Shown piece after piece: positions 1 through 64,000 of a stretch of 64,000 nucleotides of DNA. Source of the DNA: Sneathiellales bacterium. GTDB lineage: Bacteria > Pseudomonadota > Alphaproteobacteria > JANQFL01. Where the stretch lies: assembly GCA_028277845.1 (NCBI GenBank), contig JANQFL010000087.1:13704-77703 (forward strand), read 5' to 3'. How positions within the stretch are numbered: the first letter of the stretch is position 1; each line of letters starts with the position of its first letter. The notes under the pieces are model-generated. The model was not told where the DNA came from. It saw only the letters and a program-made list of their open reading frames with translations, and searched no databases. Made by a program: the position numbers and the translations under genes.

Positions 1-489
1 CGTGTCGACCCCGATCGGAATGCGCACCAGTTTGTCGCGCGGCACGCCCCAGTCCAGCAGTCGCCTCTCCATCACGGACGCGGCCGTGACCACTTTGTCG
101 AGTTTGCCAAGCGTGGCGAGGAACCGCTCGACATGGCGCGCCGCATCAGGGCCGTCTTCCGGTTTGCCGTGGAAGTACGTGACCACATAGCGGTTGGATG
201 CGGACAGGGCTTCGGACCAGACCTCCCACAAATACTGTGAGCCGAAGTGAGCCACGCTATTGAACAGTTGTTCCGGCCGCGACGTCAGCATGGCGGTGCC
301 CGCCGCCAGTGCGTTGACGCCTTCGGTGATGTAGGTGCCGTCCCAACGGGTCGACCAGTTGGCGTTTTCGGCAATAAAGGCGACGGGCGGTGTTGCCGGC
401 CTATACAGTCCGATGGCATGGGCCAGGGCATAGGATCGCCCGGCTAGGTGCCGGGCCATTTGCCGGAGCTGCGGTTGCAACGCGGTCAT
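1..489 (-). CDS. glycosyltransferase (GT4-like), N-terminal ~163 codons only; the 3' end of the gene lies beyond the window start
   Basis: Manual translation of the minus strand from the ATG at 489..487 is open to position 1 (MTALQPQLRQMARHLAGRSY...KLVRIPIGVDT). The start overlaps the upstream methyltransferase stop (ATGA). Absent from the ORF track because no stop falls inside the window. Confidence 0.45.
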   Translation of the reverse strand, partial: MTALQPQLRQMARHLAGRSYALAHAIGLYRPATPPVAFIAENANWSTRWDGTYITEGVNALAAGTAMLTSRPEQLFNSVAHFGSQYLWEVWSEALSASNRYVVTYFHGKPEDGPDAARHVERFLATLGKLDKVVTAASVMERRLLDWGVPRDKLVRIPIGVDT

Positions 490-1286
490 GTATCGGATGC
501 CGGTTTTCTGGCGACGGCCAGATACATGTGAGCGATCAGCCCGCCGGGCACGAACGGTGCCAGAACGACACTCAAGCCCTTGGTCACGAGCCATTCGTAA
601 GGCAGGCCGAATTCGTGATGCAACGACCGCAGGACGCCTTGCCGTTTGTGGATCGGCTTGACCGTTTCTACATCGAAACCGCCGAAGGTCAATTCACGCG
701 CCAGTTCTGCGCGGGTCAGGCGCCACTGGTAGAACTGGGAAACGTCGGTCGTATGCCGCCGCGGCAGGCGGGCAAAGGTTCCCCGCAGGGCATGACGCAA
801 ATTGTCGGCGGGAACCGAAATGAACAGCAACCCGCCCGGCTTGAGAATGCGCCAAGCCTCACGGATGCACGGCTGCAGGCCTTCTTCGAAATGCTCGAAC
901 ACGCCCCACGACAGGTAGGCGTCGAAGGTGTCGTCGGCAAATCCGGTGCCGCGGATGTCGCCGGTCACGAACTCCAGGTCCGGAAACAGTTCGTTGAGCT
1001 TGGCCACCGTTTCCCGGCTCAGGTCGAGGCCGGTCACCTTGTAGCCTTGCTTGGCCAGTTCGACCGGCCAGTCGCCCATGCCACAGCCGCCGTCGAGAAT
1101 ATGTCCGCCCGCCGGGACCGAGGACAGATAGGGCGCGATGACTTTGTACTCGTTCTTGCGGGTGATCGACTTGGTGGCCCGGGTCGGACCGCCCATCTCC
1201 TTCCACTTGTCGGTCCAATAGCGTTCGACAAAGGCGATCGAGGTTTCGTCCGCCGGCAGGTCGCCGACCATTACGTCCTTACGCAT
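486..1286 (-). CDS. class I SAM-dependent methyltransferase
   Basis: 266 aa ORF with glycine-rich SAM-binding motif ILDGGCGMGDW followed by the acidic loop VTGLDLS. Confidence 0.8.
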   Translation of the reverse strand: MRKDVMVGDLPADETSIAFVERYWTDKWKEMGGPTRATKSITRKNEYKVIAPYLSSVPAGGHILDGGCGMGDWPVELAKQGYKVTGLDLSRETVAKLNELFPDLEFVTGDIRGTGFADDTFDAYLSWGVFEHFEEGLQPCIREAWRILKPGGLLFISVPADNLRHALRGTFARLPRRHTTDVSQFYQWRLTRAELARELTFGGFDVETVKPIHKRQGVLRSLHHEFGLPYEWLVTKGLSVVLAPFVPGGLIAHMYLAVARKPASDT

Positions 1287-1316
1287 GCAACGTGTTCCGG
1301 ATTCTTGTGGGCATCG

Positions 1317-2342
1317 TCATACCGGCAACTGGGCGCAGACCGCTTCGACCGGTGCCCGCAACAACCGGCGCCGCGCGACGATGTCGTCCCGGCGCGAAAC
1401 CAGTGTTTCGAACAGGCCCACATAATCGCTGCACATCCGTTCGGCCGTGTAGGGGTAATCTTTCAGAGCGGTGCGGAATTCACCGTAGCGCAGAAACATG
1501 TCCTGCAACGCCGATACGAATTCATCGCCTTCGAATATCAGCCCGAAGCCTTTTCCGTATTCCGGCAACGCGCCGCTGTTACGGTACAGCAAAGGCAACC
1601 CGCACATCGCACCTTCAATGTGATGCATGCCGCCCGGCTCGTTGACGGAACCGGTGATATAGACGTGATGGCGGCGCAGTTCGGCGGCCAGGTTATGGCC
1701 GCCGAGCGGTTGAAGATGCGTGGCGTTGTGGAACGCGAAGCCCTTCGGCACGTTGCCGACATAGGTGAAGGCGATGCGGTCGCGCCAGGCCGGGTCAGCC
1801 AGCATCCGGTCCAACTTCTGGTAGACGTCGAAACCCTTGAGCCAGTTGCCGCCCCAATGATGTGTCACGAGCCGCATGGGTTCGCCGCCGTTCCACTCGG
1901 CGTGGCCGGCGTCATGGAATACCGACGCGTCGGCACCATTGAAAATGACGGAGTGCGAGCGGACATCGTCGGGCTGCCAGACCGCCAGATCCTTGAGCCA
2001 ACTGGCTATGAACACGGTGTGGTCGGCACAGTAGTTGGCCAGGCGCAACCGCCAGTTCATGCCGCGGGTGTTCTTGCGTTCGTCACACTCGTTGATGCGG
2101 TGCACGACGACGGCACGGCGGTTCTTCAGCAATAGGTAGCGGAACGCATGACCATGGGTGAAGCAGGCGACCGGGTTGCGAAACCGCGGATCGGTGATCA
2201 GGATGATGTCGATGTCGCCGTCCTTCAGGTCGAACACGACGTCGTGCCCGGCATCCGTCAAGGCGTCCGCAAGGGCCTTGGCAAATTGATTGCCGCCACC
2301 CCAGGGTCCGTCGTGAACCTGGTGACCCAGCGCGACCTTCAT
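1317..2342 (-). CDS. glycosyltransferase, GT4-like
   Basis: Start placed at internal Met (MKVALGHQ), whose ATG overlaps the stop of the upstream gene by 1 nt; the ORF-track N-terminal extension is Arg/Pro/Gly-rich and looks non-coding. C-terminal EPGGMHHIEGAMCGLPLL resembles the GT4 donor-binding region. Confidence 0.6.
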   Translation of the reverse strand: MKVALGHQVHDGPWGGGNQFAKALADALTDAGHDVVFDLKDGDIDIILITDPRFRNPVACFTHGHAFRYLLLKNRRAVVVHRINECDERKNTRGMNWRLRLANYCADHTVFIASWLKDLAVWQPDDVRSHSVIFNGADASVFHDAGHAEWNGGEPMRLVTHHWGGNWLKGFDVYQKLDRMLADPAWRDRIAFTYVGNVPKGFAFHNATHLQPLGGHNLAAELRRHHVYITGSVNEPGGMHHIEGAMCGLPLLYRNSGALPEYGKGFGLIFEGDEFVSALQDMFLRYGEFRTALKDYPYTAERMCSDYVGLFETLVSRRDDIVARRRLLRAPVEAVCAQLPV

Positions 2343-3478
2343 CAGGCGGCCATCCTCGGACAGCGGTTCTGGATGGTGGCCACCAGGTCTTCGATCGAGC
2401 GGTTCATGCGCGCCAACGGAAAGGCCTGCACCGCGGTCTCCCGCGCCGCGGCGCCGATCTGGCGGCGCATCTCGGAATCGGCGCGCAGGCGGCGGATGGC
2501 ATCGGCCAGATCCGCCCGGTTGCCGGGTTCCACCAGCAGACAGTTCTCGCCGGACCGGAACACGTCGGGGTCCCACAAACCCTTGATGCGCGACAGCACC
2601 ACCGGCTTGCCACACGCCATGGCCTGCAGGGTGACGCTGTAGCCTGTCGGTTGCCAAACGTCCTTCAATGGCACCGCGACAATGGCCGCGCGGCGGTACA
2701 TGTCGCGTAGGACCTCATCGGTGACCTGCGAACCATGGTAGCTGCCGCGGATCAATTCGATCTCGGCGCGGCCGCCGGTGTCGACCGCCAGCCGGGTCAG
2801 AACTTTGATCGCGCCGTCATACCCGCAGGCGAACAGGGACGCATAGTCCCGGCTCGGGTCCGAACCGACCGACAGAACATATTCCTCGGCCAAGCCGTCG
2901 TCCGAGGGCGTCCAGAAATCGGTGTCGATGCCGAACAGAAACAGGCTGGTCTTGCTCTCATCCAGGCCGAAACGGCGCACCGATTCCTGCCGGTCCGCCT
3001 CGCCGAAGAAGAACAGATGATCGAGGCCGGCAAGCGCGTCGCGGACCTTGGTGTTTATGGCCCAACTGACCGGCGGCTTGACCGTCGTACCGATATCCGC
3101 AAGTCCGTGAAATCCGCCGGCGATCACCGACGAAATACCCGCCCGCTTGCCGTACAGGCCGAGGGACAAGCTGAACCAGTCGGTAAAGGTCAGGGCCATC
3201 GCGGCGCTGGAAACTTCGTTGCGCAAGGCGTTCACCCGTTGGCGACTGAATCCCGAGTTGCTCCAGCGGTTGCGCAGAATTTCCCATTGCAGCAGGCCGT
3301 TGTTGACCAGTCCGGGAGGGTCCTGACGCGTGTCGGCCATGGCGACGCGGCCGCCGATGTCGCGCAGATGCAGAAAGCCGTAAAAGAAATCCTTGGGTAC
3401 GGTGCCCGATGCCAACTCGCCCAGCCGCTGCTGGCGGCTGTTGCTGGGGAACAGGAACAGAATTGGGTTGTCGGACAC
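2342..3478 (-). CDS. glycosyltransferase family 4 (GT1-fold)
   Basis: 378 aa ORF with GT4-like C-terminal half (GENCLLVEPGNRADLADAIRRL). Confidence 0.7.
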   Translation of the reverse strand: MSDNPILFLFPSNSRQQRLGELASGTVPKDFFYGFLHLRDIGGRVAMADTRQDPPGLVNNGLLQWEILRNRWSNSGFSRQRVNALRNEVSSAAMALTFTDWFSLSLGLYGKRAGISSVIAGGFHGLADIGTTVKPPVSWAINTKVRDALAGLDHLFFFGEADRQESVRRFGLDESKTSLFLFGIDTDFWTPSDDGLAEEYVLSVGSDPSRDYASLFACGYDGAIKVLTRLAVDTGGRAEIELIRGSYHGSQVTDEVLRDMYRRAAIVAVPLKDVWQPTGYSVTLQAMACGKPVVLSRIKGLWDPDVFRSGENCLLVEPGNRADLADAIRRLRADSEMRRQIGAAARETAVQAFPLARMNRSIEDLVATIQNRCPRMAA

Positions 3479-3492
3479 GGTTATTGCAATGC

Positions 3493-4464
3493 TCAGAACG
3501 TTTGCCGGTACCAGCCGATCATCTTGTCCAGTCCCTGCTCCAGCGAGACCCGAAACGCGAAGTCGGGCACGATGGCGCGGAACCGGCTCATATCGGCGCT
3601 CTTGACGAACCGGCCTTCCGGTCTGGACGTATCGGTCTGCAGCACCGGGTCCAGGCCGCCGAGCCGGCAGATCAGAGCGACCAGATCGGTCATGCAGATG
3701 GTTTCCTCGGTGCCGATATTGATTGCGCCATTGCTGTGCCCGGACGCCACCAGCAACGCCATCATTTGGGCGCAGTCGCTGGCGTGGACGTAACTGCGGC
3801 GCTGTTTGCCGCTGCCCCAGATGACCACCGGATCGGCACCGTCCATCACCCGCTTCACCAGCATGGGGATGGCCTGGCTGAATTCGCCCATCCAGTTGTA
3901 GCGCTCGCCGTAGATGTTGAATGGCCGTACGATCGTCATCGGAATGCCGGACTCGCGGCCGGCGATCAGCGCCTTTTGCTCAAGAAATCGCTTGGCCCAC
4001 CCATAGCCCCAGTTGACCGCCTCGGGGTCGCCTTCGAACAGCGGTAGTTCGGGTACCGTGTCGGGACCGTCATCGGCGTAGACGCAGGACGACGAGGTAA
4101 TGAGAACGTGCTCGGGTTTGTGGACGCAGACGGCATCGAGTACGGCATTGGTGATGCGTTCGTTGTGCTGCAGGATGTCGTAGTGCCGGCCGGCCGCGTA
4201 ACCGACGCCGTAGGCCCGGCTGGCCAAATGAAACACCATTTGGGCATCGGCCAGGGCATCGTGCGCGAATTCGGCGATTTCAAGATTGCCTTCGCGGATA
4301 ATCACCTGGTCCGCAATCTGTTTCAGATTCTCGCGCCGGCCTTTGGAAAAATCGTCGACTACGATCACTTTTGCGCCCGCACCTACCAGCTCGTCGCAGA
4401 GATACGAACCGATCAGTCCGGCGCCGCCGGTCACGGCGACGGTCTTGTCGCGGACATTGGCCAC
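3493..4464 (-). CDS. NAD-dependent sugar epimerase/dehydratase (extended SDR)
   Basis: N-terminal Rossmann motif VTGGAGLIGSYL and catalytic YxxxK (YGWAK). Confidence 0.8.
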   Translation of the reverse strand: MANVRDKTVAVTGGAGLIGSYLCDELVGAGAKVIVVDDFSKGRRENLKQIADQVIIREGNLEIAEFAHDALADAQMVFHLASRAYGVGYAAGRHYDILQHNERITNAVLDAVCVHKPEHVLITSSSCVYADDGPDTVPELPLFEGDPEAVNWGYGWAKRFLEQKALIAGRESGIPMTIVRPFNIYGERYNWMGEFSQAIPMLVKRVMDGADPVVIWGSGKQRRSYVHASDCAQMMALLVASGHSNGAINIGTEETICMTDLVALICRLGGLDPVLQTDTSRPEGRFVKSADMSRFRAIVPDFAFRVSLEQGLDKMIGWYRQTF

Positions 4465-4474
4465 TGTTCAGATC

Positions 4475-5350
4475 CTAGTCGTCCAGTTCATAGCCGACGG
4501 CACGGATCTCGGCCGCGAGTTCTTGTTCGATCAGCCGGCGTTGGTGCGCGTTTAAAGTCTGTTTCCAGCGATACAGCGGCGATTCACTCACCGTGGTCAT
4601 ATTGTCGTAAGACGAATTGGCGGCGATAGGTTTCCCCAACCGAGACGGTTGCAGAACGCAGGGATCGAAATCGATGCCGATGAAGTCGCACAGGCTGCGC
4701 ATGGTCTTTTCGGTATCTTGTACCAAATCCTCGTAACGCAGGCCGTAGGCGTTCGGCTCGGGAGAGATCCAGAACCGGTTGGCCACATTGCGCCACAGGC
4801 CGCAGAAATCAACGAGTTCATTGTCATCGAACGGCCGGTTGCGGGTCTTTTCGCGCAGTTTGGTGTGGCTGGCAAACGTGGCGCGCGGATCGCGGATCGA
4901 CACCACATACTTGGCCGGGCCGAAGATCTTCTCGACATAGGGAGTCGGCCGCTTGCAGATATTGGCGATATGATTGACCGTCACACCGCGCCGGGGATGG
5001 CCGCAGAACGACGGGAAATAGATCTCCTGAAATAAATCATAGAACTCTTGCAAATTGCGTACCGGTCCAACCCGGCGGCCCACTTTCTCGGTCAACTGTC
5101 CATATGCGCCTTCGCCGTGGATCATTGTAATCATGTCCTCGAGGCGCTGGTGAAAACCGGCCTCGCGCAGTTTTAGGCTTCGCGGCAGATAACGGTAGAG
5201 AGCGAAATAGGGCTGCTTGATTTCGTTTTTGTTGCAGGTATTCCAGTATTCGAACGGGAAGACGTTGCATGCGGGATGACCGTCCAGCAGATTGTTGGTC
5301 AACGTGCCGCCGGAGCGGGACATGGACACGATGGAGACGTTGGTGTTCAC
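4475..5350 (-). CDS. sulfotransferase (PAPS-dependent type)
   Basis: N-terminal 5'-PSB-like motif SMSRSGGT and 3'-PB-like SIRDPRA; 291 aa. Confidence 0.7.
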   Translation of the reverse strand: MNTNVSIVSMSRSGGTLTNNLLDGHPACNVFPFEYWNTCNKNEIKQPYFALYRYLPRSLKLREAGFHQRLEDMITMIHGEGAYGQLTEKVGRRVGPVRNLQEFYDLFQEIYFPSFCGHPRRGVTVNHIANICKRPTPYVEKIFGPAKYVVSIRDPRATFASHTKLREKTRNRPFDDNELVDFCGLWRNVANRFWISPEPNAYGLRYEDLVQDTEKTMRSLCDFIGIDFDPCVLQPSRLGKPIAANSSYDNMTTVSESPLYRWKQTLNAHQRRLIEQELAAEIRAVGYELDD

Positions 5351-5402
5351 GTTGCGCAGTACCTAACTTGGTCGAAATGTTGAGTCCGGTTTGACCGGCG
5401 GC

Positions 5403-6776
5403 TCAGGCCGCCTGTTCGGCGACGGTGTCGTCGATCACGTCGACCAGACTCTCACCGTATTCCTTGCCGGTGTCGGCGACGAAATAGCGCGATTCGTCGC
5501 GCAGGCGGTCGGCGACGCACGGGTCGCCGATTTGCGCGATGAGCTCTCCGAACCGCGCCGGGAAATCGTCCTGAGCATCGCATTTAAGGATGCTGGTCTT
5601 GGCGATGAAGTCGTTGAAGTGCACCAGACCGAGATTGTGGTCGTTCGATTGGTTGGAGAGCGGATAGAACATCATCGCCGGCTTGCCGTTGAGCACCGAT
5701 TCAAGCAATACCGTGGAGAGTGGCGACACCACCGCCGAGGCGAGACGCAACAGCCGGTTCATGACATTGTAGTCGGCCAGATACATCGAAGACTTACCGT
5801 CGACGATGCGCTGGCGGTAAAAATCGGCCATGGATGGGTCCATGCTGATATGTTTCCACGGCACGGCAAAGAAGTCTTGTTCCTCGATTCCCAGGCCACG
5901 CCGCCACGGATGCGGTCGGTAAACGACATGAACGTCGGGCGCCTCGCCGCTCTCGATCATGTCGTCCATCATCTTCAGGTAGACGGTTTCGTAGTTGCCC
6001 GAACCGTTGCCGGCATAGAGCACAATACGTTTGCCGTCCGGCACGCCGAACTCGTCGCGCAGGGCCCGCTCGGAGGTATCGGTGGGGCGCCGGTAGACCT
6101 GGAACTGGGCGGCGCCAATCGCGCGCACCCGGTCACCGGCTATCCCCATATACTCGGTCGCCAGGTTCTTGCTGTGCTCGCCCCACACCACCAGGCGGTC
6201 GGGATAGCCCGACGACATGGCCTTGGCCGACGGATTGTCCCACGAGTTCATCAGGGCGATGAACGGGATCTTCCGCCGCTGGCAGATCTGCAGCAGGTCG
6301 TTCATGAAATAACCGCCGAGGACCGACGGATGAACGATGACATCCGGTTGGTGCCGGGCGATGAATTCGTCGAGGGGTTGGTGTGTGCCCATATAGCGGG
6401 TATAGGCGAAGCGGAAAAATGGAAAGACGAAAGGCAAGGCCAGGATGTCGAGGATACGGGTGCGTTTCTCGCCGATGGCGTTGACGACGTAGTTGCGCCG
6501 CGGCTCGTAGTTTCGCTTACCCCTCTGCAGGCGGAGCGCGTTGATCGTCACCAGCCACCACCACATGCCCATGCGCTTGCGCGGTACTTCGACGGTTTCC
6601 ATCTGGGCCAGGCCGAGGGTTGCCGGATCGGTATAGACGCCTTTTTTCTCCGACGTGGTGTCGCTGTGAAACACGTAGGTGACGTCGTAGCGCCGTTCCA
6701 ACGCCTGGAACGCGCCGCTGTGCACGAAATTGCGCACGACGGCATCCATGTCGATGAAGACGAGAGCCTTTTTCAC
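5403..6776 (-). CDS. hypothetical protein, capsule-synthesis/TagF-like fold with RPHP motif; possible (nonulosonic) sugar or glycerophosphate transferase
   Basis: 457 aa ORF with protein-like composition; VVYRPHP motif recalls the KPHP motif of KpsC/KpsS/TagF-type transferases. Family assignment is tentative. Confidence 0.45.
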   Translation of the reverse strand: MKKALVFIDMDAVVRNFVHSGAFQALERRYDVTYVFHSDTTSEKKGVYTDPATLGLAQMETVEVPRKRMGMWWWLVTINALRLQRGKRNYEPRRNYVVNAIGEKRTRILDILALPFVFPFFRFAYTRYMGTHQPLDEFIARHQPDVIVHPSVLGGYFMNDLLQICQRRKIPFIALMNSWDNPSAKAMSSGYPDRLVVWGEHSKNLATEYMGIAGDRVRAIGAAQFQVYRRPTDTSERALRDEFGVPDGKRIVLYAGNGSGNYETVYLKMMDDMIESGEAPDVHVVYRPHPWRRGLGIEEQDFFAVPWKHISMDPSMADFYRQRIVDGKSSMYLADYNVMNRLLRLASAVVSPLSTVLLESVLNGKPAMMFYPLSNQSNDHNLGLVHFNDFIAKTSILKCDAQDDFPARFGELIAQIGDPCVADRLRDESRYFVADTGKEYGESLVDVIDDTVAEQAA

Positions 6777-6820
6777 GATCGGAGTGCGGTGTTGGGCGCC
6801 GGGGCGAAGCGTACCGGGCT

Positions 6821-8950
6821 CTAGACGAATTCGTTGAGGCCGGTCAGGCCGCGGTCGCCGCTGTGCAGGTCCTGGCCGTCGGGCGGCGGCACCAGGTGGC
6901 GGGCCTCGCCGGCATATTCGGGAATGCGGTAGAGGCGGCGAACGTAGATCTTCGACAGGATACGGCCGATGCCGATGACCGAATCGCCGTAGATTTCGAG
7001 AAAGTCGCGGGCGGTTTTCTTCTGTTCGTCGGTCAGATCGAATGAGATATCCGCCGGTTCGGCGAAGCGATAGTCGGCCACGTCGCGCGGCTGCAGGTCA
7101 TCGCTGAAGCGGATGACATCGAATTTGAATGCGCCGCTGGTCGAGGCGTCCAGATTATCGAACAAATGGCTCGCCCGCAGCCTGCCGAACTCGATCAGCT
7201 CGCGGCCCAATTCGATCGCCGCGGCGTCGACGCCCTTGTCGGTGAAATAATCGGTCAGCGTCTTGGTCGCGACCTCGGCCACCTCGTCGACCAAACGGAT
7301 CAGGCCGAGGGTCTTGTATTTGAAGATCAGGTTGGCGCCCAATTCGCCGTCGATATAGCGTTTGACCGTGTCGCGCTGGCGCACGAAGTCTTCCAGATCC
7401 TCGCGTTCGCCCCAAAGCTCCGCCTTGGTTTCGGCGAGGAAATCGGCGATCAGTTGATCGAAGCGGTCATTGCCGCGGAACGCCCAGATCCTTTCGATCC
7501 ATTCGTATTTCGAAAGGCTGAGCAGCTTGATCAGCCGCAGCACCTCCTTGTAGACGGCGTCGTTGTAAAACAGGTTGACGACCAGGTGCATGTGGCGGGC
7601 GCTGAGATATTCGTCGAAAGTGATGGCGTCGTTGCCGACGCAGATTTCCTCTACCTCAGCGGCGTTGATTGCCTCGCCGAGTACGTCGAAATAGCCGTAG
7701 CAGCGCGGCAGGACGCGATACCGATTGACCATCTTCCACTTGTCGACGCTTTCGCGCGTCGCCAGGTCGGTACCCGGCAGCAGCATCAGTTGAAACAGCG
7801 CCACGGTGTTGAAGTCGGCCTCGACGATGGTCCGTATGGTTTTCAGGTGCGCCTGCAGGCTGTCTCCCGGCAGACCGAGGATGATCTCGGAATAGCTGTT
7901 GGCGCCGATTTCGCTCGCCGCCAGGGCCAGGTCGAGAATTTCCTGCTCGTCGATGTTGTTGCGTTCGATGTTTTCCAGAACGTCCTTGTCGAGGCTCTGC
8001 ACCGATCCTGAAATGCGCAGCGAACCGCTGATGATGTTGGCGGCCTCAAGCACCCGGTGTTTTTGGTTCTTGCCGGTGGCGACGTTGATGTATTCGGGAA
8101 AACCGTACGTCTTCTGCACTTCGGCGATGGCGCGGCAGGTGTCGAGATCCTCCTTGTACATGCCGAAATTGGAGTCGGCGATGAACATGTCGGAGCGGGC
8201 CCGGCCGTTGCGGCGCAGTTCGGCCATGCGTGCGCCGATCAGGTTCATCTCGTCGCGCACCCGGTCGGTCTTGCCCTTGGCAACCTTGGAATAGTACTTG
8301 GTGCCCTCGACACAGAAGGTGCAGCGGAATGGACAGCCCCGGTTGGTCTGGATGATCGGCAGCATGACACCGTCGAAAAACTCGTCCATCAGCCCCTGAA
8401 GATAGGGTGACGGGATATCGGACAGATCGAGGCGCGGGGTGGTTTCCTGCGGTCCGTCGAAGCCGCCGTCCGCCATCAGGCGATGCACCGACGGCAAGCC
8501 GTGCGGTACGCCGCCCGGATCGAAGGCGCACGCCTCCAGCCGCTCGACGAGGTCGGCGAAGGCCGCCTCGCCCTCCTTGACGATGAAGAAATCGAACATG
8601 GGGTGGGCGCGGACGAATTCTTCCTGCTCGGCCGGATTTGTCGGATAGTTGGGGCCGCCGAACACGGTCACCACGCCAGGCAGCCTGCGCTTGATGACTG
8701 CCGCGAACTGGCTGCTCAGGTCCCGGTTCCAGATATAGTTGGAAAACCCGATCACCGCCGGTGCCGGTTCGTTGTCCAGGGCCGTGGCCAGCTTTTCCGG
8801 AAATTTGAACAGCCGGAATTGCGGCGGGTTAGGCCGCCTGCTGGCGGTATAACTGGCGATGCAGCCGATCGCCGCCGGCATGACGTCGGACGCAACGGTC
8901 TGCTGTGTATAGGTCAGGTCACATAGCCAGATCGACGGGGCTTCGGTCAA
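6821..8950 (-). CDS. B12-binding domain radical SAM protein
   Basis: CxxxCxxC motif NRGCPFRCTFC at 8312..8335. Start set at in-frame TTG 8950 preceded by GGAG 8 nt upstream; the ORF-track ATG at 9061 would overlap sqdB by 79 nt. A GTG at 9010 is an alternative. Confidence 0.7.
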   Translation of the reverse strand: MTEAPSIWLCDLTYTQQTVASDVMPAAIGCIASYTASRRPNPPQFRLFKFPEKLATALDNEPAPAVIGFSNYIWNRDLSSQFAAVIKRRLPGVVTVFGGPNYPTNPAEQEEFVRAHPMFDFFIVKEGEAAFADLVERLEACAFDPGGVPHGLPSVHRLMADGGFDGPQETTPRLDLSDIPSPYLQGLMDEFFDGVMLPIIQTNRGCPFRCTFCVEGTKYYSKVAKGKTDRVRDEMNLIGARMAELRRNGRARSDMFIADSNFGMYKEDLDTCRAIAEVQKTYGFPEYINVATGKNQKHRVLEAANIISGSLRISGSVQSLDKDVLENIERNNIDEQEILDLALAASEIGANSYSEIILGLPGDSLQAHLKTIRTIVEADFNTVALFQLMLLPGTDLATRESVDKWKMVNRYRVLPRCYGYFDVLGEAINAAEVEEICVGNDAITFDEYLSARHMHLVVNLFYNDAVYKEVLRLIKLLSLSKYEWIERIWAFRGNDRFDQLIADFLAETKAELWGEREDLEDFVRQRDTVKRYIDGELGANLIFKYKTLGLIRLVDEVAEVATKTLTDYFTDKGVDAAAIELGRELIEFGRLRASHLFDNLDASTSGAFKFDVIRFSDDLQPRDVADYRFAEPADISFDLTDEQKKTARDFLEIYGDSVIGIGRILSKIYVRRLYRIPEYAGEARHLVPPPDGQDLHSGDRGLTGLNEFV

Positions 8951-8982
8951 GTCATCTGCTCCACGCTGCAAGGCCGATCGGT

Positions 8983-10149
8983 CTATCGATCCGCTTTCTC
9001 GGACGACCACTGGATCCGTGGGTTCATCACGTTCCGGTCCACGAAGTCTACATGCCGGCATACCGTTTGGTACATGGCGTCCAACACGGCTTCCGTTAGA
9101 AGGTTAGGGCGCAATCCGAGATCGACAAGTTTCGAGTGCTTTGCGTTGTAGTAATGATCCTCCAATTCCACCCGGGGATTCTCCAGGTGGTCGATCTGTG
9201 TATCCTGCCCGTTGCGCTTCGCGGCAGCGACCACCATTTCGGCCAGTTGCAGGACCGAGAACTGTTCGGTGAACTGGTTGAAGACACGGAAATCGCCGCG
9301 ATCGGCCGGATTGTCGACCGCCAGGGCGACGCACTGGATGGTGTCCTTGATATTGAGGAAACCGCGCGTCTGGCCACCCTTGCCGTAAACCGTCAGGGGG
9401 CATCCGATCGCCGCCTGGACCAGAAATCGGTTCAGAACCGTGCCGAACACATCGTCGTAATGGAACGACGTCTCCAGGTCGGGGTGCAGCACGGTCTGAT
9501 CCGTCTCGATACCGTAAACGACTCCCTGGTTGAGGTCGGTCGCCCGCATGTCCCAAATCCGGCAGGTGAATTCGATATTGGCCGAATCGTGCACCTTGGA
9601 CAGGTGGTAAAAACTGCCGGGACGCTTGGGGAACAGGACCCGGTCCTTGCGGCCGTTGTGTTCCAGCTCCAGCCAGCCTTCCTCGATATCGATGTTCGGC
9701 GTGCCGTACTCGCCCATGGTGCCCAGCTTCACCAAATGTGCGTCCGGGCAATGAGCCCGCATGGCGAACAGGACGTTCATCGTGCCTTCGATATTGTTTG
9801 TCTGGGTGTAGACCGCGGTCGTTCTGTCCTGCATCGAATAGGGGGCGGAGGGCTGCTCGCCGTAGTGCACGATGGCGTCGGGCTTGAATTCCCGGATCAC
9901 CTTGTAGACGAAGCGATGGTTACACAGATCCCCGACCATCAGCGCGATGTCGTTACCGCTGATTTCCTTCCAGCGCCGGACGCGCCGGTGCAACGGTGGA
10001 ATGGCCGCCAGCGGCTCGATGCCTTCCTCCAACTCCCATTGCCGTTTGGCGAAATTGTCGACGATGGCAACCTCGTCGCCGCGGGCGGAGAAATGCATGG
10101 CCGTCGGCCAGCCCAGATAACCATCACCACCAAGAACCAATACACGCAT
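8983..10149 (-). CDS. sqdB: UDP-sulfoquinovose synthase (SqdB/SQD1 family)
   Basis: Long blocks match SQD1 as I recall it: GGDGYLGWPTAMH, VKLGTMGEYGTPNIDIEEG, FYHLSKVHDS, RATDLNQGVVYG, LTVYGKGGQTRGFL, FRVFNQFTEQFSV, HYYNAKH. Confidence 0.85.
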   Translation of the reverse strand: MRVLVLGGDGYLGWPTAMHFSARGDEVAIVDNFAKRQWELEEGIEPLAAIPPLHRRVRRWKEISGNDIALMVGDLCNHRFVYKVIREFKPDAIVHYGEQPSAPYSMQDRTTAVYTQTNNIEGTMNVLFAMRAHCPDAHLVKLGTMGEYGTPNIDIEEGWLELEHNGRKDRVLFPKRPGSFYHLSKVHDSANIEFTCRIWDMRATDLNQGVVYGIETDQTVLHPDLETSFHYDDVFGTVLNRFLVQAAIGCPLTVYGKGGQTRGFLNIKDTIQCVALAVDNPADRGDFRVFNQFTEQFSVLQLAEMVVAAAKRNGQDTQIDHLENPRVELEDHYYNAKHSKLVDLGLRPNLLTEAVLDAMYQTVCRHVDFVDRNVMNPRIQWSSEKADR

Positions 10150-10197
10150 GACCTGTCTCTGCTTTTCGTGAAGTTGTTGAGTCTGAAAGCGCCGGAT

Positions 10198-10932
10198 CTA
10201 AAGTCGGGATCCGTCACTCATGTGAGGGAGTTCGATGGCGCCGCTCGACAGCAGCGCCTCCGCAATCGGGAGGTCTTCGGGACCGTCTAGGTCGAGGCCA
10301 TAGCGCGAGTCAATGCCAATTCCCGCGCAGGGCTCCGCATAAAACCCCGATCCATCGCGCAAGGCGTCCGTCCGCGCCGCGATCAGATTGCCGAACACCA
10401 TCAGTTTCGGCTTGTTCTGTTTCAGCCGTGCGCTGCCGCGTTCCTCGGCAAACAGAAAGCCGACCCGGCCGTCGGCATCCAGCTGCCTCTGGTTCCAGGC
10501 GTGGCTGTTGTGTGCCACGGCGATGACGTTGTGGGCCGATCGTGCCGCGCCGTCGCGTTCGAACACGCCCAGCAGTTCCTCGACATGGACGGGCAGAAGA
10601 AACGGCGATGTCGGTTGAATCAGCACGATGACGTCGGGCAGCGTTTCGCCCTGGCCGGCCGCGCGTTCGAGATATTCCCGCACTACGTCGTCGACCTTGA
10701 CCGCGTCGCCGCCCAGGTCGTCGGGCCGCCGATCCACGTCCACCCCGAGCGCTATTGCCCGTTGGGCGATGCGGTCGCTGTCCGTCGAGCAGACGATGCG
10801 GTCGAGGCGCCCGGAGGCGATCGCCGCCGTGATGCCGTAATCGAGCAGCGGCCGGCCGGCGACGGACACCAGGTTTTTCAACGGAATGCTTTTCGATCCG
10901 CCCCGCGCCGGGACGAAACCCCAGGCGTTCAT
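10198..10932 (-). CDS. acylneuraminate cytidylyltransferase family (CMP-nonulosonate synthetase, NeuA/LegF/PseF-like)
   Basis: N-terminal PARGGSKSIPLKN motif typical of CMP-NeuAc/CMP-Kdo-type cytidylyltransferases; start overlaps upstream stop (ATGA). Confidence 0.75.
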   Translation of the reverse strand: MNAWGFVPARGGSKSIPLKNLVSVAGRPLLDYGITAAIASGRLDRIVCSTDSDRIAQRAIALGVDVDRRPDDLGGDAVKVDDVVREYLERAAGQGETLPDVIVLIQPTSPFLLPVHVEELLGVFERDGAARSAHNVIAVAHNSHAWNQRQLDADGRVGFLFAEERGSARLKQNKPKLMVFGNLIAARTDALRDGSGFYAEPCAGIGIDSRYGLDLDGPEDLPIAEALLSSGAIELPHMSDGSRL

Positions 10933-11888
10933 CGGCCGGACTCCCTCGCCAGTGCGCGCAACGCCTTGTCGATGACGAAGGCTTCGGTCTCGCTCCAGGC
11001 GTCGTGGGTCGAACCGCCGATATGCGGCGTCAGGATCAGATTGTCGTGTTCCCGGGCATAGACGGCGACGCGGCTGTCACCGAACGACTGGGCAAAATCG
11101 GTGCGGTATTCGCCGTCGATGGTATCGAGGGCGGCGGCCTGGAGATGGCCCGATTCCAGCAGGTCGAGCAAGGCGTCCAGGTCCAGGAGTTCGCCGCGGG
11201 CCGTGTTGACCACCACGGCGCCCCGGGGCAGCGCCTCCAGCACGGCGCGCGAAACGAGGTTGCGGGTTCCGTCGTTGGCCGGTGCGTGCAGGGACAGGAC
11301 ATCGGAGCCGGCGGCCAGGGCTTCGATTGTGTCCACGCCGCCGTCGACGTAGGGATCGTAGTAGGCCGTCTTCATACCGATGGCTTCGGCGATGCGGGCG
11401 ACCTTGCGGCCCAGCCGGCCATAGCCGACAAGGCCCAGGCGCATACGGGACAACATGCGCGGCGCACCCCACGGCCGCCGGTTCCAGGCACCACTGGCCG
11501 CCGCCGCGTGAGCCGCCGGAATCCGCCGCCAGGCCGCCATCATCAGGCCGATGGCGTGTTCCGCCGTCGGTGTGATGCCGTCGAGAAACTCGGGCTCGTC
11601 GTGCAGGGCGCACACCGCGATATGTCTGCTCGCGGCGGCCTGGGCATCGATATGGGGAATGCCCGTGGTGTTGGACACGACCGCGCGCAGGCGTGGGCAG
11701 CGATCCATCTTGTCCGCGTCCACGGCAAATCCCAGGGGCGCGAACAGCACTTCGGTTTCGGCCAACATGTCCGCCGTGTCGTCGCGCGGGTCATCCAACG
11801 CCGTCAGGTCGAAACAGTCCCGAAGCCGGGCCAGGTTCTCGGGCTGGTAGCTCATGATGCGGTAATAGAGGGCGCGGGGACGGGGCAT
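10929..11888 (-). CDS. D-isomer-specific 2-hydroxyacid dehydrogenase family
   Basis: NAD-binding GLVGYGRLGRKVA and C-terminal catalytic region (LILTPHIGGST). Start set at Met 58 of the ORF (11888) to avoid overlap with the upstream gene; Met 69 (11855) is an alternative. Confidence 0.7.
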   Translation of the reverse strand: MPRPRALYYRIMSYQPENLARLRDCFDLTALDDPRDDTADMLAETEVLFAPLGFAVDADKMDRCPRLRAVVSNTTGIPHIDAQAAASRHIAVCALHDEPEFLDGITPTAEHAIGLMMAAWRRIPAAHAAAASGAWNRRPWGAPRMLSRMRLGLVGYGRLGRKVARIAEAIGMKTAYYDPYVDGGVDTIEALAAGSDVLSLHAPANDGTRNLVSRAVLEALPRGAVVVNTARGELLDLDALLDLLESGHLQAAALDTIDGEYRTDFAQSFGDSRVAVYAREHDNLILTPHIGGSTHDAWSETEAFVIDKALRALARESGR

Positions 11889-11895
11889 CGCGGAG

Positions 11896-13050
11896 TCAGT
11901 AGGCCAGGGTCTTGTCGACCGGTGGCAAAGGCGCGGCAAGGCATGCGGCAATCTGTTCGCCCGCGCGGCCGTCGCCGTAAACCGTATCGGAGGGATAGAC
12001 GCCGTGCGCGATCTGGCGCCGGGTTGCGGCGACGATCTCGTCGGTGTCGTGGCCGACATTGACGACGTTGCCGCCCTGCTGGCGGCCGCGCTGGCGGTTG
12101 CCGATATTGACCACCGGGACTCCGAGGAACGCGCTTTCGCGAATGCCGCTCGACGTGTTGCCGACCAGGCATACCGCGTTCTTGATCAACGCCGCATAAC
12201 GTACGAAGTTCAGCCCCGAAATCGTCCGCACCGGCGGGGCATCGCCGTTCGATTGCAGGGCACTTAAAGGGCCGGCCACCGATTGGGCGCCGGCGTCGTC
12301 GTTGGGCAGCACCCAGATAGTGGGAATGTTCAACTCCACCACGGCATCGGCGGTGTGCGTGAACTGGCGCCGGGCATCGTCGTATTCCGTCACGACGGGA
12401 TGCTGCGACACCACCAGGTATTCCGCCGTCAGATCGACCGCGGCGCCGTTGCCGTTGTCGGTCAAACACCGGTCCAAATCATCACCGGCGGCCAAGTCGA
12501 GACCGGCGAGCTGATCCAGACTCGGCGTGCCGACGACGTGCACGGTGTCGGCAATCTCGCCCAGGCGGATCAGCCGGTCGGCCGCGTCCCTGTTGGCCGG
12601 AAAATGAATGTGGGCCAATTTGGTGATGGCGTGCCGGATGCGTTCGTCGATGGAACCCGAAACCTCGCCGCCCTCCAGATGGGCGATGACGGTATTGCGG
12701 CACATCGCCGCCTGGGCGATCGACAGGCATTCGTACCGGTCGGCGATGACCATCACCACGTCGGGATCGAGCTCGGTCAGAATTCGGCCGAATGCGATCG
12801 TGCAACGGCCGGCCGACTCGACGACCGAGTCGAGCGTCTGCCCAGCGGCGATATAGTCCAGGGTGCGGTCGATGGTGAAACCATCCCATTCGATAACTTC
12901 GACAAAGGAGTCGTAGTCTTGCCCGAGCAGGATACCGCCCACGACCAACTGCAGGGACAAATCGGGGTGGCGCTGAATGGCCGCCATGGTCGATTTCATC
13001 TTGCCGTAATTGCCCCGCGTGGTCAGGACGATGCAGATGCGGCGACTCAC
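11896..13050 (-). CDS. UDP-N-acetylglucosamine 2-epimerase (hydrolysing), NeuC/LegG-like
   Basis: 384 aa; motifs IADRYECLSIAQAA and HLEGGEVSGSIDE typical of the UDP-GlcNAc 2-epimerase family. Confidence 0.75.
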   Translation of the reverse strand: MSRRICIVLTTRGNYGKMKSTMAAIQRHPDLSLQLVVGGILLGQDYDSFVEVIEWDGFTIDRTLDYIAAGQTLDSVVESAGRCTIAFGRILTELDPDVVMVIADRYECLSIAQAAMCRNTVIAHLEGGEVSGSIDERIRHAITKLAHIHFPANRDAADRLIRLGEIADTVHVVGTPSLDQLAGLDLAAGDDLDRCLTDNGNGAAVDLTAEYLVVSQHPVVTEYDDARRQFTHTADAVVELNIPTIWVLPNDDAGAQSVAGPLSALQSNGDAPPVRTISGLNFVRYAALIKNAVCLVGNTSSGIRESAFLGVPVVNIGNRQRGRQQGGNVVNVGHDTDEIVAATRRQIAHGVYPSDTVYGDGRAGEQIAACLAAPLPPVDKTLAY

Positions 13051-14081
13051 GGTTCGAGAACCTCCCAGGTCAGCGGCGCGTCTGCGGCGACCGGTTGCTT
13101 GAGGCGCTTGCCGATCACATCGGCCAGATCACCGGGCGAGATCCCGGTGCCGGGCCGTTTGGCGGCGACATCGGTTTCGGCGATCACGTGACCGGCCGGC
13201 AGATCGTTGCGGGCAACCAGGGATTTCAGCGCCCATTCCATGCCCGGCCGCTCGCTGGCCGCCGGTTCCTTGCGGCCATGCCCGAGCATGGTCTCGACCC
13301 GTCGGATATCGGCCACCAATTGCGGCAGATCCTCGGGGCCGGCCGAGACCTTCCAGTCCTGGGCATTGGGCACGTCGCGCAGAATGGTGATGTGCTTCTC
13401 GATGATCTGGGCGCCGCGGGCGACCGCCGCAAGCACGGCCAAACCGTCTTCCGTGTGATCGGAATAACCGACCGGGCCGGGGAACGCCGTGCGTATATGG
13501 TCCATCGCACTCAGATTGACATCGGCCGGCGGTGCCGGATAGCTGGTGACACAATGCAGCAGGGCGATATCGGCGCATCCGGCGTACAGGCAGGCGTTCG
13601 TCGCTTCGGCGATATCGTCCAGGCCGTACATGCCGGTCGAGATGATCATCGGTTTGCCAAGCGCCGCCAGACGGGCCAGGAAGGCTGGATTGCCGCGCTC
13701 GCCCGAGCCGACCTTGACCGCCGGCACATCCAGGGTTTCGAGCCACGGGATACGGGTCTCGTCATGGGCGGTCGCCATGAACAACAGCCCGCGGGCTTCG
13801 CAGCGTTCTTTCAGTTCGACCGCCTGATCCAAGGTCAGGTTGCGCGGCCGCAACCGGTCCTGCCAGTCGGCGGCCCGGTTGGAGATCAGTGCCTCGACGT
13901 CGAAAAACTGGGTCTTGAAGACATCCGCGTTGGCATCGGCCGCCAGGTCCACCAGGTCACGGGCCAAGCCCATGTCGCCGAAATGGGCGACGCCGGCTTC
14001 GGCGATGAACAGGCAGGGTGCGTCACCGCCGACCCGGCGATCGCCGATGCGGAACGAAGACACCGGCTGAAGGCTGTTCAT
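13047..14081 (-). CDS. N-acetylneuraminate synthase family (NeuB/LegI/PseI-like nonulosonic acid synthase)
   Basis: Start at internal Met (MNSLQPV) giving ATGA overlap with the upstream ABC gene stop; NeuB-like TIM-barrel region plus C-terminal SAF-like domain. Confidence 0.8.
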   Translation of the reverse strand: MNSLQPVSSFRIGDRRVGGDAPCLFIAEAGVAHFGDMGLARDLVDLAADANADVFKTQFFDVEALISNRAADWQDRLRPRNLTLDQAVELKERCEARGLLFMATAHDETRIPWLETLDVPAVKVGSGERGNPAFLARLAALGKPMIISTGMYGLDDIAEATNACLYAGCADIALLHCVTSYPAPPADVNLSAMDHIRTAFPGPVGYSDHTEDGLAVLAAVARGAQIIEKHITILRDVPNAQDWKVSAGPEDLPQLVADIRRVETMLGHGRKEPAASERPGMEWALKSLVARNDLPAGHVIAETDVAAKRPGTGISPGDLADVIGKRLKQPVAADAPLTWEVLEP

Positions 14082-15925
14082 GAGGACCCGCCCTGGCCCG
14101 TGGCGGCCACCGGGGGCTGCTGCGCGAGGGCATGAAACAGCTCGGTCGACCGGTACAGCGACTGATAGGTGCCCTGTGCCGCCAGGCGGCCGTCTTCGAG
14201 GACGAAAATGGTATCGCACTCGGCGATGGTGGAAATGCGGTGGGCGACGGTGATGGTGGTCACTTCGCCTTTCAGTTTGGCCACCGTATCCTGGATCAGT
14301 TTTTCGGTGCCGGTGTCGAGCGAACTTGTCGCCTCGTCCAGCACAAGGATATCGGGCGCGTCATACAGCGCCCGGGCAATGGTGACGCGCTGGCGCTGAC
14401 CGCCGGAAAGCCGCAGGCCGCGGTCTCCCATCACCGTGTCGAGGCCGTCATCCAACTCGGCGACCACGTCGGTCAAGCCGGCCTTGTCGAGGGCGCGGCG
14501 TACCTTGTCGTTGTCGATGTCGGCGTCGGGCACGCCAAAGGCGACATTGCGCCGCAGTGTATCGTTGGCGATGAACGGCGACTGAGGCACATAGCCAATT
14601 CGGCCGAACCAGTTCGATCGGGCGAAGTCGGTGATGTCCGTGTCATCCAAACGCACGTGACCGTCGGTCGGCGGCAAAACACCGAGCAGGATGTCGACGA
14701 ACGTCGACTTGCCCGCGCCCGATGGGCCGACCACGCCGACCGATTGACCGCGGGCTATCGCCAGGGAAATGCGATCGAGCGCGGTGGCGGTCGTGCCCGG
14801 GTAGGAAAAACTGACGGCATCGAAGTGGATGGCCGACCACTCGTCCGGTACCTTGGCGCCACCACTGGGCTTCCCCCATTCCGTTTCCGCCGCCGCCAGT
14901 TCGGCGCGCAAGTCGGCGAGTCCCCTGGTATAGGCCCTGACCTTGGCCAGTTTCGTGATGGTACCGACAACACGGGACAGGGCAGGGATAAGACGGGCGC
15001 TGATCAATCCCAGCAAAGCGACCTGCGAGGCGATTTCGCCGGTGCTGGCACCGGCACCGAACAGGGACACCGCGACGATGATCAGTCCGAGCTGGCCGGT
15101 CAACAGCAGCCCCATCGGCACGGCCCGTTGCAGCAGTTGCGCCTTCATACGGCTTGTGGCGGCCCTGTGATAGAGACGTGTGTACATGCTGGTGAAGAAC
15201 CCTTGACGGGCCTTGACCTGGATATCCTTGATGCCGTTGACCGCCTCGACGCCAAGCTGGCTGCAATGCAGCCATTGGGTCCGTTCGTCGGCGGCGTAGC
15301 GGGCGATGCGTGGGCGAATGACCGCCATCATCATGACGGCGGCGAAGGCGATAATCGCGGCGACGGCAACGATCGCCTGCCACGGCAAGGCAACCGCCAC
15401 CACCGCAAAGGCAAAGACAAGCAGCAGCGAGGTGTACACCAGCTCCATGACCGTCGGATACAGCGACACCGCCGTGTTGGTCGGATCTTTGTAGAGCCGA
15501 TGGGACAGCATCGCCGCATTCTGGCGCAGGAACCAGACATAGGGTGCCTTGAGGCAGCGATTGAGCAGGTCGTTGGCCAGATAACGCCCGATACGGACAC
15601 TGAGGATTTCGGTCATGAACAGCGAGAAATAGCTGCCGATAACGCCCAGAACCAGCAGGCTCGCGGCGATAAGGCCGAGCATCTGGATCAACTCCCGTTC
15701 CGTGTCGGTCGCCAGGATATCGGCGATCTTTTGCAGCCATTCGCTGCGCTGAAGCATGGTCGGTTCGACCACCAGCGTCACGAAAGGCGCCGCCGAGGAT
15801 AGGGCGACCATTTCCAGGGCGCTGGTGAACACGAACAGCAGCAGGATCGCAGCCGCGGCAGTCTTCTGCCGGGCCGTCAGGAACGACCAGCCGATGGCGA
15901 CGATATTGGTTGACGGTTTCGTCAT
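14078..15925 (-). CDS. ABC transporter, fused permease/ATP-binding exporter
   Basis: N-terminal hydrophobic helices; Walker A GPSGAGKST, signature LSGGQRQR, Walker B ILVLDEATS. Start at Met 21 (MTKPSTNIV) avoids overlap with the upstream gene. Confidence 0.85.
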   Translation of the reverse strand: MTKPSTNIVAIGWSFLTARQKTAAAAILLLFVFTSALEMVALSSAAPFVTLVVEPTMLQRSEWLQKIADILATDTERELIQMLGLIAASLLVLGVIGSYFSLFMTEILSVRIGRYLANDLLNRCLKAPYVWFLRQNAAMLSHRLYKDPTNTAVSLYPTVMELVYTSLLLVFAFAVVAVALPWQAIVAVAAIIAFAAVMMMAVIRPRIARYAADERTQWLHCSQLGVEAVNGIKDIQVKARQGFFTSMYTRLYHRAATSRMKAQLLQRAVPMGLLLTGQLGLIIVAVSLFGAGASTGEIASQVALLGLISARLIPALSRVVGTITKLAKVRAYTRGLADLRAELAAAETEWGKPSGGAKVPDEWSAIHFDAVSFSYPGTTATALDRISLAIARGQSVGVVGPSGAGKSTFVDILLGVLPPTDGHVRLDDTDITDFARSNWFGRIGYVPQSPFIANDTLRRNVAFGVPDADIDNDKVRRALDKAGLTDVVAELDDGLDTVMGDRGLRLSGGQRQRVTIARALYDAPDILVLDEATSSLDTGTEKLIQDTVAKLKGEVTTITVAHRISTIAECDTIFVLEDGRLAAQGTYQSLYRSTELFHALAQQPPVAATGQGGSS

Positions 15926-15950
15926 GGATTCAGTTTGGAGTTCGCCCGCC

Positions 15951-17654
15951 TCAATAATCGGCGATGAACTTGTAGCTGTCCGCACGGTCCATCTTGTAGG
16001 AATGGTAGTGCATCCGGTCGGAATGGAACCAGCCGTGCAGCAGATCGGTTTCCTGTTGCAGCGGGGCGGGATTGTCGCTCACGACCTTCCGGTAATCCTC
16101 ATACAGGGCGAAGATCGCCGAATCGTCGCCGGTGACGAAACTGTCCTGCCAATCGGGATGGCAGAAGAACCAACCGGCAAAGACCTTGGCGCTCTCCCGT
16201 GTCTTGGCCAGATCCAGGTCGTTCCACCAGGGCCGTTTGAGGCAATCGATGTATTCTTCGCGGGATCGGCACCAGGTGCCGACGCCGCAATCGTGGAACC
16301 AACCGCGGTCCGCCATCAACGACGGCTTGCCGAGATACGCGTATTCGATGGCGGCGGTGCCGGTACAGGTGATGACGGCGTCGACGCAGTCCATCACCGC
16401 CCGGCCGTTCCAGCCCTGGGGCGCTATCTGGACATGGCCGGCCATGCGCTCGCCGATATAGTCGGCCAACGACGCGCCGCCGTACCACAGATCGCAGGGG
16501 TGGGGCTTGAACAGCCAGTAGACGTCGGTGTTTTGCTTGGCGATATCGACCGTCAGGGAAATCCAGTCGAGATAGTCTGTGAAGTTGTTGAGCCCGAACA
16601 CGTGCGGATAGTCGAACCAGTTGGAGGCATAGACGCCGACGATGGGCTTGTCCTCGGTCCAGCCGAAGCGCTGGCGCAATTGCTCCCGGTCGATGTGGTC
16701 GTTGGCGTTGATGTAGGCATACAAGGTGCCCAGATCCAACGTCTTGCCGTTGAGGCGGTTGTCCAGGTACGAGCCGCCGACCTCGGACAGGGACCCCAGC
16801 TGTTGCGGGCTCAGGTTTCGGGCGTGTTCGACCGGCAGGCGGTCGACCCAATCGAAGATGGCTTCGCGCGAGCGGATCTTCCAGTATCGCGGCACGCCGT
16901 AGCAACCGTACAGCACCACCGCCGGAATACCGAGCGATAGGGCGACATAAGCCAGCGCGCCATAACGGAACTCGATGACATGGCTGAGGATCAGCAGGGA
17001 CGTGCGTTCGGCCGACAATATGCGTTCGGCGGCGTCGATGCTCAGCAAGGCTTCGGCGACGTGGTCCTCCAGTTTCGGGTCCGCCATGTCGATGGTGCCG
17101 AGGCGGCGACGCTTGAGAATGCCGTCATAGACCCAGCCGCCGGGAAAGCCGTGCGGCAGGTCCCATTCCATCATGTCTTCCGGACGATCGGTCATATCCA
17201 GAAGCTGTCGTGCCCGGCGGCGGGCGTCCTTGAGGCCGGAACGGAAGTGTTTTTCAAACCGCACCGTGTCATTGATGCCGAGACGGTTCATGGTCTCCTT
17301 GGCCTCGCGGGTGCGCCACTTGCCGACGATGCCGACCTCGTTGGCGGTCGGCAGCCCGAGGGCCTTGCGCAACAAGGTCAGGCGCCACCAGTAGTTCGGA
17401 TTGAACCACATGCCGTCGATCAGCACCCGGTCCGGGAACGTCTTGTCCGTCGACTCGGCGATCTGCCGGAACAGATTCTCCGCCGGAATTCGCTGGCGTT
17501 GAATCTCCTGCCAGCGCGCCCGTTCGGACGGTGTGATTCGGCGGCGCAGCATTTGGCCCTGGGCGTAAAGGTGCTTCGCCGCGGTTAACATGCGCGAAGA
17601 GGCCTTCGACAAGGGCGACGGACGGGTATTTGATTCTGAGGTGGAAACGGTCAT
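15951..17654 (-). CDS. capsule-polysaccharide-biosynthesis-like protein (KpsC/KpsS/LpsZ-like fold with KPHP motif); candidate glycosyltransferase
   Basis: 567 aa with WLFKPHP motif. Family assignment tentative; start could also be Met 22 (17591). Confidence 0.45.
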   Translation of the reverse strand: MTVSTSESNTRPSPLSKASSRMLTAAKHLYAQGQMLRRRITPSERARWQEIQRQRIPAENLFRQIAESTDKTFPDRVLIDGMWFNPNYWWRLTLLRKALGLPTANEVGIVGKWRTREAKETMNRLGINDTVRFEKHFRSGLKDARRRARQLLDMTDRPEDMMEWDLPHGFPGGWVYDGILKRRRLGTIDMADPKLEDHVAEALLSIDAAERILSAERTSLLILSHVIEFRYGALAYVALSLGIPAVVLYGCYGVPRYWKIRSREAIFDWVDRLPVEHARNLSPQQLGSLSEVGGSYLDNRLNGKTLDLGTLYAYINANDHIDREQLRQRFGWTEDKPIVGVYASNWFDYPHVFGLNNFTDYLDWISLTVDIAKQNTDVYWLFKPHPCDLWYGGASLADYIGERMAGHVQIAPQGWNGRAVMDCVDAVITCTGTAAIEYAYLGKPSLMADRGWFHDCGVGTWCRSREEYIDCLKRPWWNDLDLAKTRESAKVFAGWFFCHPDWQDSFVTGDDSAIFALYEDYRKVVSDNPAPLQQETDLLHGWFHSDRMHYHSYKMDRADSYKFIADY

Positions 17655-17687
17655 AGCTGCGTTAAGTATCGGCGCCGGTCGGGGCGG

Positions 17688-18617
17688 TTAGACTTCATAT
17701 CCCAACGACGTCAGATCGTGGTCGAACATGGTGGCCAGCTTGCGGTTCGATTCGCGCCATTTCTCCCGCGCCCAATCGGGGACATGCCGGTCCACTTGCG
17801 CCAACGTCGTATCGCGCTTGTTGGGAAAACGCGATGACAATAGGCGCGCCGCCTGGCGGGCCCGCAGATGAGCCGAAAACGGCAATATGCCGGCCTCGTT
17901 GTGCTGGGTCTGGCAGAACCGGTTGGCAAACCGGTACAAACCACGCCACGGTTCGGAGAACGACACATTGACCGGTTCCTGACGCGGTTCGAAGTCCGGG
18001 TCGACACCGATGAATTCAAAGATGTCGCGGAAAAACCGGGTCCGATTGGCCTTGAGGTCCTCGAAGAACAGCACCTTGAAGTTTTCGCGGCCGAACTTCT
18101 CCTGGGCATAGGCGACGTAGCGGTCGTAGCACAGCTTCTCGAAGATATTGAGATGGCCGGTGCGCTCGAAATTACCACGCGGAATGTTCATGCTGATGGC
18201 CGGCGACGCGTGCTCGGACAGGAAGCCCTTCACATCGAGTACGCCGCCTTCCATGACATAGGCGTTCCAGGCCGAGCGCACGTAGGATTTCTGTTCGCGC
18301 AGGACGATGAACGCCTTGACGCCCGGCATAAGGTCGCTCAGCAGGTCGATGATCATGCGCGCACCGGCGCCGTCGAAGGCATGACCCGACATCGCTTCGG
18401 CGCTGAACACGGATTTCTTTGCCGCCGGCTTGGCATTCGAGAACGGCATGGCCCGCAGCTTGTCGAGGAACGCCGCACGGTCGAATTCAAAGGAATAGTC
18501 CCGCAATTCGAAGAACAGCCCCTTGTGATCGCGCCAGGAAAAATTGATCTCCGGATGCGCGTCCATGGCCACCATCTGCAGGTACGACGATCCCGTCTTG
18601 GGCAGGCCAAGATGCAA
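17688..18617 (-). CDS. sulfotransferase (second copy, different family from 4475..5350)
   Basis: PAPS-binding-like LHLGLPKTGSSYLQ motif. The ORF-track N-terminus overlaps the upstream gene by ~200 nt and is Arg/Ser/Pro-rich, so a non-ATG start near 18617-18656 is inferred (TTG at 18617 chosen; CTG at 18632 or 18656 possible). Confidence 0.55.
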   Translation of the reverse strand: MHLGLPKTGSSYLQMVAMDAHPEINFSWRDHKGLFFELRDYSFEFDRAAFLDKLRAMPFSNAKPAAKKSVFSAEAMSGHAFDGAGARMIIDLLSDLMPGVKAFIVLREQKSYVRSAWNAYVMEGGVLDVKGFLSEHASPAISMNIPRGNFERTGHLNIFEKLCYDRYVAYAQEKFGRENFKVLFFEDLKANRTRFFRDIFEFIGVDPDFEPRQEPVNVSFSEPWRGLYRFANRFCQTQHNEAGILPFSAHLRARQAARLLSSRFPNKRDTTLAQVDRHVPDWAREKWRESNRKLATMFDHDLTSLGYEV

Positions 18618-18657
18618 GACGTCGAACGGCAGGGCGTTATCCGATCGGCTAGGCAGG

Positions 18658-19365
18658 TTATTGGGCAACGGTGTTCTGCTCCAAGGTCGATGACTTGAGC
18701 GCGCCGATGACCTCGTGCGCGCTCGCCGTGGCCCAGGACGGGCCCAGTGTATCCATGATGCGGTGGGCGCGTTCCAGATCCTCCACGGTATCGACGGAGA
18801 CGTTTTGCTGCGACAGGTCTTCATCGAGGCAAACATTTTCAATGCGAAACGCATCGGTGTAACGGTACATGTGGCGGGTCAGGTGTTCGCGGTCTTCCGG
18901 GTCGTCGCTGGCGGCAATGGCGCGCTGCAGCGCCTGTGTCTGGATCACTTCGACGGTCATGCCGACGGGAAAGGAACGGGGAAACGCATTCGTCGCCAGG
19001 TCTGCACCGGTGTTCTGCTGCAAATCCCGCAACTGTGTCATCACATCGATCGGCACGAACGGACTGTCGCCGGTCACACGGATAAACGTCTCCAGGCCAT
19101 GTAATTGCGCACATGCCAGCGCCCGGCCGGCAACATCATCGCACGATCCACGAAACACGCCGACCTGTTCGTTATCCGCCAGTTCCGCAATGGCGTCGTC
19201 GACCGGTCGGTCCGAGGTGGCGACGAAAATCGGCAGCGCGGGGTGCAAGGCGCGCAACCGTTCGAGCACCCGGCTCAACAACGGTTTTCCGGCCAGGGCG
19301 ATGAGGGCCTTGCCCGGCAGGCGCACCGAGTCGAAGCGGGAAAAGACGAGAATTCCGGCGGTCAT
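18658..19365 (-). CDS. cytidylyltransferase, SpsF/PseF-like (CTP_transf_3 type)
   Basis: Start at internal Met (MTAGILVFSRFDSVRLPGKAL), the characteristic N-terminus of this family; the upstream 104 codons of the ORF are low-complexity. Confidence 0.7.
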   Translation of the reverse strand: MTAGILVFSRFDSVRLPGKALIALAGKPLLSRVLERLRALHPALPIFVATSDRPVDDAIAELADNEQVGVFRGSCDDVAGRALACAQLHGLETFIRVTGDSPFVPIDVMTQLRDLQQNTGADLATNAFPRSFPVGMTVEVIQTQALQRAIAASDDPEDREHLTRHMYRYTDAFRIENVCLDEDLSQQNVSVDTVEDLERAHRIMDTLGPSWATASAHEVIGALKSSTLEQNTVAQ

Positions 19366-19369
19366 GGCG

Positions 19370-20437
19370 TCATGCGTTCGACAGTTGGTCCCACGTTTCC
19401 TTGTACCACTGGCAGTACCGCAGATAGCCGTCCTCGAGTGACCAATTCGGCTCGAAGCCCAGTTCGGTTTGGGCGCGTTCCACCGACAATGTGCCGCGGA
19501 TCGGCTTGTCCTTGGCACGCGGGCGTTCCTCCAGGATGACGTTGGGGACGACCTGCTGCACGACCGATGCAAGTTCGGCGATGGTGCGCGCGCTGCCGCG
19601 CGTGATGTTGAAGGTCTGCGACGCCGGTTTGCCGGGATGGAATGCCAAGGCTCGGATGATTCCCTGTACCAGGTCATCGATATAGGTGAAGTCCAGACGG
19701 CCGTCCCCGCCGCCTTCCAGCAGCAATGGCTTGCCGGTCATGGCGTTCTCGATGAAGATTTGGCTGACCCTGCGGCTGACGCAACGTTCGCCATACAGGG
19801 CGCTGGGGCGGATGATCGACGTGCCGATACCGTGTTGGTGGTTGTAGGTGCGGACCAGCCGTTCAGCCATATATTTGGTGTTGGCGTAGATGCCGCGCGG
19901 CCGCGGACGGGTGCTTTCGTTGACGCTGTCGCCCTCGAAGTCGCCATACACCGTGCTCGAACTCATCAGCATGACAAGATCGACGGGCGCCGCTTCCATG
20001 CGCACCAGTTCGAGCACGTTGCGCAGGGTGATCAGCTGCAAATCGAAACACAGGCCGGGGTCCTTGCGGGCCTGAACGGCGCTGGCGATCGCCGACAGAT
20101 GCACCACCTTGGTCGGCTGGTAGTCATGGAACCAACGCATCAGTTCGACCGGGTCGCGGGCGTCGGCGTTGCACAGTTGGATACCCGCGTCCTTCATCAT
20201 GGCGAACCGCGTCAGCAGGAAGTGCCGGTAGATCCGGCTTTCCAGCGGATCGGTCCGGGCTCCGTAAACGCTGTCGACCAGGCTATTGACCATGAGATTG
20301 TCGAGAACCATGACATCTATGCCCAATCGCCGCAGCTCAAGCGCCAGGTGGTGGCCGATGAAGCCTGCACCGCCGACCAACATGACACGGTCGTTTTCCA
20401 GTTTCTTGGGTACGGCGGCGTAGGAGAGGTCAGTCAT
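19370..20437 (-). CDS. NAD-dependent epimerase/dehydratase (extended SDR); first gene of the glycan island
   Basis: Rossmann motif LVGGAGFIGHHL and catalytic YANTK; AAAGGA-like RBS about 10 nt upstream of the ATG. Confidence 0.8.
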   Translation of the reverse strand: MTDLSYAAVPKKLENDRVMLVGGAGFIGHHLALELRRLGIDVMVLDNLMVNSLVDSVYGARTDPLESRIYRHFLLTRFAMMKDAGIQLCNADARDPVELMRWFHDYQPTKVVHLSAIASAVQARKDPGLCFDLQLITLRNVLELVRMEAAPVDLVMLMSSSTVYGDFEGDSVNESTRPRPRGIYANTKYMAERLVRTYNHQHGIGTSIIRPSALYGERCVSRRVSQIFIENAMTGKPLLLEGGGDGRLDFTYIDDLVQGIIRALAFHPGKPASQTFNITRGSARTIAELASVVQQVVPNVILEERPRAKDKPIRGTLSVERAQTELGFEPNWSLEDGYLRYCQWYKETWDQLSNA

Positions 20438-20467
20438 ACGTTACATCCTTTCAACTTGTCGCGATGC

Positions 20468-20742
20468 TCTGGAGCAATTCCTCTTTAGATGGAATCCATT
20501 CTGTTTCTCGAGCGGCCTGCCCATCCACCAGGAAGACGGGGCCGCGCGATGCCGGGCATCGCGCAAGCCGTCTAACGCCGTGGGGGGCGGCCGCTCGGAA
20601 ACCCGGAGGGACGGGCGTATTGGTGCCAAATCCGGCGGCTGCCGTCTCGGCCATACCCCCGGTATGGCCGTCACCGCCAGCCTTGGCCTTGGCACCAATA
20701 CGCCCGTCAGAATGTTTCCATCTAAAGAGGAATTGCTCTAGG
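20468..20742. repeat. large nested imperfect palindrome in the divergent intergenic region
   Basis: Outer arms 20468-20503 and 20708-20742 (core GAGCAATTCCTCTTTAGATGGAA / TTCCATCTAAAGAGGAATTGCTC, perfect 23 bp). Inner arms GACGGGCGTATTGGTGCCAA 20610-20629 / reverse complement 20689-20708. Central hairpin GGCCATACC-CCC-GGTATGGCC 20649-20669. Left arm carries ~105 bp extra with its own palindrome CGCGATGCCGGGCATCGCG. Confidence 0.75.
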
Positions 20743-20777
20743 TTTCGCCGAGCGATCGTAACGTCCGGAGTCCCGCA

Positions 20778-21197
20778 ATGCCTGTCATGACGGCGGAACA
20801 GATTCACAGCTTCCTGGAAGAACATTTTCCGCAGATTTCCCATCTCGATATGCGCATCGAGGATGTCCGGAAAAACGGCATCACGGTCCGGATTCCCTAT
20901 CACGAACGGCACCTGCGTCCCGGCGGCACCATATCCGGGCCGACCATGATGGCGTTGGCCGACGCCGGCACCTATCTGGCCATATTGGCCCAGCTCGGTC
21001 CGGTCGCCGAGGCCGTCACCACCAATCTGAACATCAATTTCCTCAGGAAACCCGGGCAAAACGACATCGTCGCCCAATGCAATATCCTGAAACTGGGCAA
21101 GCGGCTGGCGGTCGGCGAGGTCACCATTTTCAGCGCCGGCGAAGACGACCCCGTCGCCCACGCCACCATGACCTATTCGATCCCGCCCCGTGAATAG
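20778..21197 (+). CDS. PaaI-family (hotdog fold) thioesterase
   Basis: 139 aa; GGAG 8 nt upstream of the ATG; hotdog-thioesterase-like core (HGGTISGPTMMALADAG). Confidence 0.65.
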   Translation: MPVMTAEQIHSFLEEHFPQISHLDMRIEDVRKNGITVRIPYHERHLRPGGTISGPTMMALADAGTYLAILAQLGPVAEAVTTNLNINFLRKPGQNDIVAQCNILKLGKRLAVGEVTIFSAGEDDPVAHATMTYSIPPRE

Positions 21198-21268
21198 GGT
21201 AATATAATACCGCAATTTCAAGTTATTGAATTTGCAGCGAAATTCTTGCCGATTCTCAAACAAATGTG

Positions 21269-21297
21269 TTGACTTGCCCCTGCACCTCGACTAGAAA
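21269..21297 (+). promoter_or_regulatory. putative sigma70-type promoter for rplM-rpsI
   Basis: TTGACT - 17 nt - TAGAAA located ~70 nt upstream of the rplM ATG in an AT-rich intergenic stretch. Confidence 0.3.
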
Positions 21298-21367
21298 TCG
21301 CGCCCTGAATTCGGCTCGGCGCAGTGCCGGGCACCACGCCTGAATACAGGTTTTTTAAGGACCGACA

Positions 21368-21832
21368 ATGAAAACCTATTCCGCCAAACCCAGCGAGGTC
21401 GAGCGCAAGTGGTTGCTGATCGACGCCGAAGACGTCGTCCTCGGCCGTTTGGCCGTATACGTCGCCGACCGGCTGCGCGGCAAGCACAAGCCGATGTACA
21501 CCCCGCATATCGACTGCGGCGACAACGTCATCGTCATCAACGCCGAGAAGGTCAAGCTGACGGGCCGCAAGCGCACCGACAAGACCTACTACTGGCACAC
21601 CGGCTATCCGGGCGGCATCAAGAGCCGCACCGCCGACAAGATCCTGGACGGCGCCCATCCCGAGCGGGTGGTCGAAGCGGCCGTCAAGCGCATGCTGCCG
21701 GGCGGACCCTTGTCGCGTCAGCAGATGCGCAAGCTGAAGATCTATGCCGGCGCCGAGCACAAACACGAAGCCCAGTCGCCGGAAGTGGTCGACATCGCGG
21801 CATTGAACCCCAAGAACAAGAGGAGCGCGTAA
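21368..21832 (+). CDS. rplM: 50S ribosomal protein L13
   Basis: Conserved L13 sequence ([29 protein letters not shown]...). Confidence 0.95.
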
Positions 21833-21835
21833 TCC

Positions 21836-22336
21836 ATGAGCGAAGAAACGCGCACGTTGGATGACCTGAAAGACCTGGGCGACGCCGTCACCCCGAGTGA
21901 CGAGGCCGCGGCCGCACCGGCTGCGCCGGCGGAACCCCAGAAGGATGAATTCGGCCGGTCCTACGCCACGGGCAAGCGGAAAAACGCCGTGGCCCGCGTT
22001 TGGATCAAGCCCGGCGTCGGCCGTTTCACGGTCAACGGCAAGGACGGCGATGTCTATTTCGCCCGCCCGGTGCTGCGCATGCTGCTGCGCCAGCCGTTCA
22101 ACGCGGTCAACCGCAACGACCAGTTCGACGTGGTCTGCACGGTCAAGGGCGGCGGTCTCTCCGGCCAGGCCGGCGCCGTCCGCCACGGTATTTCCAAGGC
22201 ATTGACCCTGTTCGAGCCGGAACTGCGCCCGGCCCTGAAGCAGGGCGGCTTCCTGACCCGTGACTCCCGTGTAGTCGAGCGTAAGAAGTACGGCCGCCCC
22301 AAGGCGCGCCGCCGCTTCCAGTTCTCGAAACGCTAA
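21836..22336 (+). CDS. rpsI: 30S ribosomal protein S9
   Basis: Conserved S9 C-terminus ([19 protein letters not shown]...[25 protein letters not shown]). Confidence 0.95.
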
Positions 22337-22362
22337 CCCGACTTTACGGTCACACGAAAAAA

Positions 22363-22389
22363 GGGTTGCGTTTCGCAGCCCTTTTTTTT
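22363..22389 (+). terminator. rho-independent terminator after rpsI
   Basis: GGGTTGCG-TTT-CGCAGCCC hairpin followed by an 8-T tract. Confidence 0.6.
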
Positions 22390-22432
22390 CGCCCCGGGGC
22401 TGCGGCAACCCGTTAGGATCAGAGGCAAAACG

Positions 22433-23494
22433 GTGACGGTTATGACCAACGCAAACTCGAAGATCAAAATCGGCGTTCTCGGCGCCAGCGGCTATACGGG
22501 CGCCGATCTCGTGCGGCTCCTGCTGCTGCACCCCAACGCGGAGATCTCGCTGCTGACGGCCGACCGCCGGGCAGGGGAATCTTATGCGGCGGTCTATCCC
22601 CATCTGGCCGGGCGCGGACTGCCTGATCTGGTGGCCATCCAGGACGCCGACTGGTCGGGCGTCGATGCCGTGTTTTGCGGATTGCCCCACGGGACCACCC
22701 AGGAACTGATCGCCGCGCTGCCCGACCAGGTCAAGGTGATCGACCTGTCCGCCGATTTCCGTTTGCGTAACGCCGACACCTACGCCGAATGGTACGGTCA
22801 TGAACACCGGGCGCCGCATCTGCAGGGCGACGCCGTCTACGGCCTGACCGAACATGCCCGGGAGGCCGTCTCCGCCGCCCGCCTGGTGGCCTGCCCCGGC
22901 TGTTACCCGACCGCCGCCCTGATGGCGTTGCTGCCCCTGGTCGGCGGCGGCGTCATTGACCCCGCCGACATCGTCGTCGACGCCAAGTCGGGTGTGACCG
23001 GCGCGGGCCGGGGACTGAAGGAGGCCAATCTGTTCTGCGAGGTCGCCGAAGGCATTCATCCTTACGGAATTGCGTCGCACCGGCACGCGCCCGAAATCGA
23101 GCAGGAACTGAGCTTGGCCGCCGGCAAGGACATCCTGATCAACTTCACGCCGCATCTCATGCCCATGAACCGGGGCGAGTTGCTGACCTGCTATGTGCGC
23201 ATGACCGAGGGCCATACCGCCGACGACCTGCGCGCCACGCTGGCCGAACGGTACGACGACGAATACTTCGTCACGGTGGTCGAACCCGGCGTGGTGCCGG
23301 CGACCCGCCACATACGCGGCTCCAATCACTGCCTGATCGGTGTCTTCGCCGACCGGATACCGGGCCGGGCGATCGTCGTGTCGACGCTGGACAATCTGGT
23401 CAAGGGATCGAGCGGCCAGGCCATCCAGAACATGAACCTGATGTTCGGCCTGCCCGAAACCACGGCGTTGGAACAGGCACCACTGTTTCCGTAA
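22433..23494 (+). CDS. argC: N-acetyl-gamma-glutamyl-phosphate reductase
   Basis: NAD(P)-binding IGVLGASGYTGADLVRLL and the family active-site region; the L13/S9/argC arrangement is common in alphaproteobacteria. Confidence 0.9.
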   Translation: MTVMTNANSKIKIGVLGASGYTGADLVRLLLLHPNAEISLLTADRRAGESYAAVYPHLAGRGLPDLVAIQDADWSGVDAVFCGLPHGTTQELIAALPDQVKVIDLSADFRLRNADTYAEWYGHEHRAPHLQGDAVYGLTEHAREAVSAARLVACPGCYPTAALMALLPLVGGGVIDPADIVVDAKSGVTGAGRGLKEANLFCEVAEGIHPYGIASHRHAPEIEQELSLAAGKDILINFTPHLMPMNRGELLTCYVRMTEGHTADDLRATLAERYDDEYFVTVVEPGVVPATRHIRGSNHCLIGVFADRIPGRAIVVSTLDNLVKGSSGQAIQNMNLMFGLPETTALEQAPLFP

Positions 23495-23517
23495 ATCCAT
23501 AACCGAGTCACAGCCCC

Positions 23518-24051
23518 ATGCAGCCGATCATTCATGCCTACAAAGGCATCTCGCCCATCATCGCCGACGATGCCTTCATCGCTCCCGGCGCCGCCGTCAT
23601 CGGCAACACGCACATCGGCAGCAAGTCGAGCATCTGGTATGCCTGCGTCGTCCGCGGTGATGAAAACAAGATCCGCATCGGCGACAACACCAACATCCAG
23701 GACGGCACGGTCGTGCACATCACCAGCAAGACCCACGGCACGTTCATCGGCAACAACGTGACCGTCGGCCACAGCGCGCTGATCCACGGCTGTACGTTGG
23801 AAGACGGCGCCTTCGTCGGCATGAAGGCGACGGTCATGGACGGCTGCGTGGTGGAAACCGGCGGCATGCTGGCGGCAGGATCGCTGCTCACGCCTGGCAA
23901 GGCCGTCAAGGCGGGTCAGCTATGGTCGGGATCACCGGCTCGCTACACCCGGGACCTGACGGACGAGGAACAGGCCTATTTCAGCGCCGCCGCCGGCCAT
24001 TATGTCGAAATGGCTCAGCAGTTCCGCCGCGACTTGGGCTGGACAGAGTAG
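23518..24051 (+). CDS. gamma-class carbonic anhydrase / hexapeptide-repeat family protein
   Basis: Left-handed beta-helix hexapeptide repeats (IGDNTNIQDGTVVH..., IGNNVTVGHSALIHGC...). Confidence 0.8.
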   Translation: MQPIIHAYKGISPIIADDAFIAPGAAVIGNTHIGSKSSIWYACVVRGDENKIRIGDNTNIQDGTVVHITSKTHGTFIGNNVTVGHSALIHGCTLEDGAFVGMKATVMDGCVVETGGMLAAGSLLTPGKAVKAGQLWSGSPARYTRDLTDEEQAYFSAAAGHYVEMAQQFRRDLGWTE

Positions 24052-24063
24052 GGCCGCGCGGCG

Positions 24064-25869
24064 TCAGTCCATCGCCTGGATCTTGACGTAGGACCCCGGC
24101 GCATCCTCGATCACGTCGAGCTTGCCGTCGCCCGGCACCCGGGCGGGCACCTTCTTGCCCGATTTCTTGGCCAGCCATGCATCCCAATCCTCCCACCAGG
24201 AGCCGGGATGTTCCTCGGCGTCGGCGAACCAGTCGTCGGGCGTCTTGTAGGTTTTTTTCTTTTCGTTGATCCAGTGCTGATATTTCTTCGCCGCCGGCGG
24301 ATTGATCACACCGGCGATGTGGCCGGAGCCGGACAGCACGAACCGCACCGGTCCGCTGTAGAGCCCGGTGGCCTTGAAGGCCGACGGCCAGGGCGCGATG
24401 TGGTCTTCCTTGCTGGCCAGAATGTAGGTCGGCGTCTTGATCCGGCGCAGATCGATTTTCTCGCCGCCCAGTTCCAGGCCATCCGGCGCCGACAACAGGT
24501 TCTTCTGGTACATGTTGCGCAGGTAGTAGCTGTGCATGGCCGCCGGCATGCGGGTGGCGTCCTGGTTCCAGTAGAGCAGATCGAAGGGGAAGGGGTCCTT
24601 GCCCAGCAGGTAGTTGTTTACCACGAACGACCAGATCAGGTCGTTGGCCCGCAGCATGTTGAAGGTCGTCGCCATGGCGCTGCCCTCCAAATAGCCGCTT
24701 TTTTCCATGCGGTTTTCGAGCGATTTGATCTGTTCCTCGTCGACGAAGACCGTCAGTTCGCCGGCCTCGGAGAAATCCACCTGGGCGGCGAAGTAGGTTA
24801 CCGCCTTGATACGGTCGTCGCCGATCGCCGCCATATAGGCCAGCGTCGCCGCCATCAATGTGCCGGCCAGGCAATAGCCGATGGCGGTGACGTTCTTTTC
24901 GCCGGTAGCTAACTCGATAGCATCGAGGGCGGCCAGAATGCCTTCCTGCATGTAGTCCTCGAAGGTCTTGTTGGACAGTTTCTCGTCGGGATTGACCCAG
25001 GAGATGACGAAAACGGTATAGCCGTGATCCACGGCCCATTTGATGAAGGAATTGTCCTGGCGTAGATCGAGGATGTAGAACTTGTTGATCCACGGCGGGG
25101 CGATCAGCAATGGCCGCTTGTACACCTGCTTGGTGGTCGGCGTGTATTGAATCAACTGCATGAGCTCGTTCTGATAAACCACCTTGCCCGGCGTGACGGC
25201 AACGTTCTCACCCAGCGTAAAGGCGTCCAGGTCGGTCATCTTGATGGCCAACTGCCCTTTACCCCGTTCCAGGTCGGACAGCATGTTATTCAGTCCATTG
25301 ACCAGGTTTTCGCCGTTGCTGTCGAAGGTGGAGCGCAGCACCTCGGGGTTTGTCATGACGAAATTGCTGGGCGCCATGGCGTCGACGAATTGACGGGTGT
25401 AGAACTCGACCTTCTGCTTGGACTTGCCGTCCATACCCTCCACATCGGACACCGTCGATTGGAGCCAGCGGGCGGTCAGCAGATAGGATTGCTTGATGAA
25501 GTCGAATATCTGGTTTTCGTCCCAGGCCGAATCCCGGAACCGGCGATCACCCCGTTCCGGCGACACATGGGGATCGACCTCCTGGCCGAGCATGCGTTGC
25601 GTCGTTTTTTGCCATAATTCCAAATAATCTTGCCACAACCCCATCTGCGCTTCGACCAAACGGGTCGGATCGGCCATCATTTTGGCCGTCATATCCAGGA
25701 AAGCGCCGCCGATATTCAGCGGATCGGCATCTCCCGTGGCGGAATCCTCGGTCTGGTTCTTCAGAAACTCGGTAACAAGGCGCTGGCTTTGCGAGGCAAT
25801 TTTTGCCATGTTCTTCGAGAATTCTGCCGGATCGGGGAAGTTAAGGTCGTTGCCTGGTTGATCGGCCAT
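24064..25869 (-). CDS. phaC: class I poly(3-hydroxyalkanoate) synthase
   Basis: Start at internal Met (MADQPGNDL) with AAGGA RBS; lipase box GYCLAG. The 147-codon N-terminal extension in the ORF track is rejected. Confidence 0.85.
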   Translation of the reverse strand: MADQPGNDLNFPDPAEFSKNMAKIASQSQRLVTEFLKNQTEDSATGDADPLNIGGAFLDMTAKMMADPTRLVEAQMGLWQDYLELWQKTTQRMLGQEVDPHVSPERGDRRFRDSAWDENQIFDFIKQSYLLTARWLQSTVSDVEGMDGKSKQKVEFYTRQFVDAMAPSNFVMTNPEVLRSTFDSNGENLVNGLNNMLSDLERGKGQLAIKMTDLDAFTLGENVAVTPGKVVYQNELMQLIQYTPTTKQVYKRPLLIAPPWINKFYILDLRQDNSFIKWAVDHGYTVFVISWVNPDEKLSNKTFEDYMQEGILAALDAIELATGEKNVTAIGYCLAGTLMAATLAYMAAIGDDRIKAVTYFAAQVDFSEAGELTVFVDEEQIKSLENRMEKSGYLEGSAMATTFNMLRANDLIWSFVVNNYLLGKDPFPFDLLYWNQDATRMPAAMHSYYLRNMYQKNLLSAPDGLELGGEKIDLRRIKTPTYILASKEDHIAPWPSAFKATGLYSGPVRFVLSGSGHIAGVINPPAAKKYQHWINEKKKTYKTPDDWFADAEEHPGSWWEDWDAWLAKKSGKKVPARVPGDGKLDVIEDAPGSYVKIQAMD

Positions 25870-26086
25870 TACCCTATCCTTTATTCTTGTGCGCGCCGTA
25901 AGGTTTGGAATTAACGGACAAATTTGAATTTTTATTGAATTTACGGGTGACCACGCGCATTCGCAAGCTTCGGTCTGCACTAGGTTGTCGATGCGGATGA
26001 TGGCATGACGGTGTTTCATGACCGCAAAAGAACGACACGATACCCAGATTGCGGTCTGGTTCGGTCGTGGTTTATGGGGGTGACGT

Positions 26087-27373
26087 ATGTACCATGAGTC
26101 TGACTCTCTTCGCCGAGGGGTCCGCCGGGCGCGCCTTGGTCGGGTTATCGGTCCCATCCTGGCGGTCGGGTTGCTGTCCGGCTGCAGCTCCGTGCCGGAC
26201 TGGGCGAACCCGGTCGACTGGTACGACACGGTCACATCCGATTCGACCCCCCGGCCGGTACAACTGGAAACCGAAGAGGAAAAGGCGGAAGCCGACAAGC
26301 CGTTCCCCAATCTTGGCGCCGTACCGGACCGTCCGGAAGGCGGCAGCGCCGAACAGCGCCGTCAAGTTGCCGAGGGCCTGGTCGCGGACCGGGACAAGGC
26401 GAAATACACGGATGAAACGTTGCGCGCCGAAGGCACCGAGAGCGCACCGTCGGTCACGCCGCCAGCCGCCGCAACACCGCCACAGGCCGCGGCCCCCGTC
26501 CAGCAACCGGTTCAGCCACCGGTTCAGGCACCTGTGGCCGCCACGCCACCGGCCCCGCAACAGCCCACAACGTCGTTCGGTTCAAGTCCGACCCCGATGA
26601 TTGCCGCCATGACCCGCCAGCGCCAGGCCGGCGGGCAGGGCCAGGTGCCGTCGCTTTCGCAAGGAACGGATCAGTCCCGTTATGTGCCGCCGCCGCCGGC
26701 ATCCAGCACCACGCCGCCGTCGACCGTCCCGACGCCGGCCGCTATTCCCAACCAGGCGCCGGCGCTTAATCCGGTGACCCGCCCGTCTTACCCGAATTAT
26801 CCGCAAGCCCAGGCGTCATCGGGCAATATCCTGGGCGATACCTTCAGTTCCCGACTGCGCGATTCGGCCTCAACCGTGACGACGGCGCCGCCGAACGAAC
26901 AGTTCATCAGCTCAACTCAGCCCTATACCCCGACGGAACAGTCTGTCGCCTTTTCGTCGGCTCCGGCGCAGGCCGGATCTCCCGTCGCTTTGCCGTCGCT
27001 GTCGCCTCTGGTCGGCGGATCCCGTCAAATCGCCGTTGTCAAGTTTACCGACGGCTCCCACAACCTGACCGGCAAGGGCCGCTCGCAGCTCAAAAGCGTG
27101 GTCGCGGAATACAAAAAACGCCGCGGTATCATCCGTGTTGTCGGTCATGCCTCCAGCCGGACGCGGGATCTGAGCATTTCCCAGCACAAATTGGTCAATT
27201 TCGATATTTCCCTGAAACGGGCGCAATCGGTGGCCGGCCGGTTGACCCGCATGGGTGTTCGGTCGGAAGACGTACTGATCGAAGCCCGAGGCGACAGCGA
27301 ACCGCTCTATTTCGAAGCCATGCCCCGGGGCGAAGCCGAAAACAGACGGGTTGAAATCTTTCTCGAATATTAG
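26087..27373 (+). CDS. OmpA-family lipoprotein with proline-rich linker
   Basis: Lipobox LLSGC; long Pro/Ala/Gln-rich low-complexity region; C-terminal OmpA/MotB-like domain (RVVGHASSRT...NRRVEI). Confidence 0.75.
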   Translation: MYHESDSLRRGVRRARLGRVIGPILAVGLLSGCSSVPDWANPVDWYDTVTSDSTPRPVQLETEEEKAEADKPFPNLGAVPDRPEGGSAEQRRQVAEGLVADRDKAKYTDETLRAEGTESAPSVTPPAAATPPQAAAPVQQPVQPPVQAPVAATPPAPQQPTTSFGSSPTPMIAAMTRQRQAGGQGQVPSLSQGTDQSRYVPPPPASSTTPPSTVPTPAAIPNQAPALNPVTRPSYPNYPQAQASSGNILGDTFSSRLRDSASTVTTAPPNEQFISSTQPYTPTEQSVAFSSAPAQAGSPVALPSLSPLVGGSRQIAVVKFTDGSHNLTGKGRSQLKSVVAEYKKRRGIIRVVGHASSRTRDLSISQHKLVNFDISLKRAQSVAGRLTRMGVRSEDVLIEARGDSEPLYFEAMPRGEAENRRVEIFLEY

Positions 27374-27442
27374 TCCCGAATCGGCTAGACACAGTCTAAT
27401 TCGCTTCTAACGCCGGAACCCGCCTGGACGGGTTGAATTAGC

Positions 27443-28660
27443 ATGGATATCGACTTTCACCGCATCAAGCGCTTGCCGCCCTACGTCTTCGACGAAGTCA
27501 ATACGATGAAGGCCAAGGCACGTGCCGACGGCGAGGACATCATCGATTTCGGCATGGGCAACCCGGACCGGCCCACGCCGCCGCATATCGTCGAAAAACT
27601 GGTGGAAACAGTCCGCGACCCGCGTACCCACCGCTATTCGACATCGCGCGGCATCCCGGGTCTGCGCCGGGCCGTAGCGGCCTATTACCAACGCCGGTTC
27701 GGCGTGGATATCAATCCCGAGACGGAAGCCATCGTGACACTCGGGTCCAAGGAAGGGCTGGCCAATCTGGCGATGGCCATCACCACCCCCGGTGACGTCA
27801 TTCTAGCACCCAATCCAAGCTACCCGATCCATCCCTACGGTTTCATGATCGCCGGCGCCGTCATCCGCCACGTACCGATCGACCCTCTCGACGAATTTCT
27901 GCCGCGGCTCGAATACGCCGTGCGTCACAGCGTGCCGAAACCGGTGGCTCTGGTCCTGAATTTTCCGGCCAATCCGACGGCCCTGACGGTCGACCTGGAC
28001 TTCTACGAGGACGTGATCGCCTTCGCCCGCAGGCACGAGATGTTCATCCTCTCGGACCTGGCCTACGCCGAAATCTACTATGACGGCAACCCGCCACCGT
28101 CGATCCTCGAACTGCCTGGCGCCAAGGATGTGGCCATCGAATTCACGTCCATGAGCAAAACGTTTTCCATGCCGGGCTGGCGCATCGGCTTCGCCGCAGG
28201 CAATACCAAACTGGTCAGCGCCCTGCGACGGATCAAATCCTATCTGGACTACGGCGCATTCACGCCGGTGCAGGTGGCGGCAACGGCGGCGCTCAACGGC
28301 CCGCAGGACTGTATCGAGGAAAACCGGCAAGTCTACCAGTCGCGCCGCGACGTCCTGATCAAGGGTCTTGCGGCTGCGGGTTGGGACGTTCCGGCCCCAC
28401 CGGCCACCATGTTCGCCTGGGCCCCGATTCCGGAACCGTTGGCCGAACTGGGCAGCCTGGAATTTTCGAAACTGCTGCTCACGGAAGCCAAGGTTGCCGT
28501 CGCGCCGGGTCTCGGGTTCGGTGAACACGGCGAAGGTTTCGTCCGCATTGCCCTGGTGGAGAACGAACAGCGCATCCGCCAGGCCTGCAAAAGTATCAAA
28601 CGCTTTTTCGCGGAGTACCAGTCGGCGCGAAACCCCGGCAGTAAGGCGATGGCATCGTGA
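27443..28660 (+). CDS. PLP-dependent aminotransferase, class I (aspartate/alanine aminotransferase-like)
   Basis: Class I aminotransferase features including the Schiff-base lysine region SMSKTFSMPGWRIG. Confidence 0.8.
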   Translation: MDIDFHRIKRLPPYVFDEVNTMKAKARADGEDIIDFGMGNPDRPTPPHIVEKLVETVRDPRTHRYSTSRGIPGLRRAVAAYYQRRFGVDINPETEAIVTLGSKEGLANLAMAITTPGDVILAPNPSYPIHPYGFMIAGAVIRHVPIDPLDEFLPRLEYAVRHSVPKPVALVLNFPANPTALTVDLDFYEDVIAFARRHEMFILSDLAYAEIYYDGNPPPSILELPGAKDVAIEFTSMSKTFSMPGWRIGFAAGNTKLVSALRRIKSYLDYGAFTPVQVAATAALNGPQDCIEENRQVYQSRRDVLIKGLAAAGWDVPAPPATMFAWAPIPEPLAELGSLEFSKLLLTEAKVAVAPGLGFGEHGEGFVRIALVENEQRIRQACKSIKRFFAEYQSARNPGSKAMAS

Positions 28661-29949
28661 GCAATTCACTGAATATCGGTATCGCCGGGCTGGGTACGGT
28701 CGGCGCCAGCGTGGTCAAACTCCTGCAGGACCATGCCGACTTGCTGACTGCACGGTGCGGCCGTCCCGTCAACGTCGCCGCGGTGTCGGCACGAAGCCGC
28801 AACAAGGACCGCGGCGTCGACATCAGCCAATTGCGCTGGCACGACGACCCGATGGATATGACGCGCGATGCAGATATCGACGTTGTCGTCGAACTGATCG
28901 GCGGCGAGGACGGTGTCGCCAAGGCCCTGGCGGAAAACGCTCTGCAAGCCGGCAAGTCATTCGTGACGGCCAACAAGGCGCTTTTGGCCCATCATGGCAC
29001 CGCCCTGGCACGAATCGCCGAAAGCAATGGCAGCCAATTGAGTTACGAGGCCGCCGTCGCCGGCGGCATCCCCATCGTCAAGGCTATCCGCGAAGGTCTG
29101 GCCGGCAACAGCCTGTCACGCGTCTACGGAATCCTAAACGGCACCTGCAACTACATCCTGAGCGTCATGCGCGACACCGGCCGTGATTTCGCCGACGTTC
29201 TGGAGGAAGCCCAGAAAATGGGTTACGCCGAAGCGGATCCGGCGTTTGACATCGATGGCGTCGACGCGGCTCATAAGCTGGCCATCCTGACCAGTCTGGC
29301 ATTCGGCTGTCCCGTCGATTTCGGCAATGTTCACGTCGAAGGCGTGCGCGACGTTTCGGCCCTGGACATCGAATACGCCGAGGAACTCGGCTACCGCATC
29401 AAACTGCTGGCCATCACCAACAAGACGGAAAACGGCGTCGAGCAACGGGTGCACCCGTGCATGGTTCCGGAAGGCACGCCGATTGCCCACGTCGATGGCG
29501 TGTTCAACGCGGTGGTCGCCGAGGGCGATTTCGTCGGTCAGACCGTCTATGAGGGCCAGGGCGCCGGCGCCGGCCCGACCGCGTCCGCCGTGGTCGCCGA
29601 CTTGGTGGACATCGCCTGTGGCCGGCGCACCCATGCATTCGGCATTCCCGTGGAGGACTTCGGCCCTCCGCAACCCGCTGCCATGTCGCAGCACCAGGGC
29701 GCGTATTACCTGCGTTTCATGGTTCAGGACCGCCCCGGCGTTCTGGCCGATATCGCCAGTGTGTTGCGCGATGAGGAAGTCTCCATCGAATCCCTGTTGC
29801 AGCGCGCCCGTTCGCCGGAAGATCCGGTCCCGGTGGTCATGATCACGCACGAAACCCAGGAAGACAGGATGAGCCGGGCGGTCAGTGCGATCGGCGCCTT
29901 GAACGCGGTTTTGTCCAAACCCACACTCATTCGCATTGAACACCTCTGA
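28657..29949 (+). CDS. hom: homoserine dehydrogenase
   Basis: NAD-binding IGIAGLGTVGASV, catalytic domain and C-terminal ACT domain; GTG start overlaps the upstream stop (GTGA). Confidence 0.9.
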   Translation: MSNSLNIGIAGLGTVGASVVKLLQDHADLLTARCGRPVNVAAVSARSRNKDRGVDISQLRWHDDPMDMTRDADIDVVVELIGGEDGVAKALAENALQAGKSFVTANKALLAHHGTALARIAESNGSQLSYEAAVAGGIPIVKAIREGLAGNSLSRVYGILNGTCNYILSVMRDTGRDFADVLEEAQKMGYAEADPAFDIDGVDAAHKLAILTSLAFGCPVDFGNVHVEGVRDVSALDIEYAEELGYRIKLLAITNKTENGVEQRVHPCMVPEGTPIAHVDGVFNAVVAEGDFVGQTVYEGQGAGAGPTASAVVADLVDIACGRRTHAFGIPVEDFGPPQPAAMSQHQGAYYLRFMVQDRPGVLADIASVLRDEEVSIESLLQRARSPEDPVPVVMITHETQEDRMSRAVSAIGALNAVLSKPTLIRIEHL

Positions 29950-29957
29950 GGAAAACT

Positions 29958-30947
29958 ATGTCTCCCCAAGCAACACTCGATAGAAACCTTGCACTCGAAG
30001 CGGTTCGCGTGACCGAAGCGGCGGCACTGGCGGCTTCCAAGCTCATGGGCCGTGGCGACGAGAAAGCCGCCGATCAGGCCGCCGTCGACGCCATGCGCGG
30101 CGCGCTGAACAGCCTGCAGATCGAAGGCAAAGTGGTGATCGGAGAAGGGGAACGCGACGAAGCGCCGATGTTGTATATCGGCGAAGAGGTGGGCGCCGGC
30201 AACGGCCCGCGTGTCGACATCGCGCTGGATCCGCTGGAAGGCACGACCCTGACCGCCAAGGGTGGCCCCAACGCCCTCGCCGTCATCGCACTGGCCAGCG
30301 AAGGCGGTTTCCTGTTCTCGCCCGATGTCTACATGGACAAGATCGCCGTCGGTGGCGGTCTGCCGGAAAACGTCGTCGACCTGGATGCCAGTCCGGTGGA
30401 CAACGTCAATGCCCTGGCGGAAGCCAAGGGTTGCCGGCCGGACGATCTGGTCGTGTGCATTCTCGACCGTTCGCGCCACGGCGACCTGATCGATGCCGTC
30501 CGCTCGTCCGGCGCGCGGATCAAACTGATCAGCGACGGCGACGTCGCCGGTGTCATTGCGACATCGACGCCGTCGGCCGGTATCGACATGTACATGGGAT
30601 CGGGCGGTGCGCCAGAAGGTGTTTTGGCCGCGGCGGCACTGCGTTGCATCGGCGGCCAGATGCAGGGACGACTGTTGTTCCGTAACAACGACGAAAAGGA
30701 CCGGGCGGAACGCTGCGGCATTACCGACTTCGATCGCAAGTATTCGTTGCTCGACCTGGCCAGTGGCGATGTCATGTTCGCCGCCACGGGCGTGACCGAC
30801 GGCTCCATGCTCGACGGTGTGCGCATCGACGCCAGCGGTGCACGCACGCAGTCCATCGTAATGCGGTCAAAAACCGGCACTGTGCGCTGGGTGACAACGC
30901 ACCACGACTTCGTCCGGGCGCCCAGTTACGACATCCACAAATCCTAG
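29958..30947 (+). CDS. glpX: fructose-1,6-bisphosphatase class II
   Basis: GlpX-type N-terminus (LALEAVRVTEAAALAASK) and conserved core. Confidence 0.9.
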   Translation: MSPQATLDRNLALEAVRVTEAAALAASKLMGRGDEKAADQAAVDAMRGALNSLQIEGKVVIGEGERDEAPMLYIGEEVGAGNGPRVDIALDPLEGTTLTAKGGPNALAVIALASEGGFLFSPDVYMDKIAVGGGLPENVVDLDASPVDNVNALAEAKGCRPDDLVVCILDRSRHGDLIDAVRSSGARIKLISDGDVAGVIATSTPSAGIDMYMGSGGAPEGVLAAAALRCIGGQMQGRLLFRNNDEKDRAERCGITDFDRKYSLLDLASGDVMFAATGVTDGSMLDGVRIDASGARTQSIVMRSKTGTVRWVTTHHDFVRAPSYDIHKS

Positions 30948-30952
30948 CGACG

Positions 30953-32731
30953 ATGGAGGATTCGGCACCGCCGTTTCTTGGTGTTGAACACTCGCTGAGC
31001 GGCAAGCGCTGGCGATCCAGGCTGACCGACGAACGGCTCGCCGCCGCCATCGCGCAGAAACTGTCGGTGCCTGAGATCATCGGCAGAGTTCTCGCGGCAC
31101 GGGACGTCGGGTTGGACGAATGCGGCCGGTACCTGGATCCCACGCTCAAGGACCTGATGCCCGATCCGTCGTGTTTGATGGAGATGGACCAGGCGTGCGA
31201 CCGTCTCGCCCGATGCATCACGGACGGCAAAACCGTCGGGGTTTTCGGCGACTACGATGTCGACGGAGCGACATCCGCGGCGGTGCTTCACCGCTTCGTC
31301 TCTATGGCGGGCGGAACCTGTCACAGCTATATTCCAGACCGGATCAAGGAAGGCTACGGCCCCAATCTTCCCGCGCTCGAGAAACTGCATGGGGACGGCG
31401 CGGACGTGATCGTGACCGTGGATTGCGGCATCACGGCGTTCGACGTTATCGATGCGGCAACCGAGCGCGGCATCGATATTATCGTGATCGATCATCACCT
31501 GGCGGAAGTGCGCCTGCCGAAGGCCGTCGCGGTCGTCAATCCAAACCGTCTGGACGACGAGAGCGGCCTCGGGCAGTTGGCCGCGGTCGGTGTAACGTTC
31601 ATGTTGATCGTCGGCGTGAACCGTCATCTGCGCCAAGCCGGATGGTACCAAACGCGGCCGGAGCCGAAACTGCAATCGCTGTTGGACCTGGTCGCACTGG
31701 GAACCGTCTGTGATGTCGTGCCTCTCAAAGGGCTGAACCGGGCGTTGGTGACGCAGGGCCTGAAAATCATGGCCAAGCGACTCAATCCCGGCCTGGTCGC
31801 CCTATCGGATGTTGCCGGCATTCACGAGCCTCCGGCGGCGTTTCATCTCGGCTACATCCTGGGTCCCAGGGTCAATGCCGGAGGACGGGTGGGTCAGCCG
31901 GATCTGGGCGCACGTCTGCTGTCGTCCGACGATCCCGATCTCGTACGGCCCATCGCACAGCGGCTGGACGACTACAACCTGGAACGCCGTGCCATCGAAG
32001 CGGCCGTGCTGGAGGAGGCGTCGCTGCAAGTAGAGACAACTGCTACGGGCGAGCCCAACGCGCCTACAATCGCCGTCGGCCAGGATTGGCATCCGGGTGT
32101 CATTGGTATCGTTGCCAGCCGCCTTAAGGACCGTTTCGGCAAACCTGCGATCGTCATTTCGCTGTCTGACGGAATAGGCAAGGGGTCTGGCCGGTCCATT
32201 CCCGGCGTCGACCTGGGCGCCGCCGTGACGGCCGCCCGCCAGGCCGGCCATCTCATCAATGGCGGCGGACACAAGATGGCAGCCGGCCTGACCGTCGATG
32301 AAGCGTCGGTTCCCGTCCTGCAAGCCTTTCTGTCGGAACGACTATCCGATGCCATTGCCGCAAGCACCCGCGGTGCCAGTCTGGGCCTGGACGGCTCCGT
32401 GACGGCTGCCGGCGCCAATCTGGATTTCGTCGGAACCTTGCAGAAGGCCGGCCCGTACGGTGCCGGAAATCCAGAGCCCCGATTCGTTATTCCCAATGCG
32501 CAAATCGTGAAGGCGGACATCGTCGGCGAAAACCATGTCCGCTGTATCATCACCGACTCGACCCGGGCACGCCTCAACACCATCGCGTTCCGGTCGGCGG
32601 ACACGGAAATGGGCCGCAACTTGTTAAACCATGGCGGGTTGACATTCCACTTGGCTGGGCATTTGCGGACCAATTTCTGGCGTGGCGAAGCCAGTGTTCA
32701 GCTTACGGTGGACGACGCGGCCAAGGCTTGA
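30953..32731 (+). CDS. recJ: single-stranded-DNA-specific exonuclease RecJ
   Basis: DHH motif (VIDHH) and DHHA1-type C-terminal region; 592 aa. Confidence 0.9.
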   Translation: MEDSAPPFLGVEHSLSGKRWRSRLTDERLAAAIAQKLSVPEIIGRVLAARDVGLDECGRYLDPTLKDLMPDPSCLMEMDQACDRLARCITDGKTVGVFGDYDVDGATSAAVLHRFVSMAGGTCHSYIPDRIKEGYGPNLPALEKLHGDGADVIVTVDCGITAFDVIDAATERGIDIIVIDHHLAEVRLPKAVAVVNPNRLDDESGLGQLAAVGVTFMLIVGVNRHLRQAGWYQTRPEPKLQSLLDLVALGTVCDVVPLKGLNRALVTQGLKIMAKRLNPGLVALSDVAGIHEPPAAFHLGYILGPRVNAGGRVGQPDLGARLLSSDDPDLVRPIAQRLDDYNLERRAIEAAVLEEASLQVETTATGEPNAPTIAVGQDWHPGVIGIVASRLKDRFGKPAIVISLSDGIGKGSGRSIPGVDLGAAVTAARQAGHLINGGGHKMAAGLTVDEASVPVLQAFLSERLSDAIAASTRGASLGLDGSVTAAGANLDFVGTLQKAGPYGAGNPEPRFVIPNAQIVKADIVGENHVRCIITDSTRARLNTIAFRSADTEMGRNLLNHGGLTFHLAGHLRTNFWRGEASVQLTVDDAAKA

Positions 32732-32824
32732 CCGGGAGCGAAGAAAGTTAAGGAATTTCTGGCCCGTAGCCGTGAATATCTATTGATTTTGCCAGACGAT
32801 CCGTTTAAGACCTCGTGACCTCGC

Positions 32825-32902
32825 GACCCCATCGTCTAGCCAGGTCTAGGACGTCAGCCTTTCACGCTGAAAACACGGGTTCGAATCCCGTTGGGGTCGC
32901 CA
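32825..32902 (+). tRNA. tRNA-Glu (anticodon TTC)
   Basis: Cloverleaf read by hand: acceptor GACCCCA/TGGGGTC, anticodon stem TCAGC/GCTGA with loop CTTTCAC, T-arm ACGGG-TTCGAAT-CCCGT, discriminator G and encoded CCA. Confidence 0.8.
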
Positions 32903-33015
32903 TTTCTCCCTTCCAAACTACGGTATGGACTCCGATCTCCGGTGTTTGCATAACCGCGCCGAATCCAGCACACTCGCGGCCCAAACACCGTATCTGGCCG
33001 AACGAGGAGCGGATT

Positions 33016-33990
33016 TTGTCAGCAGACCCAAAAGGCGATAACGCGTTTACCCGCACCAATCCATACGGTACGGCCGTGGAGCCGATGTATTCGGGCGCCC
33101 TCAGTTTCATGCGCCGCCGTTACAGCCGCGACCTCGCCGACGCCGACGTGGCCGTCACCGGTATCCCGTTCGACACGGCAACGACGAACCGGCCGGGTGC
33201 CCGCTTCGGTCCCCGTTCGATACGGGCTGCCTCGACCAATCTGGCCTGGGAACGGGCGTGGCCCTGGACGTTCGATCCGTTTCGGCGCCTCAATGTGATC
33301 GACTATGGCGACTGCGTCTTCGACCACGGGCGGCCTGAATCGGTACCGGCGGAAATAGAAGCGTATGCCCGGACCATTCTCGAAAGCGGCACGGCCATGC
33401 TGGCACTGGGTGGGGACCACTTCGTGACATACCCCATCCTGAAAGCAACCGCCGCCATGCACGGCCCCCTGTCTTTGATCCACTTCGATGCGCATTCCGA
33501 TACATGGCACGACGAAACAGGCCGGATCGACCATGGAACCATGTTCTTCCATGCCGCGAAGGACGGCATCGTCGATCCGAGCCGGTCGATCCAGATCGGA
33601 CTGAGAACCACGAACGAGGAAACCCATGGGTTCAACATCCTCGACGCACGCTCGGTTCATAAAAACGGGGTGGACGCCGTGGTCGAGAAAATTCATGAGG
33701 TGGTTGGGACCAACAATTGTTATCTGACGTTCGATATCGATTGCCTGGATCCCGCTTATGCACCGGGCACCGGAACGCCGGTATGTGGCGGTCTGACGAT
33801 CGTTCAGGCGCTGGAGATCCTCCGGGGCCTTCCGGGGATTGCGTTGAAGGGCATGGATTTGGTCGAGGTTTCACCGCCATACGATGTCGGCGATATCACG
33901 TCGTTGGCCGGTGCGACGATTGCGCTGGATATGCTGGGTATCTATGCCGCGCAGTTTCCGGAACGGGACGATTCCGATGACGGCAAATGA
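33016..33990 (+). CDS. agmatinase / ureohydrolase (arginase family)
   Basis: Mn-binding motifs GGDHFVTYP, HFDAHSDT and TFDIDCLDPAYAPG. Start set at TTG 33016 with GAGGAG 6 nt upstream; the ORF-track N-terminus overlaps the tRNA and is rejected. Confidence 0.75.
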   Translation: MSADPKGDNAFTRTNPYGTAVEPMYSGALSFMRRRYSRDLADADVAVTGIPFDTATTNRPGARFGPRSIRAASTNLAWERAWPWTFDPFRRLNVIDYGDCVFDHGRPESVPAEIEAYARTILESGTAMLALGGDHFVTYPILKATAAMHGPLSLIHFDAHSDTWHDETGRIDHGTMFFHAAKDGIVDPSRSIQIGLRTTNEETHGFNILDARSVHKNGVDAVVEKIHEVVGTNNCYLTFDIDCLDPAYAPGTGTPVCGGLTIVQALEILRGLPGIALKGMDLVEVSPPYDVGDITSLAGATIALDMLGIYAAQFPERDDSDDGK

Positions 33991-33997
33991 CTGGGCC

Positions 33998-34447
33998 TCA
34001 GTTACAGCCTTTGCTCCAGGTACCGACCGGAGCGCCCTTGTCGCACATGCCGTCTTTCTTAAGTTCATAGACATGGACGCGGGCGATTTTCTGGCCACCG
34101 ACGACGCGGATGACGCGATCCAGCAAGCGGTCGCCGATGGCCGCGACGTCGATTACATTGTCCTTGCGGTTCGGCGGTATCGGATTGGCGTAGAGGTCGC
34201 GCAACACCGTATCGCGCAGGCGCAACAAATGCCGGGTCACACTGCGGCGCGAGGTGTTTTCCGTGATTTCCAGAGATATGATCAGATTCACATAGTTTCC
34301 GGCGCTTGGCGGACGCAGGAGGGGCGCCTTAATCACGCCGAGGCTGACAACCTTGTCGATATCGTTTGACTTGGCACTCACGGAAGCCGTTGTTCCGGCG
34401 ACCGCCAGCACGGCAATCGTCATAAACACGGTCAGAATTCGCCGCAT
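33998..34447 (-). CDS. membrane-anchored protein, FliL-like (tentative)
   Basis: Single N-terminal TM helix (ILTVFMTIAVLAVAG) and C-terminal region resembling FliL (YVNLIISLEI...RLRDTVLRDL...ARVHVYE). Low confidence. Confidence 0.35.
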   Translation of the reverse strand: MRRILTVFMTIAVLAVAGTTASVSAKSNDIDKVVSLGVIKAPLLRPPSAGNYVNLIISLEITENTSRRSVTRHLLRLRDTVLRDLYANPIPPNRKDNVIDVAAIGDRLLDRVIRVVGGQKIARVHVYELKKDGMCDKGAPVGTWSKGCN

Positions 34448-34488
34448 CGACCGAGGATACGTCGGTACGATTGCGCTGATAAGGCCGA

Positions 34489-34728
34489 CTATTTTGGGAG
34501 CGGGGTGCGGACCCATCCTGAATAACTCAAGTAAGTGGAAGCCATGGCGAGAAAGCGCTGACCGGCGCGGCCGTTCAGATCGTTTACGGTGGGTTGGTTT
34601 GATGCAATGGATTCCCCGGCCAGGGCGATGGCCTTGGGATCGTCATGAGCCAATTCGTCGAGCAAGCGCGACGCTTCCTCAAGATGGCGGATAAATTCAC
34701 TTATCTTATTGTTTTCAAGCGTTTCCAT
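34489..34728 (-). CDS. hypothetical small protein
   Basis: 79-codon ORF from Met 8 (METLENNKISEF...), followed on the coding strand by an AT-rich promoter-like stretch; no recognisable motif. Confidence 0.3.
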   Translation of the reverse strand: METLENNKISEFIRHLEEASRLLDELAHDDPKAIALAGESIASNQPTVNDLNGRAGQRFLAMASTYLSYSGWVRTPLPK

Positions 34729-34859
34729 GATTACGATGCTACACCGCAATCACAAAAGAAGCGTAAACAATACTCGCTGAAGATAATTACGTCACTGCAG
34801 CGCTGTACTTGCACTATTCAAGATGAATTACACGAATATAATTCTACCGGATCGCGAGA

Positions 34860-35828
34860 TTACTGCGCGTTACCTGCCAGGGACTTTCTCACCCGCTCCG
34901 CATTCAGCTTCGCAAAATAGTCCTGCAACGTCTTGTTGAGCGCACGGATTTTTTCATCCGAAAGCTTTTTTGTCACTTCGTGTAACGCGTTGGCCGCATC
35001 CTTGATACCGTTGTAAATCGCGATACTGAGCCAGTAATAGGCCTTTTCGTGGTCGATGGTCTTACTGTTTCCAAAGGCATAGATCAGGCCGAGATTGTGT
35101 TGTGCTTTCGGGTCGCCTTCTTTGGCGGCCTGCGCATAAAACCCAATCGCCGTCTGATGATCGCGCTCGACTCCGTATCCTTCGCCATAGACATAACCCA
35201 GCGCCGTTTTGGCCCCGGTGTGGTTTTGCTTGGCGGAAGCACGAAACCATTTGACCGCCTTTTTGATGTCACGGGGGATGATCTTACCGCGAACATATTC
35301 CGAGGCCAGCCGGTATTGGGCTTCGGCTTGACCCAGATTGGCGGCCTTGATCAGCCAATTCACACCCGACCGACGGTCGCCTTCCTCGTCTTCAAGATGA
35401 AACCGGGCAAATCGCAGGGCGGCATCCGGATGCCCCAGATTGGCGGCGCTTCTGAGCCACATCAGGCCCATTTCCCGGTCCTTGAAGACCTCTTCGCCGT
35501 CCAGATAGATCTGGGCCAGACGCATCTGGGCGTCCACCGAGTTCTGGCCGCCCGCCTTGCGGTACCAGTCTATGGCCGTCTGGGCGCTTTTCGGCAATCC
35601 CAAACCATCCTGATACATGGTTCCGACATAGTATTGCGCCTGCGGATTTCCGTCCTGGGCGAGTGGCATAAATTGAACGAAAGCATCAACATAATCACCG
35701 TTCTTGAGAGATTGCTTTGCATTCTCCAGGCTCGGCGTAGCCCATGAACACGGCGCGGCCAAGACAGCGGCCAGGCAGCACACGGCGGCAAGGCCTCGGC
35801 GTATCCTATGACTGATCGATTTATCCAT
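34860..35828 (-). CDS. Sel1-repeat (TPR-like) secreted protein
   Basis: Signal peptide then repeated Sel1 units (AQYYVGTMYQDGLGLPKS...AIDWYRKAGGQN..., AQYRLASEY..., AQHNLGLIYAFG...). Confidence 0.7.
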   Translation of the reverse strand: MDKSISHRIRRGLAAVCCLAAVLAAPCSWATPSLENAKQSLKNGDYVDAFVQFMPLAQDGNPQAQYYVGTMYQDGLGLPKSAQTAIDWYRKAGGQNSVDAQMRLAQIYLDGEEVFKDREMGLMWLRSAANLGHPDAALRFARFHLEDEEGDRRSGVNWLIKAANLGQAEAQYRLASEYVRGKIIPRDIKKAVKWFRASAKQNHTGAKTALGYVYGEGYGVERDHQTAIGFYAQAAKEGDPKAQHNLGLIYAFGNSKTIDHEKAYYWLSIAIYNGIKDAANALHEVTKKLSDEKIRALNKTLQDYFAKLNAERVRKSLAGNAQ

Positions 35829-36119
35829 CGTTCTATTCCAGCGGGCAGTTGACACCGATTTGCCACGGAAAGATTAGGGCCGGTTAAGCAACCCGTTGCA
35901 CAGTGCATCCCATGCCGAATCTAATCGGCAATGTAAAAGACACCGTTAAGCAAAGGTCACGAAGTCCATAAAAATTGATGAAAACTCGACCCAATTGCGG
36001 TCCGAATAGTTAAATGTTTTGAAAACGTTATCCGGTTTACTCCGGTTCAAAGAGGTTGCGTACCCATGTTGCAGACGCCACACGACGAAAACGCTATCCC
36101 GGCTCCCAGGCCCAAGGGC

Positions 36120-36572
36120 ATGGAACGCCGGTTGACCTTGAGGCTCCTGAATTACTGGCAGGAGATCAAAGGCGTTCGCACGTTTCCGTCCCGTTTGGAC
36201 GTCAACGCCCAGGCCATCGCAGATATTTGGCCCAACTGCTATCTGTTGAAGATCGAAAAGGACGGCGAAGAGCCGATCTTCGACTACTTGGGACAGGATC
36301 TGGCCAAATTTTCCGGGGTATTCGTCAGCGGCAACACGGTTTCCGAAACACATCACAACACCCTGCTCGACCAGGCCATCCGCTATTTCAGCGAGGCTCT
36401 GGCGACTCGGGCGCCGGTCATCGGCGACGACGAATTCGTCCGCTTCGACGGGACGCGTATTATTTACCGCAGCATCATTCTGCCGTTGAGCGAGGACCAG
36501 GAGCACATCACGCATCTGCTGGGCGCCGCCAACGGCAAGGAAGTCGCTGCGTTCGAAGACGAAGGCGAATAG
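36120..36572 (+). CDS. PAS-like small sensor-domain protein (tentative)
   Basis: ~150 aa single-domain protein whose pattern suggests a PAS-type fold (LLNYWQEIKG...CYLLKIEKDGEEPIFDYLGQDL); start at Met 19 of the ORF. Confidence 0.35.
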   Translation: MERRLTLRLLNYWQEIKGVRTFPSRLDVNAQAIADIWPNCYLLKIEKDGEEPIFDYLGQDLAKFSGVFVSGNTVSETHHNTLLDQAIRYFSEALATRAPVIGDDEFVRFDGTRIIYRSIILPLSEDQEHITHLLGAANGKEVAAFEDEGE

Positions 36573-36582
36573 GAAACCTCAC

Positions 36583-37407
36583 ATGATCGGATTCCGCAAA
36601 GCCGTCCTGGGTTTGTCGATCGCAGCCATTGCCGCCGTGGCGAGCGGCGCGGCGGATGCCAAGATGCCCCGTTCGCTGCTCGGGTCGGTCGGCAAGGCGA
36701 CCGGAGCCGCTGCCGGCAGGGCCGCGGCGAAAATGATCATGCGATCCGGCTCGGAACGGCAGGACAGCCAAATCCAATCCGGGAGCCGCGCAAAGATCAG
36801 AACGGCCACGCGGACCGTGACCGTCGCGCCATCGCCATTCATCAGCCAAGGCGACAACCCGCAAATCCGGATGATTTTGACGAAAGCGGAACGGCATTTC
36901 GTCATGCAGGACTACGACAACAGCTTGAAACTGCTGTCCGGACAGACGGTACAGGACCATCCGCACGCCAAGTTTCTCACCGGTATTCATCACGAATACG
37001 GACTGGCCACCACGCGGGACGATGCCAAGGCAGCGGAACACTACGAAGTGGCCGCCGCCAAAGGGCATGCCGCCGCGCAATACAATCTCGGCCTGATGTA
37101 CAGCGACGGGCGCGGCGTCGACCGCATGCCCGACCGGGCTCTGTTGTGGATCGAACTGGCCGCCAATCAGGGACTGCCAGATGCGCAATATGCCCTGGGC
37201 CTGCTGTACTACAATGGCAAGGGCGCCGAACAGGACCTGGTGGTCGCCCTGAAATGGTTTGAAGTCGCCGCCGGCTACGGCCATACCAGCAGCGAACAGA
37301 ATATTGCCCCCTTGTCCAAGTCGATGAAAAAGGACGACGTGGTCCGGGCCCGGCAATTGGCCTCCATCTGGCGGCCGTCGAAACGCAATCCCGCGGCACC
37401 ACGCTAG
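36583..37407 (+). CDS. Sel1-repeat secreted protein
   Basis: Signal peptide (AIAAVASGAADA) and Sel1 repeats (AQYNLGLMYSDGRGVD..., AQYALGLLYYNGKGAEQD...). Confidence 0.7.
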   Translation: MIGFRKAVLGLSIAAIAAVASGAADAKMPRSLLGSVGKATGAAAGRAAAKMIMRSGSERQDSQIQSGSRAKIRTATRTVTVAPSPFISQGDNPQIRMILTKAERHFVMQDYDNSLKLLSGQTVQDHPHAKFLTGIHHEYGLATTRDDAKAAEHYEVAAAKGHAAAQYNLGLMYSDGRGVDRMPDRALLWIELAANQGLPDAQYALGLLYYNGKGAEQDLVVALKWFEVAAGYGHTSSEQNIAPLSKSMKKDDVVRARQLASIWRPSKRNPAAPR

Positions 37408-37486
37408 CCGCAACCGCAGACCAACCAGACCCAGCAAAACCGTAAACCGTCAGCAGCGGCGCGTAGTGCCGGTGCGGAGTATAGGT

Positions 37487-37894
37487 ATGAGTTCTGTGTT
37501 CAACATCGGTGTCTCGGGCCTGCATGCGGCCGTGACGCGCACGTCGGTATCCGCCAACAACATCGTCAACGCACGCAGCAATCCGGTCCGCCCCGCCTCG
37601 GCTCCGCCGCCGGCCAACCCCGATCCGGCGCAAACGGAATTCCAAGCCCTGAAGGTTTATCAGAAAGCCGTGGAAGGCGGGGGGACACAGGCCTACACCA
37701 GACCGGTGACACCGCCGGCTGTTCAGGTACCCGATCCGTATGCCGAGGACGGTTCCGGCGTCAGCTACGTGCCCAACGTGTCCTACGAAGTGGAATTCGT
37801 TGAACAGATCCGTGCCGAACATGCCTACAAGGCCTCGGCCAAGGTGATCGAAACGGCCAAGGAAATGGACGAGACCCTGCTCGACATTATCTAG
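37487..37894 (+). CDS. flagellar basal-body rod protein, FlgC-like
   Basis: N-terminal rod motif (FNIGVSGLHAAVTRTSVSANNIVNA) and C-terminal rod motif (DPYAEDGSGVSYVPNVSYEVEFVEQIRAEHAYKASAKV); the middle is proline-rich. ORF could start 7 codons earlier (37466). Confidence 0.55.
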   Translation: MSSVFNIGVSGLHAAVTRTSVSANNIVNARSNPVRPASAPPPANPDPAQTEFQALKVYQKAVEGGGTQAYTRPVTPPAVQVPDPYAEDGSGVSYVPNVSYEVEFVEQIRAEHAYKASAKVIETAKEMDETLLDII

Positions 37895-37950
37895 ACCACG
37901 ACAACTGCCGGTTTGATGCTATGCTGCGCGCACCCTCAAATCGGCGCGTC

Positions 37951-38763
37951 ATGGATACTTTCATTCGCATCGCCATTTATGTCGGCATCGGTTATGTGCT
38001 GATCGTGATTTTGGCCGCCTGTTTCCAGCGCTCTTTGCTGTACTTTCCCGACCAGAACCTGCCGGCGCCGCAGGCGGTCGGCGCAACCGGGTTTGCCGCG
38101 GTCAGGTTGACCACCACCGACGGGCTCGACCTGACATCCTGGTACCTGCCGCCGCGATCGGAAGAGAACCCGGTGATCGTGCTGTTTCACGGCAACGCGG
38201 GCAATATCGCACACCGGCTTTTCAAGGCGGTGCCGCTGGCGAGTTCGGGCTACGGTATCCTATTGCTGGAGTACCGCGGCTATGGCGGGAACCCCGGCAG
38301 TCCGACGGAGGAAGGGCTGTATCACGACGGCCGGGCGGCGATCGCGTTCCTGCGCGCGAACGGCGTGTTCGAAAACCGTATCGTCTTGTACGGCGAATCT
38401 CTCGGCAGTGGCGTCGCGGTGCAGATGGCGACAGAGATCACGGCGGGTGCCTTGATACTCGAGGCGCCCTATACCTCCATCCCCGAGGTTGCCGGCAAGC
38501 ACTATCCCATCCTGCCGACCGAATGGCTGACCAAGGACAAGTTCCGCAACAAGGACAAGATTACGGACCTGAACGAGCCGCTGCTTATCGTGCATGGCGC
38601 CAAGGACGACATCATCCCCGTGCAAATGGGCCGCCAGCTCTATGCCCTGGCGCCGACGCCCAAGAAATCCTTCTGGGTGCTGGGCGCTGGACACAATGAC
38701 GTGTTCGGCCCCGAGGTAGCCGACGAGGTGCTCATGTTCATCGACAAATACGTAAATGGCTAA
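37951..38763 (+). CDS. alpha/beta-fold hydrolase with N-terminal membrane anchor
   Basis: TM helix (IAIYVGIGYVLIVILAA), HGNAGN oxyanion-region motif and nucleophile elbow GESLGSG. Confidence 0.7.
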   Translation: MDTFIRIAIYVGIGYVLIVILAACFQRSLLYFPDQNLPAPQAVGATGFAAVRLTTTDGLDLTSWYLPPRSEENPVIVLFHGNAGNIAHRLFKAVPLASSGYGILLLEYRGYGGNPGSPTEEGLYHDGRAAIAFLRANGVFENRIVLYGESLGSGVAVQMATEITAGALILEAPYTSIPEVAGKHYPILPTEWLTKDKFRNKDKITDLNEPLLIVHGAKDDIIPVQMGRQLYALAPTPKKSFWVLGAGHNDVFGPEVADEVLMFIDKYVNG

Positions 38764-39194
38764 AACGCGCCAGCCTCTTCAAATGCTTTCGATATGGCCT
38801 GAAACGGCAGCATGACGCAGATATGACGGCTTTTGTGGCCGGCGACCGGCGTGAACGCATCCAGTTCGGCCCATTCGCCGTCGGGCGGGTTTTCACCCTT
38901 CTTCAGAATGGCCTCCAATTGCGCGGCGACGGCGGCGATTTCTTTCGCGTCGTGTCCCTTGGCGTGGCCGCCGACGACGGAAGCCGAAGCCTGGCACAAC
39001 ACGCAAGCGCGTACCTTGTGGGCAAGCTCGATGACCCGGCCGTTTTCATCCAGCTTGATTTCCAGGGTAATGCGGTCGCCGCACAGGGGATTGTCCACCG
39101 TCACCTTGGCATCGGGCTGGTCCAGTTGACCGGCGCCCACGGCATCGGCAGCCAGGCGCAACAATTGTTTCTGATAGATCTCGTCACTCATCAT
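38760..39194 (-). CDS. Fe-S cluster assembly scaffold/sulfur-acceptor protein (NifU N-terminal/SufU-like)
   Basis: Three conserved Cys contexts (NPLCGD, ACVLCQAS, HICVML); immediately downstream of the cysteine desulfurase with 7 nt spacing. Confidence 0.65.
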   Translation of the reverse strand: MMSDEIYQKQLLRLAADAVGAGQLDQPDAKVTVDNPLCGDRITLEIKLDENGRVIELAHKVRACVLCQASASVVGGHAKGHDAKEIAAVAAQLEAILKKGENPPDGEWAELDAFTPVAGHKSRHICVMLPFQAISKAFEEAGAF

Positions 39195-39200
39195 CCGTAC

Positions 39201-40436
39201 TCAAACAAGTTTACCCATGGCGTCGTCCAAACCGCTCAATAGCGCTTCCACGTCGGCATCGTCGTTGTAAACGGCGAGGCTGGCCCGCGTCGTGCCGATG
39301 ACGTCGTAGAAGTCCATCAGCGGCTGGGCGCAATGATGGCCACCGCGTAATGCCACGCCATGACCGTCGAGGATTTGGCAAATGTCGTGCGGGTGTGCGC
39401 CTTCGATATCGAAGGAAATGACCGGTAGGCGTGATTGCAACCCTTTCGGCCCGATCAGCCTGATGATGCCGCGGCCTTTGTCGAGATTGTCCAGGCCGTC
39501 GATGATGCGTCCGGTGAGACGGCTGAGATGCCCGGCCACCGCCGCCGTATCCACGCCCTGCAGCCATTCCGCCGCCGCCGCCATGCCGACCGCTTGGGCA
39601 ATGGGCGGGGTGCCCGCCTCGAACCGGTGGGGCGGTGGGGCGAATACGGTTTCCTCGATGGTCACCCGGTGAATCATTTCGCCGCCGCCATGGAAGGGCG
39701 GCATGTCGGCCAGAAGCTCGGCTCGGCCCCACAACACGCCGATGCCGTTGGGTCCGAACATCTTGTGGCCGGAGAAGGCGTAGAAATCCACGTCCAGCGC
39801 CTGTACGTCGATGGCGCCGTGGGGCACCCGCTGGGCACCGTCGAGCAACACCTTGGCGCCCACGGCCCGGGCCGCCTCGACCACCCGGCCGACGGCGGTT
39901 TCCGCGCCGGTGACGTTGGAGACATGGGTAACCGCGACCAGCTTGCACTTCTCCGTCACCAGATCGGCCAGGGCGTCCACGTCCAGCCGGCCATCAGGCG
40001 TGGCCGGCACGACCTTGAGCACCACGCCGGTGAGGTCGCGCAATAACTGCCACGGCACGATGTTCGAATGATGCTCGAGCACCGAAATGACGATCTCGTC
40101 ACCCGCACTCAAACCATTGCCGAAGCTGTGCGCCACCAGGTTGATGGCGCCTGTCGTGCCGGAGGTGAAAACCACCTCGTCGGCATCCGCCGCGTTGACG
40201 AACCGGGCCAGGGTATGACGGGCCTGCTCGAACGCCTCGGTCGCTTCCTCGGCCAGGGTGTGCACGCTGCGCAGCACGTTTGCCCGGTGCCGGGTCTCGT
40301 GCTGTTGTATAGCGTCGAGCACGGCCGCCGGCATTTGCGCCGTCGCACCGTTGTCCAGGTAGTGCAGGGCGCTACCCTGAATGTCGCGGTCCAGTATCGG
40401 GAACTGCCGGCGGATCGGCGTCGGGTCAAACCCCAT
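39201..40436 (-). CDS. sufS: cysteine desulfurase, SufS type (class V aminotransferase)
   Basis: PLP-lysine region FYAFSGHKMFGPNGIGVL and active-site Cys region RGGHHCAQP. Confidence 0.85.
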   Translation of the reverse strand: MGFDPTPIRRQFPILDRDIQGSALHYLDNGATAQMPAAVLDAIQQHETRHRANVLRSVHTLAEEATEAFEQARHTLARFVNAADADEVVFTSGTTGAINLVAHSFGNGLSAGDEIVISVLEHHSNIVPWQLLRDLTGVVLKVVPATPDGRLDVDALADLVTEKCKLVAVTHVSNVTGAETAVGRVVEAARAVGAKVLLDGAQRVPHGAIDVQALDVDFYAFSGHKMFGPNGIGVLWGRAELLADMPPFHGGGEMIHRVTIEETVFAPPPHRFEAGTPPIAQAVGMAAAAEWLQGVDTAAVAGHLSRLTGRIIDGLDNLDKGRGIIRLIGPKGLQSRLPVISFDIEGAHPHDICQILDGHGVALRGGHHCAQPLMDFYDVIGTTRASLAVYNDDADVEALLSGLDDAMGKLV

Positions 40437-42076
40437 TACGTTGCTGCCTTCTTGTAATCGCTGAGTGCCTGAACGGTGTCGATATCGATCAGGATGGCGT
40501 CGTCCTCGACGGGCACTTCACAGACCATTTCCTCGTTTTCGCCGATAATGTGCCGGGCCCCCACATCGCCGGAAATCTTCCGCATGGCGGAAAACAGTTC
40601 GGCCGGCCACAGCACCGGATTGCCGCGCTTGCCGTCATAAGTGGGTACGCAGACGCCGCGGCCCTCCAGCGGATTGAAGGCGGCAATCAGCTTGTTGACC
40701 AAGGATGCCGATACCCTGGGCATATCGCCGAGACAGACGACCGCACCGTCGACGTCGCTGCCGAACGCGGATTCCACGTGACCGATGCCGACTTTCAGCG
40801 ATGTGCTCAAGCCGGCGGCGTAGTCGGGGTTGTGCACGAAACGCACGTCCAGATCCTTGAGAATGTCACGGACATTGTCCTGTTCGTGCCCGGTGACGAC
40901 GACGATATCGCGGACATGACTGGCCGAGACGTTTTCCACCACCCGGCGCACCATGGCGATGCCGTCGATATCGGCCAAAAGCTTGTTGATGGCGCCCATG
41001 CGCCGGGACTGGCCGGCGGCCAGGATGACGGCGGCAATTCGCGGTTCGTGGGGCACGACAGGCTCCAACTTTTCCCGGGGTTGCGGACGGCTGACGATTT
41101 CCTTGAGCAACCCGCCGCCACCCATGCGCATGATGTCGGTGCGTGAGGTGTCGATCCCGGCGGCAATACGCTGCAGCACCCAGTCGAAGCCATTCAGCTT
41201 CAGCGACCGGGCACAGCCGGGCACGCCGATGACCGGATCGTCGCCATGATGGGCCAGCAGCAGCAGATTGCCCGGATCGACAGGCATGCCGAAATGGTCG
41301 ACCGTGCCGCCGGCATCCTCGATGCCGGCCGGCACCACGTCGCGGCGGTCGACGATGGCGGAGGCGCCGAAGACCAGGATCGGACTGTAGCCTTGCGCCT
41401 TCAACGAGCCGACGGCCGCCGCGATTTCGTCCTGCCGGTGCCGGCAACGCAGTTCAATACCCAACGTACTGTCGAGCGCCGCAAGCCGGGTCCGCACGGT
41501 CTCCGAGGTTTTGTCGAGAATGCTCTCCTTCATGCCCTCGACGCTGGTCAGCACCAGGCCGGCGTTCATCGGCTTATACGCGGCCAGCTGCAGCAACGGC
41601 GCATTGTCCGCCGCGACCTGCTCCCAGGCATCCAGGGTGGCTTCAGGCGTGGAGAAGGGGATGATCTTGATGGTCGCCACCAGTTGTCCGGCCCGCACGG
41701 GCTCGTAGCGGTTCAGGGTAGCGATAGTCACGGTTTCGTCGATCAGGTTGAGCGCATCGATGCATTCGGGATCGAAATCCAGCAGGCCGTCGCCGTCGGC
41801 CACCAGGTTGCATCGGCCGGTGAACGGCACCGCCATACGCAGGCCTTCACCGCAGACCGCGGCGGCGATGCGGGCGGCGGCTTCGTCCTCGTGTACGTCG
41901 CCGTCTTCGAGCCGGGCCGCGATGACTTCGGTGACGCCGGCCGCCGTCAGGGCCGCGACGTCGTCCTCGTTCAGCAGACGCCCCTTTTTGAACCGGGCGC
42001 CCGACGCATTGGTACTGTGGGCCAGTATGGCGCCAGCGGCGTCCGCGACCGGGATGGTGCCGAAGCGCACGGTCAA
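40436..42076 (-). CDS. molybdopterin-binding domain fused to MobA/MocA-like nucleotidyltransferase (molybdenum cofactor cytidylyltransferase-like)
   Basis: N-terminal MoeA/CinA-like molybdopterin-binding region; C-terminal NTP-transferase motif AAVILAAGQSRRMG. Confidence 0.65.
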   Translation of the reverse strand: MTVRFGTIPVADAAGAILAHSTNASGARFKKGRLLNEDDVAALTAAGVTEVIAARLEDGDVHEDEAAARIAAAVCGEGLRMAVPFTGRCNLVADGDGLLDFDPECIDALNLIDETVTIATLNRYEPVRAGQLVATIKIIPFSTPEATLDAWEQVAADNAPLLQLAAYKPMNAGLVLTSVEGMKESILDKTSETVRTRLAALDSTLGIELRCRHRQDEIAAAVGSLKAQGYSPILVFGASAIVDRRDVVPAGIEDAGGTVDHFGMPVDPGNLLLLAHHGDDPVIGVPGCARSLKLNGFDWVLQRIAAGIDTSRTDIMRMGGGGLLKEIVSRPQPREKLEPVVPHEPRIAAVILAAGQSRRMGAINKLLADIDGIAMVRRVVENVSASHVRDIVVVTGHEQDNVRDILKDLDVRFVHNPDYAAGLSTSLKVGIGHVESAFGSDVDGAVVCLGDMPRVSASLVNKLIAAFNPLEGRGVCVPTYDGKRGNPVLWPAELFSAMRKISGDVGARHIIGENEEMVCEVPVEDDAILIDIDTVQALSDYKKAAT

Positions 42077-42762
42077 CCCCGCCGGAAGGTCTGTACGACC
42101 TCCGCCAACACGGACACGGCGATCTCGGCGGGCGACTTAGCGCCGATATCCAGGCCGATGGGGCCATGGATGCGGGCCATGTCGTCGTCCGTGAAGCCTT
42201 CCGCCCGCAGTCGTTCCAACCGGGCGGCGTGGGTGCGGTTGCTGCCCAGCGCGCCGATATAACTGGCGTTGGAGCGTAAGGCGGTGACCAGGGCCGGATC
42301 GTCGATCTTGGGATCGTGGGTGAGGGTGACGATGGCGCACTGGCTGTCGAGGGACCGTTCCGCCAGGGCGTCATCGGGCCAGTCGTTGGACAGGTCGATG
42401 CCGGGAAAACGCTGTTCGTTGGCAAAAGCCCGGCGCGGATCGATAACCGAGACCTGAAAACCGGCCACGGACGCCATGGAAACCAGGGCCTGGGTTATGT
42501 GCACGGCGCCGACCACGAACATGCGTTTCGGCGGATTGAAGACATTGAGAAACAGCTTGTCGCCGGCCACCTCGACCACGCCGCCGCGATCCGAGCGGAA
42601 GGCATTGCGCACGGCGTCGACCAGCACCGGATCGGCGTCCGAGGTATCCAGTTCCGATTCGTAGAAGAACGCCTGATCCCCGGACTCCAGGTTCGTCGCC
42701 AATACGACCGGCACCTTGCCGGCGCGGTCGGCGATGAGCTGTTCGAGATCCTGGGTTCTCAT
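42073..42762 (-). CDS. XdhC/CoxI-family accessory protein, Rossmann-like C-terminal part
   Basis: XdhC C-terminal-like sequence (MFVVGAVHITQALVSMA...GALGS); overlapping stop/start with neighbours. Confidence 0.6.
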   Translation of the reverse strand: MRTQDLEQLIADRAGKVPVVLATNLESGDQAFFYESELDTSDADPVLVDAVRNAFRSDRGGVVEVAGDKLFLNVFNPPKRMFVVGAVHITQALVSMASVAGFQVSVIDPRRAFANEQRFPGIDLSNDWPDDALAERSLDSQCAIVTLTHDPKIDDPALVTALRSNASYIGALGSNRTHAARLERLRAEGFTDDDMARIHGPIGLDIGAKSPAEIAVSVLAEVVQTFRRG

Positions 42763-42780
42763 CCGGTTCTATCCGCCCGC

Positions 42781-43128
42781 TCAGTCGATTTTTTCCACGA
42801 AGACTTGAATCTTACCGCCGCAGGCCAGGCCCACTTCCCAGGCCTCGCTGTTGCTGACGCCGAATTCCAGCAGCCGGGGTTTGCCCTCCTGGATGACTTC
42901 CTGGGCTTCCTGCACGACGGCGCCTTCGATGCAACCGCCGCTAACTGATCCCGCCATCTGGCCGTCCTCGTCGATGGCCAGCAGGCTGCCGACCGGCCGA
43001 GGGGCCGATCCCCAGGTCGATACGACCGTCGCCAGAGCGACTTGCTTGCCGTCGCGGGTCCACGTTGCGGCTTTCTCCAAAATATCGTCGTGGCCGCCGG
43101 GATCGATGGTCGCTGTCGCCTGTGTCAT
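42781..43128 (-). CDS. XdhC/CoxI-family accessory protein, N-terminal domain (split gene)
   Basis: XdhC N-terminal-like motif (VALATVVSTWGSAPRPVGSLLAI); start at Met 7 gives ATGA overlap with the coxE stop. Confidence 0.6.
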   Translation of the reverse strand: MTQATATIDPGGHDDILEKAATWTRDGKQVALATVVSTWGSAPRPVGSLLAIDEDGQMAGSVSGGCIEGAVVQEAQEVIQEGKPRLLEFGVSNSEAWEVGLACGGKIQVFVEKID

Positions 43129-44339
43129 GCCGCTTGTGTGCTCCATTCCGAGACGCTTTCTTCGGTCCGCGGGCCCTGTTTCATCAAGGCATCCGCCAGG
43201 TCCTGCAGACTATTCAAGTTATGAACCGGCCGGAAATCGTCAACATGGGGAAGAATGGCCTGTATGCCCTTTGATTTGGGCTCGAAGCCGCTGTAACGCA
43301 ACAAGGGATTAAGCCAGATCAGCCGACGGCACGACTTGTGCAGCCGCTCCATCTGGCTGTCCAGGCCTTCGCCGGCGTCCCGGTCCAAACCGTCGCTGAT
43401 CAGCAGCAATACGGCGCCTTGCCCCAGAACCCGGCGCGACCAAACGGTGTTGAACTCTTTCAGGCATTCGCCGATGCGGGTGCCGCCGGACCAGTCCTCG
43501 ACCACTTCGCCGACCTTTTGCAGCGCTACGTCGACGTCGCTTTGCCGCAGATACCGGGTCACGTTGGTCAAACGGGTGCCGAAAGTAAAGGTATGCACCC
43601 GGTCCCGGTCGTTGGTGATGGCGTGCAGGAAATGCAGGAACATGCGCGAATAGTGGCTCATGGAGCCGGACACGTCGCACAGGATGACCAGCGGCGGGTG
43701 CCGGAGCGAGCGGGATCGCCGGCGCAACGGGATCTGGCTGCCGCCGGTACGCAGGCCTGCACGCATGGACCGGCGCATATCGATGCGCGGGCCACTGGGA
43801 TCGGCGACGAACCGCCGGGTCGGCACCTGCATGATGGGCAGGCGCATGCGGGCGATGATGGCCTTGGCCTTGGCAATTTCCTCGGCGGACATGGATTCGA
43901 AATCCATGGTGCGCAGCATTTCCTTGTCGGAATAGGTCAGGGTGGCATCGAGCTCGACCTCCCGCTCATCACCTTCGCGCTCGCTGACATCCGGCGTATC
44001 GCCGAACATGGCATCGGCAAGACGCTTGTCGCCGGCCGCCTTCTCCTTTTCCTCGCCTTCGGTCCGCACGGTCGGCAGCAGCATGGCCATGGCCTTTTCC
44101 AGCATCTGCGGATTGCGCCAGAAGACATGAAATGCTTGATCGAACAACTCGCGCTGGTCGCGCCGGTTGACGAACACGCAGTGCAGGGCCCAGTAGAAAT
44201 CCTGACGGTTTTCCAGCCCGGCCGCCTCGACCGCGCGGACGGCGTCGATCACCCGGCCGGGTCCGACCGGCAGACCGGCCGCGCGCAAGACCCGCGCGAA
44301 GTACATGATGTTCTCGAAGAGGCGACCGTGCACTGCCAT
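43125..44339 (-). CDS. coxE: VWA-domain CO dehydrogenase accessory protein CoxE
   Basis: C-terminal VWA domain with MIDAS-like DVSGSMS. Confidence 0.75.
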   Translation of the reverse strand: MAVHGRLFENIMYFARVLRAAGLPVGPGRVIDAVRAVEAAGLENRQDFYWALHCVFVNRRDQRELFDQAFHVFWRNPQMLEKAMAMLLPTVRTEGEEKEKAAGDKRLADAMFGDTPDVSEREGDEREVELDATLTYSDKEMLRTMDFESMSAEEIAKAKAIIARMRLPIMQVPTRRFVADPSGPRIDMRRSMRAGLRTGGSQIPLRRRSRSLRHPPLVILCDVSGSMSHYSRMFLHFLHAITNDRDRVHTFTFGTRLTNVTRYLRQSDVDVALQKVGEVVEDWSGGTRIGECLKEFNTVWSRRVLGQGAVLLLISDGLDRDAGEGLDSQMERLHKSCRRLIWLNPLLRYSGFEPKSKGIQAILPHVDDFRPVHNLNSLQDLADALMKQGPRTEESVSEWSTQAA

Positions 44340-44354
44340 GGAACTGCCGCCGCT

Positions 44355-45275
44355 CTACTTGGGTGCTGCCGCCATCTCCTGGTCGATGGCTTTCAGCATG
44401 TTGGCGGCCTCGCTGCCCTGAACCTTGGCGATATCGTCCTGGTATTTGAGCAGCGCGCCGAGGGTGTTGTTGACCGTCTCGGGGTCGAGCACCATGACGT
44501 CCAGTTGCTGCAGGGCCTTGGCCCAATCGATGGTCTCGGCGATGCCGGGCAGTTTGAACAGGTCGCCGGTGCGCAGTTTCTGCACGAAGGCGACGATCTG
44601 TTCGGCCAGACGCTCATCCGCACCGGGCACCTTGCGCTCGAGGATTTCCAGTTCGCGGGCGGCATCCGGGTAGTCGACCCAGTGATACAGACAACGCCGC
44701 TTCAGGGCGTCGTGAATCTCGCGGGTCCGGTTCGAGGTGACGATGACGATGGGCGGTTCCGGGGCTTTGATGGTGCCGATTTCCGGGATGGTGATCTGGT
44801 TGTCGGCCAGGACCTCGAGCAGGAAGGCCTCGAACGCCTCGTCGGAGCGGTCCAGTTCGTCGATCAGCAGCACGGGCGCGCCGCCGGCATGAGGTTCGAG
44901 CGCCTGCAATAGGGGCCGCTCGATCAGGAACTTGCGGGAGAAGATGTCCTTGCTGAGCACGTCGCGGTCGGTGACTCCTTCCGCCTCCGCCAGGCGGATT
45001 TCGATCATCTGGGCTTGGTAATTCCATTCGTAGACGGCGGAAGCGGAATCCAGGCCCTCGTAACACTGCAGACGGACCAGATCGCGGCCCAGAACCTCCG
45101 AGAGGACCTTGGCGATTTCGGTCTTGCCGACCCCGGCTTCCCCTTCCAGGAACAACGGGCGTTGCAGCGATAGGCTGAGGTAAAGCGTCGTCGCCAGAGA
45201 GCGGTCGGAGACATAGTCCCCTTCGGTCAGCATGGCCAGGGTGTCGTCAACGGATGAGGGCAGGGGTCGTGTCAT
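44355..45275 (-). CDS. coxD: MoxR-like AAA+ ATPase CoxD
   Basis: Walker A GEAGVGKT and Walker B LLIDELDR. Confidence 0.8.
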   Translation of the reverse strand: MTRPLPSSVDDTLAMLTEGDYVSDRSLATTLYLSLSLQRPLFLEGEAGVGKTEIAKVLSEVLGRDLVRLQCYEGLDSASAVYEWNYQAQMIEIRLAEAEGVTDRDVLSKDIFSRKFLIERPLLQALEPHAGGAPVLLIDELDRSDEAFEAFLLEVLADNQITIPEIGTIKAPEPPIVIVTSNRTREIHDALKRRCLYHWVDYPDAARELEILERKVPGADERLAEQIVAFVQKLRTGDLFKLPGIAETIDWAKALQQLDVMVLDPETVNNTLGALLKYQDDIAKVQGSEAANMLKAIDQEMAAAPK

Positions 45276-45401
45276 CGGGGCACCGGTACAGATCGGACAA
45301 ACGGAAACGAGGGGAGGCGGTGCCTCCCCTCGTTCAACTTAGTGACGAATCCCCCTGCCGACCAGCCCAAAAGGCCTATTTCGGCTAAGGATTCCGCGTC
45401 A

Positions 45402-46199
45402 TCAGCCGCCCGCGGCGTCCGCCGCCCGGCCGGCCATGACCTTGACCAGATGGGCGCGGTATTCCGGCGTGGCGTGAATATCGCTATTGAGGCCATCGGC
45501 GGATACCGAAGCGCCGTCCAACGCCGACGACGACAGACCACCGGCCAGAGCCTGTTCCAGCGAGGACGCCCGGAACACACACGGTCCCGCGCCGGTCACG
45601 GCCACGCGCACGCCGCCGCCGGTCTTGGCCACCATGACACCTACTAGGGCATAACGGGATGCCGGATTGTGGAACTTCTGGTAATTGGCTGCCTCCGGAA
45701 CCGGGAAGGAAACCGAGGTGATCAGTTCCCCTTCTTCCAACGCGGTTTCGAACATGCCGGTGAAGAAGTCATCCGCGGCGATGCTACGCTTGTTGGTGTT
45801 GACCGTGGCGTTGAGTCCGAGCACCGCCGCCGGATAGTCCGCCGCCGGGTCGTTGTTGGCGATGGAGCCCCCGATGGTGCCACGGTTGCGGACCTGGGGG
45901 TCGCCAATGCCGCCGGCGAGGGCGGCGAGGGCGAGAATGGCCGCAGCCACATCGCCGGATGCCGCCACGTCGGCGTGCCTGGTCATGGCGCCGATGGTCA
46001 CCGAATCGCCGGACACGGTAATGCCCTGCAATTCGGATACACCGGACAGGTCGACCAAGTCGGACGGCGCCGCCAGACGCTGTTTCAGCGTCGGGATCAG
46101 CGTCTGTCCACCGGCAAGGAAACTGCCGTCTTCTGCGCCCGCCGCTGCTGCAGCCGCATCAGCGACACTGCCGGGCTTGTGATATTGAAAGTCATGCAT
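45402..46199 (-). CDS. coxM: CO dehydrogenase/xanthine dehydrogenase-family FAD-binding medium subunit
   Basis: FAD-binding LAGGQTLIP motif and medium-subunit C-terminal region. Confidence 0.8.
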   Translation of the reverse strand: MHDFQYHKPGSVADAAAAAAGAEDGSFLAGGQTLIPTLKQRLAAPSDLVDLSGVSELQGITVSGDSVTIGAMTRHADVAASGDVAAAILALAALAGGIGDPQVRNRGTIGGSIANNDPAADYPAAVLGLNATVNTNKRSIAADDFFTGMFETALEEGELITSVSFPVPEAANYQKFHNPASRYALVGVMVAKTGGGVRVAVTGAGPCVFRASSLEQALAGGLSSSALDGASVSADGLNSDIHATPEYRAHLVKVMAGRAADAAGG

Positions 46200-46211
46200 G
46201 ATTCGCTTCCC

Positions 46212-48575
46212 TTATTCCGCAGCAGCCTTGGCGCTGTTCAGTGTCTGCCAAACCTTCAAAGGCGTGGCCGGCATGTCGATGTCGGCACCGATGGCATCGG
46301 TCACGGCGTTGATCACCGCGGCCGGCGAGGCGATGGCGCCCGCTTCGCCCGCACCCTTGACGCCCAACGGATTGAGAGGCGAGGGAACCGGCGACATGCC
46401 GATGTCGATGCTGGGCAGGTCGTCGGCCCGCGGCATGGCGTAATCCATGTACGAACCGGTGACCAACTGGCCGCTATCGTCGTCGTAGACGCAGCCTTCC
46501 AGCAACGCCTGGCCGACGCCCTGGGCGATACCGCCATGGACCTGGCCTTCGACGATCATCGGATTGATGACGTTGCCGAAATCGTCGACCGCAGAATACT
46601 TGATGATATCGACGACGCCGGTATCGGGATCGACTTCCACCTCGGCGATATGCACACCCGACGGGAAGGAGAAGTTGAGCGGATCATAGAACGCGGTTTC
46701 GTCCAGACCCGGCTCGAGGCCTTCCGGATAGTTGTGCGGGACATAGGCCGCAAAGGCGACTTCGCCGATATTCATGGCCTTATCGGTACCGGCCACCGAG
46801 AAATTGCCGCCCGAGAACTCTATGTCCTCCTCGGCGGCTTCGAGCGCGTGCGCCGCGATCTTCTTGCCTTTCTCGATGATCTTGTCGGCTGCCTTCATGA
46901 TAGCGGAGCCGCCGACGGCGATCGACCGGGAACCGTAGGTGCCCATCCCGAACGGACCCTTGTCGGTGTCGCCTTCGACGACCTCGACGTTTTCGTAGGG
47001 CACGCCTAGTTTGTCTGCGACCACCTGGGCGAACGTCGTGGCGTGGCCCTGGCCGTGGCTGTGGGTACCGGCCAAAACGGTCACATTGCCGGTCGGGTTG
47101 AAGCGGATTTGCGCCGCCTCCCACAGACCGACGCCGCCGCCCAGCGCACCGACCGCCGCCGACGGCGCGATGCCGCAGGCTTCGATGTAGGCGCTCAGGC
47201 CGACACCGCGCAGCTTGCCGCGCGATTGCGCATCCGCCTTACGGGCCGCCAGGCCGTCATAATCGGCCAGCTTGAGAGCTTCCTCGAGGGCCTTGGGGTA
47301 ATCGCCGCAGTCGTAGGTGTGCACGACCGGTGTCTCGTACGGGAACGCGTCATTGGGAATGAAGTTCCGCCGGCGGATTTCCGCCGGATCCAAGCCCATT
47401 TCCCGGGCCGCATTCTCGACCAAGCGCTCGACCACATAGGTCGCTTCCGGCCGTCCGGCGCCGCGATAGGCATCCACCGGTGACGTGTTGGTGTAGACAC
47501 CCTTGACCTCGGCATAGATGACCGGCGTGGTGTACTGGCCGGCCAGCAACGTGGCGTACAGGTAGGTCGGCACCGCCGACGCGAAGGTCGACAGATAGGC
47601 GCCCAGATTGGCGATGGTGCTGACCCGCATGGCGATGAACTTGCCGTTCTCGTCCATGGCCATTTCGGCGTGGGTCACGTGGTCGCGGCCGTGGGCGTCG
47701 GAGAGGAACGATTCGGACCGTTCCGCCACCCACTTGATCGGCCGGTTGACCCGGCGCGAGGCCCAAAGCGTGGCCGTTTCCTCGGCATAGACGAAGATCT
47801 TCGAGCCGAAGCCGCCGCCCACATCCGGCGCGATCACGCGCAGTTTGTGTTCCGGCGCGACCTGCAGGAAGGCCGACATGATCAGACGGCAGACATGCGG
47901 ATTCTGGCTGGTGGTGTACAGCGTCATGTCCTCGGTGCCGGGGTCGTACTCGGCAACCGCTGCCCGCGGCTCCATGGCGTTGGGAATCAGCCGGTTGTTG
48001 ATCATGTCCAAGGATGTGACGTGATGGGCCTTCGAGAACGCCTCGTCGACCACCGCCTTGTCGCCCAGCTCCCAGTCGTAGCAGATGTTGCCGGGGATAT
48101 CGGCGTGGATCTGTGGCGCACCGGCCGCGGCGGCACCGGCGGTATCGGTCACGCTCGGCAGTTCGTCGTAGTCGACCTCGACCAACTCGGCGGCATCTTT
48201 CGCCTGGTTGTAGGTGTCAGCAACCACGATGGCGACATGGTCGCCGACATAGTTGACCTTGTCGACGGCGAGGGCCGGGTGCGCCGGCGCGTTCATCGGC
48301 GATCCGTCCTTGGAGCTGATCATCCAGCCGCAGATCAACGGGCCGATGCCGTCGGCGGCCATTTCCTGGCCGGTCAGAACGGCGACCACACCCGGCGCGG
48401 CCGCGGCGGCGCTGGTGTCGACGCCATTGATCTTGGCGTTGGCGTACGGCGAACGGACGAAGTAGGCGTAAGCCTGTCCGGGCCTGTTGATGTCGTCGAG
48501 ATAGTTGCCCTTGCCGGTCAGGAAGCGTTGGTCTTCCTTACGGACGGTGCGGGTGCCAATTCCATTGTCAGCCAT
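46212..48575 (-). CDS. coxL: aerobic-type CO dehydrogenase large subunit, form II (molybdopterin-binding)
   Basis: 787 aa molybdopterin-binding subunit; active-site loop AYRGAGR (47451-47471) is the form II signature rather than AYRCSFR of form I. Confidence 0.85.
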
Positions 48576-48576
48576 A

Positions 48577-49044
48577 TCAGCCTCCCATACCTTGCGCGCC
48601 GGCCTTCACGGCTTTGACGATGTTGTGGTAGCCCGTACAGCGGCAGATATTGCCATCCAGGTTTTCGCGGATGGTCTCTTCCGACGGATTGGGGTTGTTG
48701 TTGACCAGATCCACGGCGCTCATGACCATGCCCGGCGTGCAAAAACCGCATTGCAGTCCATGGTTTTCGCGGAATGCTTCCTGCATCGGATGCAGCTGAC
48801 CGTCCTTGGCCAGACCTTCGATGGTGGTGACGTCGGCGCCGTCGGCCTGCAAAGCCAGGGTCGTGCAGGATTTGACGCTGCGGCCGTCGACGTGGACGAC
48901 GCAGGCGCCGCATTGGCTGGTGTCGCAACCGATGTGCGTGCCGGTCAGTCCGAGTTGGTCCCGAATAAACTGCGAAAGCAGAGTCCGCGCTTCGACTTCG
49001 CCGGAATACTGCTTTCCGTTCACCGACATGGAGACGGTGGGCAT
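48577..49044 (-). CDS. coxS: CO dehydrogenase small subunit, [2Fe-2S]-binding
   Basis: Two [2Fe-2S] motifs (CDTSQCGAC and CGFCTPGM...CRCTGY); start at Met 12 of the ORF. Confidence 0.85.
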
Positions 49045-49250
49045 AAGGCTCCTCCCTTTGTCGCGATCCGGGTTCATGGCCCGGATGCTGGATTTGTGAA
49101 TGACAGATTTTTGGGATTAGTCCGCCAAATCTGCCCATAGTTTCAAACTGTTAATCAGCGGGGTCAACACAGAATTTGCGCAACCCCAGGCAATGCTTCT
49201 AAATTTTCTGTGGTCCTCCCCTCGAACGGTCTTTTTGTCCCGACACGAAA

Positions 49251-49859
49251 TCAGCCGCCGCGGGAAATGAAAAACAAGACGACCACGACAACGGCCGCCA
49301 GCACGAGCCCCCAAATCAATGAATTAGACTTGCCTGCGTTTTCCGCAAGGGCCGGCACGGCTTCAGCCTGCAATTCTTCCATGACAGTTTCGGGTATATC
49401 TTCCGCCGCCGCTTCCGCACCGCCGCCGACCAGTTCCCGGAAGGTGGAGAAAAACTCATCCGCCATCTTGCGAGCGGTACCATCCACCAGGCGCGATCCG
49501 ATCTGCGCCAGCTTGCCGCCGACTTTGGCTTCAACGGCGTAACGCAGGACGGTTGCAGTACCGTCTTCTTCCAGCGTCACCTTGGCTTCGCCCTTGCCGA
49601 AACCGGCAGCACCGCCTTTGCCTTCGCCGGAAAGGGTGTAGCCGTTCGGCGGATCCAGGTCGGACAGAGTCACGTGGCCTTTGAATTTGGCCTTCACCGG
49701 ACCGACTTTCGCGGTGACGTCGGCACTGAATTCGGTGTCTGAAATCTTTTCCAAGGATTCACAGCCGGGAATACATTGTTTGAGGATTTCGGGATCGTTG
49801 AGCGCTTCCCAGACTTGTGTCCGGCTGGCCGAAATCCGCTGCTCCCCGGTTAGCTCCAT
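49251..49859 (-). CDS. coxG: CoxG-family (SRPBCC) protein with C-terminal membrane anchor
   Basis: CoxG-like N-terminus (MELTGEQRISASRTQVWEALNDPEILKQCIPGCE) and C-terminal TM helix; start at Met 52 of the ORF. Confidence 0.7.
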   Translation of the reverse strand: MELTGEQRISASRTQVWEALNDPEILKQCIPGCESLEKISDTEFSADVTAKVGPVKAKFKGHVTLSDLDPPNGYTLSGEGKGGAAGFGKGEAKVTLEEDGTATVLRYAVEAKVGGKLAQIGSRLVDGTARKMADEFFSTFRELVGGGAEAAAEDIPETVMEELQAEAVPALAENAGKSNSLIWGLVLAAVVVVVLFFISRGG

Positions 49860-50047
49860 GCCTGATCCCCTCCGTGCCCTATTTTCCGTTAGGCTAACGG
49901 CCAGCATCTCAGTGGGCAAGCCCTGTGTACAGTATACAATAAATTTTCGATGATCGAGGTGAGGCCCTTGCGACGATATTGCTGTGGTTCTAGTTTCAGT
50001 CTCTCCGCGCACTGAGCGCGCGCTCCAAACAACAACAGAGTAGGCTT

Positions 50048-52138
<2,091 letters not shown>

Positions 52139-52216
52139 GACGCTGTCAGGTCCGCATTAATCCGCCATTAACCATAACCGGAGACCATTCCTGCCGATGA
52201 CGGCGAGAATGGTCTC

Positions 52217-52873
52217 ATGAGTTACGCGGTACGCTCCAGCATCGACGTAGCGCTCTGGTTTCACGACCGGGCGGATACCGGCGGCCGGCATCTATCCGCC
52301 CAAAAACTGCAAAGGCTGTTGCTGTTGACGCAAGCCGGGTATGCGCCGCAGGGCCTGGAAATCGCCTTCATGCCGGCGATATTCGTTCCTTCATCCATGG
52401 GGCCGGTGGACCCCAACATCTTCGCCTTGTTCGAGAACGGACTTCCCGCCATGACGCGCCACCCCATGTCGGAGAGGGCGGACGCGCACTTGAACGCCGT
52501 GTGGAATACATACGGTACTGCCGGCGCGGAGGACTTACGCGCCACAATCGACGGGAATCTGAGCTGCATGCGCCTGGTCGCAGGAAATGATTCGGCGGTT
52601 CCCAAACCGTCGGTGCCGCAAAACGCCAACGACGCGCCCAACAAAGAAACACATACCGTACCACCCAAGCCCAAACAGCCGGTGAAACCGCATATCATCA
52701 AAGGACAATCGGAGCGCGATTCGGGCAAATCCGATAAGGGCGGCAGTGTTCTGGCAGACCTTGCCCGGGATCTGCAAGACATGCAGAAACCAAAAAAGAA
52801 GACGGCGAAGAGCCCCATCTCGATCGGTCGCAAGGACGTGCGCAAATGGCATCCGCACAAGCGCGCCGACTAA
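52217..52873 (+). CDS. Panacea (DUF4065, SocA-like) domain protein with Lys/Pro-rich basic C-terminal tail
   Basis: N-terminal ~90 aa match the Panacea pattern as I recall it (DVALWFHDRA...LSAQKLQRLLLLTQAGY...MGPVDPNIFALF); C-terminal ~90 aa are low-complexity and basic. Confidence 0.5.
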   Translation: MSYAVRSSIDVALWFHDRADTGGRHLSAQKLQRLLLLTQAGYAPQGLEIAFMPAIFVPSSMGPVDPNIFALFENGLPAMTRHPMSERADAHLNAVWNTYGTAGAEDLRATIDGNLSCMRLVAGNDSAVPKPSVPQNANDAPNKETHTVPPKPKQPVKPHIIKGQSERDSGKSDKGGSVLADLARDLQDMQKPKKKTAKSPISIGRKDVRKWHPHKRAD

Positions 52874-52928
52874 GCCCACGAACGACCATCCCAAAACACG
52901 TTAACTATATGAAATATCGTTGAAATTT

Positions 52929-52960
52929 TGTCCGGACACATTAACTCGGGTGTCGGGACA
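52929..52960 (+). promoter_or_regulatory. pair of operator-like 10 bp palindromes upstream of the RHH-encoding ORF
   Basis: TGTCCGGACA (52929-52938, perfect palindrome) and TGTCGGGACA (52951-52960), centres 22 bp apart, ~100 bp upstream of the ATG at 53058. Confidence 0.3.
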
Positions 52961-53057
52961 CGATAGACGGTACGTTCCCACACGAAATGTGTTGTGATGA
53001 TTGCGTTGCGGCCGACATTGGCGGGAGCGCAACGAATTGCTGCAAGGACGACCAGCG

Positions 53058-53891
53058 ATGAGCAAGAAGACGGAAACACTCGAAGTCCGCGTGTCACCGG
53101 AACTGAAGGCCAGATTCACGGCCGTAAGCCGGGAGCGAGGCCAGCCCATGAGCCATATCATCCGGCATTTGATGCAACAGGAAATCGATTCGTATGCGCC
53201 AGACCCTCACCAGCACGGAGTACGCGCTATGAATTCATGGAAATTACACCGGTTCGGCACCATCGCAGCATCGGGACTCGTCGTTCTAGGCTTGGCACTC
53301 GCCATGAACGCGGCCACCCAGTCCACCGTTTCGGCCCGGGCGGACGTTCGCGTGACGTTTGCCGAAATGGACGTCAACGACGACGGCAAGATCACACAAC
53401 AGGAATACGAAACGTTCTGGAAGCAGATGGAGGAAGACTTCGAGCAGGAAGAGGACATTGCTCACGCGGACGACACTCCCGCGGCGTGCAAGGCCGATTT
53501 CGCCAAACTCGAAGAACTGGACCGCCATCACGGCCACGACCAATACCGTTATGATTTCTCGGCGGTCGACGGCAACAAGGATGGCGCCGTTCGTTATGCC
53601 GAGCTACAGTCCGCCTTCGACGTGATGCACACGGCCGAATTCCGGGAGATCGACCGGAACCAGGACGCGTTCCTGGACACCGGCGAACTCATGCGGGCTT
53701 TTCAGGAAGACGAACCCAGCCTCAGCAAGGCCTGTAAGGACGCCATGCTCGAATCCCACCCGGATGCGTTCGAGTTTCACGAAGACGATGCGCGGTTGAT
53801 CCTGGCGCAATTCGACGAAAACCGCGACCGGAAGATCAGCTTGCAGGAGTTTATCGAAAATCAGCCCGCCGATATCGGTTTCGGCGACTGA
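53058..53891 (+). CDS. predicted RHH (CopG-like) domain fused to a transmembrane helix and a periplasmic EF-hand domain; alternatively a signal-peptide EF-hand protein starting at 53229
   Basis: In-frame N-terminal RHH-like segment (LEVRVSPELKARFTAVSRERGQPMSHIIRHLMQQEI) with AAGGA RBS, then a hydrophobic helix with positive residues on the N-side, then canonical EF-hand loops (DVNDDGKITQQE, DGNKDGAVRYAE, DENRDRKISLQE). Confidence 0.5.
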   Translation: MSKKTETLEVRVSPELKARFTAVSRERGQPMSHIIRHLMQQEIDSYAPDPHQHGVRAMNSWKLHRFGTIAASGLVVLGLALAMNAATQSTVSARADVRVTFAEMDVNDDGKITQQEYETFWKQMEEDFEQEEDIAHADDTPAACKADFAKLEELDRHHGHDQYRYDFSAVDGNKDGAVRYAELQSAFDVMHTAEFREIDRNQDAFLDTGELMRAFQEDEPSLSKACKDAMLESHPDAFEFHEDDARLILAQFDENRDRKISLQEFIENQPADIGFGD

Positions 53892-53933
53892 TTGCCGGAC
53901 ATCGTTCGACGGTTACTTCGCAATGGAAGGCCC

Positions 53934-53964
53934 GGCCGGTGGGAGCGTGTTTTTCCCTCCGGCC
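53934..53964. terminator. possible bidirectional hairpin between convergent genes
   Basis: GGCCGGTGGGA - 9 nt loop - TCCCTCCGGCC (10/11 bp stem), with the T-run inside the loop. Confidence 0.3.
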
Positions 53965-53968
53965 GTCG

Positions 53969-54940
53969 TCATTCCGCCTTCTTTTTCATCTTCTCAAGCT
54001 GCTTTTTGAACTGCTCGCACGGATCGTTCGTGTCGACCCTGGGCGTGAACCACACGAAGTCGAATTTGTCCGCGTCTTCGTACGCGGCGATGTCCGTGGC
54101 ATCGTGGGAAACCTCGCGAAATCCGACACTGACAACGGTTCCATCCGGATCGATGATGCGCAGATAGAAGGGTACGCCACGATCCAACCTGGCGTGGCCG
54201 GCGCCGGTAATGAGAACGGCGCCGTCACGGCTCCCACCGTAGACCATGCGCTCCGACATCACCGCGTCGCGTGCACGCTGCACACGGGCAATGGCTGGAA
54301 CCGCATTGGGCGGTATCTGGTTGCAGTGAGACACGACGATTTCGTCCTCGAGTTCTTTCTGCAGCACTTCGGGAAACGGCTTGTCCAGCCCGGATTTACC
54401 GACCAAGTCCTGACCGAGGACAGCAAATCCCTGACGGGCGACACCGCGGTTGTTCTTACGCGGCAGGTTGGCCGCTACGACAGTCGCTCCGGCGGCGACA
54501 GCCGCATCGGCAATCGGTTGGTAGTTGGACCAGTCGGGCCAGCCGGATCGTTTCCATTCAATCCGTTCTCCGAGCCTACCCGCATCCGAATGCCCCTCGG
54601 ACAAATACGCGTCGATGACCGGCTGCTTGTCGGTTTCGATCATTTCGAAAGCCAAATCGGGCCGCCGGCCAGTGGCATAGACCGTCCGTGCCAGTTTGGC
54701 CTGAAGTCGGTGGTGATCGCGGTTGTCATGTTTCTCCCCAAGCAGAACATACCTGGCCCGCCGGACCGCGGCGGCGACGTCTTCCGCGGTGACAAACTGT
54801 TGCGTGCGTGTGGACCATATCTTGCCAATCAAGGGATGATCGGCGAGCGCCGAGTGATGCCAGTCGGACGCATCGGCCGAAAGCGGCCATACGAAGGCCA
54901 GAAGCGCGACAAGGAAGCCTTTGAACCCGCGCCTAGGCAT
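53969..54940 (-). CDS. ChaN-family (haem-binding/Tiki-like) periplasmic protein
   Basis: Signal peptide from internal Met (MPRRGFKGFLVALLAFVWPLSADA) and ChaN-like motif YVLLGEKHDNRDHH. Confidence 0.55.
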   Translation of the reverse strand: MPRRGFKGFLVALLAFVWPLSADASDWHHSALADHPLIGKIWSTRTQQFVTAEDVAAAVRRARYVLLGEKHDNRDHHRLQAKLARTVYATGRRPDLAFEMIETDKQPVIDAYLSEGHSDAGRLGERIEWKRSGWPDWSNYQPIADAAVAAGATVVAANLPRKNNRGVARQGFAVLGQDLVGKSGLDKPFPEVLQKELEDEIVVSHCNQIPPNAVPAIARVQRARDAVMSERMVYGGSRDGAVLITGAGHARLDRGVPFYLRIIDPDGTVVSVGFREVSHDATDIAAYEDADKFDFVWFTPRVDTNDPCEQFKKQLEKMKKKAE

Positions 54941-56615
54941 AATAAAGCAGCAGATAGATGGCGAGCAGGACCGCCACCCACAGTACCGTACTGCCCGTGG
55001 GCCAGGTGCGTGCCAGAATGCCTTGCGGTCCATGATGGCGGAAAACACCGGCAACGATGGTGTCGAGGTTGCGCCGGGTCCAAACGCTTGCCGACTTGTT
55101 GAACTGGACGATGGCATCGGTCAACCGGTCGACGATCACATATCCGAACACCCGGTAGAACCAATCGAAGTCCAGCGTGATGGTCAGCGTGCGTTTCATC
55201 ATCGGCAGCAGCACGAAGAAGGCCAGCCCTGCAAACAACAGCAATTGAAGCATATTGATCACGTGGGCAGCGGTGTACGGCGCGTACTGGACCGGATACG
55301 GCAATAGATCGTAGAGGAACTGGGGCCATAGTCCGATGCCGATGCAGGCCGCCGCGAACAGAATCATGGCGAGCCGCATATTCCACGGCGGATCGGGGGG
55401 CCGCATGCCGGAATCCTTCTGGAAGAACACGAACCACGGGAACTTGATGCCGGCATGCAGGAAGACGCCGGCGGACGCGGCGGTCAGCAGGAACCAGATG
55501 ATGGCCATGTGCTCGTCCGCCGCGCCTTGGCTGATCATGGATTTCGATACGAATCCCGATGTCCACGGGAACGACGAAATGGCCAGGGCACCGATGGTAC
55601 CGCATAGTGCCGTCAGCGGCATGCTTTGAAACAGTCCGCCGAGGTCGGTGCATTTGCGCTTGCCGGTCATGTACAGCACCGCACCGGCCGACATGAGCAG
55701 CAACGCCTTGTAGATGATGTGGGTAAAGGCATGGGCGGCGGCGCCATTCAGGCTCATCTCCGTACCGATGCCGATGCCCGTGACCATGAACCCGACCTGA
55801 TTGACGATGCTGTAGGCGAGAATGCGCCGCATGTCGTTTTCCAGCAGCGCATAGACGATGCCGTAGAACACCATGAAGATGCCGATATAGATCAGGATCT
55901 CGGTGCCGGGAAACCCGCGCATGAGGACATAGACCGCCGTCTTGGTGGTAAAGGCGGAGAGGAACACCGTACCGCTCCACGACGCCTCGGGATAGGCATC
56001 GGGCAGCCAGGCCGAGAGCGGCGGCGCACCGGCGTTGAGCAGGAAACCGGCGAGGATCATCCAGGTCCCGAAACTGTCGGCTTCCATGGCGCCGAAAGCC
56101 AGCGATCCGGTATCCGCCACATGGGCGACGATGCCGGTCATCAGCACGACGCCGCCCAGCAAGTGTATGATCAGATAGCGGATGGAGGCGCGGTAGGCCG
56201 CGGTCGTGGCGGCGCTCCAAATCACCATGGTCGACGCCACCGCCATGATTTCCCAGAACACGAAGGCGGTGAACAGATCACCGGCCATGGCCACGCCGAT
56301 GGCGCTGCCCGCATACACGAACCCCGCGACCAGTTCGACGGTGCGGTCCTGATTGAGCGCGAACAGGCCGCCGCCGAATGCCATGATGGCGAAGATGGTG
56401 GCGAACAGCCGTCCCAGCGAATCGGCCCGGACCGGCTCTATCACGTAGTCGAGGAACGGCAAAGCCGAAACCATGTCGCCCGGCACCTGCCAGATCGCGA
56501 ACAAAGCGAGCAACGGGAGCGCCAGAGTAAACACGGCGCGGATAGTCCGTCCGCCAAATAGAAGCAACGCGGCACCGAGGATCAGGATGAGGCCGGGCGG
56601 AAGGCTAGTCAGCAT
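54933..56615 (-). CDS. proton-pumping antiporter-like subunit (MrpD/NuoL/M/N family)
   Basis: 560 aa polytopic membrane protein with antiporter-module-like helices. Confidence 0.75.
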   Translation of the reverse strand: MLTSLPPGLILILGAALLLFGGRTIRAVFTLALPLLALFAIWQVPGDMVSALPFLDYVIEPVRADSLGRLFATIFAIMAFGGGLFALNQDRTVELVAGFVYAGSAIGVAMAGDLFTAFVFWEIMAVASTMVIWSAATTAAYRASIRYLIIHLLGGVVLMTGIVAHVADTGSLAFGAMEADSFGTWMILAGFLLNAGAPPLSAWLPDAYPEASWSGTVFLSAFTTKTAVYVLMRGFPGTEILIYIGIFMVFYGIVYALLENDMRRILAYSIVNQVGFMVTGIGIGTEMSLNGAAAHAFTHIIYKALLLMSAGAVLYMTGKRKCTDLGGLFQSMPLTALCGTIGALAISSFPWTSGFVSKSMISQGAADEHMAIIWFLLTAASAGVFLHAGIKFPWFVFFQKDSGMRPPDPPWNMRLAMILFAAACIGIGLWPQFLYDLLPYPVQYAPYTAAHVINMLQLLLFAGLAFFVLLPMMKRTLTITLDFDWFYRVFGYVIVDRLTDAIVQFNKSASVWTRRNLDTIVAGVFRHHGPQGILARTWPTGSTVLWVAVLLAIYLLLYYA

Positions 56616-56859
56616 CGTAGTAACGATCCTTCCGCTTCAAGAACACGCCCAGCCCCTTGGCGAAAAACACCATGACCGCGCAGGTCACAAAGCCGTACCA
56701 GGAAAAGAACCCGAACGTTCCATCGAGCCCGAAATGCGGGTGGCCGACGAGCCAGATGTCGGCAAGGACAAACAGGGCAAGCCCCGCCAGCCCGCCACGC
56801 CAGAGCCAGCGGATCGTGTTGGGCCGGACCAGCCAATGCAGGTCTTGTTGCTTGCTCAT
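56605..56859 (-). CDS. small hypothetical membrane protein
   Basis: 84 codons from internal Met (MSKQQDLHWLVRP...), two predicted TM helices, overlapping-stop arrangement between two antiporter-like genes. Confidence 0.35.
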   Translation of the reverse strand: MSKQQDLHWLVRPNTIRWLWRGGLAGLALFVLADIWLVGHPHFGLDGTFGFFSWYGFVTCAVMVFFAKGLGVFLKRKDRYYDAD

Positions 56860-58337
56860 TGCGGCATTCCCGTCAAAAAGCGCGCCAGGGTCAATGGCAA
56901 ATCGGGCGTGAACGCGAGAACGACCGTACCTGCCGCGGTCAATGTGAGCGCCGCGACACAGGTCCACGGGGCTTCGCCGTGATCATGGTCGTGACCATGG
57001 CCATGGGATTGGTCCGACGCATGTCCATCCTCGGGCTTGAAAAACGCGGCGTAGATGATCGGAACGAAATATCCGGCGTTCAATAGCGTACTGATGATCA
57101 AAACACCCGCGGCCACCATTTGGCCGCTATCGACCGCACCCATCAGGATGTACCACTTGCTGATGAAACCGGCCGTCGGTGGCAATCCGATCATGGACAG
57201 GGCGGCCACGGCGAAGGCGCCCATGGTCCATGGCATGCGCCGGCCGATGCCGTTGAGCTGGCTGACCTCCGTCTTGTGGCTGGCGACCAGTATGGCGCCG
57301 GCGCAAAAAAACAGCGTGATCTTGCCGAACGCATGCATGGCGACATGCAGGGTGCCGCCGACGATCCCCAGCGGCGTGGCCAGCATGGCGGCCAGAACGA
57401 TGTAGGACAACTGGCTCACCGTGGAGTAGGCGAGGCGCCGCTTGATATTGTCCTGGCGCAGGGCGACCAGAGACGCGATCACGATGGTGGCCCCGGCCAG
57501 ATAGACGAAGAACTGCCCGGAAGCCAGACCGGACACCACGTCGATCCCGAACACATAGACGACCACCTTGAGCACCGAGAATACGCCGGCCTTGACCACG
57601 GCCACGGCATGCAGCAAGGCACTGACCGGCGTCGGCGCCACCATGGCGGCCGGCAACCAGCGATGGAACGGCATGACGGCCGCCTTGCCGATGCCGAAGA
57701 CGTACAGAGCCAGCAGGACGGATAGGACGGTGCCCGATGCGCCCTGGCCGAAAATACCGCCGTCCTGGAAGTCGAGGGTGCCCGCCAAGTGCATGGTCCA
57801 GATGACCGCCGGCAGCAGGAAACCGATGGACGTGGCCAAAAGAATGCCCAGATAGGTCCGGCCGCCGGCCTTGGCGTTGTCGGTGCCGGCGTGGGTCACC
57901 AGCGGATAGGTGGACAGGGTCAGGACTTCGTAGAACACCAGCAGCGAAAACAGGTTGCCGGAAAACGCGACGCCGATGGCCGCCGAGATGGCGATGGCGA
58001 AACACACATAAAAACGGGTCTGGTTCTGCTCGTTATGTCCGCGCATGTAGCCGATGGCGTAGACCGAGGTCACGATCCACAAGAAACTGGCGACCAGGGC
58101 GAACAGCATGCCCAGGGGTTCGAGTGTGAACGAAAGCGTAATCGCGGGCAGCACTTCGAACAGCAACACCGCCGGCCGCTGGCCGTCCATAACGCCGGAC
58201 ACCAGGGAGGCCACGGTCAGAAACGTGATGGTCGCCGTGGACAGGGTGACGGCTTCACGCAGGTTCGGTGAGCGCCCGGTCACGGCGATCAGCACCGCGC
58301 CGATGAGCGGCGCCACGAACGCAACGATCATCGCCAT
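56856..58337 (-). CDS. proton-pumping antiporter-like subunit (MrpD/NuoM-like) with His-rich segment near the C-terminus
   Basis: Polytopic membrane protein of the MrpD/NuoM type; HASDQSHGHGHDHDHGEAP at ~56966-57025. Confidence 0.75.
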   Translation of the reverse strand: MAMIVAFVAPLIGAVLIAVTGRSPNLREAVTLSTATITFLTVASLVSGVMDGQRPAVLLFEVLPAITLSFTLEPLGMLFALVASFLWIVTSVYAIGYMRGHNEQNQTRFYVCFAIAISAAIGVAFSGNLFSLLVFYEVLTLSTYPLVTHAGTDNAKAGGRTYLGILLATSIGFLLPAVIWTMHLAGTLDFQDGGIFGQGASGTVLSVLLALYVFGIGKAAVMPFHRWLPAAMVAPTPVSALLHAVAVVKAGVFSVLKVVVYVFGIDVVSGLASGQFFVYLAGATIVIASLVALRQDNIKRRLAYSTVSQLSYIVLAAMLATPLGIVGGTLHVAMHAFGKITLFFCAGAILVASHKTEVSQLNGIGRRMPWTMGAFAVAALSMIGLPPTAGFISKWYILMGAVDSGQMVAAGVLIISTLLNAGYFVPIIYAAFFKPEDGHASDQSHGHGHDHDHGEAPWTCVAALTLTAAGTVVLAFTPDLPLTLARFLTGMPQ

Positions 58338-58345
58338 CTGGTCCG

Positions 58346-59827
58346 TCACGGCGCGAGTCCCAACAATTGCACCGCCGCTTGCTTGGCCACCGACACCGAC
58401 AGGTCCGTGTGAATGCCGAAATAGACGTTGGCGCCGATCAGCACCCAAGTCGGAATGAGCATGGAGAGCGGTGCTTCCTCGACGGTCGTCGCGCCGTCAG
58501 GCGATGGCCGGAAATAGGCCGCTTCCACCACCCGCCAGACATACACGACCGCAAGCAGCGACCCGACAAGCACGATCACGGCCGCCGGCCACCAGCCTTT
58601 TTCCATGGCACCCAGCAGCAGGTACCATTTGGACACGAAGCCCGCCGTCAACGGCACACCGATCAGACTGAGCCCGCCGATGACGAAAGCGAACATGGTC
58701 AGCGGCATGCGCCGTCCGGCGCCGGCGACCTGCTCGATACTGGTGGCGCCCAGCCGATAGGCGATGCAACCCAGAGCCATAAACAGGCCGCCTTTCATCA
58801 AGGCGTGGTTGAACAGGTGCAGGATGCCCGCGGTCAGGCCGCTGACATTCACCATGGCGATACCGAACACCATGTAGCCGATCTGCGCCACACTGGAATA
58901 GGCCAGCATGCGTTTCAGGTTGTTCTGGAAAATGGCGACGGTCGACGCCGTCAGGATGGCAAGCGACGCCAGGAAGATCAGGATGGGCGATTCCGGCAGG
59001 AATTCGAACGTGAAGAACTTGCCGAACACCGTGAACATGAAGCGCAGCATGACGTAGACCGAAACCTTGGTCGCCGTTGCCGCCAGAAACGCCGACACCA
59101 TCGACGGCGCGAAGGTGTACGCGTTCGGCAGCCACAAATGCAGCGGAAACAAGGCCAGCTTCAAGCCGACACCGACGAAGATAAATGCGGCCGCCGCGAC
59201 CGTGGTCGGCGAGGTCGAGACCGCCTCGATACGCACCGCCATGTCGGCGATGTTCAGGGTGCCGGTCATCATGTAGATCAAGCCGATGCCGATGAGGATA
59301 AACGTGGCACCGATGGTACCCATCACCAGGTACTGGAACGCCGCGGTCAACGCCCGCCGGTCGCGCCCCATGGCGATCAGGGCGTAGGACGACAGAGAGG
59401 AAATCTCCAGGAAAACAAAGATGTTGAAAGCATCGCCGGTGATGGTGATGCCGAGCAAACCGGTCAAACACAACAGAAATGCGGAATAGAACAGGACCTG
59501 CTTGTCCTCGGGAATTTCCTTCTCGACGCTGGCCCTGGCGAAAGTAGCGACTATGGCGGCTATGGCCGAAACGATCAGCAGCACGAAAGCATTGATCTTG
59601 TCGACCCTGTATTCGATGCCCCACGGCGGCGCCCAGTCACCGATGGCATACGATATCTCGCCGGCGTCCATGACCTGACCCAGCAGGGCGACGGATATGG
59701 CCAGGGCGAACCAGCTGACGGCAAAGGAAATGAACCAGGCCACCGTACCGTTGCGGAACAGAACCACGAACGGGGCCGCCATGAGCGGCACGACCACCTG
59801 CAATATCGGGAAGTGCGCGGCGATCAT
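58346..59827 (-). CDS. proton-pumping antiporter-like subunit (MrpA N-terminal/MrpD/NuoL-like)
   Basis: 493 aa polytopic membrane protein of the same family; first of three consecutive paralogs. Confidence 0.75.
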   Translation of the reverse strand: MIAAHFPILQVVVPLMAAPFVVLFRNGTVAWFISFAVSWFALAISVALLGQVMDAGEISYAIGDWAPPWGIEYRVDKINAFVLLIVSAIAAIVATFARASVEKEIPEDKQVLFYSAFLLCLTGLLGITITGDAFNIFVFLEISSLSSYALIAMGRDRRALTAAFQYLVMGTIGATFILIGIGLIYMMTGTLNIADMAVRIEAVSTSPTTVAAAAFIFVGVGLKLALFPLHLWLPNAYTFAPSMVSAFLAATATKVSVYVMLRFMFTVFGKFFTFEFLPESPILIFLASLAILTASTVAIFQNNLKRMLAYSSVAQIGYMVFGIAMVNVSGLTAGILHLFNHALMKGGLFMALGCIAYRLGATSIEQVAGAGRRMPLTMFAFVIGGLSLIGVPLTAGFVSKWYLLLGAMEKGWWPAAVIVLVGSLLAVVYVWRVVEAAYFRPSPDGATTVEEAPLSMLIPTWVLIGANVYFGIHTDLSVSVAKQAAVQLLGLAP

Positions 59828-60183
59828 GGTTCATCGTCCATGTGCTGGATCTCATCTTCCTCGGTCGTACCGTAGGATTCGTTGATGCGCACGATGAAGG
59901 ACAGACCCAGTGCCGTGGTGGCCACGCCGACAACGATCGCCGTCAGAATAAGGACGTGAGGCAGGGGATTGGAGAACACTTCGGGCTTACCGCTGAGAAT
60001 GGGCGCGGTGCCGCCTTCCACCTTGCCCATGCTGATATACAGCAGAAACACCGATGCCTGAAAAATGTTCAAGCCAACGATCTTTTTGACCAGGTTGCCC
60101 CGGGCCACGACGGTGTAGAACCCGGCCATCATGAGAAAGATGGCGATCCAGTAGTTGTAGTGTTCCAGAAACGCCGTCATCAC
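59824..60183 (-). CDS. mrpC: Na+/H+ antiporter subunit C (MrpC/NuoK-like)
   Basis: 119 aa, three TM helices, NuoK-like sequence (IGLNIFQASVFLLYI). Confidence 0.75.
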   Translation of the reverse strand: MMTAFLEHYNYWIAIFLMMAGFYTVVARGNLVKKIVGLNIFQASVFLLYISMGKVEGGTAPILSGKPEVFSNPLPHVLILTAIVVGVATTALGLSFIVRINESYGTTEEDEIQHMDDEP

Positions 60184-60596
60184 CGGCCCCGTCCGGTAAA
60201 CATCAGGAACACCATGATCATGACGGCGGCAACCGTGATACCGACACCCAATTCAATGAGCAGAATGCCCAGGTGCTGCCCGGCGACGCCGTCGGCCCGC
60301 AACACGCTGTAGTTCAGGAAATTGCCGCCGTTGATCATACCGACCACGCCCACCGAGGCGTACAACAGCAAGCCGAACGCCATCAGGGCCTGCAGCACCC
60401 TCGGCGGCGTCACCTTGACCGCGTTCTCGCGGCCGAAAATCAGTGCATACAGAATGAAGCCGGCGGCGAAGATGACTCCGGCCTGGAAACCGCCGCCCGG
60501 TCCGAAGTCGCCATGAAACTGAACGTACAGGCCGAACAACAGAATAAACGGGATCAGAAGCTTGGAGACGACACGGAGGACGAGATGATGCCTCAT
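60180..60596 (-). CDS. mrpB: Na+/H+ antiporter subunit B (MrpB/MnhB domain)
   Basis: MnhB-domain motif GPGGGFQAGVIFA. Confidence 0.75.
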   Translation of the reverse strand: MRHHLVLRVVSKLLIPFILLFGLYVQFHGDFGPGGGFQAGVIFAAGFILYALIFGRENAVKVTPPRVLQALMAFGLLLYASVGVVGMINGGNFLNYSVLRADGVAGQHLGILLIELGVGITVAAVMIMVFLMFTGRGR

Positions 60597-61063
60597 ACAC
60601 CGTCCTCCTTGTCACTGTCCCGGCGGCGCTTGCGCCCGCCCAGCATCAGCATGACACCGACGCCGGCGGTAAAGATTACCGTGACTTCACCCATGGTGTC
60701 GTAACCGCGATAGCTGGCCAGCACGGCGGTGACGATATTGGGCACGTCGATCTTTTCGGGCGTTTCCTCGATATAGCGCGGCGCCACGTGCGTATGGACC
60801 GGCGCGTCGGGATCGCCGAACGCCGGCATGCCCGTCGTGGCGTATAACAGGATGCCACCGGTCAACAGCACCACGGCCAGCGGCAGGAACGCGCCGTGAG
60901 TCGGGATCTTTTCCCGGCTGCGGGTGAGGTGCAGAGTACCCAGCATCAAAACGGTCGAAATACCGGCCCCGACGGCGGCTTCGGTAAACGCTACGTCGAC
61001 GGCATCCAGTACGACGAACGCACCGGCCATCAACAGGCTGTAGATGCCGGACAGCATAACCAC
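60593..61063 (-). CDS. MrpA C-terminal-domain-like / MbhD-like (DUF4040-type) membrane protein
   Basis: 156 aa hydrophobic protein located where Mbh-type operons carry MbhD; assignment is positional plus composition. Confidence 0.45.
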   Translation of the reverse strand: MVMLSGIYSLLMAGAFVVLDAVDVAFTEAAVGAGISTVLMLGTLHLTRSREKIPTHGAFLPLAVVLLTGGILLYATTGMPAFGDPDAPVHTHVAPRYIEETPEKIDVPNIVTAVLASYRGYDTMGEVTVIFTAGVGVMLMLGGRKRRRDSDKEDGV

Positions 61064-61140
61064 CGCGAACAGATTGCGCAGCCGGATGATGGCAATCGCG
61101 GTGATGACGAGAAACGCCAGCAGAATGATATCGACGAAGG

Positions 61141-61464
61141 TTACGATGACATGTCTTCCTTCTTCGCCGTAAGAGGACGCAATCCGGCGCTCAGCGCTGC
61201 GTTGGCCAGTGCGTAGGACGATGTCGGGCTGGTCACGAACAGGAATACAAGGATCAGGATCAGTTTGACCGTGATCAGCGTGAATCCGCTTTGCAGCGCC
61301 AGCCCCAATATGATCAGGCCGGCTCCGAGCGTGTCGGTGATGCCGGCGCCATGCATACGCGAGAACAGATCAGGCAGGCGCAGCACGCCCAGACCGCCGA
61401 TCATGGCAAACAATCCGCCACCGACGATCGCGATCCAACTGAAGATATCGAGCACCGTTTCCAT
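61141..61464 (-). CDS. mrpG: Na+/H+ antiporter subunit G (MrpG/MnhG)
   Basis: MnhG-like N-terminus (IAIVGGGLFAMIGGLGVLRLPDLFSRMH). Confidence 0.75.
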   Translation of the reverse strand: METVLDIFSWIAIVGGGLFAMIGGLGVLRLPDLFSRMHGAGITDTLGAGLIILGLALQSGFTLITVKLILILVFLFVTSPTSSYALANAALSAGLRPLTAKKEDMSS

Positions 61465-61468
61465 GGGA

Positions 61469-61771
61469 TCAGTCGTTCTCCCCGGCGGACGGATGGCCGA
61501 GGTCGCCGAATTTGAGAAACTTGAGCACCGCGATGATGCCGACGAAGTTGATCAGGGCGTACACAAGCGCGATATCGAGGAAGTCGGGCCGGCCGGTCAG
61601 AAATCCCAATACGGAAATCAACAGGACTGTTTTGGTGCCGAACATATTGACCGCCAAAATGCGGTCGAACACCGTCGGTCCGAGCAGGGCGCGGAGGATC
61701 GCCATGAACATGGTGACAAGCACGGCCAGCGCGGCGGCCAAATACATCAACGATCCGTCAATCATCGGCAT
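61469..61771 (-). CDS. mrpF: Na+/H+ antiporter subunit F (MrpF)
   Basis: 100 aa, three TM helices, MrpF-like. Confidence 0.7.
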   Translation of the reverse strand: MPMIDGSLMYLAAALAVLVTMFMAILRALLGPTVFDRILAVNMFGTKTVLLISVLGFLTGRPDFLDIALVYALINFVGIIAVLKFLKFGDLGHPSAGEND

Positions 61772-62240
61772 GGCCTTCGATGGCGGTCACCTTGCGATCC
61801 ATGGAGCCTTCTTCCAGGTCGGCGATGCCGCCGCCGGTCAGGGCATGGACGAGAATTTCGTCGTCGAGAACACGCAGGGAAACGGTGCCGGGTGTAAGGG
61901 TAATCGAATTGGCATAGATTACCCGGCCGAGGTCCGATCGTTGCGTGCAGGGGATCTGTTTGACCGTCGGATCGATCGGCAGAGACGGTGCGAGAATGCG
62001 CCGCGCCACATCGATGTTGGACAAAACGATCTGCCAGACCAGCCATGGCAGATAGGACGCGGAACGCCATCCGATATGAATAGGATGGCCTTCATGATCG
62101 ATCACGTCCATTCGGGCAGCAATCAGCACGACGCCGACGCACGACAGGACGCCCAACGTGATCAATAAACCGGTGAAATAGCCGGAAAGGAGTAGCCAGG
62201 TGGCGAATAGGAACGCCGCCAAACTAACTGCACGAAACAA
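61758..62240 (-). CDS. mrpE: Na+/H+ antiporter subunit E (MrpE/MnhE)
   Basis: MnhE-like motif ITLTPGTVSL; first gene of the module. Confidence 0.7.
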   Translation of the reverse strand: MFRAVSLAAFLFATWLLLSGYFTGLLITLGVLSCVGVVLIAARMDVIDHEGHPIHIGWRSASYLPWLVWQIVLSNIDVARRILAPSLPIDPTVKQIPCTQRSDLGRVIYANSITLTPGTVSLRVLDDEILVHALTGGGIADLEEGSMDRKVTAIEGHADD

Positions 62241-62493
62241 AATCCGACCTCTCTTTTACTGCCTGAACATGGCGCTTGTAATGTGACGATTCCATGTTCT
62301 GCCCGCATTTTGTGCGCGGAACATAATATGTTGCGAAAGAATCATTCAATGGAAATCGTTCGTCGGTGTATATAAAGCTGATATCGCTGGTATTTGTTTC
62401 AAGTTGTGTGCTTACTTTCGTTATACGGTTTATTTGAGACACAAAGAAAACCGTGTTAAGCTTCGGCATTCACGGGAGGAAAGAGCGCCAGTA

Positions 62494-63027
62494 ATGGAAG
62501 AGCGGGAAGTCAACCCGGAAGGCGCCCGGCAGGAAACTGTTGAGATAAACGGCACTGTTAAGTGGTTCAACAGGGTTAAGGGCTTCGGGTTTATTGTGCC
62601 AGTAGATGGCACCGGGGATGTATTTCTTCATTTATCTGCTTTGAGACAAGCCGGATACGACGCGGTCGATGAAGGCGCGACCGTGCGGTGCGAGGCAATC
62701 GAAAGAGATAAAGGACTGCAAGCGGTACGCGTGCTGGACGTCGACACCAGCACGGCCATTACTTCCGTGGAAGCGACCGAATCGGCGTCTTCCAAATTTC
62801 CTCCGGTAGACGCGGAAGGCGATTTCATGGAAGCCAAAGTCAAATGGTTCAACCGAACCAAGGGATATGGCTTCGTGACGCGCGGCGAGGGCACGCGCGA
62901 CGTGTTCGTCCACATGGAAACGCTGCGCCGCATGGGTATTTTGGAATTGCAGCCCGGCCAGGACGTCCGGGTGCGTATTGGGAACGGGCCCAAGGGCCCT
63001 CAGGTCGCCGAAATCGAAACAACCTGA
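62494..63027 (+). CDS. tandem cold-shock-domain protein (two CspA-like domains)
   Basis: Two CSDs with RNP1-like motifs ([12 protein letters not shown] and [12 protein letters not shown]); start at Met 31 of the ORF with GGAGG RBS; ~250 nt AT-rich leader upstream. Confidence 0.85.
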
Positions 63028-63050
63028 CGACCGTTACAAATGACCGGTCC

Positions 63051-63080
63051 GGGGCCCGCCAACGCGGGCCCCTTTGTTTT
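63051..63080. terminator. rho-independent terminator between convergent genes
   Basis: GGGGCCCGC-CAAC-GCGGGCCCC perfect 9 bp stem followed by TTTGTTTT. Confidence 0.6.
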
Positions 63081-63082
63081 GG

Positions 63083-64000
63083 CTATTTCAACTCCACGGC
63101 ATAGTCGGCGATCGGCAGTGCCTTGCCGATCTGCTTCTGTTCGACCAGGAACCTGGCAAAGCGCGCGTACCGCGCGCTGTCCAGCGATGCCGGCCGCAAG
63201 GCGAATCGGGGCAGGGTGTCCTTCCAGGCCCGGCGGTTCAATTCATCGTCCAGGTCCTTGTGGGCCTTGATGAACAATTGCCAGCTCTCATCGGGGTGAT
63301 TGACCAGATACTGCACGGCCCGTTCCAGGGCATCCAGGAAACGCCGGTTCTTGCCGTCCGTCACCTTGTCTTTGTGGGCCACCAAAATCAGTTCGTCATA
63401 GGCCGGTACACCTTCCTCCTCCACATAGAAGGCACGGCCGGGCCGTTTGACGATGTCCATCTGATTGAGCTCGAAATTGCGGAAGGCGCCGATCACGGCA
63501 TCGACCTGGCCGCTGATCAGCGACGGCGAAAGGCTGAAATTGACATTGACCAGGGTAATGTCTTTGAGGCCCAATCCGTGCCGCGCCAGCATGGCCGCCA
63601 GCAAGGCGTCTTCAAACCCGCCAACGGAAAAACCGACCTTTTTACCTTTCAGGTCGGCGATCGACCGGATCGGGCTTTCTTTCAACACTACAAGGCTGTT
63701 CAAGGGTGTCGCCACCAAAGTGCCAATACGGCGCAACGGGAGGCCCTGGTCGACCTGGACATGCAGTTGAGGCTGGTACGACACGGCCAGATCCGCTTTG
63801 CCGGCGGCCACCAGCTTGGGCGGCAGGTTGGGATCGGCCGGCGGGATCAGTTCGACTTCCAACCCGGCGTCCTTGAAGTAGCCCTTTTCCTGGGCCACGA
63901 TCAGCGTCGCATGGTCGGGATTGACGAACCAGTCCAGCAAAACGGTCAACTTGTCCGCGCCGTGCGCAAATGTCGACACCGTCATGGCGGCGGCCAGAAC
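63083..64000 (-). CDS. periplasmic substrate-binding protein (NMT1/THI5-like, nitrate/sulfonate/bicarbonate-type ABC transporter), 5' end beyond window
   Basis: Reading frame continues to the window end with a signal-peptide-like N-terminus; NMT1-like core (KVGFSVGGFEDALLAAMLARHGL). Confidence 0.65.
   Translation of the reverse strand, partial: VLAAAMTVSTFAHGADKLTVLLDWFVNPDHATLIVAQEKGYFKDAGLEVELIPPADPNLPPKLVAAGKADLAVSYQPQLHVQVDQGLPLRRIGTLVATPLNSLVVLKESPIRSIADLKGKKVGFSVGGFEDALLAAMLARHGLGLKDITLVNVNFSLSPSLISGQVDAVIGAFRNFELNQMDIVKRPGRAFYVEEEGVPAYDELILVAHKDKVTDGKNRRFLDALERAVQYLVNHPDESWQLFIKAHKDLDDELNRRAWKDTLPRFALRPASLDSARYARFARFLVEQKQIGKALPIADYAVELK

Follow-up and report, generated by a model that had tools for sequence, protein, structure and literature searches.

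Can one small protein join a DNA-binding domain in the cytoplasm to a calcium-binding domain outside it, and how would such a protein work? The question is raised by a single gene in the window, the 64-kb stretch of DNA analysed here, for which the original prediction proposed a one-component transmembrane regulator sensing periplasmic calcium. As had been supposed, the gene is one uninterrupted frame (53058..53891, on the forward strand, as are all features within it), which runs from ATG 53058 to the TGA at 53889-53891 and encodes 277 amino acids. Its long isoform consists of an RHH domain, a disordered linker, a membrane segment or signal peptide, and four EF-hands. A longer version starting at TTG 53001 was rejected, because every homologue begins with MSKKTE. 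The identical protein, P0001, is present in public data; a look-up for longer flanks returned only a 3.8-kb Logan contig. An Rfam scan of the region gave a single sub-threshold match at chance level.

The N-terminal part has the features of an RHH domain. Residues 1-46 (53058..53195) comprise an N-terminal arm and beta-strand, MSKKTETLEVRV, followed by helices at residues 14-27 and 31-46. Profile matches over residues 4-44 are weak but agree with one another: RelB/DinJ (E=0.0018), RHH_1 (E=0.021), RHH_10, and DUF6290. With 15.2 bits, the window protein stays under the curated Pfam cut-off of 20.5 for RHH_1, and relatives retrieved with the N-terminal profile score above it (P0139, 27.9; P0098, 24.6; P0067, 20.6). 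Compared with PDB sequences, the same profile has exclusively RHH proteins as its top matches (MazE7, VapB26, DinJ, NikA, ORF56, RelB, and Mnt; E 0.002 to 0.65). The AF2 model of the monomer shows residues 1-13 extended ahead of the two helices, with pLDDT 88-94, which is the strand-helix A-turn-helix B pattern of the RHH superfamily over about 45 residues; columns G28 and S32, corresponding to the tight turn G-x-S/T of the fold, are conserved. The RHH-like segment of the original prediction is thus borne out by profiles, PDB matches, and model alike, and on these grounds the RHH assignment holds at the level of the family.

The fusion of this domain to a membrane segment and EF-hands is widespread. 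A homolog search, proposed as a check by the original prediction, finds it kept in all 19 full-length homologues at 96-98% query coverage, and across 22 genome loci, which span several orders of Alphaproteobacteria. A first N-terminal profile search in a word-indexed database had returned three fragments only; it took an exhaustive profile search with residues 1-50 to recover 2164 clusters, most of them with the order RHH–TM–AXA–EF-hand. Among 138 full-length profile matches, 127 have a membrane segment with an AXA-like site, as scored by a lenient AXA detector, and 111 have EF loops past the membrane segment. Family proteins measure 110-280 amino acids, and a few members carry another domain in place of the EF-hand cargo while retaining RHH, membrane segment, and AXA site. 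On sequence comparison, the fusion is ancient. No plasmid or chromid copies suited to a whole-replicon scan were found. Database labels of the family proteins read only “EF-hand domain-containing protein” or “hypothetical”; annotation overlooks both the RHH part and the operator described below. The literature searched holds no description of an RHH domain combined with an EF-hand, with a membrane or periplasmic segment, or with signal peptidase.

Does translation really begin at the RHH domain? The original prediction allowed for a start at Met 53229 instead, giving an ordinary secreted EF-hand protein with a merely coincidental RHH similarity. This internal start codon (Met58, 53229..53231) lies 8 nt beyond a Shine-Dalgarno tetramer, GGAG (53217..53220), and is followed by n-, h-, and c-regions, such that the short isoform predicted from it would join a classical signal peptide to the EF-hand domain. 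Met58 occurs in 17 of 19 proteins, within an otherwise variable linker. Every one of the 17 loci with the Met has the internal Shine-Dalgarno (p ~2e-15, a nominal value since the loci share ancestry); despite differing encoded residues, the tetramer starts at -12/-13 in 16 of them and at -10 in L011. The Shine-Dalgarno of the first ATG (53058) is weak or variable. All this would suit a gene with Met58 as its only start and non-functional RHH-like codons upstream, a reading that we nonetheless hold to be highly improbable. The first 17 residues are the best conserved stretch of a protein with about 30% identity overall, and the RHH part is taken to be translated because its invariant residues carry synonymous codon changes (e.g., Ser2 AGC/TCG). 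The RHH N-terminus is, moreover, common to all the 2164 clusters, and the internal Met is missing from four loci (L001, L013, L020, and L021) and from the whole of a short sister subfamily. A secreted protein from Met58 is therefore tenable only as an extra product, which the same gene probably makes as well. What stands of the alternative is a start at the signal peptide, conserved in the DNA of the homologues; the coincidence of the RHH does not stand, as that N-terminus is itself conserved and translated.

The exported part would be a calcium-binding domain. At least three canonical EF-hand loops had been predicted and four are present, each of 12 residues: D105-E116 (DVNDDGKITQQE, 53370..53405), D171-E182 (DGNKDGAVRYAE, 53568..53603), D199-E210 (DRNQDAFLDTGE, 53652..53687), and D253-E264 (DENRDRKISLQE, 53814..53849). 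Loop positions 1 and 12 are invariant across the family. Pfam scores lie well above the cut-offs (EF-hand_7, 65.3 bits against 30; EF-hand_1, 53.2 against 25.4), and a fold search returns calmodulin and NCS-1. The intact ligand positions suggest that the domain binds Ca2+, and a role in calcium sensing may follow from this. Two invariant alignment columns, Cys144 (53487..53489) and Cys226 (53733..53735), likely form a disulfide. The smallest members of the family, of about 110 amino acids, have a predicted exported part of a single EF-hand of about 30 amino acids, which argues against a role as a bulk calcium buffer.

Upstream of the gene, the original prediction noted two 10 bp palindromes 22 bp apart, as for an autoregulated RHH repressor. 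Box A is the perfect palindrome TGTCCGGACA (52929..52938), 129 nt upstream of the ATG, with a homologous box in most of the 22 loci. Box B, TGTCGGGACA at 52951-52960, lies 107 nt upstream of the ATG and, with the CGA that follows it (52951..52963), matches the best conserved family box, TGTCCGGACACGAAA. The positions and the spacing of 22 bp from start to start hold, and the boxes belong to conserved operator-like arrays, but the second palindrome is imperfect at its centre. An anchored upstream alignment reveals a third, degenerate copy, box C (CGTTCCCACACGAAA, 52973..52987), in register 22 bp past box B. The motif CGAAaTGTGTTGAGAT is common to the window, L001, L003, and L019, and nearly every homologue has TGTCCGGACA boxes upstream, in arrays with a spacing of 21-24 bp, including a three-box array.

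In the window alone, matches to the box are not significant (5 with no more than 1 mismatch, where 2.9 are expected); a perfect box at 36935 and matches with 1 mismatch at 20864 and 49236 were dismissed as chance-level or inside coding sequence. Counted over 23 loci, boxes reach 5.9 per kb within 250 bp upstream of the gene and 0.03 per kb in the remaining sequence of the same loci, an enrichment of about 200-fold. The same perfect palindrome stands 54-114 nt upstream (-242 in one locus) of about 45 short-subfamily genes from metagenomes. We considered an ECF-sigma promoter as the identity of the box and rejected it, as its distances to -10-like elements do not suit such a promoter and it is a palindrome that recurs at 21-22 bp. 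A sigma-70 promoter scan of 52700-54100 yielded no site; TGTGTTGTGAT, which follows box C, may contain a -35 element. The boxes are located just upstream of this putative -35 and therefore do not discriminate between activation and repression. A literature search with the box sequence returned p53 response-element papers only, and nothing relevant.

What binds these boxes? The N-terminal arm and beta-strand are the DNA-reading part of RHH proteins, and they are the most conserved residues in this family. Together with the conserved palindromic boxes that accompany the gene, this makes an RHH dimer with its intersubunit beta-sheet in the DNA major groove a candidate. The protein shares its fold pattern and its weak profile matches with soluble RHH autoregulators (Arc, Mnt, CopG, MetJ, NikR, and RelB/DinJ-type antitoxins), and also the short (pseudo)palindromic operators in tandem arrays. 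In the soluble proteins such operators are bound cooperatively and autoregulation is typical. Unlike the protein described here, none of them is tethered to the membrane or precedes a signal peptide in its chain; the metal sensor of NikR is a cytoplasmic ACT-like domain, whereas here the EF-hand is exported.

That the RHH domain binds the boxes is deduced from their co-occurrence, which leaves room for a different arrangement: an unlinked regulator might bind the TGTCCGGACA boxes and control the gene along with lepB, the signal peptidase I gene discussed below, while the RHH did something else, for instance bind a protein as it does in antitoxins. Antitoxins are indeed among the profile matches, and a covariation signal between RHH and box is absent because the beta-strand and the box are both invariant. 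We give this arrangement a small probability. In Caulobacterales, Rhodobacterales, Rhizobiales, and a Pelagibius MAG, the boxes go with the RHH gene, and about 270 kb of flanking DNA contains no others; the residues best conserved are those that read DNA in the RHH fold; and the all-against-all ORF comparison of 23 loci reveals neither a toxin partner nor another conserved neighbour. The same comparison finds no conserved operon partner across the long subfamily, to which the window protein belongs; acyl-CoA dehydrogenase and FadJ-like genes recur as neighbours in some of the 23 loci only. Hundreds of bacteria conserve the fusion together with its candidate DNA target site, and the presence of this site in front of lepB as well points to an undescribed regulatory circuit.

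A possible second target emerges from the short subfamily. Here a convergent signal peptidase I gene (lepB) is present in 50 of the 60 loci with enough downstream sequence, tightly linked and in many cases overlapping the gene at the 3' ends; separate gene calls using Pfam Peptidase_S26 bear this out. In nearly all loci whose contig includes the region upstream of lepB, 1-2 boxes, 21-22 bp apart, are found 53-119 nt upstream of the estimated lepB start (at about -250 in two loci). The boxes stay with lepB when two inserted genes intervene (L105) and when lepB is co-directional (L079). A tblastn search with a LepB sequence found no lepB in the 64-kb window or in the available sequence of the 19 long-subfamily genome loci, L001-L019, and the link is therefore shown only for the sister subfamily and L020/L021.

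The connection to signal peptidase extends to the protein itself. The single hydrophobic helix with a basic N-terminal flank that had been predicted is present: a core at F66-M83 (53253..53306; AF2 helix 66-89), preceded on its N-terminal side by K62/H64/R65. Past the core, V91-S92-A93 (53328..53336) form a predicted signal peptidase I site, to be cut after A93 and ahead of R94, and K62-R94 display the n-, h-, and c-regions of a Sec-type signal peptide. Evidence for the strict motif comes from two alignments, of 19 and 24 sequences. In the 19 homologues, -1 is always Ala, -3 is V/A/T/L, and +1 is never Pro; in the second alignment, -1 is Ala in 23 of 24, -3 is small or aliphatic, and +1 is again never Pro. 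The distance from the predicted cut to the first EF loop is 11 residues, as between A93 and D105 in the window protein; this spacing is kept family-wide (IQR 11-11 among short-subfamily members). A cut beyond the hydrophobic segment, releasing the EF-hand domain, was named by the original prediction as evidence against a transmembrane regulator; the strict (-3,-1) motif that it would use is conserved, the site itself being a predicted one.

How the membrane segment is handled separates the two leading readings. In one, which we consider unlikely yet worth weighing, the protein is a stable one-component transmembrane regulator in the manner of ToxR or CadC: helix 66-89 would be an uncleaved signal anchor, the RHH would bind the boxes while tethered, and Ca binding by the periplasmic EF-hands would alter the dimerisation or orientation of the cytoplasmic RHH. 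Such proteins (ToxR, CadC, and TcpP) resemble ours in an N-in topology, inferred here, in which a single membrane segment separates the DNA-binding domain in the cytoplasm from a sensor in the periplasm, and in binding sites upstream of the -35 element, putative here; boxes two helical turns apart just upstream of it would be as for ToxR-type activators. The conserved architecture agrees with this reading, as does the uncharged segment, which is 28 residues long in the window protein (R65 to A93) and has a median of 26 in its long subfamily against 21 in the short one; with an AF2 helix of 24 residues and a folded N-terminal domain ahead of it, the window protein could be an uncleaved signal anchor. 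A further point in its favor is that in L001, L013, L020, and L021, which lack the internal Met, the fusion protein would be the sole product.

Other observations weigh against a tether that stays intact. The short subfamily combines a segment of signal-peptide length with the strict (-3,-1) motif and Pro at -4, the distance from motif to first EF-hand is fixed, the gene is linked to lepB and has its operator in common with it, and some members swap their cargo but keep RHH, membrane segment, and AXA site. There are differences in kind, too: ToxR, CadC, and TcpP have an OmpR-type winged helix in place of the RHH, and have neither a conserved signal peptidase motif nor an EF-hand. The window protein has no Trans_reg_C match, and hence no OmpR/PhoB-type winged helix; it is not a member of the ToxR-like family, though it may be similar in its working. 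Of the one-component transmembrane regulator first proposed, the conserved fusion and the operator-like arrays stand, and a simple, stable ToxR-style sensor is unlikely because the strict signal peptidase motif and the internal ATG with its Shine-Dalgarno are conserved. The protein more likely works through signal peptidase processing.

We therefore favor, at about even confidence, a membrane-tethered RHH autoregulator. Its tether would be a cleavable signal peptide that signal peptidase processes, perhaps under the control of calcium. The N-terminal RHH would dimerise in the cytoplasm and bind the TGTCCGGACA array before its own gene, the 22 bp spacing placing bound RHH on one face of the helix; in relatives, it would bind the same boxes before lepB as well. 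A cut after A93, predicted from the motif, the lepB linkage, and the shared operator, would part the EF-hand domain from an RHH-plus-membrane stub and alter the state of the regulator, through release by a site-2 protease or through loss of periplasmic dimerisation. As the first EF-hand starts right at the predicted cut, its calcium-dependent folding would probably act as the gate. The second start at ATG 53229 would, in the window's subfamily, add an ordinary secreted EF-hand protein read in the same frame. The fuller version, in which a transcription factor forms the N-terminal extension of a cleavable signal peptide, is cut by signal peptidase I like other secretory precursors, and through this calcium-dependent cut feeds back on lepB and its own gene, is more tentative and falls somewhat short of an even chance.

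There is precedent for signal peptidase as a signalling protease. RsiV of Bacillus subtilis and RsiP of B. thuringiensis are anti-sigma factors, membrane-tethered regulators for which signal peptidase is the site-1 protease; in RsiV, cleavage is gated by a helix adjoining the site (PMC4183432, PMC6066255, PMC8844934). As in these proteins, a cytoplasmic regulatory domain is followed by one membrane segment, a signal peptidase site just beyond it (here predicted), and an extracytoplasmic ligand domain that starts at that site. The likeness is mechanistic only, by analogy: the cytoplasmic part here is a putative DNA-binding RHH, with no match to an anti-sigma domain profile and no conserved sigma gene nearby in the 23 loci, whereas theirs is an anti-sigma domain; their ligand domain senses lysozyme or a beta-lactam, while ours is an EF-hand; the family lives in Alphaproteobacteria; the operator is found at the signal peptidase gene itself; and cleavage is predicted. 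Exported EF-hand domains are known in the Gram-negative envelope from EfhP of Pseudomonas aeruginosa (PMC4053335, PMC9132961) and from CaBP CCNA_02838 of Caulobacter vibrioides, which has a cleaved Sec signal peptide (PMC13171946), as predicted for the short isoform here. Unlike the family described here, EfhP and CaBP lack a DNA-binding domain and influence transcription indirectly, and no operator or link to lepB is reported for them.

To our knowledge, little is understood of how the level of the essential signal peptidase I is controlled in bacteria, and we know of few molecularly defined receptors for bacterial calcium sensing. This family is a compact and testable candidate for both: one small protein holds a DNA-binding domain of 45 residues, a calcium-binding switch, and between them a predicted cleavage site, and a defined 10-bp operator goes with it. 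If the proposed mechanism is true, signal peptidase I would have in this family its first dedicated regulator, one that senses secretion capacity in the manner of a substrate and is widespread among Alphaproteobacteria. Signalling by signal peptidase, known from Gram-positive anti-sigma factors, would then include a regulator in Gram-negative bacteria that binds DNA directly. The gene of the window's subfamily would, on the same condition, have two products, a regulator and, from a translation start nested in its frame, a secreted calcium-binding protein, and would offer a clear bacterial example of such an arrangement.

Starting at ATG 53058 and ending with the stop codon 53889-53891, the gene is an open frame on the + strand and encodes 277 aa. 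In Pfam, strong EF-hand matches cover residues 97-267, and weak, mutually agreeing RHH matches (RHH_1, E=0.021; RHH_10; DUF6290) cover residues 4-44; NCBIfam adds a RelB/DinJ match (E=0.0018). The AF2 model (mean pLDDT 80) comprises an extended N-terminus (residues 1-13), helices at residues 14-27 and 31-46, a disordered linker (residues 47-65), a single long helix (residues 66-89) and, C-terminal to it, a four-EF-hand domain; calmodulin and NCS-1 are Foldseek matches to this model. At least three EF-hand loops had been predicted; the loops are present, but that count was one too low (D105-E116, D171-E182, D199-E210, and D253-E264). Invariant cysteines in the homologue alignment, C144 and C226, would fit an oxidising periplasmic location.

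The fusion of RHH, membrane segment, and EF-hands is kept in relatives: all 19 proteins from a homologue search (262-337 aa) align over 96-98% of the query. Species-representative genomes, when scanned, yield 22 homologue loci, in hosts that include Hoeflea, Nitratireductor, Cochlodiniinecator, Pelagibius, Roseicyclus, Aliiroseovarius, Thalassovita, and Caulobacteraceae. Across the 19 aligned homologues, the N-terminus MSKKTE.IE.R.SPELK is the best conserved stretch, invariant at about 30-40% overall identity. Codons at these invariant residues vary synonymously (Ser2 is AGC or TCG/TCC), the mark of selection on the protein, and this rules out the coincidental RHH resemblance that the original prediction had allowed for. 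A profile of residues 1-50, run exhaustively against 1.84 billion cluster representatives, matches 2164 clusters at E<=1e-3, a number that falls to 161 at E<=1e-10. Several of the relatives score above the curated RHH_1 cut-off, and the solved structures that best match the N-terminal profile are RHH proteins (MazE7, VapB26, DinJ, NikA, ORF56, RelB, and Mnt). Among 138 full-length, motif-bearing matches, 127 continue into a hydrophobic segment and an AXA-like site, with EF-hand loops C-terminal to both in 111.

Two subfamilies can be distinguished: the long subfamily, to which the window protein belongs (250-300 aa, four EF-hands), and a short one (N-terminus PKKSETLEIRLP.ETKQAFMARCR, 100-250 aa, one to four EF-hands); the homologue loci L020 and L021 bridge them. 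Six homologous proteins (P0087, P0098, P0102, P0127, P0128, and P0146) keep the RHH, membrane segment, and AXA site, and where the EF-hands would be they carry another exported domain, which has no Pfam match (e.g., ...A|DDVELSIGG...); this suggests that an RHH-on-signal-peptide module may carry other cargo. In a Rhizobiaceae MAG (L019), a frameshift breaks the copy into two ORFs (5001-5793), so that it is a pseudogene or else the long-read assembly is in error there, and a further copy (L022) is seemingly disrupted, its frame stopping after 82 aa.

Translation from Met58 (ATG 53229) into a secreted EF-hand protein had been offered as an alternative to a membrane-anchored regulator, and both readings are partly right. 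The internal start is conserved: Met58 is present in 17 of 19 proteins within an otherwise variable linker, a textbook signal peptide lies directly C-terminal to it, and in 17/17 Met-bearing loci GGAG, AGGA or GAGG precedes it, with the first base at -10 to -13, mostly -12 (nominal p about 2e-15, the loci being related). The residues encoded at this internal SD differ among loci (HGV, TGE, KGD, MEP, ERT, and GRI). Yet the RHH part is translated and conserved as well. Together with a weak or variable SD at the first ATG, the conserved internal start makes it most likely that two proteins come from the window gene: the long form, at a low level, and a plain EF-hand protein that is well translated and secreted. 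The internal Met is missing from four loci and throughout the short subfamily; there, the fusion protein alone therefore suffices.

The hydrophobic segment, proposed as a membrane anchor, is itself conserved, but so is a putative signal-peptidase (-3,-1) motif at its end. Ala occupies position -1 in 19/19 sequences of the long form and in 23/24 of the short one. At -3 the long form has V/A/T/L and the short form S/A/T; Pro stands at -4 in 21/24 short forms and never at +1. Counted up to the -1 Ala, the uncharged run in the short subfamily measures 21 residues (median), the length of a signal peptide; the median for the long one is 26, and the window has 28. By these features, the segment resembles a signal peptide that can be cleaved. 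The main rival, a stable calcium sensor of the ToxR kind, is rather unlikely overall and gains plausibility in the long subfamily, with its longer membrane segment. A cleaved regulator would have its first EF-hand close to the cut: from the AXA site to the first EF-loop Asp is a fixed distance, with a median of 11 residues (IQR 9-12 overall, 11-11 in the short subfamily), equivalent to A93 to D105 in the window, where the AF2 helix 95-104 begins two residues past A93. In the smallest members, the predicted exported part comes down to a single EF-hand (about 30 residues), a poor candidate for a calcium buffer.

The two predicted palindromes, 22 bp apart, are present: TGTCCGGACA at 52929-52938 (129 nt upstream of the ATG) and TGTCGGGACA at 52951-52960 (107 nt upstream). 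In the window alone, five box matches with <=1 mismatch against 2.9 expected are unremarkable. Across loci the palindrome is a conserved, operator-like element: directly upstream of 23 genes, TGTCCGGACA with <=1 mismatch occurs 33 times in 5.6 kb (5.9 per kb), against 8 times in the other 273 kb (0.03 per kb). Anchored alignment resolves three boxes: A, then after ~24 bp the best conserved box B (TGTCCGGACACGAAA), and after ~21 bp a degenerate box C ending in CGAA. All three are found in the window in a 22-bp register. Directly 3' of box C in the window, L001, L003, and L019 stands TGTGTTG(A/T)GAT, a possible -35 element. The same perfect palindrome precedes the gene in about 45 of 80 short-subfamily metagenome loci, 54-114 nt upstream (-242 in one), with a CTGTC half-site ~20 bp further on. 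The subfamilies share the residues of the N-terminal arm and beta-strand, and the family-wide invariance of box and DNA-reading part fits direct recognition; because both are invariant, there is no covariation signal between them. Two perfect copies of the 10-mer in 64 kb exceed expectation; the second (36935-36944), a single copy within the coding sequence of a Sel1-repeat ORF (36583..37407, +), is probably there by chance. TTGCCGGACA at 53892-53901, directly 3' of the stop codon, matches 8/10 box positions, which alone is at chance level.

Directly upstream of the gene lies a 218-aa ORF (52217-52873, +), which is also a called gene in Logan contig L103; it has a Lys/Pro-rich C-terminal half and no Pfam or NCBIfam match, and it is not conserved beside homologues. 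Downstream, a convergent ChaN/Tiki-type haem-binding protein gene (53969-55117, -; Cofac_haem_bdg E=1e-46) is followed by an ORF for a putative long membrane protein (54933-56615); neither is conserved beside homologues.

The signal peptidase I gene, lepB, is a second box-bearing gene. Of the 60 metagenome loci whose downstream sequence extends for 300 nt or more, 50 have it immediately downstream, convergent and often overlapping the RHH gene's stop by 4 nt. Where the contig covers the region in front of lepB, nearly all of these loci have 1-2 boxes there, 53-119 nt from its estimated start (about -250 in two), 21-22 bp apart when paired and followed by TTGA(G/C)C. Beyond the boxes, the far-side gene varies, while lepB is constant. 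Independent gene calls with Pfam Peptidase_S26 confirm the linkage at locus L104. In a Phenylobacterium MAG (L105), two genes separate the RHH and Peptidase_S26 genes, each of which still has a perfect box upstream, with no further perfect box in 20 kb; the inserts (11547-13502) are a PAS histidine kinase and a hydrolase, with both boxes retained. At L079, lepB is co-directional with the RHH gene, and the boxes lie between them. L020 and L021 have a box pair, 22 bp apart, 1.35 kb downstream of the RHH gene in front of a convergent lepB, and no box upstream of the RHH gene; an upstream ORF in L020 (3941..4897) resembles, by eye, a PhyR-type stress regulator. The lepB link is seen in the short subfamily and L020/L021; lepB is absent from the 64-kb window and L001-L019.

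We propose a mechanism which, taken together, has about an even chance of being correct. The long form would insert into the membrane N-in, and its RHH dimer would bind the boxes arrayed at its own promoter and, where a box is known there, at lepB. Signal peptidase would cut after A93, with the first EF-hand, starting right at the cut, as a calcium-dependent gate. The RHH-membrane stub would then share the fate of a spent signal peptide, presumably through a site-2 protease, whose action would release or destroy the RHH. With the peptidase gene as target, signal peptidase capacity would thereby be under feedback. With the boxes placed just ahead of the putative -35 element, the sequence is compatible with activation as well as repression.

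In RsiV and RsiP, signal peptidase is a ligand-gated site-1 protease (PMC4183432, PMC6066255, PMC8844934), and the proposed ligand-gated cut of a tethered regulator would be similar; here, however, the tethered domain itself is predicted to bind DNA, and the peptidase gene is a putative target. EfhP and Caulobacter CaBP, which are EF-hand proteins of the periplasm, lack any DNA-binding domain. Database labels for the family read only "EF-hand domain-containing protein" or "hypothetical", and in the literature searched neither a system of the RHH-EF-hand, RHH-transmembrane, or RHH-signal-peptidase type nor a bacterial use of the box came to light. The architecture, the operator, and the lepB linkage are well supported; the mechanism is inferred, and under it the family would comprise membrane-tethered, proteolysis-controlled regulators of a previously undescribed make-up.

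Follow-up and report, generated by a model that had tools for sequence, protein, structure and literature searches.

The window analyzed here, a stretch of 64,000 nucleotides, carries a cluster of Mrp-like membrane genes, which raises the question of whether their products form the membrane arm of a redox-driven pump or an antiporter that works on its own. We consider the locus likely to specify an antiporter of the group 3 Mrp type (CPA3) that stands alone, exchanges monovalent cations for protons and has ten membrane subunits.

Organization of the operon

The cluster occupies positions 53969-62240 on the minus strand and comprises 11 tightly packed genes, all present where a preliminary description had placed them. 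At each junction the stop codon of one gene overlaps the start of the next or lies almost against it (ATGA, GTGA, ATGCCTAG), so that the genes constitute a single operon. Pfam and NCBIfam profile searches gave the following assignments.

61758..62240, minus strand: mrpE; TTG start; PF01899 (MNHE) 4.2e-30; same position in 63 related loci
61469..61771, minus strand: mrpF; PF04066 1.4e-19; conserved R27, D36 and R37
61141..61464, minus strand: mrpG; PF03334 1.1e-24; TIGR01300 77 bits (cut-off 63)
60593..61147, minus strand: MbhD+MbhE fusion; PF13244 and PF20501; NF009159 above cut-off; proposed ATC start at 61147-61145
60180..60596, minus strand: mrpB; PF04039 7.6e-31; NF009162 184 bits (cut-off 120)
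59824..60183, minus strand: mrpC (NuoK-like); PF00420 2.9e-22; NF005624 136 bits (cut-off 95)
58346..59827, minus strand: D1, antiporter-like subunit of the MrpD/MbhH/MbsH type; PF00361 1.1e-65
56856..58349, minus strand: D2, antiporter-like subunit; PF00361 6e-57; PF00662 25.3 bits (cut-off 24.5)
56605..56859, minus strand: two-helix membrane protein of 84 aa, always between D2 and D3; start in an ATGA overlap with the D2 stop
54933..56615, minus strand: D3, divergent antiporter-like subunit; PF00361 7e-45; NF009310 696 bits (cut-off 564)
53969..54940, minus strand: ChaN-family secreted protein of 323 aa; PF04187 1.3e-46; signal peptide MPRRGFKGFLVALLAFVWPLSADA

These matches, one or more for each subunit type, bear out the subunit assignments and the Mbh-type gene order of the preliminary description, as well as its count of three antiporter-like subunits (three PF00361 proteins, at about 1e-65, 6e-57 and 7e-45). 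Gene boundaries were corrected: the ChaN gene begins at ATG 54940 and not at 55117, and the small gene spans the interval listed. A Shine-Dalgarno-like GAGAGG lies 7 nt upstream from the TTG of mrpE. The start of mrpB, the equivalent of MbhF and of the Pyrococcus furiosus MrpB', overlaps the upstream gene in an ATGA. For D2 the probable start is GTG 58349, which forms a GTGA with the stop of D1; ATG 58337 is the alternative.

Conservation and classification

The ten-gene order from mrpE to D3 is kept in approximately 64 of 80 related loci, found in Alpha-, Beta- and Gammaproteobacteria, Magnetococcales and Gemmatimonadota. The arrangement is common rather than unusual; this type of locus is real, widespread and already annotated, being named by NCBIfam models. 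Three loci that seemed to carry "small + D3" alone (L005, L028 and L063) were explained by N-runs or a truncated gene, and one further locus (L016) is a local inversion.

The operon has the full set of Mrp/CPA3 homologues: MrpE, MrpF and MrpG, MrpB, an MrpA-C-type protein, MrpC, and MrpA/MrpD-type subunits with the key residues. It contains no MrpA of about 800 aa, the NCBIfam MrpA models matching partially and far below cut-off, and its E-F-G-first order departs from mrpABCDEFG; both features set it apart from group 1. The lack of a full-length mrpA, the presence of at least one mrpD-like gene and the irregular gene order are those of group 3 (PMC8415708, PMC5703873).

The gene for the small protein has no Pfam or NCBIfam match. 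Among the 80 related loci, tblastn gave hits in 79 at 43-67% identity, with a near-full-length ORF in 76; the protein has 616 cluster representatives in a library of 1.8 billion proteins, and an identical 84-aa gene call exists in a public collection. Its recurrence among the loci and in the library indicates, from sequence conservation, that the small ORF is a real gene; it can be annotated as a conserved 84-aa subunit that lacks a family model.

Relation to Mrp systems and to complex I

In P. furiosus, mrpEFGBB'CD encodes a group 3 Mrp that stands alone and whose MrpB is an MbhD+MbhE fusion (PMC8415708). The first seven genes of the window locus match this system: both run E-F-G-MbhDE-B-C-D, with the fusion ahead of the MrpB-type gene, and both lack a full-length mrpA and a redox module. 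Given this match, the E-F-G-first order is no sign that a hydrogenase module has been lost. The phenotypes of P. furiosus Mrp deletion strains tie the complex to pH homeostasis, probably coupled to Na+ (PMC8415708). P. furiosus is an archaeon and has one antiporter-like subunit, whereas the locus in the window comes from a Proteobacteria-like bacterium, Rhodospirillales-like by its best hits, and has three plus the 84-aa subunit.

Other relatives share parts of this organization. The group 1/2 Mrp complexes of Bacillus, Anoxybacillus and Dietzia (PDB 7qru, 6z16, 7d3u) have all seven functional parts found here, the same conserved key charged residues and, like the arm predicted for the window locus, a lateral helix that clamps the pumps. 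They contain two pumps, whereas the window locus has three and the E-F-G-first order; it also splits MrpA, the C-terminal part being a separate gene, while D2, the small protein and D3 stand in for the N-terminal pump. The MBS/MBX and MBH arms (PDB 6u8y, 6cfw) have the same Mrp-like gene order, and MbsH' has a lateral helix, but the window locus lacks the MbsM/J/K/L/N catalytic and connecting subunits, and MBS has two pumps. Cyanobacterial group 3 Mrp (mrpCD1D2EFGAB; PMC5703873) similarly lacks a full-length MrpA and has several MrpD-like genes, in another order and with two pumps. The group 3 Mrp of Ca. Nitrospira alkalitolerans, which was noted to carry two extra NuoM/NuoL-like genes after mrpD (PMC7784846), resembles the window locus, by its published description, in lacking a full-length MrpA and having several MrpD-like genes.

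The distal part of the operon leads to a different enzyme. As cited in PMC9040806 from Degli Esposti & Martinez-Romero (2016), the rhizobial "green complex I", compared here as one kind of system with Complex_I_3 of Ca. Manganitrophaceae, has two MrpD-like subunits in place of NuoL and four pumps in all. D2, the small protein and D3 are 55%, 34% and 47% identical to the products of genes lying between nuoK and nuoM of the Sinorhizobium green complex I, where an 84-aa counterpart holds the position of the small protein; D2 corresponds there to the first of the NuoL-replacing subunits and D3 to the second. The D3 homologue has the same TM7 Asn and the same helix and anchor (see below), the helical region being about 20 residues longer. 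In green complex I the module belongs to an NADH dehydrogenase that also has NuoA-K, M and N; the window operon has the NuoL-replacing pair and the 84-aa gene but not nuoA-K, M or N, and joins the module to an Mrp core devoid of redox subunits. This homology backs the earlier remark that the arrangement resembles the complex I membrane arm, and suggests a portable module of two pumps at the distal end, made up of D2, the small protein and D3. It is partly supported that this cassette passed between complex I and an antiporter free of redox subunits, in which case it offers a natural system for studying the effect of an added pump on ion stoichiometry.

The antiporter-like subunits

D1, D2 and D3 were classified by their scores in HMM and phmmer comparisons, their signature residues and their fold. 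The three are old paralogues rather than the three tandem D-type copies originally proposed: D1 is MrpD-like, D2 has an MrpA/NuoL signature, and D3 has an L/A-type architecture. The best solved relatives of D1 are MbsH (246 bits), MbhH (208) and MrpD (about 180). D2 finds its next-best NCBIfam families in HyfD, NuoL and MrpA, and combines features of MrpA-N and NuoL, namely the TM8 His+Lys signature and the N-terminal PF00662, with the lack of a lateral helix. The closest solved sequence to D3, the most divergent of the three pumps, is MbsH'.

The Lys, Glu and His residues of the central charged axis are conserved in all three subunits, with a single exception in TM7 of D3. D1 has E141 (TM5), K223 (TM7), K254 (TM8), H337/H341/K345 and K400 (TM12), and D2 has E137, K218, H243 and K249 (TM8), H331/H335/K339 and K394; H243 aligns with the TM8 His of NdhF and ND5. 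Both thus hold the full set of TM5 Glu and TM7, TM8 and TM12 Lys. The invariant residues of D3 are E122, N194, K225, H295/H299/K303 and K358, N194 replacing the TM7 Lys. As D3 lacks the lysine that pairs with the TM5 Glu in other pumps, it may not pump by the usual mechanism.

An AlphaFold2 model of D3 (pLDDT 76.7, pTM 0.78) has its best structural matches over the whole length in MrpA, NuoL and NdhF. It places a lateral helix of about 50 residues at positions 479-528, in a segment with pLDDT of 44-76, followed by an anchor helix at 541-559. The predicted architecture, lateral helix plus anchor, makes D3 an L/A-type subunit with an atypical TM7 Asn.

Partners, passengers and the role of D3

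In a rival interpretation, the ten proteins would be the membrane arm of an Mbh/Mbx- or complex I-like redox pump with its catalytic module encoded elsewhere. The Mbh/Mbx-type gene order, the finding that MbsH and MbsH' are the solved proteins nearest to D1 and D3, respectively, and the fact that the D2-small-D3 module does work within a redox enzyme in rhizobia all point that way. Such enzymes have a NuoH-like and NuoB/C/D/I-like subunits encoded in the cluster, but in the window operon the connecting subunit (NuoH/MbhM type) and the catalytic subunits are both absent. ORF clustering over 5 kb on either side of the 80 loci revealed no recurrent NuoH/B/C/D-like, NuoI-like, hydrogenase or other redox gene, the commonest flanking ORF (166 aa) occurring in only 19, and none was seen in the window among ten of its largest ORFs and the immediate flanks of the operon. 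Together with the documented stand-alone Mrp of the same gene order (PMC8415708), these findings run counter to the preliminary suggestion of a missing catalytic module and render a redox arm very unlikely. The ChaN gene could be held to supply a partner of another sort, for instance a haem- or metal-binding accessory or a maturation factor in the periplasm, making the complex an eleven-component unit. The protein is a clear family member (PF04187, 159.7 bits against a gathering score of 27.7), the exact 323-aa call is present in a public collection, and its start overlaps the stop codon of D3. In the closest relatives (L082, L084 and L085) D3 is likewise followed by a same-strand PF04187 gene, and three more loci (L011, L012 and L037) have one less than 2 kb from D3. 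However, about 76 of the 80 related loci have no ChaN gene beside the cluster, which rules ChaN out as a core subunit, the complex being evidently complete without it in most lineages. Where the gene is present, it may overlap D3 or lie as much as 1.6 kb away, and unrelated genes, by eye DUF4149-like and PhoD-like, sometimes intervene. A functional partnership is therefore rather improbable. ChaN, initially described as the end of the module, follows D3 only in close relatives of the window locus, and its distribution suggests that it is a clade-specific passenger or local add-on, co-transcribed here, outside the conserved unit. Very unlikely, too, is a three-pump arm energized or gated by a partner outside the conserved operon, be it a redox module encoded at an unlinked site or, within this clade, ChaN; if true, the complex would be an ion pump of a new kind, either respiratory or coupled to a signal.

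A further reading accepts the antiporter but not D3 as a third pump: D3 would clamp the structure, regulate the complex or handle cations, and the complex would have ordinary Mrp stoichiometry or move another ion (K+, Ca2+). In keeping with this proposal are the divergence of D3 and its invariant Asn at the site of the TM7 Lys, present also in the homologue from green complex I, as is the precedent of one characterized Mrp that catalyzes Ca2+/H+ antiport (review, PMC5703873). On the other hand, the TM5 Glu, the TM8 Lys, the His/His/Lys of TM10-11 and the TM12 Lys of D3 are all invariant. They make up the set needed for a hydrated lateral proton path, which argues against a non-pumping D3, and we regard this role as unlikely.

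A proposed mode of action

By analogy with the solved Mrp, MBH and MBS structures, the stand-alone antiporter that we favor would have its Na+ (or K+) path and coupling site in the module formed by MrpE, MrpF, MrpG, the MbhD/E-like protein, MrpB and MrpC. The D36/R37 pair of MrpF is conserved. D1 would be the MrpD pump adjoining this module, and D2, the 84-aa protein and D3 would fill the position of MrpA-N in ordinary Mrp or of NuoL in complex I. The lateral and anchor helices of D3 would run back along the arm and clamp it. The proton-motive force would then drive expulsion of Na+ (or K+) by the complex, and with three pairs of proton half-channels instead of two, more H+ would probably be moved per cation, which could be useful at high pH or high salt.

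The number of ions moved per antiporter-like subunit and the coupling role of the lateral helix are still debated for both Mrp and complex I. A redox-free Mrp with three pumps, whose distal module recurs in a complex I with four, would offer a simple setting in which to test the consequences of adding a pump.

Start codon of the MbhD/E-like gene

The MbhD/E-like gene is the equivalent of the C-terminal TM17-21 of MrpA and of the P. furiosus "MrpB". Its product aligns with MrpA residues ~600-800, MbhD, MbhE and MbsE, and retains the DxxxE motif of MrpA-C (YRGYDTMGE). Translation appears to begin at a conserved codon that reads AUC, AUA or AUU. In the window this is the ATC at 61147, which overlaps the end of mrpG (ATCGTAA); the resulting product of 184 aa scores 207.8 bits against NF009159 and covers positions 3-175 of 178, compared with 185 bits for the product of the GTG start. 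A frameshift fusion between mrpG and the MbhD/E-like gene, considered as the source of the unstarted first helix, was rejected because about half of the loci show in-frame stops at codons -30 to -45, an ATG stands at exactly codon -28 in six, and a GGAG-like motif lies ahead of this position. The ATC lies ahead of the first canonical start codon, and gene callers routinely truncate the gene.

Gene content of the operon

Six-frame ORF listing and HMM scans defined eleven consecutive genes on the minus strand, running from 62240 to 53969.

Genes of the operon, listed from 62240 to 53969
mrpE, minus strand, PF01899
mrpF, minus strand, PF04066
mrpG, minus strand, PF03334
MbhD/E-like protein, minus strand, both MbhD (PF13244) and MbhE (PF20501), equivalent to MrpA C-terminal TM17-21
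mrpB, minus strand, PF04039
mrpC, minus strand, PF00420
D1, minus strand, PF00361 antiporter-like, 493 aa
D2, minus strand, PF00361 antiporter-like, about 497 aa
Small protein, 56605-56859, minus strand, 84 aa, two helices, between D2 and D3
D3, minus strand, PF00361 antiporter-like, 560 aa
ChaN-family protein, minus strand, PF04187, cleavable signal peptide

Reading of the start/stop junctions showed that all overlap or nearly abut (ATGA, GTGA, ATGCCTAG); the eleven genes therefore form a single operon. The coordinates and subunit calls of the preliminary description agree with the ORF listing, HMM scans and junctions, some gene starts having since been corrected. The ChaN gene starts at ATG 54940. 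The resulting 323-aa protein and the 84-aa small protein each have an identical entry in the public protein collection. The D2 start is probably GTG 58349.

The operon belongs to group 3 Mrp

Group 3 Mrp systems are defined by the lack of a full-length mrpA and sometimes have several mrpD copies (PMC8415708; PMC5703873). The stand-alone Mrp of P. furiosus, mrpEFGBB'CD, in which MrpB is an MbhD+MbhE fusion and MrpB' is MbhF (PMC8415708), exactly matches the first seven genes of the operon in order and domain make-up. The E-F-G-first order, originally taken to hint at an absent hydrogenase-like module, is thus no evidence of one (PMC8415708). A similar locus, with two additional NuoM/NuoL-like genes past mrpD, has been noted in Ca. 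Nitrospira alkalitolerans (PMC7784846). The operon falls within group 3 Mrp, a known and widely annotated class, and is not an orphan hydrogenase-type arm.

A scan with D3, one genome per species, found relatives in at least 574 genomes, the best matches among those listed being 64-72% identical. The genomes listed include Rhodospirillales, Thalassospiraceae, Hyphomicrobiales, Terasakiella, Magnetovibrio and Bradyrhizobium, as well as Accumulibacter, Hydrogenophaga, Thalassotalea, Pseudoalteromonas, Colwellia, Magnetococcales and Longimicrobiales. When 80 related loci were searched by tblastn with the eleven window proteins, about 64 had E-F-G-MbhDE-B-C-D1-D2-small-D3 in one order and on one strand; those departing from it were truncated contigs, records with N runs and one local inversion. 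In one Magnetospiraceae MAG (L016 9760-17741), mrpE-D2 are on one strand and the small gene plus D3 on the other, which reflects either a local inversion or misassembly. In databases, then, the arrangement is an ordinary one: dedicated NCBIfam models are passed by D3 (NF009310), the MbhD/E-like protein (NF009159), MrpB (NF009162) and MrpC (NF005624), and public records label D3 "Na(+)/H(+) antiporter subunit D". No experimental work on the ten-gene arrangement was found in the literature.

D1, D2 and D3 are of three different kinds

The preliminary description spoke of three D-type copies. Three antiporter-like subunits are indeed present, but residues, HMM ranks and the D3 fold set them apart as three different kinds. 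Cross-matches among them reach only 25-36% identity, and they appear to be old paralogues. D1 has the characters of a canonical MrpD: its top matches among solved structures are MbsH (246 bits), MbhH (208 bits) and MrpD (about 180 bits), and E141, K223, K254, H337/H341/K345 and K400 are conserved.

D2 carries MrpA-N/NuoL features. Its N-terminus matches PF00662, barely over the gathering score, and HyfD, NuoL and MrpA rank next below its own family in NCBIfam. In alignment, the His of its TM8 motif, PTPVSALLHAVAVVKAG, falls on the TM8 His of NdhF and ND5; the combination of His and Lys in TM8 is the pattern described for MrpA (PMC7419157). D2 terminates past the last core helices, without a lateral helix. 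A His-rich loop, SDQSHGHGHDHDHGE, precedes its last helix (residues ~436-455, window about 56980-57040) and lacks conservation among orthologues.

The most divergent of the three is D3, which among solved sequences scores highest with MbsH' (112 bits). A 46-sequence alignment has E122, K225, H295, H299, K303 and K358 invariant, the TM7 Lys being replaced by an equally invariant Asn, N194 (codon at window about 56034-56036). TM5 Glu, TM8 Lys and TM12 Lys are kept despite this change. The AlphaFold2 model of D3 (pLDDT 76.7, pTM 0.78) comprises a 14-helix core followed by a single helix of 50 residues (479-528) and, at the terminus, a TM helix (541-559). MrpA, NuoL and NdhF bear a lateral helix, and these are the top Foldseek matches of the model, MrpA (7qru_A, 6z16_A) at a query TM-score of 0.76.

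A module common with green complex I

The best plasmid matches of D3 by tblastn in Sinorhizobium sit within a nuo operon with the order nuoJ, nuoK, 487-aa, 84-aa, 586-aa, nuoM, (nuoN), nuoA-G. The three proteins given by length are annotated "antiporter subunit D family", hypothetical and "Na(+)/H(+) antiporter subunit D", respectively. This operon is the rhizobial "green complex I", summarized as having NuoL replaced by two MrpD-like subunits (PMC9040806, citing Degli Esposti & Martinez-Romero 2016; PMC7415380). Its 487-aa, 84-aa and 586-aa proteins are 55% (D2), 34% (small protein) and 47% (D3) identical to those of the window. The D3 homologue (locus L081) also has Asn at TM7; its C-terminal helical region is about 20 residues longer than that of the window D3. 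This homology suggests that D2, the small protein and D3 constitute a portable unit at the NuoL/MrpA-N position, and gives substance to the likeness to the complex I membrane arm pointed out at the outset. For bioenergetics, the three-pump build and the module shared with green complex I hold moderate interest.

The small protein matched no Pfam or NCBIfam model. It has tblastn matches in 79 of the 80 loci (43-67% identity; near-full-length ORF in 76), a counterpart at the corresponding place in Sinorhizobium green complex I (L081 8095-8349), and 616 cluster representatives in a library of 1.8 billion proteins.

A probable non-canonical start of the MbhD/E-like gene

Taking the first ATG, GTG or TTG as start cuts the MbhD/E-like gene short. 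A conserved first TM helix, VTFVDIILLAFLVITAIAIIRLRNLFA (window 61064-61144, minus strand), lies in frame upstream without a canonical start, and the public gene call on the same contig begins at an internal ATG, giving a 154-aa product that lacks it. Of 65 orthologous loci, from L002-L080, 49 have no ATG, GTG or TTG ahead of this helix. At the aligned codon -28, 38 of the 65 have ATC, 13 ATA, 2 ATT and 6 ATG; the start proposed in the window is ATC 61145-61147 (minus strand). A GGAG-like motif lies 7-10 nt 5′ of this codon, and the mrpG stop overlaps it or is at most 10 nt away. Codon-position variation follows the coding pattern, and the NF009159 match of the ATC-start product begins at profile position 3. 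Together, these features point to conserved initiation at AUC, AUA or AUU, coupled to mrpG termination.

Proposed mechanism and gene neighbourhood

The Mrp antiporter parts are complete and carry the charged residues along the proton axis. Conservation extends to the MrpA-C DxxxE motif (YRGYDTMGE) and to the D36/R37 pair of MrpF. Judging from these sequences, the operon probably encodes a stand-alone antiporter. The predicted complex would carry out PMF-driven Na+ (or K+)/H+ exchange, with its subunits in the order EFG / A-C, B, C / D1 / D2 / (small) / D3 and the arm clamped by the D3 helix. With three proton paths in place of two, the H+/cation ratio would be higher. Because of its TM7 Asn, D3 may gate differently or be mainly structural.

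That the ten subunits are instead coupled to an unlinked redox partner seems very improbable: when every ORF up to 5 kb from the cluster, in both directions, was grouped across 80 loci, no hydrogenase, NuoH/B/C/D or other redox gene recurred. ChaN raises a different question, since it lies directly 3′ of D3 in the window's closest relatives (D3 74-77% identical, neighbourhood otherwise syntenic), as a true accessory of the complex might. Yet a ChaN-family gene occurs near D3 in few loci only, and in three of them (L011, L012 and L037) one or two other genes intervene. An accessory role is accordingly unlikely; ChaN is a clade-specific addition outside the conserved machine, probably co-transcribed with the operon in the window. 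Its place at the operon end, as first described, holds for the window, but not for the conserved unit. In these three Rhodospirillaceae MAGs (L011 11711-13251, L012 1719-3257, L037 7900-8370) a small DUF4149-like membrane protein, recognized by eye, lies between D3 and a ChaN-family lipoprotein; two also have a PhoD-like protein there (by eye, from its motif).

Of ten of the window's largest ORFs outside the operon that were scanned, three had no family match; the others include PhaC, RecJ, a CoxL/CoxE/MobA set and a radical SAM protein. The CoxL-type molybdopterin dehydrogenase cluster, with CoxE-like VWA and MobA-like genes, spans 40436-48575 (minus strand); L082 and L084, two other loci, have related Cox genes close to the operon as well. 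Convergent to the ChaN gene, 53001-53891 (plus strand) encodes several EF-hand calcium-binding motifs and has a weak XopAW-family match. Divergent from mrpE is a gene for a protein with two cold-shock domains (62404-63027, plus strand), adjoining one for an NMT1/THI5-like binding protein (63083-63985, minus strand); L082, a close relative, has retained both neighbours.
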